Of a stretch of DNA of 64,000 nucleotides, positions 1 through 64,000 are shown one piece after another (within the stretch, counting starts at the first letter, position 1; the number at the start of each line of letters is the position of its first letter). The DNA lies in NCBI GenBank assembly GCA_951804945.1, contig OX638150.1, positions 50,406,001 to 50,470,000 of the forward strand, given 5' to 3'. Under the pieces are notes generated by a model. It saw nothing but the letters and a program-made list of their open reading frames with translations. It made no database searches and was not told the origin of the DNA. A program made the position numbers and the translations under genes. This DNA comes from Podarcis cretensis (taxonomy: Eukaryota).

Positions 1-739
1 ATTGTACAGTGTGCCAGGTTTTAAGTATATGATTCCCCTTCAAAAGGAATAGCTTTGAAAGCATGCATTTCAACACAATTATATTACTCATCTTTTCCTT
101 CCTAAATACTAGTTCAAAAAAAGATTCTGCTTTATGGCACACCATTAGACTGACCGCCTGGTGCACAAAAACTGTGGCAGTCACTTAGCTGAACCTCTCA
201 CATAAGCCAGGCAATCTCTATCAGCTTCTACCCCTGGCATTTGAGAAGCACATATCCATTTATTGCTTTGCATCTTCTAGACAGGGCTGATCAACTTCTA
301 ATTGAAGTGTCTGACCTCTCCTCTGCACTCCTGTTCAGATCTTCTGCTTTATATGCATCAGTCTTCTGTCTGTGAAATGCATTTATTAGATTTCCTTTTA
401 CCATGATTTAGAAATGAAGAGAGCTTACTGAGAATGGTGCAGTCAGTGCTTCTGTACAGTAGCTTAACATGTGGCTGTTAGTTCCATGAAATGAAGAGCT
501 AGGGTGTTTGTCACAGATCACACGTAGGAACATAAAATCTAGGAGGCATTGTTACAAACTCCTGCAAAAATCAGTGCTGGCATTTCAGTTTATCACCACA
601 GCATCCAACATACAGTATTTGCTTTTTCATTGGGATTCATTGTTTTTCAGTTTATGCCCTATAGAAAATGGACCATGAGAAGAAACAGATCACCCTGAAC
701 ACTTGCTATAGATGGGAAGAGTTTTGAAGAATGACCAAC

Positions 740-3700
740 ACTTGTCAATAAAACACTGTTTTATTCAACAGGAAATCATGTCCTCCAAATATGTAAGATG
801 AAGGAGTCTGCACTTGTTCACAATAATATAATTCAGCCAAGCTTACATATGAGCTCTCAGTGGCACAAATCCCAGACCCACCCAATTTTTAATGAAATCT
901 GGTTTTCAGATTATTGGACACAGTATACACTTTAAAAAACCATATAGGTAGTTTTTAGACATTCATCCAGCCAGTGCTTTTTTTCCTTAAAAAAATGTTT
1001 AGGGGTACTCTCATTTTCCTACTCATATTGAAATACTGCCCCTCAATGAGGCCAAACTTAGATTCACAAAATGTTTAGGGGTATGTGTACCTCCAGAAAA
1101 AAGCACTGCATGCAGCCATGTAATAGCTGCATTATCCGCAAGCAGGGCTGCTTGGGTGGGTCTTTCTCCTGGAATCTATACCTGCTCCTGGAATGGTGCT
1201 CTTTCCATGAGAAAGATGCAAGCAAGTATTGCCTCTTCACATGGCTTGGTCATTTCAACGTTACCCCAGTCACATAGGAGCTTCTTGTGAATAAGTGGCT
1301 CCCATGTGGTGGAGAGGAAGAAGAATATTTCAATGAAAGGTGAGGATGGCTGGATTTCCTGATGAAAGCAATCTGCTGGCTGGCATCTGACATAGACACG
1401 GTGCAGGGCAGCAGAATAAAGGCTAACTTCCAGAATTGCCCATAGAGGTGGAGGAGAAGGCAAAGGATGATTCGTAATGTGGTGGTAGTGGCAGCTTCTC
1501 CTCAAAAGCAAAACAGCATGGGCTGGCCTTGTGGGGGGTGGAGAGTAAGGTTAAAATGTAAATTTGGCAGCTGATATGTCATTGTTCCAGGTTTTCTAGT
1601 TTTTGCGGAGCAGGACAAGTATGAAAGAAGTGAATCACTCAGTCTCAACACAGGGCCACACGGGTGGCCCATTTTAGCTCCTCTGGCTTTACAACACTGG
1701 TGAGATCATGCAGTCTAGTTTTCTCCAGGGTTCATAAAGCTCATGCCCCTGCTCACTTCCCTTTGGGTATGGCAGCACACAGCAGCGAGCATGCAAAATA
1801 TCCAAAGGATTTCTCCCCGCCCCCAGCTGGGTTACGCTAATCTGTAAAGCTAGTTGCACAGGCTGGTTAGAGCCTACCCAGCAGAATGAAGTACGCTTTG
1901 CACATGTGTACAGCAGAGACTGGGCACACTAAAATAGCACTCTAAATCCCCATAGTTTGGGGCCAGCTGCACAAGCAACAAGAGGCTGCAGAGCAACACC
2001 AGGGTAAAAAGCCATAGGCTCATCCTCTCAACAAGAGTAGACCAATGAAATGTCATTTGAATTGCGTTTGTTTTGTTATAAAAGCTGTCTTTTCCTTCTT
2101 CTTTTAAAACAGTGAATAGCTGTCACATGGCAACAGAAAAATAAAAGTGTTTTTTAAATAAAAAACAAAAACAAAAAGCTAATGAAAATGTTTTAGCTCC
2201 TAAACTCAGAAGACATCCATGGGGAAATAAAAATTCCCTTAAAATAATAATAAATAATATTTTTCTCCTATACACTTAAAAAAAACCCTGTACATAATTA
2301 CACAATGTAACAAAATACCTGTTGTCCAGAGCAAGGTTATCATCTTTAGGTTAGATCTTCAGTGAAGGAAAATACAAATCCATGCTTGGATCTGCACATT
2401 TCTCATGATGTGAAAATCAAACTCCCAGAGTCCTTCGGTCTACAGCAAAGCTGATAAACATAACATGCAAAGAAAAGCAGAGCTACCACTAATAAGGAAG
2501 GCAGTAACATCTGCATGCAGGAAACTGCTGACATAAGCATGGCTGACATCCTTTTGAGGGACAGTTGCACAGGGAAAATATCTGAAGTTCCAATAAAGCA
2601 TTAGAAAAGAAGAAAAACCCTGCAAAGGTGCTAGGGGTCTCAAACCAGGACCTCCAGCAGGCTCCAACATCTTGCCACCAAGGCAGCATCTCTACTGAAG
2701 GAGTTGTGGGTACCACATAAACAGCATTACCGGTCCCACCAGCTGACACAGCACCCAGGCAGCTGTCCCAGCCTAGGGAGCCAATGAAGCTTTGCCTGGC
2801 TCAATACAGCCTTAGTCCTGGGACCTCCTCATCATTCTGAACAACCCGTCTCCTACCAAGATGGCCATTCCAGAATGCATATTTACTTGTCCCACCCTTC
2901 TCACATAAGCAGCAGCTGTTGGCACTGCAACTGCCTCTAGTGCCTTCTTCCCTGTCTTACATTATGTACCTGGATTCCCACCTGGGTGCCTGCCTACTCC
3001 CTAACTGAGGGCTCTGCTCCTGTTACTGCCTGGGGTCATCAGCAAATACTGATAAACCCTAAGACACACAAGTAGCTACTTCACACAGTCCCTGAGCCAC
3101 AGAGCCAGCTTTTGGCAAAATGGGGCAAGTAAATGAGTCAATCAGTTTTCCAAACACATTCTTCAGCTATAAAGGGTGGTCAAATGTACACGCACATCAA
3201 GATGGCACTTAGTGAACTATTACAGGTGAGTTATTCCTTTCTTAAGGGTTCTGCCTCCTGGCCCATTCTTCCTTCGTAGCAGCACTGCCCAAAGTTTGTC
3301 CAGATTAAGATCTCATTGACAACATGTGAGGGGGCAGATGGAGACATCTTAGTGATAGAATCTGTGACTGTTCATCGTTTAATCTTCACATTGTGCACAG
3401 TAGATCAGTTTGGTGGGAGCTGCAGGACTTCATACCGCAATAAGTTCCATATCCCTAGGCCACAACATAGTTCTCTTTGGGCTATTCATGCTCCTCAACT
3501 TATTTTGGCCAGGAGACATACTAGGGTGGGGGAACATGCATAGCGTGACTGCCACTTTTCTTCTTGCACAGCTGGGGGAGTACATTTCTTGAGTAAAAGC
3601 TCACAATTAAAAACAGCTGAGAAAAATAGTATCAGTTCCTTGTTTCTTTTTGGTTAAGCAAAAGTGTGGTTTGATATTAGCACTTCAAGTCAAATTCTGG

Positions 3701-4064
3701 GAGAAGATTCATATTGTTGCCACATAGCAATACAAAAGAGAGACAGAGAGATGTGTACGGACACATCTGTTGAAGCAAATGCAAGAACCATCAAGCATGT
3801 TGCTTACTGTTTGCGCATCACATGCAAAGCACTATGACTTTTCCAGGCATCACTCCGCAGCAACAAAAAAAGGACCTCCTTCCTCCTCTCTGCAGACTAC
3901 CTAATCCTTCCGGTTGGTAAGCACGTCCTTGCTGTTGCTGCTGATGTCAAATCAGTACAGGAGAGCACTATGGCAATGCAGACAACATTGATCTGGCAAT
4001 AGGTTCTTGGTGTGCCATCATCTTGCAACTGTCCTGCATGGCAGATCACATTCTGGGACCTTAG
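740..4064 (-). other. HTR4: Putative HTR4(a) 3'UTR (distal end uncertain; candidate minus-strand AATAAA at 760-765)
   Basis: Directly follows the (a) stop codon and is largely free of recognisable transposons, with AU-rich blocks at about 2050-2330. The end point is inferred only from a polyA hexamer. Confidence 0.4.
972..1108. mobile_element. Non-autonomous hAT-type MITE
   Basis: Terminal inverted repeats CAGTGCTTTTTT...AAAAAAGCACTG. 8-bp flanks CATCCAGC/CATGCAGC (7/8 match). Internal direct repeat AAAATGTTTAGGGGTA. Confidence 0.8.
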
Positions 4065-4152
4065 TCAGAAGCAGGACTCTTGGGATTCTGGGTCATTATG
4101 GATCGGAAGCTTGTCATGTTCCTGGGGTTGCCCATTGTACAAGACTGTATAC
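4065..4152 (-). CDS. HTR4: HTR4 terminal exon, (a)-type C-terminus (R)YTVLYNGQPQEHDKLPIHNDPESQESCF*
   Basis: cttcctccttttctgtag|G TAT ACA GTC TTG TAC AAT GGG...GAG TCC TGC TTC TGA. Matches mammalian 5-HT4(a) YTVLHRGHHQELEKLPIHNDPESLESCF, including the PDZ-ligand end SCF. Phase 2 is compatible with the 58324 donor. Confidence 0.96.
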
Positions 4153-5759
4153 CTACAGAAAAGGAGGAAGGGAGGGAAAGACCACATTAGAACAAGTGCA
4201 AGGAATGCCAGGGGTGGGGAGAGCCTTTCTGAAATGCCTAAGCAGGGTGTCTCTTAACAAGTTACATTTTTGGGAGGGGGGGGGGAGAGCCATGACTGGT
4301 TAAAGCGACATAAGAGTGTTTTAAATGTATCATGTGGTTGTGACATAAGAACATGTACACTAAACTACTTGGCTGTGGAGAATGACTTTAATTTGAAATG
4401 TAGTGACTAAAAGGAAAACCAAGTATTTCTAGTTATCCTGCATCATTTGGATACACAATTATCAGACGCAGTTAGCTGTACAGATTAGCAAAAATCTTTA
4501 TCCTATTTAGTACAAACACAAACTTCCACTCTCTCCTGTATAGATAACTTGTGGACACATCACCTCAAAGGCCATATGTTGTGGGAAGAGGCTCCAAACT
4601 GAGCCCAGAGTTCTACAACTGCACCAACACATCATAACATGCTGATTTTCTATTGGGAAGGAGGTAGCAATCAGGCTTAATCTAGACACCTCTTTCTGCT
4701 ATCAGTACACAAACCAAGATGGAAGTAGTGCAGTGTTGAACCTCTATTTTTGGGTGGTTGGAGAGAAAAGCACCCAAACAGGACAGGTAATCACCAGCCA
4801 CACAGATACATCACTTATGAGTTAAAAAAGAGAGGGAGGGAATGGCTTAAAGGCATATGGGTACTTTCTGCTAACCTGTAGGTAAAAACTTAACTAAGGA
4901 TACTTCAGGTTTTAACTAGATAGTCTCCTACCCCACTTCCGAATTCGAACTGGGGCCCTGGGGAAGCTTATGGGACAGAAGGTGCAAGGTATAATTTAAA
5001 AAAGAAATCAAGAAAAAAAGTTGGTGTCAAGTATTATGGCTCGAGAATCTTCTTGGCTCACATTTTCTTAAGGTACAAATATACAACTGTAGAAATCAGT
5101 TCCACCTGGCTGCTGCAATTTTAAATAACATCCACTGTTTTTCACACTTCCCATCTCGCTAAACCCTCTTTCCCTTGGTTATATGAAAAAGAGAAAGTAA
5201 ATAATCCCCAATTCTAATGATTCAGGCTTACAGTTAGCAATTGCTTAGGAGCCCAGACTAGGCTATTTTAGTAGATGTGTTGCCTTGAAATAAGCCTTCC
5301 ACCATCTGTTCAGCTCTATAATTACAAATGCAAACAACATAATTCACAATTGCATCATAAGAACACAAAGCAGAGAGATTAGGATGACTATGTTTGTTAT
5401 TGCATGCTGTGAAGCATCTGTTTCTCTATCATTTTAGGGCACAGGTGGGAAGCAAGCCCTGTTGAGAATAGCCTCTGTTTTTTATGACCAGTCAGTAGAT
5501 CACACTAGAAGGTTTATATGTAGAAGTAGTTGCTGGAAGCAGCTGATTTGACACAATCATATGCACATCAGTTAGTGAACATGAGGCACTTTAAGACTTG
5601 TACAGTACATCTAGGAACATGGCTCATCTGTTCCTTCAGAGGGAGTCTAACCCCATCCAAGGGAATCACCCACTAACAGCACCTCAGTCTTATCCAGATA
5701 AAGATTCAGTTTATTGGCTCTCATCCAGTTCATTACTGATGCCAAACATTGGCCTAGCA

Positions 5760-5895
5760 CAGGCATAGGCAAACTCAGTCCTCCAGATGTTTTGGGACTA
5801 CAACTCCCATCATCCCTAGCTAACAGAACCAGTGGTCAGGGATGATGGGAATTGTAGTCTCAAAACATCCAGAGGGCTGAGTTTGCCTATGCCTG
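5760..5895. mobile_element. Palindromic hAT-type MITE (CAGGCATAGGCAAACT family)
   Basis: Near-perfect fold-back with TIR CAGGCATAGGCAAACTC and perfect 8-bp TSD GCCTAGCA. Confidence 0.9.
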
Positions 5896-6029
5896 GCCTA
5901 GCATATCCAGTGCCGCACCTGCAGGTGTAAAGGAGAAACAGAGCCACGTATTATCAACATACTGCTGACAATTATTTTTATGCTGATGCTGCTTTTCTTA
6001 CCAAATAACTTGAAGTGACTCACATTAAA

Positions 6030-6240
6030 ACAAAATTAAAAACAATAGAAGCCTATAAACACAGCAATACAATTAGAAGGGTAAAAAAAATGCACAACAA
6101 AGCCCTGCAGTGGCTTCATGTAGATGTTGAACAGCACTGAGCCCTGTGGCAACCCCACATTGAAAGCAGCATGGAGCCGAACAACCCCAGGTACCCTCTG
6201 GAAATAGCCATCCAAGCAGGAAGAATCACAAAAGGGAACT
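6030..6240 (-). mobile_element. Decayed L2/CR1-clade LINE RT fragment
   Basis: ORF 6036..6269 contains NVGLPQGSVLFNIYMKPL, a remnant of the RT motif GVPQGSVLxPxLFNIYMxPL. Confidence 0.6.
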
Positions 6241-6953
6241 ACTTTGTGTGCAGAAGATCTCAGGTTCAATCATGCTTTAATCTTTTAAAAACTGAATTTC
6301 AGGATGTTTTAACCTAATCTCAACCCTCCACTGCCAAGTTATCTGAGAGCTCTCTTTTTACCTGTAGTCCCAAGTTCTATGATCTACAAGGTTTTGGAGA
6401 AGAGAAAGACACATTTATTATGAAAAGAAAATGTACGCTTTGACTTCCTCCGCTCTGTTATGAGAAAGCAAACCTTTATTAAATATATTTCCTCATCTTC
6501 TTCCGCTGCTGAAAGTTTACCGAACCTTTTAGTAAACCTTTGGCAGAAAAAAAGGAAGCAGAAGAACAGACATAATTAATATTAAGTCTTACTTTGTTGT
6601 GACAGAGTAGAGGAAATAAAAATGTACTGCTTTTAATAAATCTCTCTCCCCACCCCCCTCCTCCTCTTGAACCAGAGCAGCCTGAGACTAGTGTTTTTGC
6701 AGAGTGTACTGTGGAATGCGTGGACCTGCTGAAGTATGTGACTCATAGGAGTCTAAGAACACTTTCAAAAATTGTCAGAAATAATTTAGCCACATGGGCT
6801 TTAAAAACTGGACAAAAGAGAAGCGTGAAGAATCATTTTGCAACACTTTCCTCTCACAGTTTCTTCTCTAGCTCAGTCTTAGGCATAAGGCCTCTCCACC
6901 CCAAAAATTAAAAACCTGTGTGCATGCACGGGGAAGCAAATCTCTGTATGCAT

Positions 6954-7206
6954 GAAGAAGAAGAAGAGTTTGGATTTGATATCCTGCTTTATCACTACCT
7001 GAAGGAGTCTCAAAGCGGCTAACATTCTCCTTTCCCTTCCCCCCCCCACAACAAACACTCTGTGAGGTGAGTGGGGCTGAGAGACTTCAAAGAAGTGTGA
7101 CTAGCCCAAGGTCACCCAGCAGCTGCATGTGGAGGAGCGGAGACGCGAACCCGGTTCCCCAGATTACGAGACTACCGCTTTTAACCACTACACCACACTG
7201 GCTCTC
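6954..7206 (-). mobile_element. tRNA-derived SINE (Squam3-like) with (CTT)n tail
   Basis: Minus strand begins GAGAGCCAGTGTGGTGTAGTGGTTAA (A box)...GGTTCGCGTCTCC (B box), continues through a CORE-like GGGTGACCTTGGGCTAGTCAC, and ends in a CTT repeat. Confidence 0.8.
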
Positions 7207-8289
7207 CACACTGGCATGACCACAGTTGACCTCAGTCTTGAGATTGAAACCCAGGATTCAGTCATAATGATGCATTATTGATAATAGGATGTTGAGGGAG
7301 AAGACTAGAAGGGAGGAGTACTCAGATCCATGGGACATAGAGTCAGGTAATTTTTTAAAAACAAAGTACAATCTATTTTTTAGATTTAAAAATAAAGCCA
7401 GGAGCCAATAATTACAGGGAAAGTTAGCTAAATTCAGCTTTTTTTAAAAGTCTTGCTCACAATTCTAAGACGTAGTACCAAGATAGAATTTTAGGAAGCA
7501 GTAACTTTAGCATCACTTACAGGACACAGTCAAAACCATGATGGTTCAAAGGGCTATTTTGCGTAGTCTTTTATTCATCTACTCTTTTTCCATTACCTAA
7601 TGCAGTCGTTAAATCTGCTTTTCAGAGGGTCAGAGATTACTTAGTAGTTTATCTTGCCTTACTTTATCCCAGAAACGGAAATAGCTATGGAATTACGGCT
7701 GTTACTCTACAGTCTTGAGACATTTCAGCAATCGACAACAGAAATAGTTCTTTCCGGAGTTGCTTTATTTTAAAAATGAGACAATCTTCCCATAGCTCTA
7801 AATTGCTGCAGCATAACAAAACCCCATAAGCATTAGAATACACTTCTGTCAATTCCACATACTTTGTGTCATCACAGATAGTTTGATGCAGTATTAGTTA
7901 TAGCATGAAGCTGATTTCAAATATAGAAGTTTTTATGAGAATTTCTCAGAGCTCACAACCTCCTGTTGAGCATGAATCATCACAGAAAGCTCTCTTTGGG
8001 AAATAGCAACACGATCAAGCTCTGACGACTACCACTTCTGGTTTCTGTTATTTCTTGTGCTCACTTAACTCCCATCAAAGCAATAACATTCTGTGAGTCT
8101 GCAGTCCCTTAATGGTGTACAACCCACCCACCTCTCTACAGAGTTCAGTGGGGGGGAAGTTTCCACTGATCACCAGTAATTACTAGTTTGTGGTTCTGGT
8201 GCTGAGTCACCCAACAGCACATTTCGCCTTGTGTTCAAGGCAACTCCCGGCTGTTATATAGCAGCAGGCTGTGAACAGGAACTAGTCCA

Positions 8290-8427
8290 AAAGTAGTCAA
8301 CATAGTGCCCTCCAGTTGTTGTTCAGCTATAACTCCCATTCTCCCTGATCATGGGCCAAGCTGGGTGGAGCAGATGGGAAATGGAGCCCAACAACAACTG
8401 GAAGAGCACTATGTTGGCTATCCCTGA
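8290..8427. mobile_element. Degenerate palindromic hAT-type MITE
   Basis: Arms CAACATAGTGCCCTCCAGTTGTTGTT / AACAACAACTGGAAGAGCACTATGTTG; same architecture as the 5760 and 60846 elements. Confidence 0.6.
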
Positions 8428-8486
8428 TCTAATTCTTTAGAACCTCTTGACGATGTGCTTCAATTGATACCAGTGTCTTTCCCAGA

Positions 8487-8819
8487 AAGGGCTGGCCCTG
8501 CCATGAGGTAATGTGAGGCAACTGCCTCAGGTGGCAGGATCCTTGGGGGGCAGCAGATGTGGGCTCCAAGGAATGCATCGCCTGCTTCTGTTGCTGCCAC
8601 AACAGCTGTAGCACACTCCTTGGTGGCTGAATCTGCCACTTCCTCATTGCCCCCCACCCCTGGCGGCTCTACAGTGGCCTCTTGGTGAATAGGAGGTGCT
8701 GCTGGTTTCTTCCCACCCTTCTTCCTGATGTAGGTTTTCACCCACCCCTTCTTCCCTGGCAGAGGGGGATGCCATTTTGTGATTTGCCTCAGGTGTCAAA
8801 ATGTATTGGGCCAGTCCTG
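8487..8819. mobile_element. Probable non-autonomous DNA transposon
   Basis: Ends AGGGCTGGCCC...GGGCCAGTCCT form an imperfect inverted repeat; subterminal TGCCTCAGGTG occurs twice; GC-rich against AT-rich flanks. Confidence 0.45.
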
Positions 8820-11784
8820 TCTCCAGAGATTAGATTCAGAGTCATTCACAAGCACCCAACTGGCACTGTCCTAGTTATGTTCCTGTGAGGAACAGCTGTG
8901 TTTTTCAAGAATACATTCAGAACTCTTTTTACTCCAACAGACAAACAGGTTGGATCTCACCTCTTTGGGTGTGGGAGGATGAGGCCATAAGTACAAAGTG
9001 ACTGACTTACTCAGAAAAAGAAATGTTCAAAACTCATATGCTTATGTGAACCAAATAATCAAGCCCATCCTAACATTTGCAGTCTTAGGCTGGAACTAGG
9101 CATTTCAAATGACACAAGGTGGCTGCTGAAAAGGGCACAGTGAAAGCGTCCAGATGCTTCAGGAGGATATGAAGAGAGGGCGGATAGCCAGCTCTTTCAG
9201 AATGTGTTAAAAACCAGCTCTTTGCATATTTGCTGACAAGCGGGAAGAAAAGAAAACTGCTTTCGTAGTGGCTTACCCACTCAAAAGTGCCTTACCCACT
9301 CAAAAGGTGGGTGGGTGGGAAAGAACACACGTTTATATTCCTGGGGAAAATAGCCATTTTGTTTGTTTTTCTTGCTGAGTGAAAGTATACCATCACCTGA
9401 TGGGATTTAAAAGTGCCACAGTCTTTGTTCCTCAGGAAAATATCCTCAAGAGCAAATCTGTCTCAGTAGCTCACATTTCATTTGTAGGTTTTTATCAATG
9501 TTATTTGTAGGTTTTTATCAATACATTAGATTTGAACTTTCTCATTGTGGTCAATCTAACTTTTCCATCTTGGCCAACAATACTCAGCCTCCTGATCTTC
9601 CATAAATTTACAGAGTCTTTGTTGCTTATTTCCCAATTTTATATATTATTATTTTATTTCCTAATTTATTCTAAGAAATGGAACGTTAAAGATAACACTG
9701 ACAGTAATTTTTTGAACACGTGTGTCTAGTAGGACTTGACAAACCCTCCTCCACACACCCGTTTCCTTAAAATAAGGACAATGAGAGATATTCTGTTTCT
9801 TTCTTGGGGGGTAGGGGAGAAATTTATCTGAAATTTTCTGGGCCTAGTTGCCCCTGAACATATTGTGGTCTGCCAGGAAGTGTGGCCATCAGAAAGAGAG
9901 CCCTGTGCACAGAGTAGAACCTTTTTAAATTAAAGCAAAAAAAAAAAAAAAAAAAAAAGAGTGGTGAAGGTGAAGGAAAACCCTTTGCCACATTATAAGG
10001 CTAAGTAAGATAGCTGACAGCTCCCTCTCAGACATTTCAGACACTTCCTCCTACCCCGCCACACTCCTCACCACCTGAATAATCTTCTAGGATCCAAAGA
10101 ATGGACCAAAAACATAGTCTAGTAAGATGAACAGGAGAATTGAGTTAGGTCAGAGAAATCCTTGGAGACAGGGGGAAATAGAGGAGAGAAGAGAAAGAGA
10201 AATTTATGGCCAACTCTCCTTTTAGGCTAGTACTGTAATGGGTTTCTCCTCCGTGGGAGGCAACTGCCCTGAATGGAATATGAATCCCACTTGTCTAGTT
10301 TGGATGCTGCTCATGTCTAAGCAAAAAAACCCCACACAAACCCCAGCACTTGTGTGTCTGCTGAGGGACACGGCTTTGAAAGCTCATTTAAGTTGCTTAG
10401 TAGAGGTCAGGAACTTGCTGCTCTCACTGCATGCATCACAGTAATTATTATTTGAGCCGGGCAGTTTAAGCATGAAGGGAAAAGAGATTTCTCTGCACCC
10501 CCACTTGCTCTCTCACCTAGAGATGAAGCAGGGGGCTTCCACTGTCTTTTCCACTTCCTTAAAACTACATTTTTGTGGAGTGGTTCTGGCACTCCAACAC
10601 TGCCTTCTGCATCTTCAAGAAGGCTACTGAGCTGCAGCGTATGCTGTTTGTGCATAGCTCCTGTTCTTTCCAGTGCAGTGTGGAAAACTGTTCCCCTGAT
10701 TCTCCCCCTCTGCATTCCTTTTAATGGCACCTGCCAAGATACCATGTCTATGGCAGCTGTATGACTCCAATGCCCCTTCCCTGTGGAAATCAACATTCTC
10801 AGGTTAGGAGGCAACTGATCACTGAACACATACACCTACAGAAAGAGTGCTACCCTGACTCTTTTTTAAAAGTTGGGTGCTCTGGTCTGTGAAAAGATGG
10901 AAGAGCCACAGAGAAAACACAGATGGTCCACAACTGGGTGCACATTGTGGATGTCCTGCAAAATGTGGGGGGACCAAGCATGGCTGTTGTGGAGTGAAAG
11001 CCTTGCATGGAAAGCACTTCATCCAAGGCTATGAAATTATGATTTTTTAAATGGCACAATGTTAAGGATTCTGTTTCCAACAGTTTGTCTATAAAGAGAA
11101 TCCATTGTAGTAAGTTTTGTTATTGTTACTTTTTTTAACTGTGCAGAAAGTTCAGGAGTACTGAAGCAACCTCCTTCCCCCGCAAAGAAACTCGGTTCAA
11201 AACTTTGTTCCCTGATCATTTTAAATACAGCCCTAGGTCCTAACCCTAGACAGCTTTCCTGCCCTTATCGTTTTGTATCTGCATGAGGTTTTAATGCCAA
11301 ACCAACACCTACCCCTTCTCTCAGAAGCTGTGTTGTGTTTTGTTGCTGACAACTTTGTTCATCACATACTGATTGTTCACAGTCATCCCGTAATATCACA
11401 CCGCCAACCATTGTCACAGGCCTTGCTGCCAGAAGTGAAATAAAATACAGATTCATAACAAGCCTAATTAGGAGAGTAATAATAGGTTTTGTGCAGCCTT
11501 CTACTGCCTTAGAAATTACACCCTTTCCCTGGAGGAGGAATGTACCGCTACCCACATATGTAATGTGGAATAATCTCACAATATGTTTAGTTAAGCTAAA
11601 GCAAGCTGGTTTAATTCTGTAAATACTACATGTTATCAAAGAATACAACCAGGGTAAATAAACAACCTCAAAAATAAGAAGTATTATAAAACTGTCATAA
11701 CTAAGCTTTTCATTTCCTGAAAATTAAAACTCGTTTTGTAAAGTGTTTCCTGGATCTTTCTGCTACTGGTAAAGACTCTCCTCC

Positions 11785-12544
11785 TGCAAAGAGGGGAGGG
11801 GTTGTGGGCGGGATCCAATCTCCGCCTCAAGCAGGGGGCGTTAGCCCCCTGCCACCCACTTACATGGCTGGCGCACCACGCCCACGGGCAAGCGCCTAAC
11901 CAGGCGGCTTGAAGGGGGCGTGGACAGCAGCTTAACTTGTTGCTGCGCCAGCCATGCGGCCTCACTTTTTGCCATCCCATCGCGAGTCACCCACCCTCCA
12001 CTCCCTCAGAGCTCAGGGTTTCAATTTCTCTTTTGGCCTTGCTATGGACCTTAGGTTGGTCACCCAGGTTGTCCAGGGGGCCTGGTAGGAATTTTTCCAT
12101 TTGGCATTAGGCTTTGTGGTTTTTTCGCTTACCTCGTAGCAACCGTCACACCTTTCGTGGTATTGGTGGGTAGGTTAGGCATTGGAATGTGTTTGTGGCG
12201 GTGGAAGGGCTAGGTGTGGCCATCGCCTACGCCTTCAATTTTGGGTATTCCGTTAAAGGAATCCGGCGGTCGTGGATCCTGTCCCATGCCTGTGTGGCGG
12301 GGGGCCATGGCACGACCCTCGGTGACATCAGCGGAGAGCTTATAGTTGGATTAGCATCAACGGGCCCCACCTACTGGTGAATAAACTCCCCTGGAGTCAA
12401 GTCACATGATCCAATGCCTAAGCCAATACCTTTTCACTTGCTGTAATCAATAAAGTTGTGGCCTTTTCTTGTGACCCAATAACCTTATATTACGTGTCCT
12501 TGTCTCTTCATTTCACTAAGCGGGGATTGGGTCCTCGAACCACA
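11785..12544 (+). mobile_element. GC/CpG-rich LTR-like terminal repeat (solo LTR or DIRS/Ngaro-type repeat; class tentative)
   Basis: Sharp switch to GC/CpG-rich sequence, GC boxes (GGGCGG, GGGGCGTGG), AATAAA at 12449-12454 followed by a GT/T-rich tract, TG...CA ends. No TSD found. Confidence 0.6.
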
Positions 12545-13974
12545 ATCATATACTTTGCAAAGAACAAGGGTTTTTGCTATACCAGATCACTGCTACAGCA
12601 CTCTGCCTTAAAAATTGGGCAATTATATAAGCAAGGAAGGCTCGATGGCAATATCCTGTGTCTGACCATGGAGGTTAGGAGCAGCTTAAAGCCTAACCAG
12701 AAGCAGGCCGCATGTCAACATTTTCTTATAGGTCTAACTTGCAACATCTCTGACATGGTTCATGCCAATATTAATGTATGTTGCTTGGGTGAGAGTAGCC
12801 AAGTTAGCGTAGGGTTGCAAGCAAGTGTGATGGCAAATTATTATTCTTTTCCATGCACCTATTGAAATATTTGGTGGGCTGTTGTTATTTTCAACACACA
12901 GTTTCCTGGTAGACATCCAAATCAGCACATAGCCAGAAATTACAGGTGTCTGACCCTTAAGTGCCCTCAGAGTCCAACAAGCAGATGGTAATAACATAGC
13001 AAACCTAGATCTAAGCTACAGTGTTCCTCAAGCTCACGGCTGCATCGAGTTGTTCAATACTATGGTTGTCAAAACAAACAGAAGCTGAAGGTGAGCCGAA
13101 CCTTTTAATTAAGAAATGCTACTTCAACAACCTCCTGTAATTGAAGCAGATGAGACTGTGTTTATTACACCAATACAAATTATGATTATTAGCCCAGTGG
13201 TGCAAATAAAAACTCAGTGACCAATTCCAAGACAGCCAGCGGTATTATTATTATTATTAATAATAATATTACTATTATTATTATTATTTACTAAGCTTTT
13301 GGGCAATGGCTTTGAGCAACTTAGACTTTAACCTAAGGGCTATATTGTTAATACATATAAGCATTTTAAACTAAAATAAGTCTCCCCTCCAATGAACACA
13401 ATAAGGAGCAGCCAGATACCCAGCTAATCTTTTTAAAAACCCAGTTGTCATGGTTGCATTCACAATCAAGATGCTCACACATTCCAAAAGTGCCTGTCTT
13501 TGAGACTGATATAATGCTAGGTGAATTTTTTAAAAAGTACTAGAGGATAGGTTTGTGTAGCATCCTTTCACGCAGAAGATGTATTACACATTTATTCCAA
13601 ACTATGCTTGGATAGCTACCAAATGAATCATATACTTTGCAAATCTGGTAGCATCTGAAGGGTTTCCTGAGAATGAGGAATCCCAACACAGACTTGGACC
13701 TGATATAAGATGGGACTTCCATTATGGACCATTCTGCAATTTGGAAAACTGCTACACAATAGCTTAGACAATTTCTTTAAGCCACGCAACTCAGTTTATG
13801 GTCAAGTAATGTTGTAACTTTTAGTAACTTTAAGCTTTCTATAAGATAGAAGGGATAGGATCTAGCAAATGAGCAGAGGGAGGAGTTTTTTTTAGGGGAT
13901 GAGGCACCTTGATCCACGCTGCCACTTGCTTTATTTCACATAGTGACGGCATTTTGAGCATGGCTCTGAAGATA

Positions 13975-14460
13975 ATAACTACTACTACTAATAATAATTT
14001 ATTATTTCTACCCAACCCATCTGTTGGGTTTCCTCAGCCACTCTGGGCAGCTTCCAGCAAAATATTAAAACACAATAATTCGTCAAATATTAAAAGCTTC
14101 CCTAAACAGGGCTGCCTTCAGATGTTTTCTAAAAGTCAGATAGTTGTTTATTTCTTTGACATCTGGTGGGAGGGCATTCAACAGGGCGGGCACTACTGTG
14201 GTTTTAACCATCAGTATATTTCAAATGGGAGACAGCTATTATTCAGGCACTCTAGTCCCAAGCAACATTCTGAATTGTGCCCAAAAACAAACTGGCATCC
14301 AGCACGGGTTCTTGAAGATTTGGCAAACTATGGTCTGTGATGCTTCAGCCAGTTGCATTTTGCACCAGTTGTAGTTTCTGGATAATTTTCAAAGTCCGTT
14401 CCCCACCAAATATATTGCAGTAGTCTAGTGAGATGTTCCCAGGGCATGGATTCCTGTAGC
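13975..14460 (-). mobile_element. L2-clade LINE 3' fragments with (TAT/TAG)n tail
   Basis: Tail CCCATCTGTTGGGTTTCCTCAGCCACTCTGGGCAGCTTCC is shared with the 51640 copy. L2-like body (GGGAGGGCATTCAACAGG; TGCATTTTGCACCAGTTGTAG; TTGCAGTAGTCTAG). Confidence 0.65.
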
Positions 14461-14798
14461 CCTGATTTTCTCCTTTTTTCTTTTTAGTAATAAGAACTTC
14501 ACTTGGGAAGATAAGAACAGCCGGGTCTGATGAAATTGTAAGTTACAGCTAATGTAGCCCCCATAATAGCCCCCATACACTCTAATGTGTAATTTTAGGA
14601 GTTGATAACACAGACTTCCATTTAAAAACCAGGAAATTTAAAATGAACCATACAACCATTTCAAGTTTTCAACGATGTATGTGTAAAAAAACATACCCCA
14701 AACTACAAGTATAACATTGTGTCAAAATAGCTGCTAGTTTTAATTTTTGAGAGAAGCTCTCAGGTAATAAATAGGAAACTACATTTCCTGAAATCACA

Positions 14799-15048
14799 GA
14801 GGAACAAATCCAGTGTGATGCTAAGGTGATTGTTCTGTGAGTGCAAGGATTTCTGCATGCATGGCTGAATTATCTCTCCTCCCGCCACAAGATGTTCTGG
14901 AGGTTCTCCTGATCCCCCAAGCCAATTTGAGGGGGGCAGGCATGCATGGGGGGGAGGATGGGGGGGAAGCCCCACTGCGCTACTGGAATTCCTTACACGC
15001 ACATCTGCTAGTGGAACTAGTTAGCTGAATTCAGCCTCAACAGTTTCC

Positions 15049-15091
<43 letters not shown>

Positions 15092-15810
15092 CCTTGCACT
15101 CATAAGTTTACCATTTCAGAGATTCCTTTCTACTTTCTGCCTCTTCAAGGAGGTTTTCAAATCTTCTTCACTGCCCCAAATGTAAGAACTTTGAAGGTGA
15201 AATACAGAATCTTAGATTCAATTGGTTTCAATTTTAAAGCACTGTAAGCTATTGTGGGACAAACACATTCCAACTGCTTTTAGGAGCATTCACAAAGGGA
15301 ATGGCTTGAAACACTTTAGAAAGTGCCTGTAGAAGACATGTCACTTTAGCCAGGCAACTCGATTTGCTGTGGGGCTCTTTTGTTTGAGAGACTGGAATTC
15401 TAAGTAATTTAAAGGAACACTTCCATAGTGCTTTTTGAGAAAACTAGATAGAGGCACCCAACTATAGAAGCAAAGACTTTTCTCTTAATTTGAAGGGCAG
15501 CAATGAGTCCTCTTTTACTGGGCCATGTTTATATTAGTCCTGTCTTTTACTTGTATGGAGGAACAAATCCAGTGTGATGCTAAGGTGATTGTTCTGTGAG
15601 TGCAAGGATTTCTGCATGCATGGCTGAATTATCTCTCCTCCCGCCACAAGATGTTCTGGAGGTTCTCCTGATCCCCCAAGCCAATTTGAGGGGGGCAGGC
15701 ATGCATGGGGGGGGGGAGGATGGGGGGGAAGCCCCACTGCGCTACTGGAATTCCTTACACGCACATCTGCTAGTGGAACTAGTTAGCTGAATTCAGCCTC
15801 AACAGTTTCC

Positions 15811-15856
<46 letters not shown>

Positions 15857-16321
15857 CCTTGCACTCATAAGTTTACCATTTCAGAGATTCCTTTCTACTT
15901 TCTGCCTCTTCAAGGAGGTTTTCAAATCTTCTCCACTGCCCCAAATGTAAGAACTTTGAAGGTGAAATACAGAATCTTAGATTCAATTGGTTTCAATTTT
16001 AAAGCACTGTAAGCTATTGTGGGACAAACACATTCCAACTGCTTTTAGGAGCATTCACAAAGGGAATGGCTTGAAACATTTTAGAAAGTGCCTGTAGAAG
16101 ACATGTCACTTTAGCCAGGCAACTCGATTTGCTGTGGGGCTCTTTTGTTTGAGAGACTGGAATTCTAAGTAATTTAAAGGAACACTTCCATAGTGCTTTT
16201 TGAGAAAACTAGATAGAGGCACCCAACTATAGAAGCAAAGACTTTTCTCTTAATTTGAAGGGCAGCAATGAGTCCTCTTTTACTGGGCCATGTTTATATT
16301 AGTCCTGTCTTTTACTTGTAT
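14799..16321. repeat. Tandem duplication of about 760 bp (copy 1 14799-15556, copy 2 15558-16321)
   Basis: The copies differ only in G7 vs G10, (AAT)13 vs (AAT)14 and two substitutions, as far as I could see by eye. The ORF track shows duplicated ORFs (14837 and 15596). Confidence 0.95.
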
Positions 16322-17390
16322 TTGGGTTTCTTTGGGTTTCTTACTTGCTTGTTTTTAATTGCTTTTGTTGTAAGTTGCTTTGGGAGAGACAAGGGACTAA
16401 TAAATATAATATAGTGGAATGGAATACATAAATAAATAAATATGCAGAGAAAGATCATGTAGGCGGTACAATTTGTACCACTTGAAGTGTGATTATAACA
16501 TACATTTCTTCTGAACAGCGAAACATATTTTTCAGGGTGGGGATGTGGAGAATGGGATGCTCAGTCTAAATCTTATGTCGTGTTTATAACCTTTTGAAAA
16601 TAAGAAATAAATGGGAACGTGGCCTATGCTGAAATGAAGCCTTTTTGGACATGCCAGTTTCTTCGTGTGATGATTTTTCCATCCTCCCAGATAATGAATA
16701 ATTCCATCCCTGACACCCCCTTGTTGCTTCGCTGCATTGTACATTCATCTAAATACTTCACTAAAACTAATCTTTGCTGATCTTTTCAAAGTCTCAACAT
16801 AAGATTTATTGGAATATGTCAGGACTCAGCATGTGCTGGAATAAATGTGACCTTTAAACTAATATTTGGGTTTCTTCCCATCATGGCAGCAATCCTAGTT
16901 TTGATATTTTTCACCTTTTCCTTTAGTCATAAAGCATTTTCCACCAGGCATGGGAATCAAACTCAGATTGCAAGACCCTCAACTGGCAGTTGAAAAGCTC
17001 AGTTTGGAAATGGAAGGAATAAAGAATCTCCTAAATGAGTACTGTGTTAGGGATCCATGTGTGACATAGAGATCTCACCGTTTTGTTGCATAATAGGAAG
17101 AAAAAGCCATTAACAAAGCACTGTGAGATACTGCAGCTATTACTTGAGTTTGATTTTCATGGGCAAAGAAAAGTCTAAAGGAAAGGACAGGTGATGCACA
17201 CTTATTTATTTATTTATTTATTTATACGTGCAGCTCTGCTTCCCCACATTTAGGGGTCCTCAGAACAGCAGAGTTCATTTCGTTCTCAGGCACTACTAGC
17301 ATCACACAGTTGGGTGTTAAACTCTTGTGACATTTGACAAATGCCCCACAGTGGACCCGTTTATTTATTAATGCTGCCTACCTAATAAAC

Positions 17391-17526
17391 CAGGCATAGG
17401 CAAACTCCAGCCCTCCAGATGTTTGGGACTACAATTCCCATCATCCCTAGCTAACAGGACAAATGGTCAGGGATGATGGGAATTGTAGTCCCAAACATCT
17501 GGAGGGCGGGAGTTTGCCTATGCCTG
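17391..17526. mobile_element. Palindromic hAT-type MITE (same family as 5760-5895)
   Basis: TIR CAGGCATAGGCAAACTCC; perfect 8-bp TSD TAATAAAC. Confidence 0.9.
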
Positions 17527-18907
17527 TAATAAACTAGTGTTTCAAATGCAAAGTCATCTTTTGTTTATAGCTAAGAAAAAAGAACCAATTAATTATTAGT
17601 ATGATCAGCCATCTTGAAAAACAGTAAATCATTGGGGTCTTCTGTTCCTATCAGGGGAGCTATTAGCCGATTCATTTGATCTTTGATGTGATTAAATTCC
17701 AACATTCAAAGATTTACATGAGCAATTTAAACTTTATTATCTCTGTGGCTGCCTTACTGTTCCATCTTCAAATGGTTTAGAATTGCACATTAATCCCTTG
17801 TTCTGTAGATATCTCTGGAGGGTCTTTCCCATGCAATAGCACTTAGCTTTGTGAGATAATAACTGTATGTAATCATAAAATCTTCATAGCCATCAATAGA
17901 ACAGTCTGCCATAATGTTAAACAAGAGTTTCCAATGGCTTGAGCCAATTTAATCATATACTCCTGATTATTTTTTACTATCAAGGGGCAGTTCAAACACC
18001 AAAATCAAAGGCTTTTCTTATGTTTGATCATTTATTTAAGCCATCAGATGTGCATACTCAAAGTATCAACCCAGCCAGACAAAAAAAGAAGAGAGAAACT
18101 TCTCAAAATTTAAAAGTATTTAAAAACATTATGCAAGACCTTACCATGATTAATTGCTGCAGTTTTAAGCAAATTCTCATTTAATTCCAATAAGAAACCA
18201 TGAAGTAGTAACCTGTGGATCAGCTGGAAATATGGCAGAAGCTACTGTGTAACTGGGACTCTTAAAGTCAGTCTGACCACTATCTGTATTAATGCAATGT
18301 TTTTCATCCTCCTTTTATATTAGGCTATAAGCTCCTCGATGGCAGGCCCTCCTCTATTTGTTTTTTTACTGTTGTGCTTATGAATAATCATAATATTTAT
18401 ATAAAGAAAAAAATGATCAGTAAGTCAGCTGCCTCAGTTTAACTTATTTTCTTTTAAAACAGAGTTGAACGACATGCTAAACCAAACAATGGCTTAGTCT
18501 AGCTCAGCAGCAAAACAGCAGGGGAGGAGCAAAGTGCCTGTGATCTTTTCAGGAGACAGAATGTTTGCTCATAAGGACTAAGTCCTTAGCACTACATGCC
18601 AGCAAGCAGTACATCTCTTAGCCTAAACTACCAAACAGGGTCATCACTAAGACAGAACAGCATCAATACAGGTAGCCCATTTTAAGTTCTTTGGAGGGAA
18701 AGTGGGACAAAAACATGACTGGAAAAGAAAGAAGAACAGGAATCCCAGTGGTCAGGAGCAGTGTTTCAATTACCTTGCCTAGATATTCACTCTCAGTACA
18801 ATCATTGCACATATATTAATCCACATTAGGTATCTAACTTCACTTAAACTTTATATGGATACTAATTACCAAGACCAATCACTGCCTAAGTATACAGAGG
18901 TGACATA

Positions 18908-19103
18908 CAGTCATACCTTGGATCCCAAACGCCTTGGTACTCAGACGTTTTGGCTTCCAAATGCCACAAACCCAGAAGTGAGGGTTCCTGTTTGTGAATG
19001 TTCTTTGGAACCCAAATGTCTGATGGAGCTTCTGCGGCTTCTGATTGCCTGCAGGAGCTTCCTGCAGCCAATCAGAAGCCGTTCAACTTCCAAGGTACGA
19101 CTG
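18908..19103. mobile_element. Tc1/mariner-type MITE with internal hairpin
   Basis: TIR CAGTCATACCTTGGA...TCCAAGGTACGACTG with TA on the left. Internal inverted repeat GGCTTCTGATTGCCTGCAGGA/TCCTGCAGCCAATCAGAAGCC. Confidence 0.75.
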
Positions 19104-21810
19104 CATATGTATCTTGAGGCCAGGGAGGTGGGAAGAGCCAAGTGCAAAACAGTGGCTCAGAGAGCACAGTCGCTCTTCTACAAATCATACAGCAACCTGC
19201 CAGCAGGACCCAATTTACCTTCTACTCACCTGTACTCCAGAATACATTGAAATACTGGGAAGAACTGAATGTTGTGATGTTGCAAACATTCCACCGGCAA
19301 AAGCATTTCTGCTTGCTTGCTGGTACAATCTCCCCTCTGCTAATCTCATGTGCAGTTCTGGGGGTTCTCCTGACACTTCAGAGTGGGTTTTGGGGAGGCG
19401 GAAAGCCCCAGTGCAAGTCCTTACATGGGCTTCTGTTAGTGGAACAAGTTAGTTGAATCTGGCCCATTTTGTTCTTGTGTATAGGACATCCCTTGGGGAT
19501 GTAGAATATCTCCAAGGTCAATATCAGCACGACCTTGTCTAAATGCCATCTTCTCATAGCAGAAGGGCAAGCTACAGCCAATACTTCCTGCCTTTGAAAG
19601 GAAACCGCGCCTGTGCATTAAATGTGAAAAGAGCAGAAAGATAGAATGAACCAAAGTCTTGCTAAATTCCCATGATGTTCTTTACATGAAACCTATAGTA
19701 AACATCAGTACAATACAATTTCTTCAAAAGCAGGCAGAGTATTTGCCTGGCAAAACAGCATGCTCAGGGGGGCTTGTATGGTGAAGCCTGATATGTTGTA
19801 CACTGTGCACACTGCATTTAACATGTGTGCTCTCTGACAGTGTGACACAGCATCTCTGATGGTGTGACAGTGCTGCACACCAGGCTGCCTTCAGTTCACT
19901 GCATCTTTTTTTCTATGAGGTAAAAGTTTTCCAAGGTTCAGTAGTCAATGCTTTTAGAATAAATACCCCTTAGGTACTTCACACAACATTTACTGTCACC
20001 AAAGCTTTCTCGGTGTAGTTGATGATTAAACACAGCAGCAAAGAGCTGGCATGTACATGAGAACAATTTCCTAGACAAAATTAGCTTCCATGCAGGCAAA
20101 AGTGCATCAGACAGCAACTAACGAGTACTTTCACTGAACTGCAGAAGAGCCTCTAGAGAGATAAAAAATATATATAACAAAGCTATGTCTCTGAAGCCTC
20201 TAGAATTCTAATGCAGAAATGAAGTGAGGTTTTCTCTCTCTTTCTCTCTCTCCTTCGATGTCTGCTCTGGGATACTTGAGTCATGTTGTATTTTTCTCTA
20301 GAACTGCATGTAAGATAACAATTAGGGAGACCAACAAACAATTAGGCAGACCTGATGAGTTGCGGACCTTGGGATCTCAAATTTCAGCAGCGCCCTGTGT
20401 GACCCTGAAAGTTCCTCCAATCAGCGAACTTCCTTTGAGCCCAGATATAATATGGTCTACCACAACATAACATGCCAATGACTTCACAAGTGATATAAAG
20501 CTTCATTAACTATATGCTAGCTCCTTACAATACTACCGTAGCATACACTGACTATTGTCATCAGATCAAGGCCTGCTCCATACTCCCTCTTTGTGATGAG
20601 CAAAATAATTCTCAAACATTTGGGAATGGCTCCCGAGTGAACTCAGAAACAAGTACCACAAAGGAATGTGAAAGAGGTTGCAAAATTCATTTTGCATGGC
20701 CTTTGGTAGTTAAAAGGAAAATTATGGCCATGAGATATATTTTTCAGTGGTTGCTCTACTACAGCTCCCATCATCCCTGACCATGTTGGTTGGGTCTGAT
20801 GGGACTTATATCCAAAACATCTGGAAGGCACCAAGTTCAGGAAACCTGGTTTAAGCCATGTTGAGTATGCACATGTCTCACATCAGGGCTGGGAAACCTG
20901 TGGCTCTGCAGGTGTAGGACTCCTACTGCCATCAGTTCCAACCAGCATGGCCAGTGGTAATCACCAAGGTGGCCACACTTTCCCCTGCCTTATATAAATA
21001 TACCTTATGCTTCCCTCGCTCCATATTTTATTGTGTTTTTAACCAACATGGTATTGAAGTACAACTTTGAATTCCTCTTAATTTCAGACCAGCCCCTCCC
21101 CCGCCCAAGCCATCATTTCATTGGCAACTTTCATGCTGAGAAAGTTAACAGCCTCTAATTTGGATATTTTCATGAAAATTTATTCAGAGAACTTGAGGGA
21201 GAGAATGTGTGTGTTACTGAACAGACTGTTCCAGATATGCATCTTTATGAATCAGTTTGTCACAGCTGTATCTTTGAGCCAATGAGAGCCATCTGCACTG
21301 CTCACTTCCATCCTCTGTTGTAAATCACTTCGCCTAATTAGTTCCAATTAAGTGCTTCAGGCAATTTCTTGATCTCAGTCATTTTCTTCATTTAATTGTA
21401 GTAACACATTGTGCTATCCTTAGGATCAGCACTTTTCACAGTATTTTAATCCAGTAGCTAAAGGGGTTAATTGGCCTGCAGGGTATACAGAAGGACATGA
21501 TAGGAACCTCTGCCCTCCTGTCAGTTTCAAGTAATTAATAATAATTAATTGTTCTTCATACAAAAAATATTTCTACAGATACAGATGCATTAAGATGTGG
21601 GGAATATGGCTTTAGTTTTCTCACTGTAACACTGGCACTTCTGCCTCATTTTCCAGTGTTCCCTTCACATTGCAGCGCTTGTGTTATGGAATTGTGGATT
21701 TTTGACAGGTATACTGACATGTCACGCTAGATTTCATTCACATCAGAGGGAATGCTGTGACACAACAATCAATACTGGACAACATCATCGCTCTCCTACC
21801 CTTTCCACAC

Positions 21811-21968
21811 ATAGAATCATAGAACTGTAGAGTTGGAAGAGACCCTCAGGTTAGATTATCTAGTCCCACCCCTTGCAGTGTAGGAATATGCAGCTGTCCC
21901 ATATGGAGATTAACCCTGCAACCTTGGTGTTATCAGCACCACACTATAACCAACTGAGCTATCCAGGC
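21811..21968 (-). mobile_element. tRNA-derived SINE with CR1-like (ATTCT) tail
   Basis: Minus-strand head TAGCTCAGTTGGTTATAGTGTGGTGCTGATAACACCAAGGTTGCAGGGTTAATCTCC is tRNA-like; tail is CTCTACAGTTCTATGATTCTAT. Confidence 0.7.
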
Positions 21969-22134
21969 TGCTTCTGTTTCCCCTTTGATTCCTGTATAAA
22001 AACAACAGAAAACCCCACTTGGTTTTCTGAGTTAAGGTGGCAGCATCCCCCCTCCCCTGGAATCAAATAACATGGAAATGAACACTTAAAATGCACCACA
22101 TTCCATCGGTTTTATTAAAGTGGCTTTTGCATTA

Positions 22135-22381
22135 CAGTGGTACCTCAGGTTATAGACGCTTCTGGTTACAGATGCTTCAGGTTACAGATGCTTCAGGTTA
22201 CACACTCTGCTAACCCAGAAATAGTACCTCAGGTCAAGAACTTTGCTTCAGGATGAGAACAGAAATCATGTGGCAGCAGCAAAAGGCCCCATTAGATAAA
22301 GTGGTGCCTCAGGTTAAGAACAGTTTCAGGTTAAGAACGGACCTCCAGAATGAATTAAGTTCTTAACCTGAGATACCACTG
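22135..22381 (+). mobile_element. Tc1/mariner (Tigger-like) MITE, copy 1 of 4
   Basis: TA-CAGTGGTACCTCAGGTTA...TAACCTGAGATACCACTG-TA; internal CTTCAGGTTA repeats. Confidence 0.88.
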
Positions 22382-23786
22382 TATGTGAAACTGTAAATAT
22401 AATGTTGAAATCACAGTTAGGGTAACATCAGAGAAATGGAATGAAGTGCTGCGTGAACACAGCCAATGACATGCAGGTCCAGGGATGTATTCTCTAATGA
22501 TTCCCATCAGCACAAGAAATTCTGTTTGTACAACAAGACTTCCCTCCCATGCCCTCCATACCATCCACTCTCAAACCTGCTGCAGATGGTTGAGAGAAAA
22601 TCTAGAGCAGATCTAGGGGTCCACAAGGAAAGGGGGGGGAGAGAATATTCCATTGTGCAAGCAGAAATCCTTGCACTGATGGAACTTTCATCTCAGTGGA
22701 TTCCACCCACTAACATAAGACATACATACAAATTGCACCCATGTTGTAAGGACTTCATCCTCACACATTCATGAAACCATCACTATTGAATGCTACAAGA
22801 ACGACCAATTTATTACTCTTCATATTCTGTAAAAATGACCATGTTCACTGATTTTATTGAAGCTAACGACTTGAGAGTAAAACAGAAACAAAACCAGATT
22901 TACCCATATCTGGCACATAAGCCAGATTTACCCAAACAGGCTATTCTGAAAAAACGCAAATTTGATATGTGTGTATACAGAACAAGCATGGCGAGTCAAG
23001 CTAATAATCTAATAATAAATACTCCCTCATTGCAGGGGTAAGCTAAAACACGCATTCTGTGCAAGAGCTTCTATCTGTGTCAGAGGAAACACATTCTAGA
23101 TCAATTTGTACTGGTGAAAATATGGTGTAACTTCATTGACATTAGACCACCTCACTGCTATCTCTGACAGTTTGGCGAATGTTAAGTGCACACTACCAAC
23201 AAAACAAAACCTTCGTCTGGAATTCATTTACGGACTACCGCAGCATTAGATGATAATTGCTACATTTTAGGTACAACATCCTCACCAATGTATCCATCTT
23301 AATAGTTAAAATTAGTCTAGGTGAAGCCTTTTCTTGTAGAGAACTCACAGTAAAACAGGCTTGATCATAATTAGGCCTGGCAGGAGCAGACTGTCAATTA
23401 CAGAACAAATGCAAGAAGAGCCAAGTGACATATATCTGCCTGCAGCTGTTACAGATGCTGCAGGATGACATTAAACTGGAAACTGCACCACTTGATTAAT
23501 GCCTTGAGGCAATGCTCAGGTAATTAATGAAGTAAACAGGGTCAGCGCTACAATGGCTGCTTTGGCACAGATTGCTGTACTCTTGTATTTTTGAGAGGGC
23601 TAAAGATTTTTGATCACACACTAAAAGAATGGAAAAAGTAAGAAAACAAGTAGTAGGAAAAGGCCCAAACACGAAAACAGAATTGACTCTCAGTTGAAAA
23701 GGGCGAGTCAAAATTGCCATAAAGAACTAAAGGAGGTTTGAAATCACCTACTGCATTTTATCCCCTGGAGATGTGAAACTCTTATA

Positions 23787-24028
23787 CAGTGGTACCTCCG
23801 GTTACATATGCTTTAGGTTACATACACTTCAGGTTACAGACTCCGCTAACCCAGAAATAGTACCTCAGGTTAAGAACTTTGATTCAGGATGAGAACAGGA
23901 ATCGTGCTCCGGCAGCGCAGCAGCAGCAGGAGGCCCCATTAGCTAAAGTGGTGCTTCAGGTTAAGAACAGTTTCAGGTTAAGAACGGACCTCTGGAACGA
24001 ATTAAGTACATAACCAGAGGTACCACTG
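23787..24028 (+). mobile_element. Tc1/mariner (Tigger-like) MITE, copy 2 of 4
   Basis: TA-CAGTGGTACCTCCGGTTA...TAACCAGAGGTACCACTG-TA. Confidence 0.88.
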
Positions 24029-27000
24029 TATACAAAGAAATAAAGAAAATGTATGTGACTTAAACATCTTTTTTTTTTTATTTGATCAGGAAATGTAATG
24101 CGTATACAAGTGAATAAAGAGGGCGACATGATAGATGAACAGAGAACTCAAAAATGAATTATGCCTGACGCTGAATAAGAGAGAATGACCTGGAGAGGAG
24201 CAGAGAAAAGTTTGCTCTGCATACTCTCGGATGTACAATATGATAGGTCAAACAGCCAACCATGCCAGTCACAACCAACAGCACAGAATGCAAGGAGTCA
24301 CAGGTTGGAGCAAAGGAAGAAAACTTATTCCAACTCAGTTTGCCTATTACAGACAATGGATCTTAAGAGTCAAAAGCACAGGTCTTTTACATCTACCATT
24401 AAAACCAGATTGTCATAAAACTGGAGATGCCAGGAATTGAACCTGGAACCATCTTCATGTAAAGCAGGCACATTAGCACTAAGCAACAGGCCCTCCACAC
24501 CAAGTTAGAGGAGTCTTAGGGGAAAGTGGTCTTTGTTTCACCATGTTCTCTGTATCATTCCCTTTTTCATTACTACAGTCTTTCATCATGTTATTTTTCT
24601 GCATCTACAGCACAAATTATGGGTACTATTCTGTCCACCAGTGCATGCAGATATTGAAGGAAATATTTAAAGTCATACCGAAAAGCAGATTTGCTCTGTA
24701 GCTTTATTGGAAAGAGATCCATTAAACACCTGCACATGTGCATGCTAAACATACATCACTGTAGAAATACACCATTCATTCAAGCAAACAACCTGCTGGT
24801 TATTTGTTTTGATTTTAGTCATTTTGTCATTGAGCTGCTGCTCAATGTCTTGTCTGCATGATCAGTTTGTTGACATATACTTGGATTTATTGCAGGTGAG
24901 AACATTCTTGGAGCATATCCTCTAAAGCTTAACATAGCATTCAAGCTCACTTTAGAATTCCATATACAGTAATTTACAAAGGCAGTTCAGTTGACCCAAA
25001 GCCCTTACACATCTAAATGCTGCTTTTCTGGTACATATGGCAGTACCATTCAAAGAGCTATGACAATTATACTGTTTATAGCTCTGAAAATGGCGCTGCC
25101 ATCTGCACCATAATTCACCAGGAAGGCAGAGTTCAACAGGTGGACAGTCGTTTGGTCTGCCGATCTAGCATGCTAAGTTTGTAGCTATCACCCTGGGAAC
25201 TGGACTGAAAACAAAACAAGCACAACATGGATTGGACAGAAAACCTTCTAGCTTCCAACTCTGTGAGAAAGTTCATTTTCCAAATTTGTATTATTAGCAG
25301 CTGGAGAAAATTCTATTTTGTTGGTCACATGGGATATCCCAGTAGTCAATAATTTCTCATACACCACCTTTTGCCACCATTTAGCCAGTAAGAAGCTTCT
25401 CAGAGGTAGAACAAGTTCTTCTTCTCTTTTCAGATGCATCACAACAGAAGAGGAAAAGAATATTTGCTTGTATGATGTCCTGTTTGCAGGTATATCTTCT
25501 TTGCTGCAGTGCAGTGTAAAACACTCAATTTTCATGACAATGTTTGGCCAGCATACACATTGGACAATGATTCACAAAAGCATTCCTGTACTTCTCCACT
25601 TCAGTATCTCCTCAAGATGCCCCTCTTTGCTCTGGCTTTTGACACCTGAGATGAATATTTTTAGCACCCATTTTGTCTTTGAGATTGTAAATTTTTTTAA
25701 CATTGTGTTTTAATTGTTGTACCCCACCCTGGCACTTTAGGGTGAAGGATGGTAGTAAAACAAACAAACAAATAATCATTTGCTTTCATTCTTTGTGTTA
25801 CATTGTATGCTGTGCCATGTGGCTGCTTGTTAACAGGCAGGGAGGCATTGTTGGGCCTTGAATCCACAAGCATTGCCATGTAGAACCAATGTCACTGCTG
25901 GTAACAACATCCTAATTATTCTTTGTACTGGTGTACCGCCAAATCTCCCAGAACAAGGGCTTCTTTCCTTGGCTATGTGAATTCCAGATGAAATGCATCC
26001 GTATATAAGAAGAGGCTAGCAACAAGAAAACTTTCTTTCCTAAAATAGTCACAGTGGTTGAGTTGGGCTAGCTATGTGTGCTTCAAACTGAAAAAATGCC
26101 ATTTAAATCCTGAAGTAAGCAAAGTTGGATTCTGCATAGCATGCAAAAGTGATACATACTTTGCATGCATTTTATTTAGAACAATTTATTTGTTCCATGA
26201 AGAAGAACAGAAAGCAATGCATGGCACACCAAAGCCTGGCTCTTAGGAATGGAAATTCTATTAAGTCTCCCTCCCTGATTCTTATGAGATTTAAATCAGA
26301 CACTTTCAGCAGTCCAGCCATATTACGCAGTAAGTTACCTCTTATGCCCCCCCCCTTTTTAAAAAAGCTGTGGCCTCAGGATGCTGAGTTCTGTGCTCAC
26401 TTACCTAATTTTGCACTTTTCAATGCTAAAGCAGAATGATTCATGGAATATACACAGCCTTGGCCTTAATGGACACACCGGAAAATGCACGAAAGAGGAG
26501 AGAACAGAAAAATGCTCTTCTTTTGACACATTATAGATGCCCACAACCATTACTGAAATAAATGTGCAGAATTTCAGCTTGTTTCAGGCCATTCATCAGT
26601 GACACAATTTCCCCCCCTTGGATCTGGGCTTGATTTGAGCCAAGGGAGATAATTAAAAACAAGTAAATGCCTCCAAATACCACTGAGGAGCCAATGTGAG
26701 GCTGTCCTAATGGCACATAACTGGGATGAGGGAAAAGGTGGGACATAAATGCAATAAATAAATAAAAACCCACAGTCCAGCTGCTCAGGGTGGGGAATGG
26801 AGAGGGTAGCCAGCTCCAAGTGAGACCGACTCAGAGTTCAATGTATCCCAGACCAGATCAGCACCGCCCCCTCCTCTCCCTCTGCTAGTGAAGAGCCTGG
26901 CAGCATGTCTCCTGCCTGCCCCTTTTGGAGGCGGAAGATGGTGATCAGTACCAGAGTGGTGCTTGCAGAGGAAGGGACACCACTCAATCCAGCACCTTGA

Positions 27001-28411
27001 CCCCTCCACCACCCAAAGTGTGGCATAAGGGGATCTTGGATTGCTCTGTAAATAGTGGAATAATGAATTCATTTGCGACAGGAAATTCTGGGGTAGAGCC
27101 ACATGATCCTCATCTTGGAAGCCCTCCCAATAACCTAGGAAAGTGCAATATTATTTTCATATGGCCTTATAAAATGAACCTCAAGTCCCCTCATATTTTA
27201 TTTTTCCTTCAGACCAGTTTGAGGGAGATTTTGAACATACACAAAATAATAATAATAAATATCCAAGAAGATCAAACTAAATGATGTGTTTTGTTTATAA
27301 ATAAATAACATTAGTTCCTTGCAGACTTTGATTTATCTTATCTGCAGTGAGTGGGCTTGATGAACTTTAATGAATTGCTTAGCAGAATCATAGTCAAACT
27401 AGTCCTCATACTCATTTTTGCAACCTGTACCTGCAAAATAACCTAACATTTTGCAGACCACAACTTCCTGCTTTCCAGCCTGTCAGAGTTAATCATTTCA
27501 TCACAATTGGTACCTCAGTACAGTTAATTCCCTTCTAAGATGAATCACTCATTTCTAATATTGCCTTAGCAACATGAACGTATTTTTACTTTGGAGTCTA
27601 ATCAAAGCTGCGACTGAAGACTTGACAAATATGGTCTGTCCTTGTCATTGGCAAATTGCAGACTATGTTCTTGGTTGAACTCTTAGCATCCCACTAAGAT
27701 GTTTCAACAGGAAAATAACAAGTAGATGAGCACAACACGTCTGGCAGGGTTATGGCAGCTACAAGGTCACAGAGTTTCAACTGAAAGAAAGAAATGCCTT
27801 CTGAAATTGGAGATAGTTTTAGTTGTTATAAACGGAACATCTTTTGACTGCTGTTCACCATCTGTTAATGCTATGTCAATGCAAAGCCCTGGGCTTAAAT
27901 TCCTTGTTGTTGGCATACCTAAAATGGAATTTCACACACCTTATCTTACAGCTTTGTAGCATAATAACTCATTGGTGGCTATCTGCTAAAGAAATATTCA
28001 CTCATATCATAGGCAGCCAATGCCATGCCCTTCCCCCCCAACAGCCCTAGCCAGGATGGCCAGTGGTCAAAGATCGTGTTGGGTACCTCTGGGATTAACT
28101 GGCGTTCAAATCATGAGTTCAAGCCATCATCAGATAGCTTCAAAAACTATTCTTTTTGGTTTCAGGAAGAAACCATAAAGAAGACACTTGCTCACTGCCC
28201 ACTTAGCTCTGCATGGATCTTTCACACAAAAAATGCATGAATTTTGCATTTTTCCGTAATTTATTTTAACATGCACTGCTCAATGAGTGTCAGGTAGCAT
28301 AAATTTTTGTAGCTTATCTTTAAAGCCTCTGAAAACAGTAACATTTAAACTACAAAATGAGACATGCAGATACAGTGTAGTGGCAGCTTGGGATGAAAAG
28401 AAATAATAGTG

Positions 28412-28745
28412 TCTTCCGGGTTAGCGCCTCCGGCAATGGCAGAGCTCCTCCGATCGGGAGGAACCGGCTCCGTGAAAAACAGGGTCTGACTGCCACGGCG
28501 ATGGCGGAGGCCCTTAGAAATCACAGACGGAAGAAGTCTGTGAACCTGGGATTCGGCTGGCACCTTCTGCGCCCCCCTACTCGCGGGGAGACCCAGTATT
28601 GGGAATCCGGAGCGACATGGGGCGAGAGGCACGGTGCTTTGAATCGACCGCTTATTTCACGGAGCGAAGCCGCATTGCTGCTGTCGGAGAGCGCTGACTT
28701 TTTTTCCTGTGGACAATTGGATTTTAAACAACAACCCGTGAGTAG
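28412..28745 (+). promoter_or_regulatory. CpG-rich internal promoter-like 5'UTR of the HAL1-like element
   Basis: Dense CpG starts exactly at the TSD. ETS-like CTTCCGG at the start and YY1-like ATGGCGG at about 28501. Internal promoters are the norm for L1 5'UTRs. Confidence 0.55.
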
Positions 28746-29020
28746 AACAGGAAATTGAGCTTTTAAATAATTTCATTTGGCACCGAACGGGGAAGGTTTA
28801 AACAGGAAGTCCACCTTCCCTTTCTGTAAATAGACTGAAGCAAAGAAGTTATTAACTAAGGTTTTGGAAAGTCTTACGTAAAGGATTAAAACTCCGCTGA
28901 TTGAAACTATTAATTTTGACCAAGTGAACTTGCACGAGAAGGTGGAAAATTAAAATTGAAGCATCACGTCTCTGAACCTGGGAACGGTTTGCAAAAAGTC
29001 CATTGACGGTAAACAGGACA

Positions 29021-29076
29021 AATTTGACAGCTAGCTTTAATTTGACAGCTGGCTTTAATTTGACAGCTAGCTTTAA
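29021..29076. repeat. 3 x 18-bp tandem repeat AATTTGACAGCTRGCTTT in the element 5'UTR
   Basis: Units at 29021, 29039 and 29057. Confidence 0.9.
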
Positions 29077-29305
29077 CAGAAAGACATTGTTTCTATTGTC
29101 TGCTTCTGCACTTAAAAAGAAGAAAAAGTAACTGGAAACTGTTACTAATTTACTTTTGGAATTGTGCTGGAAAGGACTGATACAAATTTGAGACTGTCTT
29201 CCTCTAGAGAGGGAGTTTTGGGACATTGTTACAAGAGTGCAGCTGGGAAACTGGTCTTAAGATAAAGACTGTGAGAAACTAGTTCTGACCTTGAACATCT
29301 TAAGA

Positions 29306-29950
29306 ATGTCGGCAAAGGAAGAAGTAGTGTCTGTTCTGAATAGGACAATCTATCTGTTGGGAAAGCTGCATAAACAGATAGATGTCATGGCTACTAATAT
29401 TGATATCATGGGAATAAAAGTGGGCATCAGCATAGAAGTCGACAAGAACCCGGCACAAGAATCTTTCCTAACTGAACAAATTGATGAATTAGAGAAGGAG
29501 AAAGTTGCTGTTGTTGAATATAAAGCAAAACAAGGGGGAGCCTTAACCCTAAAGAGGCAAATGGAGGATTACAACTTGAGGTCTTATATGATTGTAAGTA
29601 GGAGAAGCCAGCTTTTGAAGATGGGTGCCTGGCCTGATCTGGAAAAGGAAAGGTGGAGAGATCCCTTTATGCAGGGGTCAAATGACTTTTGGAATATGAA
29701 TTTGAGCCAGGAGGAGATTGGAGTTTCGGGGGCCTTTGGACTTGGAAGAATTGTGAAACAAGGTTTGGAATATTTTATGGGCCCTAGCTTTAATTATGGA
29801 AATCTGGCAGACCTGTCAAGAAGGAATATAAGCATCATTGGGTTGGAGCTCCCCCGAGATCTGCTTTTTAGCACCAAAGACTATCAAGAAGATCGGCAGA
29901 AGGGAAGTGAAGAAGAGTTAAGAGCCTCGGATATAAGATCTCCAGGTTGA
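29306..29950 (+). CDS. L1 ORF1p-like protein, 214 aa from the first ATG (divergent and shortened)
   Basis: Only long sense ORF in the element. N-terminal heptad-like stretch (LGKLHKQIDVMATNIDIM...EQIDELEKEK), then motifs reminiscent of ORF1p RRM/CTD (SRRSQLLKMGAWPDLEKE, GAFGLGR, DLSRRNISIIGLELPRDLL). Homology judged by eye. Confidence 0.55.
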   Translation: MSAKEEVVSVLNRTIYLLGKLHKQIDVMATNIDIMGIKVGISIEVDKNPAQESFLTEQIDELEKEKVAVVEYKAKQGGALTLKRQMEDYNLRSYMIVSRRSQLLKMGAWPDLEKERWRDPFMQGSNDFWNMNLSQEEIGVSGAFGLGRIVKQGLEYFMGPSFNYGNLADLSRRNISIIGLELPRDLLFSTKDYQEDRQKGSEEELRASDIRSPG

Positions 29951-32071
29951 TGGACGCTGGGAGGTTGATGGAACTGACGGCAGGGGCCGGGACCGGGGAG
30001 GGGAGACGGGGGAAGGAAATTGGGAATTTAAAGTGTATATATAGAGATTTAAAAAAATTTTTTAATGAGAAATGGAAAAATCGTGGAATAAAATTTTTAT
30101 GACCCTAGGGGAAATGTCTTAAGAGATGAAGTTCAAATATATTAGTTTTAATGAGAAAGAAGATTAAATAAAGTAAAAATGGATGATTAATTGGTGAGAA
30201 GAGAATGTTAAATTACAGTATATTAAGATAAATTATTAGGATAAAAACAAAGATGAAGGATTTGCTGAAATATCTAACTGAACCAGAATACAAAGAGGGG
30301 AGGTGTGAGGAAGTCAAGGAAATAAGCTAAAGAAAGAAAGTTATGTAATGGTTTGATCTGTTCTTTTTTATTTTATTTTATGCATCCTTTTTTCTTTCTT
30401 GTCTGTTTTCCATTTTTTATCTTTTTTCTTTGATGTGACTCGTTTTTATGTTTTGCTTTCATTTTTGGTTTAATTGGGTGTTTTTCTGTTGTTATTTTTA
30501 TATTACTTATGTAACCTTTAAAATTTTAATAAAAATCTTTTTTTTTAAAAAAAAAAAGAGAATAAAAAAAAGAAAAGAAAAGAAATAATAGTGCATTTCC
30601 CCGCTTGCTTAGAGATATCTTTCCCTCTTGAGTCATTTTGGACAGTTTACTCCAGCCTGAGAAAATGTTGCTTTAAAAACACCCAAGGTATTATGTGGAC
30701 AAAGCTGACCCCATAATAGGAAATCTTGTATTGAGAATGTCTGTTAAGTGCTTTCCATCTTCCTCCTTAATGAGTTCGTCTTTTTTCAGTAAACTTTTTA
30801 TTTAAGTGCTCTTTGTCACACAGCATGGGCTGTTAAGATTTTCTTAAACATCAGGATCAAATAAAAATAGCTTTCTTCTACAAGGAGCTGGGTTGATGTT
30901 TGCCAATGAACATTTTTGCCCATGTACATGACCCTTAGTCATTTTACCAGATTTAGATTCTGTGCTCACTTGCATTAGCTTGAGCTCAGAATTCCTGGAC
31001 CTTCTTGTAGCCTTTTGTTATGCTTCAGTCCTTGTTTGTAAAGTCAAGACTAAGAAAGTGGGTGGGAACTCATCAGGAGGTAAGTGCAAATGGGTTCAGG
31101 GAACTCCTTGAATCCTTGTCTAGGAGAAATATGCAAAACTGAGGACAATATCAGAGTGGTCCCATGATTTACTTCCTTCCAAAATATTTTTTTCAGTACC
31201 CTTCTTGAAATACTGAGGTTTAGGATTCTTAACAAAGAAGGGGGTGTTCATAATATAAGCAGGCAAGCATTTGGGGGGGGGGCATGTATTCCATACTCTG
31301 CATTTTAGCTTTCAGAATGAAGAATACAGTACTGTATTTTTTTCTAAATATAAGGCAGGTACTACTTCTGGCAGCAACATTTAAATAATATTTTGTGAGT
31401 CTTAACTACCAGATCCATTCCCTAAGACATGGGTTGACAAGCAAGATATTAAGAGAAGGATGACATTCTGTGGTGTCCTAACCATTTGTTCTGCTTTGTG
31501 ATAAAATTCTTTTAAAATCTTCTTTTGCACATCTATAGATCACCATGCACAACAATATTTGATCCCTATCACTGTACTTGGCAACAATAATAGCCAGCTC
31601 AGAACACTCAGTATAAAATATGCCACCTGTCCTTTGGGTTACAAGAAAATGGCACACTTCATAATCAACTGCAAATTCCTTGCACTGAGCCTCCCTTTCT
31701 ATTAACTTTCTTAACACCCCCACTGTTTAGGGACCAGCATTTTTAAGAAAAGTGCCAGGTGAGGCAGCCACCACCACCTTTATTTCCCCATTCTAGCATT
31801 TCTCCAGAATGCCTCAGGACCCAGGCCCATGCCTGCCACTGAAGCACCATCTCCCAATCCCTTGCCCCCCTAATAAAATTGCTGGGGACCAACAGGGGGG
31901 CTTGGAGTGGTCACTGTAGTGCCCCTTGTTTAGGGCTTCTCAGTCCTGTAACTACTGAACAAGCCATTGAACAAGGGGAAGTTCTAGAACGTCGATTAAA
32001 ATGAATAAATACACACATACACACACGGACACACATGAACACAGAAACATGTAATAAAATAAAAGACTTAC

Positions 32072-32147
32072 AGAATATGTTCAGGGTTAGACAGGAACTG
32101 GTCTATTGCAGAACAGCAGGAGGAACTTGGAGATAGTGGAACAGCCA
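32072..32147 (-). CDS. HTR4: HTR4 alternative 76-nt cassette exon encoding (g)-type tail SGCSTISKFLLLFCNRPVPV* (coding 32087-32147); inner acceptor at 32102 gives (f)-type RPVPV*
   Basis: Long polypyrimidine tract, then ctaaaag|T GGC TGT TCC ACT ATC TCC AAG TTC CTC CTG CTG TTC TGC AAT AGA CCA GTT CCT GTC TAA. Closely resembles the mammalian 5-HT4(g) tail SGCSPVSSFLLLFCNRPVPV. Donor ct|gtaagt lies 15 nt after the stop. Confidence 0.92.
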
Positions 32148-33564
32148 CTTTTAGTGCAGGAGGGAGGGAAGGACAGACACAGTGGGACAAGGGAAGAAAG
32201 GGAAGAAAAACACAAATTATCACCGTTACCCATCAATTAAATTCCTAATTAAACATGCCTAAGCAATGTGAAAGATGTAAGTACTGCCAGCACCACGCCA
32301 ATGCATCTACCTTAGAAGAGAAACATTAATAATGTTATTTAATACAATGTGCCATCTGGTTCTTTACTGTTAACACCTTACGTCATTCAAATAATGCTTG
32401 TATATTTTGTCTTCTGTAGGAGCTCATGTCTGACTATCATCACCAAACTCCATATGTGATCCCTAATTTGGATTTGCTTTTGGGTGATATGGTAAGGTTA
32501 TTTAAGAGATATAATAATGCTCCAGTGTAATTGTTCACATTACCTAAGTACAACAATGAATGAAATCCACACCACGCAGTTGCTTCTGGATACCTGGAAC
32601 CCACCTTTAAGATAATTGATGGATATTTTTCAAATAGGATTCATGGTGTTTAGTTGATCTAGCTCAGTATGATCTACACCAGTAGTGTAGTTCTCCAGAT
32701 GCTGGCCTCTAACTGCCTGCATCCCTGACCGTGCTGCCTGGGGCTGATGGAAACTGGAATCCAAGAAGATTTTGAAGGCCACACATTCACCCCCCAAAAT
32801 CTATACAAATTGCCGTACCCCCTTCAGGGTTTCAGAAGAAAGTCTTTTCCATCCTTACTTCGAGATTCCAGTGGTTGAACCTGGGACCTTTTGCATACAA
32901 ACATGTGCTCCACCACTGAGCTACAGCCTCAATTCTTTTGTGTACAGGGAAAGTGTTCATATGTACAGAGACTTTCATGGGGGTGAACCAAAGCTGTTTG
33001 CTTCCTCCCCCCCCCTATTTTAGTGATTGCACATGCATTCCATGCTATCTCATTACAAAGAATAGGAGAGGGACACGGTGTGTGCCCTTCATATCCCCAC
33101 CCAGTCCTTTCCTTTCACTTGATCAAGTTACGCTAGCTCTAAGTAAATAAATACGAAATCAAAAATCACTTCCAATATAAGACATGATAAGAACTCAGTC
33201 AAAAATACACTGGTTAAGCCAAAAGGAAATTCTTTTGAATTATCATCATGTCTGGCATTTCTGCTGTTAATGGTGTTTCATTTTTTTAAGCTGTTTTAAT
33301 ATTATTTTTGGTTTTAAATTTTATGAGGTCAGCATGCGGAGGTGAGGAAAACTGACCGACTGAGCTGCTTCAGCAAACCCCAGTGTCAAACAAATAAGCT
33401 CTAAATATAAATACTAATCTGTGATATTTTTGATAATGTTTTCAGATTAAGGAAAGCCAGCGGGTGATTTCTGAAGCAACAGAGCAGAGATAGACATTAT
33501 TCTGTGGTGTGCAAACTGCAGCAGACAAGAAAAGCGTTGAACTCATTTTGACAGCAGACACCAC

Positions 33565-36500
33565 ATGATGGCAAGTTACAATAAACTGTCTAATATGCAG
33601 CACAGAGAAGAGAAATGCCCCCATAAATGGCATTCTATCTCCCACAATTATGGAGTCTGCAAGAAAACACATGTGACTAGGCTCCACAGAAAAGTGCTAA
33701 TAAACAAAAGACTGGGCCAGGAATTTATATCTTCGGACAGAGTAAAGAAGAGAAGTGTGGTCATTTATGCAAAAGAGAGCCTGTCACCCAAATTCCTATT
33801 TAAAGACGAACATGGAAGAATTTTGGCAATTGAGATACAACATCAAGGAGAGAAACTTTTGATATTAGGAATCTATGCGCCAAATGAGGGGAAATCGGAA
33901 TTTTATAAGAAGTTGTGTGAGACCATGCTGGACTATCTGGACTACAACAACATCATTTTGATGGGAGATATGAACGGGGTCGTATCAACCAACATGGATA
34001 AGTCACAAAGCCAAAATGTTACAAAAGATGGCAGACTACCAAAGACCTTTTTCGAAATGACAGACAATATGGATTTGATTGATATCTGGAGGATAAAGAA
34101 CCCCTTGGGAAGAGAGGGAACACTTTTCTCTGAAGCCCAACTGACCTGGACAAGAGTCGACCAAATATGGATATCTAGAGGTCTGGCACCCAAGGTCAAA
34201 AAGGTGGAAATCTGCCCAAAGACCTGCTCCGACCATAATGCAGTAAAGATGGACATGACACTAATACCAACCGGCTCCTTTAGATGGAAGATGAATGACA
34301 ATTTGTTTAGAGATCAGGAGATTATTAAGAAGGCCCAAAAAGCTCTAAAGGATTATTTTGAGATAAACATGAACACTACGGTGGAAAAAAGAACCATCTG
34401 GGACGCAAGCAAGGCAGTGGTGAGGGGGTTCTTGATACAACAGAATGCTGTAAAGAAAAGGACACAAAATGAGAGGAAAGATAAAATCTTGGAGAAAATT
34501 AAAGAATTAGAAAAGAAGCTAAGATTAAACCCGAAGTCACAGCCGACGCTGAGAGAAATTAAACTTCATCAAGCACAATATTCTAAATTGATAAACCAGG
34601 AAATAGAGTGGAAGATTAAATTAATGAAACAAAAAACTTTTGAATCAGCGAATAAATGTGGAAAACTGCTAGCTTGGCAGTTGAAGAGGAGACAAAAACT
34701 AAATACAGTTACAAATTTAGAGATTGAAGGAAGAAACATTCAGAACCCTGTGGATATTAGAAAGTGCTTCCAGAGATATTTCAAAAAATTATATACCCAA
34801 GGGCCGCAAGATGAGATTGAGATTAAACAATTTTTGGAAAAAAATGGATTACCAAAATTGTCACAAGAAAATAGATCAATCCTGAACTGTAAAATAACAC
34901 GACAAGAGATTGAACAAGCCATTCAGAATATGAAATTGGGCAAATCTCCAGGACCAGATGGGCTGACCTCCAAGTATTATAAGACACTAAAAGACTATCT
35001 GATACAACCACTGATGGAGGTTAGCAATGAAATTATGGAGGGGAGGAGGGCGCCAGAATCGTGGAAAGAAGCTTTCATCACATTGATACCAAAATCGGAA
35101 GCTGAAAAGACACAACTTAAGAACTATCGTCCCATCTCTCTTTTAAATGTGGATTATAAAATATTTGCAGATATTCTGGCAAGTAGATTTAAAAAAGTTT
35201 TAAACGAAGTAATTCATAAGGACCAGGCGGGCTTTCTCCCAGGTAGACACTTGTTTGCTAACACAAGGAACATTATTGACATTTTGGAACTTTTGCAAAC
35301 AGACATAAATACAAAAGCAGTGTTAATTTTTATAGACGCGGAGAAGGCCTTTGACAATATCTCCTGGAAATTTATGAAGGGAAATTTAAAAGAAATGGGA
35401 GTGGGACGGGGTTTTGAGAATGGGATTGATGCAATATATTCAGAACAAAAGGCTAAATTGATAGTTAACAATGTGGTCACAGAAGAGTTTAAAATTGAAA
35501 AGGGAACACGACAAGGCTGTCCTGTTTCCCCTTTGCTATTTATTTCAGTTCTGGAAGTGCTCCTGAATATGATTAGAGGGGACCGGTTGGTGGAAGGAAT
35601 TCAGGTCGGAGCGAAACAATATAAACTCAAAGCTTTTGCAGATGACCTAGTTTTGACCCTGCAGGAGCCAGAATCTAGTACGAAAAGAGTACTACAACTG
35701 ATCCAAGACTTTGGTCGGGTGGCGGGATTTAAACTAAATAAACAGAAAACCAAGGTATTGGGAAAAAATTTGACAGATACAGAGTCAGAACGGTTTCAGA
35801 GAAAGACAGAATTAAATGTGGTTAAAAAAGTAAAGTACCTAGGGGTAAATATAACAGCAAAAAATCTGAGTCTATTTAAGGATAATTATGAAAAATGTTG
35901 GTCAGAAATTAAGAGAGACTTAGATAGTTGGACAAAATTGAAACTTTCTTTGTTAGGCCGAATTGCTGCTATTAAGATGAATGTATTGCCAAAAATATTG
36001 TTTTTGTTTCAAACACTACAGATTGTGGACAAGACGGAGTGCTTCCGGAAGTGGCAGAGAGATATTTCTAAGTTTGTCTGGCAGGGCAAAAAGCCCAGAA
36101 TTAAGTTTAAGATATTAACCGACGCGAAAGAGAGAGGGGGCTTTGCCCTGCCGGACTTAAAGTTGTATTATGAGGCCGCAGCTTTCTGCTGGCTAAAAGA
36201 TTGGCTACTTCTCGAAGACACTGATGTATTGGATTTGGAAGGTTTTAACAATGCTTTTGGTTGGCATGCATACTTATGGTATGATAAGGTTAAAATCAAT
36301 AAGGCCTTTAAAAACCATATTGTCAGAAAAGCAGTGTTCAATGTCTGGACAAAATATAAAGACTTATTGGAAAACAAAACTCCAAGGTGGCTATCACCTC
36401 TGGAAGCTAAGGCCCCAAAAAAACCCAGTATGGAGGCCAAATGGCCAAAGTATTGGGAAATTTTAGAAAAAGATGGAGACAATTGGAAATTGCAGAGTTT

Positions 36501-37293
36501 GGAGAAAATGAAGGATAAAGTGCGAGACTGGTTACACTACGCTCAGATTAAAGAAGTTTTTAAAAATGACAAAAAGTTAGGGTTCCAGGTGGAGAAATCG
36601 AAATTGGAATCAGAACTGCTAGAACCTAAGACTAAGGTACTTTCAAGAATGTATAACTTGCTGTTAAAATGGAACACACAAGATGAAATGGTTAAATCGG
36701 CTATGATAAAGTGGGCACAGGACATTGGGTATAATATCATGTTTGAGGACTGGGAAAGGTTGTGGACCACTGGGTTGAACTTCACTGCATGTAATGCTTT
36801 GAAGGAAAATGTAATGAAAATGATATATAGATGGTACATGACCCCAGTTAAACTTGCCAAAATATACCATTTGTCTGATAACAAATGCTGGAAATGTAAA
36901 GGGAATGAAGGAACATTCTTTCACCTCTGGTGGACGTGCCCTAGAGTGAAGGCCTTCTGGGAAATGATATATAATGAGTTGAAAAAGGTATTTAAGTATA
37001 CTTTCCCCAAGAAACCAGAGGCCTTTCTCCTGGGTATTGTCGGCCAGAGGGTGATAAAGAAGGACAGAACTTTTTTCCTGTATGCAACAACAGCAGCAAG
37101 GATACTCATCGCCAAGCACTGGAAAACCCGAGATCTACCCACACTGGAAGAATGGCAGATGCAACTGATAGACTATATGGAATTGGCTGAGATGACCGGC
37201 AGAATCCGAGACCTGGGAGAGGAGAGGGTTGAAGAAGACTGGAAGAAATTTAGGATTTATTTACAAAAACACTGTAATTTGGTTGAATGTTAA
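33565..37293 (+). CDS. L1 ORF2p (APE endonuclease lacking its N-terminus, reverse transcriptase, CCHC domain); the first ~32 codons are host flank
   Basis: EN motifs GIYAPN, MGDMN, DIWR, SDH. RT motifs KSPGPDG, YRPISLLNVDYKI, DAEKAFD, GTRQGCPVSPLLF, FADD. C-terminal CWKCKGNEGTFFHLWWTC. Confidence 0.93.
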   Translation: MMASYNKLSNMQHREEKCPHKWHSISHNYGVCKKTHVTRLHRKVLINKRLGQEFISSDRVKKRSVVIYAKESLSPKFLFKDEHGRILAIEIQHQGEKLLILGIYAPNEGKSEFYKKLCETMLDYLDYNNIILMGDMNGVVSTNMDKSQSQNVTKDGRLPKTFFEMTDNMDLIDIWRIKNPLGREGTLFSEAQLTWTRVDQIWISRGLAPKVKKVEICPKTCSDHNAVKMDMTLIPTGSFRWKMNDNLFRDQEIIKKAQKALKDYFEINMNTTVEKRTIWDASKAVVRGFLIQQNAVKKRTQNERKDKILEKIKELEKKLRLNPKSQPTLREIKLHQAQYSKLINQEIEWKIKLMKQKTFESANKCGKLLAWQLKRRQKLNTVTNLEIEGRNIQNPVDIRKCFQRYFKKLYTQGPQDEIEIKQFLEKNGLPKLSQENRSILNCKITRQEIEQAIQNMKLGKSPGPDGLTSKYYKTLKDYLIQPLMEVSNEIMEGRRAPESWKEAFITLIPKSEAEKTQLKNYRPISLLNVDYKIFADILASRFKKVLNEVIHKDQAGFLPGRHLFANTRNIIDILELLQTDINTKAVLIFIDAEKAFDNISWKFMKGNLKEMGVGRGFENGIDAIYSEQKAKLIVNNVVTEEFKIEKGTRQGCPVSPLLFISVLEVLLNMIRGDRLVEGIQVGAKQYKLKAFADDLVLTLQEPESSTKRVLQLIQDFGRVAGFKLNKQKTKVLGKNLTDTESERFQRKTELNVVKKVKYLGVNITAKNLSLFKDNYEKCWSEIKRDLDSWTKLKLSLLGRIAAIKMNVLPKILFLFQTLQIVDKTECFRKWQRDISKFVWQGKKPRIKFKILTDAKERGGFALPDLKLYYEAAAFCWLKDWLLLEDTDVLDLEGFNNAFGWHAYLWYDKVKINKAFKNHIVRKAVFNVWTKYKDLLENKTPRWLSPLEAKAPKKPSMEAKWPKYWEILEKDGDNWKLQSLEKMKDKVRDWLHYAQIKEVFKNDKKLGFQVEKSKLESELLEPKTKVLSRMYNLLLKWNTQDEMVKSAMIKWAQDIGYNIMFEDWERLWTTGLNFTACNALKENVMKMIYRWYMTPVKLAKIYHLSDNKCWKCKGNEGTFFHLWWTCPRVKAFWEMIYNELKKVFKYTFPKKPEAFLLGIVGQRVIKKDRTFFLYATTAARILIAKHWKTRDLPTLEEWQMQLIDYMELAEMTGRIRDLGEERVEEDWKKFRIYLQKHCNLVEC

Positions 37294-37586
37294 GAAGGAT
37301 GCCAGATCATAAATAATTGAGCACCACTAAATTAGACGCAATCTGGATGATAAGTGAGATTGAGGAAAATATAAACCTTTTGGAGAATTATTAGATTAAA
37401 TTAAATGAATGAGATTTAAGAATGTAAACAAGTTGATAAATTGCTGGAAAAAGTTTTACAATGATGCAAGTGGGAGCGGGAGACGTGAGGGAGTCCAAAG
37501 AAGCTTTGAAAATATGTTATGATACATGTCATATTGTTTATTATTTTTGCATTTAAAAAATCTCAATAAATATTTATTAAAAAAAA
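33660..37586 (+). mobile_element. 5'-truncated LINE-1 (L1 clade) insertion, antisense to HTR4
   Basis: 14-bp TSD AATTATGGAGTCTG (33646-33659 and 37587-37600). AATAAA at 37565 and a poly(A) tail. Uninterrupted ORF2. Confidence 0.95.
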
Positions 37587-37979
37587 AATTATGGAGTCTG
37601 ATGGCAAAGAGATTAGACTCCGTCCCTCATTTGAAGTTAGAGGCAACTGTATTAATGTAGGAGGATAAAAGAGAAACAGAGGATGAGGTCAAAAACTTAC
37701 TCATCTTGTACAGAGTCCTGTCTGCAACAGAAGACCATAAAAGATATTTAAGGCAAGGGAGATATGTGAGGAGCTACAAAAAAAAAATTATGGAGTCTGA
37801 TGGCATAGAGATTAGACTCCGTCCCTCATTTGAAGTTAGAGGCAACTGTATTAATGTAGGAGGATAAAAGAGAAACAGAGGATGAGGTCAAAAACTTACT
37901 CATCTTGTACAGAGTCCTGTCTGCAACAGAAGACCATAAAAGATATTTAAGGCAAGGGAGATATGTGAGGAGCTACAAA
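37579..37979. repeat. 199-bp tandem duplication starting in the L1 poly(A) tail
   Basis: A10-TTATGGAGTCTG...GAGCTAC occurs at 37579 and again at 37778; one mismatch seen (GGCAAAGAG/GGCATAGAG). Confidence 0.93.
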
Positions 37980-40387
37980 GCAGATATGGGTATATTGCTC
38001 ACACAATGTGTGGGCTGCTTTCTTGTTTAAAAAATACAAGATAAATCCCATAATTGCTTCTGTAGAAGTTTAGCCTTTTAAATGAGGGAAAGATGTAGCA
38101 AGAACTACCAGGATGTCCCCTTTTCACTTCTGTTTTCTCTCTTAATTCCTTCTCTGGGTGACACTCCCCTATATAAGAAGTCACTTAAATGTAGTGGTAT
38201 TTAGTTGTAATAAAGTGTTGCATAGGACAGAGGTTTCACAACACTGCAAAAAATGCACCTCTGTTTTCATGTACTTGGAGGAGTGTTTTAGGCAACTCAC
38301 ATTTTGTCTAATGGCAGATCCAAACTGACCTATTGGAATAAAGATGGACAGATTTTACACCTGCACGGTTCACTCTACAGAAACTAACTGCTTTAACTAT
38401 GCCAACCCAAGACTATGAAGCTGCCTAAAATTATCAACAGAGGTATGCAATTCAATAAGTTGCCTGTTTCACCCAAGAGACATACATAGAAGAAGAAAGA
38501 AATATAATTCCCCCCAGAAATGTTCTGCAGTCAAATATCTGGGCATATGGATAATGCAAAATCTGAGTAACTTATCAAAATATAACCACAGGAAATGATT
38601 ACATAAAGTTAGAAATGAACTTAAATCATTGGGCACAACTAAATATATCGTGGTTGGGGAAGATGGTCATTTAAAAATGATATTAGCAAAAGTTTTACAA
38701 TCACTTTGCTGGAAAATTGAGCCTTTTCATCACGTAGTGGTGCAATAAAGTGCAAGGCAAACCCCATAGATTGGGAAAATTATAAAATCAATGTTCACAA
38801 TTTAATGAAGTAACTAGTATTAGTGGGGGTTGCTATTTGGGAGTGGGTTGGTAGTTTTTCTTCTTGTTATTTTATATTGCTGTTATATTTATTTAAAAAC
38901 AGACCACAAATACATATATTAAAAATAGCACTTCAGCAAGAATCTGCCCAAATTTCTTTTCAGAAAACTCTGGGGAAGGAACCAAAAGACACTTGGTAAC
39001 ACTGTGTTTGTAAGCAGCTTTCGGTAACAGCTTGAGAGATGAGAATGAAAATGGATGAGCCCTTTATGTGAAATTACGCAACCATCTCATTGTCAAAGCA
39101 GCTGCTGAAAGCAATTGCTGAAAGCATTTGCCAGCTTTTTGATGGGGGGGGGGGAGTATGTACATTGTCAAGAGCTCTGCTACGTCAGAAAAGGCTCAGA
39201 AGTAGAAAAGGTCGTAGACTGAATACAGGCATAGTCCACCAGATATTTAAAAATAGACTTTGAATGAAGCAAAACAGTTTGTGTTCTGTAGGACGGGAAA
39301 AGCAAGTTCCTGAAAATAGTTTCTTCAGGTAACCTAGTCCTATGAGATGCTGCATTGTGATAGTGCTCCATAGTATTGAATAGTAAGTTTCTTTTGGGGG
39401 GGGGGAACCTTTAAATATTCAGAGAGACAAAGGTCATTAAGGAAGAAAACAGAGAATCAGTGTGAATCTTCTTGAACTGACTTTCCAGACATCACCAATC
39501 CCTTCAGCTCCCAATTTGTTTAACAGGATGAACTACCACATTAAATCAGGAAGACGAACCACCAAGATGCTCCCCCCAACAACATGCACTGGGCAGTGAC
39601 AGAATTTGTTCTACAGGCCAGCCACAGCTCTGCAACTAGGATGCCATTTCTGACCTTTGGGATCCTGAAAAGGAAACATTTAACACCACTTCGCTCCAAT
39701 TTTTTCTGCAGCTGTGGAATAGCTAATGAGTCATTTTGTGTTCCCTCATCAGAAAATTATCTTGTAGCAAAGCCTTACTGAACAGAGAGTCTTTGTTGCT
39801 TTCTGATTACTGTTCCTTATTGATGTTAACAATTCCAGCGAGAAAACAAAAGTTCTCAGAGTGTTGTTCTCTCTGACACCCCGCCTGCACTAAATCATAC
39901 AGCAACACTAAAACTATCTCTCTCATTCTAGTCTTTCTCCCTCCTTCCCTGCCCACAGTTTCTATTCTGTGATGGAGGACTTAGAGGCTTGCACCAAGAA
40001 TGTCAAGAGCTACCATGGACTGCTCCTGTCAGGGATTGGCAGGCAAAATGAATACACTGTACTAATCAGACTCGATATAAATAGCAAATAAGGAAACTCT
40101 TCACTTGATCAACCTTTGGCTTGCTGCACTTCTCAAGGCAAACTGCTGACCTGAAAGAATCTGGGCTGGAGAATATACCTTCCCGTTCTGGATTGAGTAA
40201 TTGCTTCCCATTGCCCAAGCTTGGATTTATCCTGAGGTTGCTGGATACAGATTTTTATTGTGTGTTCCTCAATAAATAACTAAACTACATTCACAATATA
40301 GCTGGTTGCCTGGGGCACTAGGACTAATAAAAACTGTATGCCTCTTTTGTCTTCTGCTGCCATCTATTTTTTGTTGTTGTCACCTGC

Positions 40388-40748
40388 CTCGAGAGACAAT
40401 GGTGTGCACCTCCAGGGCTGAAGTCAAGCTGCTGGAGAATCACAGTGCTTGCTGTGGCTGTGGAGACCGGAAACTCATAACTGATGCCTCCCACCAAAGT
40501 GACCTCCCTGGGGCTCACACCTGGGCAGTGCATATGGAGGTCCTTGGCTGCCTAGATAACAAGACCTGCCCCCCGCCGTCTTGGCCTCACTTGCTACTGT
40601 GGTCCAAGGGAAAGCACACACAGAGAATCAGTTTCAGGAGCAAATGACATTTGGCACCAGCTTAGCTGCAGGACTTGCTGGAAGATGCAGCACAAGATGC
40701 AGTCTTCTTGACTCCACTCTGGATTTGTGTAGGGTTTATGCCTTAACC
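40388..40748 (+). repeat. Interspersed repeat, copy A (likely non-LTR-derived; inverted relative to 57175-57518)
   Basis: Blocks CTCGAGAGACAATGG, GAAGTCAAGCTGCTGGAGAATCACAG, GTGGTCCAAGGGAAAGCA and TCCACTCTGGATTT recur in reverse complement at 57175-57518. Confidence 0.7.
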
Positions 40749-43054
40749 ATCTACTACAAGCTGAGATACTCATACAACTGAATGATGACATCTTAAAAAA
40801 TAGCATGGCCAGTGACTGCTACTATGAAATGGCCAGGTTAGTACTATGCAAATCTTCCTCTGCATAGAAATCCACGCCATTATTCCATGGCCTTTTGGCT
40901 ATCACTTTTTGTGGGGAGGAGGGTCTTATCAGGGGGGTTCATGCCAGAGAGGAGACAGTTTCTTGATCAGCTGACAGGTAGAAATCAGACAGGCTGCTGG
41001 TGCAGAGGAAACTTGGTGGCCTCCATTCGTGACAGAATGGCCAGATTTAAGAAAGGCAGCAGATTTGGGAGCTGTGAATCAGTCAGCGACCCTAGGTTGG
41101 CCCTCTAATGTTGTATGACTTCCTAGACCAGGAGTATTAAGAGCTGTGGCATGCATATCTCAGTTGGAATTACCTTTAGTTCCTCCTCTGACCATCAGGC
41201 CCTGGGTTGCGCCCAGAACTCCAGTCCAACTCACAAGGTTCTCAAGTTTAATCATGGTGGCACCTGATAATGCTGAGAAGAGCAGCTATTATACGCTTGA
41301 CCTGCCTTCCTCATTCAAGAGCGACTGCCATGGAAAATCCAAGGGTATTTGAAAAGTCAAACATTACCTATCATGCTATGATAATGGTTCAATATTTGCA
41401 ACCCCAACGGATTTTCCAGGTGGCATGACATCTGATGTAACTACTACACAAATAATACTTTCCTTTATCTAATTAAGCGGCTTGAACATAAGGTGAGGTT
41501 GGTTGGTGCATCTCTTCATTACACAGGAGAACAGTAGGAACAGAGGGAAAGTCTGAACAGGTTTCTAACATTCAACATGAACAAATATTGATCTTGCATG
41601 TTAGACAGAAAGGTTATCCCTTTGATGTCCGAAGCCAACCAAATTGGACAAGCAGTAGAAAGAAGCTCTGAGCACCTAAGATCAAGGTCCCCACTTTGTC
41701 TGAAACACTGTATGAAGCTCTTCACCTAACAGTGATCAATCTGTCTTTCATTCTCATTCTCCAGATTCTCATGGTACTAAACTAACATTGTACAAATTTT
41801 GTGCTAAGACCTCTGAGATATGAAGACGTGAATGCCATGAATAATGGAAAACAAATATAACTGTTACTCAAATGAAAGGCCATGTGGGGGAAAGCAAGGA
41901 TGGATTTTATACCAAGCAGTGGCTATGCTGGTGGCTAAAAAGCATTCAGATGCAATCAGATTAGAAATCCTGAAAACACAGATAAAGTTTTAATTTATCA
42001 GCAAAGACTTCTTGCTAATTAAAAAATTCGATTCAAGGTAGCAGACACTGAATAAGGGTTATTACCATTATTGCCAGTCCAGGAGAATGCAAATGTGATA
42101 CCTGATAAGGAGGCAATGTTTCTGCTGACAGAAGTGCTTCATGCTTCATCTCATACCATCATAGCTATTCTTACACTTCAGTGATTGGAAGAACATTCTG
42201 TTACGCTCTTAAAGAAAATTCATGAACACTAAGACTATGAAAAGCTATCAGTCATGATAGCTACATAATACATCCAGAATCAGAGCCAGGTACACCACTG
42301 AGAGAGGGCTTTTGCTCCTATGACCTGCTTGTGGAATTTCCAGAGTTATCCAGTTGGCCACAGTGAGATGATGATGGACTAGATAGGCCTTTGGCCTGAG
42401 GCAGCAGGGCTTCCTTAGGAAAGGAAAAAGAAGATGACAGAAGAATCACAACCCTGAAGGATTTTGTGAAGTGGGAAAGCAAAATAGAGATGACTAGTAA
42501 CTGTCAAATATGGATGCAGGCAAGCCACTGGGAGCAAGCATAGCTGCCTGCATCTCATCTGTGAGAGAAGCATTAATGGAACACCTGGGAAATTGTTGCC
42601 AATGGGCTTCAGCGACCCATAAGGACATTATATTCCTATTATATGCCAATGCTCCCAAACTGCACAATGCAAAAACTAATTCATTATGCAAGCTGGTTGG
42701 GCAAAGCATATTGAAATAGGAAACAGTCATGCATATGAAACAACACAGATATTTAATTTGCTGAAACAATATTTAATTTAAGTTACTTAGCATGCATACT
42801 CAAGTCAGAAATACAATGTCACAGGACTGACAATTACACTGAAACCAAATTGTGGACATCCGGTGCAACCTTAAGCAGCAAGGTCATTGTTTTTCATTAT
42901 CCTTCAAAACAATGACTCTGTTTTGGAAGACCTAAAGAGATATGCTATGGCTGTGATACATTGCGAGAGAAGGAAGACATAGATCCACCTTTACTCCTCA
43001 CACTAGCCCTTGGTGTGGCATACCCAGAGTCCTGTTACTGTAGGTAGGGTGGCA

Positions 43055-43344
43055 ACTGGGAAACAGTGGCCTGCAAGCGCTCCAGTTGGAGAACAGCCTT
43101 TACCAAAGGTGTCATGGGCTTTGAAGACACTTGAACTCAGGGCGCAAAGGGGAAATGTGCTAAGAGGAAGGCATGCTTGGCAAATCCACACCATGATCAA
43201 CTCCCACCCGGAAACCAATGTCCCCACTGTGGAAGGACGTGTGGGTCCAGAATTGGCCTCCACAGTCACTTATGGACTCATTATTAAAACCGTGTCTATG
43301 GAAGACAATCTTACTCGGCTACGAGTGATCGCCAAAGAAGAAGA
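43055..43344 (+). mobile_element. RTE-clade LINE 3' fragment with (GAA)n tail
   Basis: 13-bp TSD AGGTAGGGTGGCA. The frame reads WETVACKRSSWRTAF...CPHCGRTCGSRIGLHSHLWTHY*, the C2H2-like C-terminus of RTE ORFs, with one internal stop. Confidence 0.85.
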
Positions 43345-44862
43345 AGGTAGGGTGGCACAGGGGAAATATGACCAGGATCTCTCTATGCATGGTGGTAGTA
43401 GATTTCAAAGGTACAGGGCAGAGCTTGCAGCTGTGCCTTGGCAATCCAATTTATACTTGCTATTTTCCCAACTAAAACAACAGTGGCATCTGTCAAAATT
43501 GTAGAGGCAGGTTATTAATTGAGTTGCACACTTTTTTTTCTTCTCTCAGCTTTTAAAAACAATATATTACTAATAAGCAACCCATGATAAATATGAAAAC
43601 AAAATATTAAGCACCAAACATTAAATTGTCAAGCTATGGTGGGGTGAGGGTCTTGAATTGTTGGCATCTGAATTTCAGCACTTCAGCCTCCAGCTGGAGA
43701 ACCACAAGAACAGCCTTACTCTAAAGATATGTATCTTTTCTGTATCCAAGCAAACTCTGTCTCCAGTTTGGTCAGCTCTATATAAAAGAGCCCACAATAC
43801 ACCTGGGAGAAATTGTCATGCCAAAGGCAGTTCCTAAAATGCAGATTGGTTCACAGTCTCTGATACTGACTTGACTCTTAAGTTCAGCTCATACCTGCAC
43901 TACTGCTTGCTAAATCTACCAAGGGAAGATCCACAGCACACATTTAAAGTTACAAGACTTCTCCCAAAGAATCATGGCAGCTGTAGTTTCCTCATAACAG
44001 AGCTATAATACCCAGCACTCTTAGCAAACTAAGTTCCAGGATTCTTTGCGTGTGTGAATAATTATGTTACAGATCTGTGCTAAGCCTTGGCTTCTGGTTT
44101 GTTGTGGTTTGCCCCACAGACCATTCCAGCATTCTCTTTCTTAGGCTTCCAGGCTATACCTAGCTCAGACACCGACAGCGATTTCATGCTGCTTATATCC
44201 CAGCATGGCAATAACAATTTAAAATAAAGTTGAATGCATCAGCATGCCAGTGGCTTCCAGGCTCAAGGTGTCCTGGATGTAAATATATTCATCTCCAGAG
44301 TCAACACCACACACAAGGATGGCTTTATCTCAAATCTTATAACAAAAGGTTTCAGCATTCAATGTTATCTCTCTCTTCCAGTGTAGACTCCTATTAGAAT
44401 ACATTTTACTTACTGTTGGTATTTTGAAGCTCTAACTCCCATTTGCTACCCATCCTTCTACATTCTCCCATTGTAGAAGATAAACATCTTGATTTTATTC
44501 AGTACAACTATAAGAGGTTCTCTCCTTTGCAGGATTTATAACTCTTGCTACTGAAACTTTCAAAGCTGGGTAACTGCAGCCCTATTCAGAACACTGTGCA
44601 AGACTGAACGTTAGTGCCCTGCAGCCATAGGTTGGGATGCTCACAGGAGCCTGATTATCCACACTGTCAGAGCATCCAAATGCATAGGAACTGTCAGATA
44701 CAGATGGGTCTATTTTGTAAATGGTACACATTGAGAATATTACTCCAGGCACTAAAAGGAATGTAAACTGCTAAATGCAACAGAAAGAAGCTTTGTTAAG
44801 AAGTGTGGATTCATTCATCATGCCAGAGCATATTATGATTGCAGCTACAACACATACTAATA

Positions 44863-45104
44863 CAGTGGTACTTCGAGGTACATACACTTCAGGTTACATA
44901 CGCCTCAGGTTACAGACTCCTCTAACCCAGAAATAGTACCTCGGGTTAAGAACTTTGCTTCAGGAAGAGAACAGAAATTGTGCAGTGGCAGCGCGGCAGC
45001 AGCGGCAGGCCCCATTAGCTAAAGTGCTGCTTCAGGTTAAGAACAGTTTCAGGTTAAGAATGGACCTCCAGAACAAATTAAGTACTTAACCCGAGGTACG
45101 ACTG
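44863..45104 (+). mobile_element. Tc1/mariner (Tigger-like) MITE, copy 3 of 4
   Basis: TA-CAGTGGTACTTCGAG...CCGAGGTACGACTG-TA; body matches copies 1, 2 and 4. Confidence 0.88.
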
Positions 45105-48100
45105 TACACAGCTAGAATACATCTGGTTGGCCACTGTGAGAACAGGATGCTGGACCACTGGCCTATGTGGAAATCTTAAGATATTGTCAGGTCCTACTTC
45201 CTGCTGGTCACTTGTTCTTCCTGTAATATTCACATGAAGCAGGGTCGGCATCAGCACCTGCCACAAGGCTCCCCAGCACTTATTCCTGTCCTGTCAGTTG
45301 AGAGCTACCATGTCAAAATCCCTGCAATATCTCAGAGCACCCAACACAGTGCTGCTCCAGTGCATTTCAAAACATTTGATTTCCCCCCAAATTCATTTGC
45401 AATTGGATGGGCCCATAAAGGGCATCGTCAAACCTGGAATCAGCCCTGTACACAAGAGCAATTTCATGATTGCGCCTCTAAGGAAATCATTCCAAAACAT
45501 TCCCCACATACTCAAAAGTTACATGGAAAAAGCTAACAGAGAGATTGTTGAGTATATCACACCTACTCAGCAAATGCAATTATCACAGTAGCTTCATATA
45601 AGAAGATTTAGTAAGGATCATTAATATGTTAATAGACATTCCAAATACTGGAAGGATCAAAGGTGTTAAGATTAAAACATATCTCAAGGTGATAAACCCT
45701 ACACATAATATTTCATTGTTAAACCATTTCTAAAAACAACTTTAACACAATTATCACAAGGACAGCAAGATGCTATAGCCATGGATAATGGGGCAGGGGA
45801 TGCCACAATTAAATTCGCTAAACTTCCAGACAGAGCCAAAGTACTTGTACTCTTGTGATTATTTTTTGCCTCAGTAATTGCAACAGTCAACAAATAATTA
45901 AAGAGAAACTGGATGTATTTTAGACATTGAAGGTATTCAGCTTTAGTGCAATTAAACAACTCAGTCAATTTTTCCTGCTTTGATTCTGCACCTAGACACT
46001 GATTCCTGCAGACGCTACTGGCCTTTGCCCTGTAATGGCAGGACTTAAAACAGCAGCACATACCATTTGGGTTAATGATCTGTCATCAATGTGATGCGGC
46101 TTGATGGTGCTTATATAATGAGAATTCAGGCTTCATGTCTCCTATCGATCCAGCAGCCACAATAGCATGCTTGACTGTTGTATCTGTAACATTCATGCTG
46201 GATTAGATATCCAAGATGCCTGATCTTTAAATGTAAAGCAGAAGGGTTTGGAAGACTAACACAATGCTTGACAGTGAGGGCATTTCTGAAAATACTAAGA
46301 AAGAGGGCCAGATATTTAAAACAACAGCAAACATGAAAGGGAAAGAGACAGAGATCATTGCTAAGGCAGTCAGACAGGTTTTCCACTAGCCTTTTATGTC
46401 CTGCTGTGTGCTTTCTCATCTGCCTCTATTTACACTTTCCCCCTCCTAGTGGTTGCGGGGGAGGGGGGGACCACTCAGGGTTCACTTCCCTGACAAGGAC
46501 ACCTGCTGCTTGAGAAACCTCAGGATGGTGGGTAGGAGCAATGATGATAAAATTACCTCTACAGCAGGCAGTTCACATATATTTCAGCAAGAGAGGGGTG
46601 ATGTTTATACCTTTAGAGCTGCCTGGACTTTAAGCTTTACAGCTTTTGAAAATGCACAAACACTCTTTGTAGGAGTGTTGACAATGCTCTTAAGGTGTCT
46701 CTGTATTCTAACTGTTAATCTGTCAAAGGCAAAGCAATAGTGAACTATTGTAAATGGATTGCCGCACCGAAACAAATAGATGGTCAGTTCAAGCTCATTG
46801 AGTAATGTTTTTCTGTCAATGTTCCATTCCAAAGATATTCTGGACTAGGTCTTAAATACCAGAAATGGTATAGCTGTTTCTCAACTTCAGACAGCAGTTG
46901 GTTGCTCACACCACTGAACATTCTTCCAGACCAGCACATAGCTGACTACCTTGCAAGGACAGGAGTTCTAGCCTGATATTTCCAGCACACTTTATACATG
47001 CATGGGTGTTTATTTTTAATGGAAGAAAATCCAATCATGTGAGCCCTAACCAGGAGTCTGGAGTGGCCACAAACCCAAACCATGTTTCCTTCACCATAAA
47101 CTACAGGTTGCCATCTCTCCCCCTCATGTACCAATGTACATATCTTACAAATAAGGACACTTTATGCATCCAGGCATGGTTCCACAAAAGCTTAGTGTAT
47201 CACAGTATTTTGAGTTTCTATTTTTTTATAAAAAAAAATCATCAATCAACTTTTTTTTAAAAAGTCCTTTAAAATTTCACCAGGATTTAGTACATATTTC
47301 CTCCAATATATACATTTTTGCAGTTTTCACAATACTATGCATTTCTGTATGTTATTTTCACTAACATATGCATTTACATACATACTTTCCCCTAATATAC
47401 ACATGTTTTGGTTGGGGAATTGCATCATAAAATTTGGAATGTGAATTTCAAAAAGATAACTTCATTTTGGCTCAGAAATGGAGGATTTCTCCTGGCCCTA
47501 GGTATCGTCTATGACTGGTTGGAGTTGCAGACAGCTGTGAAGCCAAGGCACAAAATACAGCAAGATGCCCAGCATCCTGGAGATGCCAACCAATACTGGC
47601 AAAACACCTTGTCAAAACAAAAGCAAAAGTGCAAGACAGCTCATTAAAGAAATGCCAGCTTTCTTTTCATTTCTTATGATGTCTTGTTTAATTATCTCTG
47701 AAGTTCAGTTCTGGGATTTTAAAATGCATTTTCAAAGTAGAAGTTAATGAAGGTTAAATTCTAAGTAAGTGGGCCTTTAAACCGATTCATTTTGAAATTA
47801 AGATGGATAATTAAGAAAGCAGGTAGCTTGTGGTGCTGTGAAAAGTGAATTCTTCCTTCCCTTTATCATAACAGCATTTGCTGAGAGATATCTGTACAAT
47901 ATGTTTCCATTAATCTGTAGATACTACCCATACTGCTTTTAGCCTCTTTCATCACCTGCCTCCACCTCAGCCTCTCTTTTGAAGTTCTTGCTTTTTCAGC
48001 AAAAGGGCCATGAAATTACTTTCAGTTCCCACAGTGGAAAGTCAACATGGAAGCTGAATTTTGGTTGAAGCAAAGCCATTTCTTCTGCCTTGAATGGGAC

Positions 48101-50749
48101 AATCAGCACTCAGCATGCAAGTTTGTCTGCCCATGGCAGCATTTGCCCTGATGAAAATAGTTTGTTGCATGCTGCTAACCAAATGTTGGGTTCAGATTGC
48201 CATGCATCTCTCCCCAGGGGAAAGATTATTCCTTCATGTGTATTTCCTGTGTTCAGTGTGCTGCCATTGCCCAATATTTTATGTCGGTATTGACTACAAG
48301 AAAAATTAAAACACATATTTGTGAACATGAGCATCACATAAGAACAAATAAATCACAGGCTGTATTAGTAAAATTCCTTTCTTGCATGTAAGCATGACAG
48401 GGAATCCCCACAATTTTGCTGTGTAGAATGAGTACAAACCTCAGGGGAAGAATTGTATAAACAGCTAAAAATTAGAGAAGTATTTTGGAAACATAAGTTA
48501 GGTACTTTGTTACTAAATAGTTGCAATGAAAATATGGACTGGAAAAGGACAACACATACTGTTTCATGTATTGATTTACTTAATACATATTCTAGCTATT
48601 TCTTGTGAGTTTTTGGCTGCGTAAAAAATATTAGCATGGCATGCATTGTATGTATATGTTTGCTGTGTACTGGAGTTTTAGCTTAAATCTACACACAACA
48701 TATCTGTGGCACAAAGATTAATGATTTTATGTCTAGCTCCTTCTCCTGTTAAGGTACAAATCAGGGTCAAACTGTGAGCATTCCCCCCTGCCAGCAATTA
48801 ATTCCAGTTATCTGTAGCTGAACAAAAGAGGGTTTCTTTCAATGCCAGTTTTACCTTTTTTTTTCTCTTATTCTGCAGTAAATTTAAGACACTGACTTCA
48901 CTAAAGACCAGGACCCACTTCTGTCAACAGTGAAAGAACATGTTTTCCACAGTCCTGGGCGGAGAACTCAGAAATATGAAAATACCAAAAGCTTTCCTCC
49001 AACCTCTAGTACTATCTATAAACCAAATGACTATTATATGTAAGGCAGAGTCACTGCGGACCCACTTGCAGTGACCCCTCCCCCAGGAAGCAAGGCCTAA
49101 CCCATGAAGGTGAACAAACTGGACATGACTTGCTGCTCCAGGGGGACAGGCTTGCCTTGGACTTTATTGAGTGGGAATGGACCTCCTGATTATCAAGAGT
49201 GATGTGTGTAAGTTCCTCATCAATGGCCCCTGGGCAGGTTATTTGGAGTCAACATCCACCATACCCCTGGCAGTACACCTGAGACCCCCACCATCTCCAC
49301 CATAGCCTACTACCCAAGGACCCTAGCTGGTTCCACATCTGGCTGAGTTGGCATAACAACCAACTTCATATGTATTTTACACATTTTAATGAACTGAATA
49401 TAACATGGGGGCGTGCAGAGTGTGTATACGTGCTTAGCTTTTTTATTAGTTGCTATATGGGGAGAGGGGAGTGGCCTAATGCCAGGGCTGGATGGGGAGG
49501 GCCAGTTGGCTGCTTGATGCTCCCTCACTCACCCACCTCCTGTGGCTTTGCCGGCCAGTGAGGAGGCCTCCTGTGCCCAGCTTTGGGAAGAAGGCAGCAG
49601 GGCTCCAAGGCCCTGTCAGCAGTGCTCCTCCTTCCCTAAGCTGGGCAAATACTTCCCGAGCTTGGGGGGAAAGGTGTGATGCTCTAACAGGGTCCAAGAG
49701 CCCCCCTTCCTCGCAAAAAGGTGGTGGTACTGTTGGGTACTTCCAGGAAAAAACGCACTGATTTTACCACTTAAAGGATGTGATTTAAAGCCCACGATTT
49801 TCATAATGTGGTACTGTTTGGGTGATGATACTAATTAAGAATTAAAAATATGAGTTATGTATGTGCTTTGATATGTAAACAAACAAACCTTTATTAACTG
49901 GTCCACCAAATGGTCTACAAAAAAAGAAGTTTGAGAGCTACCAGCCTAGAGTTTGTTTTTTTACTTAGGTGGAGAGCAAAATCCAACAGGACTAATATAG
50001 CTACAGGCTACTCAGGATTCTTTTAAGAACGACATTCTGTTAAATGTAATGAAGTCTTCCCCATCAAAGTATCAATTTAAAAGCTCTTCAGAGAGAGGGA
50101 GAGTAATAAAAAGCATACACAAAAAAGCAACGCATAATGATATTTGCAGGCAAGTATATGAAGAAGAGTTGAGAAAAAAAGGTTCTACAATAAATGTAGC
50201 AAATGAATGCAAATGCCACTGCTTTGACAAATATATGAATGTTACATCTAAGCAAAATACATAAATTTAATTAAGAACTTGAAACTTCTAATGTTTTCAA
50301 TCCTCTAAAGAAACTCTTCTATGTCCAAACTGAGGAAATTAGGCAAGCTGTTTTCTATTATACAGAGATGTTCACCATTAGGATATACGAAAGGAAACAT
50401 ACCCATGACCTTTGATTCCTCGCAAAGATGGAAGCCAGTTGCATCATTTTCCTGTCACTCCTAAACTGTATGCATTATAGTTTGATGAAAACTGAAGCTT
50501 GTAACTTAAGGCATTGGAAGCTAGAGATAACTCCTTTCTCTATGCTGGGATGCATGTATGTAGACCACCACACCCACTCTGGCAACACTAATAAGTCACT
50601 ACAGCCCTGTGGAAAGCAGGATTCAAATGTTATGCTTTTTGTTTTGTTTTTTACTATTTTACTATTTACTATTTTACTTTTCTATTATGAACTATCAAAA
50701 GTGCATTAATAAATCCATAGACATCTGCAACTGGAACAATCCCAAAGTA

Positions 50750-50969
50750 AAAACAAAATAAAAAAATTTCTTCCAATAGCACCTTAAAGACCAACTAAGT
50801 TAGTTCTTGGTATGAGCTTTCGTGTGCATGCACACTTCTTCAGATACACAGTGTGCATGCACACGAAAGCTCATACCAAGAACTAACTTAGTTGGTCTTT
50901 AAGGTGCTACTGGAAGAATTTTTTTTATTTTGTTTTGACTATGGCAGACCAACACGGCTACCTATCTGT
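50750..50969. mobile_element. Penelope-like element remnant with inverted terminal (pLTR) segment
   Basis: 12-bp TSD AATCCCAAAGTA. 87-bp inverted repeat (50750-50836 / 50850-50936). Contains TAGCACCTTAAAGACCAAC and GAAAGCTCATA, typical of reptile Penelope ends. Confidence 0.8.
50810..50847 (-). ncRNA. Minimal type I hammerhead ribozyme motif (Penelope-type)
   Basis: Minus strand GUAU-CUGAAGA-A-GUGUG(CAUG)CACAC-GAAA-GC-UC-AUAC: core boxes CUGANGA and GAAA, stem II, stem I GUAU/AUAC, and a rudimentary palindromic stem III. Confidence 0.7.
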
Positions 50970-51639
50970 AATCCCAAAGTAGTTAAGAACAAATAGATCA
51001 CAAAAAGTAGCAGCTAAATTACAGATCGCTCCAGTCATAAGTGAAAACAAAATGAAAATTTATTAATATCAAGCCTGAATGTTGGTTCCTTGCAAAGCCA
51101 ACTGGGGAGGAAATTCCAGAAATGTGGAACCATCACTGAAAAAGTATTATCTGTGGTCTTCAACCACCACGAAGAATAGCATCTAAAGGAGAGCTTCCAA
51201 ATGCACATTTTAGAGGCCAAGACAAGTTCATATGGGAGGTGGTGGTGGTGATTTGCTTAGTATATCACTGCACAGAATCTGTGTACCTGTGTACATGGTG
51301 TGATGTTTCAACTAGCCTTCACTTTTATTTCTGAGATACCACAACATTGTGCACTAAATAGCTCTGCATGAGAGGAAGAACTTCCCTCATTAAAAATGCT
51401 TCATTAAAAATGTTGGCATTGGCTTTTTGGCATAAACAGTGTAGCATTGTTACAGAAACTGTTTTTGGCTGTTTTATCTGCTATATAATTAATTGCTTAC
51501 TCCCAGATTTGTTTGCGAAGGAGAACAACAGAAAGGCTTACACAACAAGTGCAGGTCCCAAGTCCATTGTACCCAGTCTCTTTACTCAGAAAGGAAGTAG
51601 CTGTATGTCCCATGGTTATCCACTGGGCTCTGTCCAGGT

Positions 51640-51797
51640 TTAATAATATTGATGATGATGATGATGATGATGATAATAATAATAATAAATTATTTGTACC
51701 CTGCCCATCCGGCTGGGTTTCCCCAGCCACTCTGGGTGGCTTCCACAAAGACCAAAAATACACTAAGATGTCACACATTAAAAACTTCCCTGAACAA
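51640..51797 (-). mobile_element. L2-clade LINE 3' end with (ATC)n/(ATT)n tail
   Basis: CCCATCCGGCTGGGTTTCCCCAGCCACTCTGGGTGGCTTCC is shared with the 13975 copy; (GAT)n(AAT)n microsatellite at about 51650-51688. Confidence 0.7.
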
Positions 51798-52605
51798 GCA
51801 GGTTTAGTTTGTTCACCTCGACAATCCACCCATCAGCTGCCCTTTCTAGCTATGTAAACCAAGAACACACTTCCACTATCACTGGCATTCTGGGAGACAC
51901 ATAAGTTAAGCAAGATGCAGGCTGCGAACAACAGAGTAACATCATTTGAGAAATATATCTACCTTCCTTAATAGCTACAAACACATTGAAAGCTTGTGAT
52001 AAATGACTAGTGTGGCAGCTTTGAGGGTCAGCAAATTGGAAATCCAAGGAAATGGAAAATGAAAGAGCCGCCTTTGAAATACTGTCCAGTACTAGAAAAG
52101 ACAATTTAGGGTGAGTGCAAGGTATCCTTAGCTGACCTGATAAGCTCCCTTCCTCCTGTACAGTGCTCAATTATTTTTTGATGGTTAGGAAAAAATTTCC
52201 TGAAAATATAATGAATGATTTTATTCTGTCTCTGGAGACTTTCTTCTCCAGGGCTCAGCTTAATGTGGGGGGTGGGGGGAGAAATGTAAAAACTGGAGAG
52301 AAGATTAAAGGAAAGCCATATGAAGAGAACAAGGTATTTCTGGTGAACTGTAGTCCTTGAAAGAAGCTAGTCGATTACATCAGAGAGCAACAGGAGGACA
52401 TATTTTAGAGCTGATTGCCCCATGTCATCAAATGACATTAGTAATAGATGTATAAAACCGCAACAAAAAAATTATAAGGATATCAATATACATCTCAGGC
52501 TCACGTTTTTACTTTGTCTGATTTGATGGTGAAAACTGTATTGGTGAGAATTTACAAAGTGAAAACAAGAAATGTTTGTCTGTTGCACACTGTTTTTTCT
52601 CTTAA

Positions 52606-52974
52606 AAAGTTAAAGGTAAAGGTAAAGGCCCGTATGGGCCAGTCGTGTCCGACTCTAGGGTTGCGCGCACATCTCGCTTAAGAGGCCGGGAGCCAGCGCT
52701 GTCCGAAGACACTTCCGGGTCACGTGGCCAGTGTGACGAAGCTGCTCTGGCGAGCCAGCACCAGCGCAGCACACGGAAACACCGTTTACCTTCCTGCTAT
52801 AAAGCGGTACCTATTTATCTACTTGTACTTAGGGGTGCTTTCGAACTGCTAGGTGGGCAGGAGCTGGGACCGAACGACGGGAGCTCACCCCACCATGGGG
52901 ATTTGAACTGCCGACCTTACGATCGGCAAGTCCTAGGCACTGAGGTTTTACCCACAGCGCCACCCGCGTCCCAC
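52606..52974 (-). mobile_element. Full-length Sauria SINE (Squam1-type)
   Basis: Minus-strand head GGGACGCGGGTGGCGCTGTGGGTAAAACC...GTTCAAATCCCC, (ACCTTT)n tail, 14-bp TSD GTTTTTTCTCTTAA. CpG-rich, so probably young. Confidence 0.9.
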
Positions 52975-55099
52975 GTTTTTTCTCTTAATTACCCCAATAT
53001 TTTTGTGCAGGTAAACCCTGCTTTGTCGTGAATGTTTAAACCTTGGCATTGCCTTCAAAGAAGGAAATATGGAGAATTTTAGCAGAATTACCCAAAGTGA
53101 GAGACAGGCAGCAGGAAAGAATATTGGTCTGAAATCTGTTTCATTATAGGATGCTATCATAAAATGTATTTTGAAGGCCAAGCTACTTTCTGCCATTTGC
53201 GTAGGAGGCAAAGCTAATACAAAGGAACCTAAAATCATAGCAGTCAAGAAAATTATGGCTCTGACTCACATAGAGCTTTTTAAAGGTCACATTAAAAACA
53301 GTGGGGCACCAGATTGACACCAAGTGGTCTTGTTTTGTCACACACCCCTCACAGCAACGCTTGTCTATTCCCCTAGTTTGTTTTGTGATGCTGCTTTACG
53401 TTGCTACATTTAATGCTTTGCTTCAGGCTGAGTCTTGCACTAAGTGGGTTAAGGTACCCTGCAATAAAACTTAGCAAGGGCTTTCTTAGCTCTGATCACA
53501 TTAAATCAGCCAGCAGGAGAGAGAAAAGAAAGCACATCTTCATATAAACACAAGATTTAAAGAATTCCATGTCATAGTAAATGGCTACGGTTACTAGGTA
53601 CTTTCTATTGCTTCTCTGGGTTGGCATGTTTGCTATCAGTCAATCCCTGAGTCCAATCCCTGTAGCATCTTTTTCCTCTGTGGAGACCCTGGACTTAGCA
53701 TCACCTGCCAGGGGCCATAAGAGACTGACACTCTTGCCCTCGACACACACAAACCCAGCATATTCCTGATAATATTCTAATGTAGTGCAGATTTGAAAGT
53801 TGTTTTGTGTGCCAATTGCATGTGGAATAAAGTAACTAGCATTGAAACATTGAAAAGGTGGCTTTTAAGAGAGATACAATGGGTAGGTCTTAACAAATGT
53901 AAGACATGTTGGCTTGATTAAACCTCTAGGTTCAGAAGCAATAAGCCTCTCAGCACTGGAGAAATTTGCCAACATTCGCAAATAATCAGGCACTATTGAA
54001 CTGTGAGGAACCTGTGGCCCTCCATGTATTGTTGGACTACAACTCCCATCAGTCCCACTCATCAAGGACTAATGGTCAAGTACAATGAGAGCTGTAATCC
54101 AGTAACACCTGAAGTTTTCTAGGTTCCCCATACCTAGCGTAATTGAACCTTCAGACAAGGTGTTCCATGCATTATTAATCCATTTTCACACTACAGAATA
54201 GGTCCAGCTACATATGGAATTCCATTGTCCTTCCAGTTTGTAGGAAAAATTCACTGGCATTATGTGCTCTACTCACAAGGAGGGAGCAGCAAAGATCTCC
54301 CTGTCTCATCGGATTGTAGGAATCTTGCTTTTGATAATTTTGCACAGCTAGAAGAAGTTACTCTTGACAACTGGCAGTTTCTCTTTTGTGGGTTTAGGGG
54401 TGAGTGGATGCTTGCAATTCTCCAGACTGGAATTGAATCTAAGCAGAAGAATTCAGGAACTTGCATTCCTCCCTTTGAATCAAGATTTTATGACTTCTGA
54501 TGCTGAAGCTAAAGACGTTTGCCAGCACCTGTAGAGTCATTTGCCGTGCAAGTATACATATACTAGATAGCATTATAATTCTTATATTTAACTATTTCAG
54601 CTTGGTTTCTTGTTGTTGTTCCTAGAGAAAGAAATCCTGCAAAATTTAGTAAAAGTCTGTATCAAAAGCTTTCTTGTTGTTCAGATAAAGGAAATAGTGT
54701 GTTTAAATTGATGCATCTTGACTTGAGTGCGATGAAAACTCATGTTTCATTACACTCATTGCTTCACAAACCTGCTGCTTAGAGCTGGAAGGAACTGAAA
54801 CCTAAACCTATCATTAGTAATTGTAAAATACAGGAATCAATCTAAACTAAGATGAGTACTTAAATTCTGTACAGTATGGAATGCATTCAATCATGCCCTT
54901 CAGCATAGTGCTGCTTATGATTTAAGTGTCCAAATATTTATATATAATAAATTCATAATGGCTGCACAGATTTCCCAGTTTGCACAGATGTATCATTCTT
55001 CTCACTGCAAACCCTCCTCTGTAGCTGTGGATGAAATTTGTTTTGAAAACAGCAGATATCAAAGAATAAATTACTGCTTACTGAAATAAATCTATATTT

Positions 55100-55275
55100 C
55101 ACGGTCGGAAGCATTAATGCTTCCGAATACCAGTTGCTGGAAACTGCAGCAGGGGAGAGTGCTCCTGTGCTTGGATCCCGCTTGCAGGTCCCCCCACAGG
55201 TATCTGATTAGCCACTGTGAGAACAAGACTTTGGCCTGGACAGGTCATTGGCCCGATCCAACAAACTCATCTTAT
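55100..55275 (+). mobile_element. Old SINE/CR1-tail fragment (similar pieces at about 42290-42415 and 45115-45170)
   Basis: Shared motif GCCACTGTGAGAACA(G/A)GA...TGGAC...TTGGCC(T/C)GA in three places. Confidence 0.5.
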
Positions 55276-56155
55276 ATAGCTGATTGGTGGCCGAGTTTTT
55301 TCGTCAGACACAAAAAGGCATAGGCAGTCACTGACTACATTTGACCCCCGGATAAAAAGACTTGGTTTTGCTTCTTTGGAAAGTCTTTCATGAGCCCTGA
55401 GAGCATGAAAGTGTCTCCAAACAATACCCTGTTGTTGTTTTGACACAGAGATCAGCATAGCTGGAGAGACCTTTACATTTTTGCCAATTCCTTAATGGTG
55501 TCTCTCCCCCACTTGTGACTCATCAGCATGACTTCCAGGTGACCACAAGCACTGGAAGTCATAACACATGCAATTTTAAACTTCAACACACAGTTTGGAC
55601 ACATGATGAGCCCTCAAAGAAAGGGGGATCCATGCTTTTGCTCTAAGACTTGCTTCTTGTCTTATTCCAGTGACACCTTTTTTTTTTTTAATGTATTCTG
55701 CAATTTAACTCCCCACCCCCACTTGCCCCAGCTCTAACCCCGCCCCCACAGTTTTAGGTAAGCAGAGTGGACCACAGATCACCATTAGACCAGTCTCTAT
55801 TATCAAACCCCAAGTAAAATTTACAACCACATAGGGACCTAACAAACACCTTCTTCATCAGTTCAGGAAGCTGAGAAAAAACCAAAACATAATTGCTCTC
55901 TGATGAAGCAGTGTGCACAGCAGGCATTCCTGAGCAGCTATGTTCGATCGTTAAAGAATCTCCAGCTGGGAGGAGGATGGATGGAAGCCTGCATGATGAA
56001 GCAAGCTTTTCTGCTGTTCAGTGGAGTTTAATCTTAGAGCCTCAGCATTTCCCAATTTTATATAAACAGGCCGAAGAAACACAATCTCCTCTGTTCCTTT
56101 GAAAGTTTTATGCAACTAATGCTAAGTAAAAAATTTAAGGTCATGAGCTCAAATA

Positions 56156-56397
56156 CAGTGATACCTCGGGTTACATATGCTTCAGGTTACATACGCTTCA
56201 GGTTACAGACTCCGCTAACCCAGAAATAGTACCTCAGGTTAAAAACTTTGCTTCAGGATGAGAACAGAAATCGTGCTCCAGCGGCACGGCAGCAGCAGGA
56301 GGCCCCATTAGCTAAAGTGGTGCTTCAGGTTAAGAACAGTTTCAGGTTAAGAACAGACCTCCAGAATGAATTAAGTTCTTAACCCAAGATACCACTG
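56156..56397 (+). mobile_element. Tc1/mariner (Tigger-like) MITE, copy 4 of 4
   Basis: TA-CAGTGATACCTCGGGTTA...TAACCCAAGATACCACTG-TA. Confidence 0.88.
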
Positions 56398-57174
56398 TAT
56401 TTGCCGGAAGGTTGACAATCTGTAGGTAACCCTACAAACCAGGAAAAATCCTTTTGTTATCTCAGCAACAATAAGAAATCCCCATGCCCGTGATCACTAA
56501 GATCAGGTGTCCTAATGCATCCCCCCCATGGAAGCTGCCCCAGCCATTCCGTTGGCTAGGGCCCACTCCCAGGGCAGCCCTGTCCCTCTCCCCTTAAAAA
56601 CAAATTAACTTATACAAATTAACTAATTTAGAAAAGACTAGACTTAGAGCACTGAGTCATGGAACTGAGTCATTTTTCTTTGATTTTTACTTGAACTGAT
56701 TTTCTGTTTGGATGTTTCTGGATCCCATATCCTGGACATAGGACTGATGCCTATTAACATATATTTTATACATGGTAAAAACTCTTTGGTTCTTCTGAGC
56801 ATCTGATTGATCTGTTCTTTACTGTTTCTTCTGGGAAACTGTACTGGATTTTTAGGTGATGTGTTGCTTCTTATGGTCACTGAGCCATGTTTAACAATGG
56901 ATGTAGAAAAGGTGGGCTATACATGTGACGGTAGCCAATGGGCTCAAACTCTCAATGAGTTAGGGACTGTCCTTGCATGCAAAGACAGGCTCTGGTGGAT
57001 TAAGTGGATGAGAGCAATAATGGGTCCAACAGCTGAAGGTGGTTTCTACATGGCTGTAGAGGGAAGTGAGGGGCAGGTGGGGCTCATCAACCTGGGAAGG
57101 TAGCCCATCTAGAAAAAGGAAAACTCTGACCCTAAACCTCCACTGCCTTGCAGAATATATTTGAGAGAATCAAA

Positions 57175-57518
57175 GGCTAAGGAGTAAACCCTGCAGAAAT
57201 CCAGAGTGGAATTTGTAAGGTGGTTGGATGGCATCTTGTATGCCTCCTTCCAGCAACTCCTGCTGCCAAACGTATCGTTCTGCTTTCCTTTGGACCACAT
57301 CAGCAAGACCAAGAGGGGGATCTTGTCATCTGGGTAGTACAGGACCTGAATTTACATTGCCCAGGCTTGTGCCCTGGAGAGGCTCCTTCGCTGTTGCTAA
57401 CACAGCAAAAACAATGTGGGAGGCAGCAGTTATTACCAGTCCCTGCAGCCACAGCAGGTGCTGTGATTCTCCAGCAGTTTGACTTCACCCCTGATGGTGC
57501 ACTCCATTGTCTCTCGAG
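57175..57518 (-). repeat. Interspersed repeat, copy B (inverted relative to 40388-40748; may extend left to about 56890)
   Basis: Reverse-complement blocks shared with copy A. Confidence 0.7.
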
Positions 57519-58323
57519 ATAGACAGATACCAGTAACAAATAAATAACAACTAGTAAAACTTTCAGTATTGTTCAATACCTGTTCAACTTGATGTGAGCT
57601 TTAAACAAAAGGCCTGTTAATAATAGACCACGTCTTACTCATTGTCTCCACAAAAACATTGTTATGCATCCTATAGTAACACTTCAGCCAGAAAAATTAC
57701 TGACTTGGTGCTTACAAAGTAAATGATTTAAATTGATATCTGTAAAATAATTCCTTAGGATCAAAACATTTTGATTGATTCCTTTGGAATCCCAGTGTGA
57801 CATACATATTAGCCCGTGCTGAGACTAGACAGTGGCACTGCACCATGTCTCTGATAGGTGCCTAAGGAATTTGCAAGGAATTTAATCTTGGCAGGACAAT
57901 CAACTTTAGTATTAACAAAATGCACATTTGTCAAGTACATCCAGGTGAACCATGCTACTAGATGAGATATCTCTGGTATCTGTGGAGACATTCCTTTCCC
58001 TTGACACCTTCTCTTTTCACAATACTCCTCTGCACTCATATGTTCTCCCTTTCCTCTTGTGCTCCACCATGAAGCTCCATTTATAGATCCCCTTCGCAGG
58101 ATACCTCTTTCATACCTGTTGCCATACTGAGAGCAGCAAGGAAGATTTGAGTGAGGGGAGGCCCATGGCTAACCCTCTGAAATGTGCACATGCCAGCTCT
58201 TCTAAATCAGGCCATAGCCCTGGCTACTTCAGTACAAAAAAATCCATCCCTGTTCCCCGTATAGTGGATGAAAACAGAATTATCCTTGCTTTTTTCTCAA
58301 CCCAGTTTTGAACAACCACTCAC

Positions 58324-58892
58324 CTTAGCACATGTGTAGATCCATTTATAGTAGTAGTGGAACAAGGGACTGTTTGCCCTAAGATGGAAGGCCTTCGGTA
58401 TCGTTCATCACCACAACACAGGATGATGAGGAAGGCACGTCTGAAAGACTTGTTCAAGAATGCATAAAGGAAGGGATTCAATCCTGAATTGATGTATCCC
58501 AGCCACAAAAAAGCAGTCCATATCTTTGCAGGAACTGCGTAATCTATGAAAGGGTCTATTATATTTGTGATGAAGAATGGTGCCCAGCATAAGCAGAAAC
58601 ACCCCATGATTATACAGAGGGTCTTGGCAGCTTTAGTTTCAGTCTTCATACGGTGAGTGCTGTGCTGGTCAGGGTGGTGTGGCCTCCCATCTGTTGGGGC
58701 CCCTGCACGCTGAAGACTCTGTATCTGATGAGCATGCTCCCTGGCTGTAATGTATATCCGGTAGTAGGCTAGCACCATTAGCAGAAACGGAATGTAGAAG
58801 GCAACCACAGAGCAGGTGATAGCATAGGGCTTGTTGACCATAAATATGCAGTAAGTTGAGTTGGACATACTGTTGAATTGCTTTTTCTCTAC
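58324..58892 (-). CDS. HTR4: 5-hydroxytryptamine receptor 4, large common exon (ECL2-TM5-TM6-TM7-proximal C-tail), 569 nt
   Basis: ORF 58320..58934 contains [36 protein letters not shown]...[23 protein letters not shown]...[31 protein letters not shown]...[12 protein letters not shown]. Acceptor catctccctcag|GTA at 58892. Donor CTAAG|gtgagt at 58324 is phase 2, the known branch point for the C-terminal variants. Confidence 0.98.
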
Positions 58893-59069
58893 CTGAGGGA
58901 GATGAACAAAAAAAGCAAAGAAAGACAAGGACATATTATAGCTTCTCTGATCATTAATTGTCTTCTCTTTGCTTCATTTGCCCATGTGTGGAATGAAAAA
59001 CAACACTGCTGAGAATCTGGAACTTTCCCCACCAACCCTTGTACCATTTCTCATTTCCCAGTTATTCCG

Positions 59070-59345
59070 TGTCTTTTGCGTAACCGGCAGAACCCACATT
59101 TCGGAACTCCCTGCCTATTGACACCAGGCAGGCACCCTAACTGTACTCATTTCAGTACCTGCTAAAAACATTTTTGTTTAGGCAAGCCTATCCAGACATG
59201 TAAAATGTAGGCGTGTGTTTTATTAATTGATTTTAAATATTTTTGAATGTTTAAAGTACTTGTTTTAAACTTTTTTTTACTGATCATTTTATTTCTTTAT
59301 TCTGTTTGTAAACCACTTCTATCAATCAAATGGTAAATAAATATT
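59070..59345 (+). mobile_element. Decayed L2-clade LINE 3' end
   Basis: GGAACTCCCTGCC...TGCTAAAAACATTTTTGTTTAGGCAAGCCT (WNSLP...LKTxLF-like ORF end), followed by a T-rich UTR and TAAATAAA. Confidence 0.55.
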
Positions 59346-60845
59346 GGGAAATAAAATTAATAAATATAGTTATGAATTGACCTATTAAATATTTTTTTCT
59401 CCATTTCTATTATCTTCCTTGAATGTTTTATGTTTATCATACAGTGAAGAAAATGTTTATTCTCTGACATTTAAATATCAGGATGAGTCGCAATTCAAAA
59501 TGTAATGGAACCTTTTTTGGGACAGACGATTACACAATGCCCAAATCTTCTTGTTATTGCTGAATCAATGCCCATACTGCAGATACTATATTGCACATGT
59601 GTGTATAGAAGCATAGTAGAGGAACGAAGGAATGTTAATTACTGATAGGCTGCTAAAGAAAATAATTCCATCAGTGGAATCTTACAGAAATGTGGCACCA
59701 AGCCTATTGCAATGGTTGTGACTGCTTGACTGCATAGAACATTCCTCTGCCTGCCCATCATTCCCTGCTAGTACTGATTGTGAAAGGCAGGGTGATGAAA
59801 AACCCCATCTCTTTCTTGACAGTTGTAGTAGTTCATGGTTGTAAATTAAATGGAGCATGAACTGAAAGCAGTTTTCAGAAAGTATCAGGTCTGAGTCTCA
59901 TGGGAAGAGTTGCCAACTGTCCCTTATGCTAAGCTGACAGCAAGCTTACTAGATGGTAAGGAGGATCAATTTAAAGAACTGTTATTATGAAAGGTGGCAT
60001 GTTGTCAATGCACAGAAGTAAAAACAACATTCACTGGAAGGAAGTCAATGGAAGGGAGGGGAAAATAGATAGAAGTAGAAAAGGTTCTTTCACAACATGT
60101 TAGCCAATGAGTTCTGAGGGTATCATGGATGTCACTGTGATCTGTCAGTCACTCAGTATCCCTGTCAGACCACAGCAGATATTCAGAGTGAGCATGTAAT
60201 CATTAATGTCTCCTTCAAGGACTTTCATGTAATTGTAGAGTTGGGAGGGACCCCAGGGATCATCTAGTCAGGGTCTCTTCCACTGTTTGGCCTAAATCAT
60301 AGCATGCAAAATGCTGCTCTCACTACACATTTAAATATTTGCTTTACCTTCTTCCTAATGGTTCAGAATGTCCAACATTATGTCCCACAGCCCAATAAAA
60401 AGCTTCTAAATCCAGACATTATGTACTTTGGCAACATGACCAATTCTCCCAGTTGCCTTTGTGGACCTGACCCACTGGGCTGAGATAATCCAAGGTTATG
60501 AAAGGGTTCCAGATTATGCTTCCAGATAAGGGAGATATATCTCTTAGGGTAGACTTAAATCTATCTTTTGAAAATCAGGGTAATACTAAACAAAATGTGG
60601 GTGTAAATACAGATCTGGGTGGCTGCTTTTCTTACTAAAATGCCACTTTGAAAGGCAGAAATTTGGAAGATAAAAGGGAGGGGAAAGCGCTGACTAGCCT
60701 TTCTACTGCTTTTCTGAAGTAACTGTCCTGCAGATATGCTTCTTCTTCATGAATTTGAGACAGGTGTTTACCTTTGCAAGCACACACCTGGAATTCCACA
60801 TAGCACCATATGTATGTAGAAGTGATTCAGAGGGAGCCACTATAG

Positions 60846-60983
60846 CAGCCTTTCTCAACCTGTGGGTCCCCAGATATTGTTGAACTACAACTCCCATCAC
60901 CCCTAGCTAGCAAGGCCAGAGCTCAGGGATGATGGGAGTTGTAGTCCAACAACATCTGGGGACTCACAGGTTGAGAACCGCTG
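60846..60983. mobile_element. Palindromic hAT-type MITE
   Basis: TIR CAGCCTTTCTCAACCTGTG/CACAGGTTGAGAACCGCTG; perfect 8-bp TSD CACTATAG. Confidence 0.9.
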
Positions 60984-61721
60984 CACTATAGAAAAGTGAT
61001 GATCAGAAGAAGGTTTACACATTCCCTCCCTACAGCACTTAGCTGCTTCCAATTGCTTGCTCTCAAAACTACTTCTAACTAACAAACAAAAGTGGTCCAT
61101 CAGGGTTTTGCTGTGCTAGATTCATGCAATATTTATTTCAGCCCTAAAAAGTTGTGAATGAACTACAGATCATCAATCACTTTGTAATGACTCGGTGCAA
61201 GGGACTCTGGATGAACTGCAACTTTACAGGAACTTCCATTTCTAGGATTCCATGAGCAAGACTTCATTCTCTTTAAATTCACAGTAATGTTATTTCATAG
61301 AATCACAGAATATTTTTGGAGGCTATCTAGAACCAACTCTGTCAACTTTAGCAACGAGTGGAACAAGTGAATCGAGTGAATGATAAAATATTCAGATCAC
61401 AAATGGAAAAGAATAGTGATGAGTTCTAGAGTGTGCACAAAGGTCAGAGTCATTTCAGTAAAATAAAGTGGCAGGTGGGGTTCAGATTTCCAAGGGAAGG
61501 TGATAAATTCCTAGGCACAGCAGCCAACACTATGACAGAAGTGAAATTGCCTTTCTGACCCTAGGTTTGGTAATATAAATGGTCTGGAAGCAATTTTGAA
61601 CTTCTCTTTCAATCTTCTTGGGTGAAACTGCACGCTATTTAAAGAGATGAGGGATTTTGGTCAATACAAGACCTGCTCATACAAAATTTAACTTCACACC
61701 AGACAACTAGGGTCTACTCAC

Positions 61722-61875
61722 CAAGTCCATGATGCCAATGCTATTCCATCCTTGCATTATAGGGAGAAAAGAAATAAACATTGGGATTACCCAGCAGCCA
61801 CCCAGCATTACAGCAATGCGCAGTGGTGTCATCTTATTCCTATAAACCAGCGGCTGGCAGCAGATAGCATAGTAC
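61722..61875 (-). CDS. HTR4: 5-hydroxytryptamine receptor 4, internal coding exon (end of TM3/ICL2/TM4/start of ECL2), 154 nt
   Basis: Minus strand reads ttctttcgtctttcag|G TAC TAT GCT ATC TGC TGC CAG CCG...GAC TTG|gtgagt = (R)[51 protein letters not shown], matching the 5-HT4 receptor segment after the DRY motif. AG/GT sites are canonical, and the phase-0 end joins the next exon in frame. Not in the ORF track. Confidence 0.97.
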
Positions 61876-64000
61876 CTGAAAGACGAAAGAAAAAAGAATT
61901 AATGGAAACAAGGAACCAAACATTCTTCAACCAGTCCCATCTTTTCAAATCTGTGAAATTTAAGCATTGGCTTCCAGCAGTTTGCTGAGAAGCATAGGGG
62001 AGCAAGTCTAATGCTTCTCTCATCTGTGCAGAAATATGTGAAACTGTACAATCCTGGCTATTCGTATTATTATTAATACAGTATCATCAGTGTACACTGC
62101 ACTGTGCAATAAAACTGATGTGAAAGCTAAAGCTCACATCTAGCCAACCTGTGTATAGAAGATTGCTTAGCATTAAAACTGTTAATATTTGGTAAACTGA
62201 AAAACAGCTGTCGTTATCTGAAGAACAGGAAAGCAAGATTCTGAGGAAGATTCTAATGACCCTTGCATCTGACACAGATTTCCCCTCCTGATGATATTTA
62301 TGCTAATGAGCTGAAAGGTCTGCACAGGTGGTCACGTACTAGTAGACTATATCCAACAATAAGCACAGCTTCTTAGCATTTATGGATCGATAGGAAAAGC
62401 AGATAAAGCTGAGTAGCCTTTTTAGTAGGGAGCCAGCAAAAACCTTAATGTATCAAACTAACTTTTAAGTGGGAAGAAAGTAACGCTTCTCTTTATTACC
62501 TTTTTACCAATTTTTACAATAATTTCTAGCTATTTCATTTAAAACACAAGGAATACTATGCCATCTTGAAATATCTTAAAATAGCTTTTTCTAATATCTA
62601 TAAATTATAGATTATCTTAACTTGTTCAAATGCACATACATATTCTAACAGAATGTTGAACATTTTTATGGAACATTTATTTTTGCTTATTGCCAAAACC
62701 GTTTCTCAATCATTCTTCCAATCCTCATTGGTGAATTTCCCCTTTATAAGAATAGTTAATTTTGTCCAATAGTTAATTTTTTCCCACGTCTGAAGAGACC
62801 CCTACTGGAGAGTGCTGGATAAAGCTGGCTGCTGTGCTAGCAGGAAATGGGCATTTTGCAGAGAATATTTATGCAGGATATAGTGTGTTTTCTCTCTGCA
62901 TCAAGAGAGGAAAGGAACATGATTAGATATAGAAAGAGAAATGAAAGGACTGCAAATTCCCCTGGCAATTAACGCATTGAATCAGAAGTAGCAAAATGAT
63001 ATGGGAATATTTCCAGATGATATTCAATTAACCACAATGAAGGAGACAGTTCAGCCAGGCAGTTCTGCTGCACAGGTTTATCAATTTCTATCATTTGCAG
63101 CTGACAGTATCACTTTTGGTTAAACAAACTATTAAGCAATAGTTAATTCTATGAAAGGAACATCTTGAAATTTGAAGCTTCTTGCTGCTTAAATTTCAAA
63201 ATTTGTATGTCTCCATTCATTCACAATTCTATCCTTATTCACAAACCTACAACATGCACACTCGCACACATCAAGAACAGACTTCCAGCCACAGAATCTG
63301 GTCTCCTCCTCACCCCTGCCTTGCAACACCCCCTGCCATGCACACTAGGAATGTCAAAAGATTTCATTGCAGACTACCATAAATGCCACACCCCCCCCAC
63401 ACACAGAGAGAGAGGCAGGCCCCAATCTGTTCCACTGAACCAGTCCATAGAATGGACCACAGATCTGTGAACTAAACCTTTCTGACAGCTGGTTAGACCA
63501 TGGTACTTATGAGATGATCTGAAGGCTTACTCTATTTTTCTTCTTCCAATTTTAACACTGCAAATCTGCTTGGGGCAGCATCTATGTGTGTCATTTGCTG
63601 CATAACTGTGCATACTTTAAGACATCCACATTCAGAACCAGGATGGAAAGGACTGCAATAGGATTTCTCCATCCCTATCATACACTCTTTAAATCTGCTC
63701 CAGAGGGTTAGGGGATAAGAGGAAAGTGTTGATGCACAAGCAGAAGTCAACTCTTGCAGCACTGAATATAGCCCCAGGCTGCACTAGGTTTACACAAGCT
63801 AATTGGAGCACCAAGGAGCTCCCTATATTTCTATCTGGAATGGTTTAATAAATTTCCTGCAAATACCTGGGAAAAATTAAAAATTAATGTCCACATTAAA
63901 AAATCATGTTCAGACAAGTTATTGAATCATACTGCTGCTATTACTAATTGCTCTCTATTGATTTTTTAAAAGAAAGTTGATAAGCTGTTGTTTTAAGAAT

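Follow-up and report, generated by a model that had tools for sequence, protein, structure and literature searches.

A highly repeated HAL1-like L1 derivative whose short ORF probably encodes a short-lived coiled-coil adaptor

Anatomy, target site and repetition of the element

Within the window, the 64-kb stretch of DNA analysed as a whole, positions 28412-30576 are a young insertion, a 2,165-bp body in which an L1-type 5′ leader, one ORF and an L1-type 3′-end lie between two exact copies of a 17-mer (Table 1). Contigs from two related organisms (X4 record 17 and X6 record 24) pass from 28411 directly to 30594, with breakpoints at 2278/2277 and 1852/1851 in the respective records, and carry the 17-mer only once. 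The flanks are thus joined over an empty site, which identifies the insertion as young and bears out the original prediction of a 17-bp target-site duplication (TSD) around a 2.17-kb unit. The site is empty in two of three genomic-scale runs and filled in the third, and flank divergence is 0.9-1.5% in the two empty-site organisms and 0.3-0.5% in the filled-site organism. The target is purine-rich and lies behind a T which, together with the anatomy of the element, points to mobilisation in trans by ORF2p. Three kb from the element lies an L1 whose RT frame is open.

Table 1. Features of the element and its target site, in window coordinates
Feature	Position	Strand	Basis or remark
Left target-site duplication, 17 bp	28395..28411	+	identical to 30577-30593; one copy at empty site
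5′ leader, 894 nt, lizard clade-1 L1 type	28412..29305	+	length within Anolis clade-1 L1 range
CpG-rich block	28412..28760	+	27 CpG, o/e 0.96, GC 57%
5′-terminal motif CTTCCGG...ATGGC	28413..28440	+	resembles clade-1 terminus, spacing longer
18-bp tandem repeat, x3.1	29021..29076	+	TRF; unit number variable
Open ORF, 214 codons, at ORF1 position	29306..29950	+	ORF listing, relatives
Heptad helix, codons 7-39, ~five heptads	29324..29422	+	predicted coiled coil
ASD-h-R-x-PG-stop, codons 207-214 and stop	29924..29950	+	slowest-evolving part
TGATG, ORF stop overlapping ATG at deletion junction	29948..29952	+	sequence
Decayed, frameshifted relic of last ~35 codons of L1 ORF2	29948..30057	+	DNA alignment
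AT-rich L1-type 3′UTR with T-rich stretch, AATAAA at 30528	30058..30546	+	alignment to L1 3′UTR
A-rich tail	30547..30576	+	sequence
Right target-site duplication, 17 bp	30577..30593	+	identical to 28395-28411

For Anolis clade-1 L1 elements, leaders of 792-1,465 nt and the 5′-terminus CTTCCGG...ATGGC are given in PMC5381506, and a motif of this type has a single match in the window (chance 0.02). The CpG-rich leader and the threefold 18-bp repeat had both been predicted and are readily apparent. CpG o/e, 0.21 for the window overall, reaches the tabulated value in the first part of the leader, where the window's top 300-bp bin for CpG is also found, and the leader is a putative internal Pol II promoter. 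One X4 contig omits 36 bp of the repeat (29021-29056), so the unit number is variable. The leader contains three upstream ATGs (28436, 28501, 28617). A 121-aa ORF at 28393-28758 begins outside the element, has no Pfam match and is taken to have arisen by chance.

The ATG that overlaps the ORF stop opens a downstream ORF at 29950-30102. The prediction that a 3′UTR, AATAAA and an A tail follow the ORF holds for the signal and the tail, but the stretch opens with a relic of the ORF2 C-terminus and is not purely 3′UTR. Aligned with positions 37166-37269 of the neighbouring L1, the relic scores 54 versus 23 +/- 4 for shuffled sequence (0/1000 shuffles as high), and contig loose ends at 29955 resemble an ORF2 end. 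Positions 30201-30378 score 70 against the 3′UTR of the same L1 (36 +/- 5 for shuffles, 0/1000), and ORF2-end and 3′UTR combined score 104 versus 44 +/- 7, with a maximum of 72 in 500 shuffles. A core of ~75 nt in this 3′UTR (about 30256-30330) is common to many other elements; it is the peak depth bin and is flanked on both sides by loose ends. As predicted, EN and RT are absent, the neighbouring L1 ORF2 having no tblastn match in the element. RNA folds of five stretches are none of them clearly beyond shuffles (best z -1.84, at the 5′-end), and a 3′ recognition stem is unsupported by this comparison.

Thousands of contigs match the element, which therefore belongs to a highly repeated family. 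In three runs the element's summed contig depth exceeds that of the flanks by factors of 142 to 13,635, ratios that are not copy numbers. Downstream of the ORF stop, the continuation with the strongest support is the ORF2-tail relic, seen in 30 contigs of X1, 10 of X6 and 2 of X23 among the best-supported rows, besides which there are 987 weaker loose-end rows. A deletion junction common to many loose ends indicates a repeated unit, neither a single copy nor the one-off deletion that would have spoken against the original prediction. Together, the empty site, contig depth, L1 5′ motif and ORF2-end/3′UTR homology uphold the view of a young, multi-copy, TSD-bounded, non-autonomous L1 derivative. 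The host of the family is likely a lacertid, a relative of the wall lizards. Scans of metagenome and viral contigs revealed no loci for the 214-aa protein or for the neighbouring L1 ORF2. In X23, a run presumed to be of RNA, 27 contigs aligned to the stretch, which is not proof of transcription.

The encoded protein and its conserved ends

The stop-free 214-codon ORF is as predicted, and when the element was doublet-shuffled 1000 times, no ORF as long arose (maximum 135). The protein family has 17 aligned members of 174-215 aa, one of them from Podarcis lilfordi, that are 13-94% identical (median 35%), and the tree of the 16 complete proteins has a length of 8.8 changes per site. Many diverged relatives likewise have an open frame, within a collection of called ORFs that is biased to open frames, and two clusters have 4 and 7 open members of equal length. 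At least one protein annotated as 'hypothetical' in Podarcis, CAI5765718.1, is probably a copy from this family. The homologous proteins presumably belong to elements of this type. Gap totals are divisible by 3 in 5/6 gapped contig pieces from the ORF versus 0/5 from outside it, the pieces not being independent. Six of the eight listed ORF variants, a small set picked by support, are non-synonymous, and so reveal no strong amino-acid constraint there.

The ORF had been described as ORF1-like. It has the position of an ORF1 and encodes a heptad helix, but homology to ORF1p was not found by Pfam, PDB, Atlas or fold searches in which no lizard ORF1p was among the comparisons. Pfam returned no family for the 214-aa protein and only stray single-member matches for alignments A1 and A3 (E >= 0.03), the best PDB sequence match was unrelated (E 0.066), and the Atlas search gave no usable match for the 214-aa protein or the protein P0015. 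A word-seeded homologue search with the 214-aa protein alone accepted 0/502 candidates, and 0/7,999 longer proteins were accepted when scored against the family alignment, which is weak evidence. To judge from these searches, the protein family is undescribed so far. The comparison with the ORF1p RRM/CTD that had been proposed likewise produced no such fold: AF2 gave a pLDDT of 35 from the single sequence and, from the 17-row alignment, values below 50 for residues 69-198. Foldseek found no match to the predicted structure at E <= 0.001, and VIA-align found only generic long helices (Z <= 6.4), with residues past ~51 barely tested. These predictions, and the net acidic charge of 16/17 aligned proteins, weaken the suggestion that the protein is an RNP scaffold; its suggested role as a modulator of ORF1p trimers survives because the heptad helix is kept.

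As judged from the alignment, selective constraint lies at both ends of the protein. AF2 predicts a helix at residues 2-45, with block pLDDT values of 81-95 for residues 1-40, and hydrophobic periodicity has its maximum at 3.5. The heptad a/d positions (7, 11, 14, 18, 21, 25, 28, 32, 35 and 39) remain hydrophobic and evolve more slowly than their neighbours (site rate 0.64 versus 0.97). Site rates in the 16 complete proteins are 1.1-1.2 in the middle and 0.35 at residues 207-214, and in these proteins 5/8 columns are invariant in the last eight sites compared with 4/128 elsewhere. The middle has a few invariant residues (D127, K151 and R184) and is shortened by a deletion of ~27 residues in 7/17 rows, with a longer deletion in another two; a central RNA-binding part appears to have dissolved over the 8.8 changes per site.

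A PG end is present in 25/29 proteins and absent from four, an RxxG end is present in 23/29, the Arg is missing from 2/25 of the PG-ending proteins, and residues of the tail are exchanged conservatively (V/I/L, R/K). In its letters, R-x-P-G-stop fits both Gly/C-degron patterns, the -PG recognised by CRL2-KLHDC10 (PMC12035522) and the RxxG that APPBP2, in CRL2-APPBP2, binds at the extreme C-terminus (PMC10614623), and Gly is given as the rarest natural C-terminal residue (PMC9098119). These degrons were defined in human cells and are context-dependent (PMC9098119, PMC10614623, PMC12035522), and the conserved A-S-D belongs to neither pattern. The invariant A-S-D is unexplained by a degron reading. 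The 2A/StopGo motif D(V/I)ExNPG-P occurs in 0/29 proteins, and a 2A reading is rejected. The near-invariant C-terminal motif, the ORF2 relic and the TGATG overlap are features beyond those originally noted.

Comparison with other ORF1-only elements and L1-derived genes

HAL1 elements were reportedly treated by Smit (1999) and by Bao and Jurka (2010). As described in PMC5753468, PMC5786205 and PMC13756887, HAL1 is a mammalian half-L1 that arose several times. The element has the features expected of a HAL1-type unit, an L1-type 5′-end, a single ORF at the ORF1 position, no EN or RT, an L1 3′-end with a polyA signal, an A tail, a TSD and repetition of the unit. It differs in being a recently inserted and likely lacertid element, in retaining the ORF2 C-terminal relic, and in encoding a protein of ~210 aa, acidic and with a fixed PG-stop end, for which no ORF1p match or RRM/CTD fold was found, whereas HAL1 has a recognisable ORF1p. 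In the literature searched, by titles and abstract openings, no lizard HAL1 was found.

The Anolis clade-1 L1 elements, L1_AC1-AC15, as described in PMC5381506, share with the element the 5′-terminal motif, a long CpG-rich leader, a stop-start overlap without spacer, and an AT-rich 3′UTR with a T-rich stretch, AATAAA and an A tail. They have an ORF1 of 1,026-1,101 nt, compared with the 645-nt ORF here, and an average of 56 CpG in the leader compared with 35; the element has ORF2 reduced to its end, a leader tandem repeat of a kind absent from the lizard 5′UTRs described there, and a high depth, whereas the families in PMC5381506 are small. An autonomous clade-1 L1 (ORF1 ~1.0-1.1 kb, ORF2 ~3.7 kb) is excluded by the length of the ORF and the lack of an ORF2. 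The ORF1-only life style is already known in LINEs. The ORF1 proteins of HeT-A and Ag-Sponge are full Gag-like proteins. HeT-A (Jockey clade) and Ag-Sponge (CR1 clade), from different LINE clades and hosts, similarly encode only the protein at the ORF1 position and borrow the enzyme in trans (PMC5786205). The domesticated L1TD1 and Lyosin also keep ORF1-derived coding sequence open without ORF2, and Lyosin loses parts of the RRM in some birds, but these are single-locus host genes or exons rather than a mobile, TSD-bounded repeat of variable presence (PMC4161310, PMC12129022). A domesticated ORF1 gene, as a single fixed locus, is contradicted here by the empty site in two related organisms and by the high repetition.

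Interpretation of the conserved ORF

We consider it probable that the element is a highly repeated, HAL1-like, non-autonomous deletion derivative of L1 whose protein is a short-lived coiled-coil adaptor and not an RNA chaperone. Transcription would start from the CpG leader, and target-primed reverse transcription would very probably be carried out in trans by the ORF2p of a full L1. The neighbouring L1 is only distantly related to the element. The ORF most likely derives from ORF1, its coil having been shortened and its RRM/CTD eroded. It has been proposed that the proteins of non-autonomous LINEs that keep an ORF1 multimerize with their counterparts from the autonomous partner, the usual guess for why such ORFs are retained and one extended to HeT-A and Ag-Sponge (PMC5786205). 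By analogy the N-terminal heptads could quite conceivably, with a chance a little short of even, pair with helper ORF1p on the element's own polysome and so draw its RNA into assembling L1 particles. More tentatively, the R-x-PG end might recruit a CRL2 ligase and so make the protein short-lived and cis-acting.

An origin of the ORF outside ORF1, as a captured host or de novo frame between L1 ends or as a neutral leftover, would agree with the blank outcome of every ORF1p homology search, but is improbable given that the ORF starts at the ORF1 start, after a leader of clade-1 length, encodes a heptad helix and terminates at the ORF2 relic, and that open frames over this length of tree are hard to obtain neutrally. 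Even less probable is a working, compact ORF1p whose diverged RRM would still make it an RNA chaperone for packaging the element's RNA, the role assumed for mammalian HAL1. The ORF1 position, the heptad N-terminus and the invariant D127, K151 and R184 are what such a protein would have, and 17 rows could have led AF2 to miss the fold; the ORF is, however, far from the length of an Anolis clade-1 ORF1 (PMC5381506), the protein has no Pfam or PDB match, the middle is repeatedly deleted and almost all members are acidic.

An unlikely alternative is that translation alone matters, the open frame holding ribosomes on the RNA and the conserved end being a termination or stop-start signal, as peptide or RNA, inherited from the parental ORF1/ORF2 overlap; the protein would then be mostly waste that its degron-like end clears. 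The TGATG overlap fits this reading, ORF1 and ORF2 of Anolis clade-1 elements overlap by 1 nt in L1-AC8 and by 4 nt in AC11/12/14 (PMC5381506), UAAUG couples the SART1 ORFs (PMC3894237), and the protein middle evolves fast with large in-frame indels. It does not readily account for hydrophobic a/d sites that change more slowly than their neighbours or for conservative tail swaps; the relic downstream is frameshifted in the 28412-30576 copy, and the junction at the ORF stop has no stable RNA fold (z = +1.6 and -0.5). Constraint that falls precisely on a helix of oligomerisation type and an end of degron type, with a fast-evolving, acidic and poorly folded linker between them, would suit a protein that degrades ORF1p, its coil joining helper ORF1p oligomers and its C-degron passing the complex to CRL2, thereby freeing ORF2p from L1 RNA or damping L1. 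This seems improbable, as a parasite that depends on L1 gains little by destroying it and the literature searched for C-degron, retrotransposon and ORF1p together yielded no paper that could serve as precedent. The wider version, in which the parasite would have cut ORF1p down to a bifunctional degrader whose Gly-degron hands either the oligomers or itself to CRL2, is a long shot. If true, such a degrader would break the cis preference of L1 and steer ORF2p towards the RNA of the parasite; it would also account for a high copy number in lizards with small L1 families.

The family is a natural deletion experiment, in which the heptad helix and the eight-residue end have been kept and so point to the parts that the parasite needs. 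These are two small, mutable protein targets for testing. If the tail is a degron, C-degron biology would be linked to the cis preference of retrotransposons. For lizard geneticists, the element makes available a young insertion family that is variable in presence and absence.

Structure and L1 ancestry of the element

Each feature listed in the original prediction for the 2,165-bp element is present where it was placed (see the table). The leader has 27 CpG in its first 349 nt (observed/expected 0.96, as compared to 0.21 for the window), and when the element was doublet-shuffled 1000 times no ORF as long as its 214 codons arose (maximum 135). The absence of endonuclease and reverse transcriptase, also predicted, is borne out by a tblastn search with ORF2 of the neighbouring L1, which found no match within the element.

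Features of the element and of the window. Positions are those of the window; strands are in brackets.
Feature	Position	Description
TSD pair	28395-28411 and 30577-30593	exact 17-mer
5' leader	from 28412	894 nt
Tandem repeat in leader		18-bp unit x 3.1
ORF	29306-29950	214 codons
PolyA signal	30528	AATAAA
A-rich tail	ends 30576	
3'UTR core	~30256-30330 and 37430-37510	common to element, neighbouring L1 and many other repeats
Neighbouring L1 (+)	33660-37586	5'-truncated within endonuclease; ORF2 frame stop-free, RVT_1 E 1.8e-37
TSD of neighbouring L1	33646 and 37587	14 bp
Tandem duplication	37579-37979	199 bp, 99% identity; starts at the L1's A tail, takes in right TSD
GPCR coding exon (-)	58320-58973	rhodopsin family, 7tm_1 E 1.3e-27
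LTR-like stretch	~12000-12545	CpG-rich, AATAAA near 12449, CA end (by eye)
17-mer pair	12544 and 13626	exact; after LTR-like stretch
Tandem duplication	14799-16321	764 bp, 99% identity; AAT microsatellite in each unit
Repeat x 4	22161, 23784, 44857, 56153	~240 bp, internal 16-bp units, 82-92% alike
Palindromic MITE-like repeats	5754-5901, 17390-17527, 50742-50944, 60840-60991	
SINE-like repeat	~52630-52990	CpG-rich; presumably resembles Sauria SINE

By its sequence, the element is a deletion derivative of L1. At its 5' end it bears CTTCCGG...ATGGC, the sole such match in the window (chance 0.02), similar to the terminal motif of lizard clade-1 L1s but with longer spacing, and the leader length falls within the 792-1,465 nt given for these L1s in the available text of PMC5381506. 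The stretch downstream of the ORF can be aligned to the terminal part of the neighbouring L1, to which the element's 3' end is only distantly related, with a score of 104 (shuffles 44 +/- 7), and its first 110 nt match the last ORF2 codons (54 versus 23 +/- 4, reached by 0 of 1000 shuffles). At the protein level this relic is a weak match, equalled in 8 of 200 shuffles, and in the window copy it is frameshifted. The ORF stop codon and an ATG overlap as TGATG; excerpts of PMC5381506 give ORF1/ORF2 overlaps of 1 nt in Anolis L1-AC8 and 4 nt in three further families. Among the matches listed, contigs from sequencing runs X1 (30), X6 (10) and X23 (2; presumed RNA) depart from the window sequence at 29955 and then read like the ORF2 end. 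The junction is therefore shared rather than private and the element is no one-off deletion, in line with the original prediction.

The repeat at 37579-37979 is either a true duplication or an assembly artefact. We take the GPCR exon to resemble the serotonin receptor HTR4, and the element may lie antisense within or behind this gene.

Copy depth and insertion age

The element belongs to a highly repeated family. Contigs from 4 of 24 listed runs were aligned to 27400-31600, with 8,541, 6,310 and 2,390 aligned in the three large runs. Except for one small repeat near 28000, flank depth is 78-122 (X1, X4) and 13-18 (X6), and summed contig depth over the element is 142 to 13,635 times that of the flanks (426- to 4,677-fold for the four bins that fall fully within the ORF), ratios that are not copy numbers. 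Depth peaks in the leader, the end of the ORF and the ~75-nt 3'UTR core, a core common to other elements. The core is the highest-depth bin, with contig loose ends on each side; no stable RNA fold was found in it, and it may be a signal that lizard L1s conserve at their 3' ends.

The site is empty, with a single copy of the 17-mer, in organism B (run X4) and organism C (run X6), each of which has one contig that joins 28411 directly to 30594. A left-flank contig of X1 (organism A) enters the element by 31 letters, barely enough to count as bridging, and the site is therefore filled in this organism. As flanks differ from the window by 0.3-0.5% in X1 and by 0.9-1.5% in X4 and X6, the insertion is younger than the ~1% split or still segregating, consistent with the youth originally proposed.

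The protein family and its conserved ends

Relatives of the 214-aa product numbered 9 by unfiltered phmmer and 14 by profile search. Seventeen of the 29 family proteins were aligned, omitting the fragments P0004, P0008 and P0009 and nine near-duplicate cluster members; the aligned proteins have 174-215 aa and 13-94% identity (median 35%). All relatives come from Logan contigs save P0015 (CAI5765718.1), which is annotated as a hypothetical protein of Podarcis lilfordi, and the family is therefore likely lacertid. P0015 shares a long branch with P0007 and P0018 and is probably a copy of the repeat that annotation has taken for a host gene. Open members of equal length number 4 in one cluster and 7 in another. 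Among listed contig pieces, 5 of the 6 ORF pieces with gaps have gap totals divisible by three, versus 0 of 5 non-ORF pieces (p = 0.013, with several pieces reflecting one event and so not independent); 6 of 8 listed ORF variants are non-synonymous, which counts against strong constraint.

Constraint is concentrated at both protein ends. Positions 7, 11, 14, 18, 21, 25, 28, 32, 35 and 39 are hydrophobic family-wide (period 3.5) and evolve at a rate of 0.64 versus 0.97 for their neighbours; residues 2-45 form a single helix in the AF2 model (pLDDT 81-95 across residues 1-40). Residues 69-198 have pLDDT < 50, rates of 1.1-1.2 and large in-frame indels. The last eight residues (rate 0.35) hold 5 invariant columns, A, S, D, P and G, in all 16 complete proteins, versus 4 of 128 elsewhere; PG ends 25 of the 29 family proteins and RxxG 23. 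A 2A peptide was ruled out, its motif occurring in 0 of 29.

Sixteen of the 17 aligned proteins are net acidic; ORF1p is a basic protein. No specific match came from Pfam, PDB, Atlas, Foldseek or VIA-align, and a search for longer relatives found none, so that homology to ORF1p is putative. On the grounds of its position, heptad helix and junction the ORF probably descends from ORF1, with a different origin as a less likely rival. It is also less likely that the product is a compact ORF1p, still working.

Mode of propagation and comparison with known elements

Transcription would start from the CpG leader and, after translation, ORF2p supplied by a full L1 would reverse transcribe the RNA at a nick, leaving the A tail and TSD, a route that we regard as highly probable. 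The ORF would stay open as its product helps in cis. We favour, tentatively and at somewhat below even chances, an adaptor role in which the heptads would pair with helper ORF1p and so bring the RNA into L1 particles; multimerization with a partner's protein is proposed for ORF1-keeping non-autonomous LINEs in the available part of PMC5786205. Less likely, the protein might instead be a degrader of helper ORF1p. Its end fits two Gly/C-degron patterns, -PG of KLHDC10 (PMC12035522, in part) and RxxG, bound by APPBP2 even at the very C-terminus (PMC10614623, in part), and glycine is described as the rarest residue at natural C-termini (excerpt of PMC9098119). We give odds well below even to a short-lived protein, whose help would thereby stay with its own RNA; the degron reading leaves the conserved A-S-D unexplained. 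Alternatively, the parent might have passed on the end as a signal for translation or stop-start, for which SART1 offers a precedent (PMC3894237, in part).

In its way of working the element resembles HAL1, HeT-A and Ag-Sponge. Of the predicted 'half-L1' identity, four HAL1-type features stand, but because the defining ORF1p feature is only putative the class is HAL1-like, not HAL1. The available text of PMC5753468, PMC5786205 and PMC13756887 describes HAL1 from mammals and names no other hosts. Open-literature titles and abstract starts yielded no lizard HAL1 or Podarcis non-autonomous LINE of this kind, and literature outside subscription journals nothing linking a C-degron to retrotransposon ORF1p. 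The element is real, young and repeated, with a life style already known; new relative to the literature searched are the host group, an RNA-binding fold that has apparently been lost while the frame stayed open, and the fixed degron-like end, which is cheaply testable.
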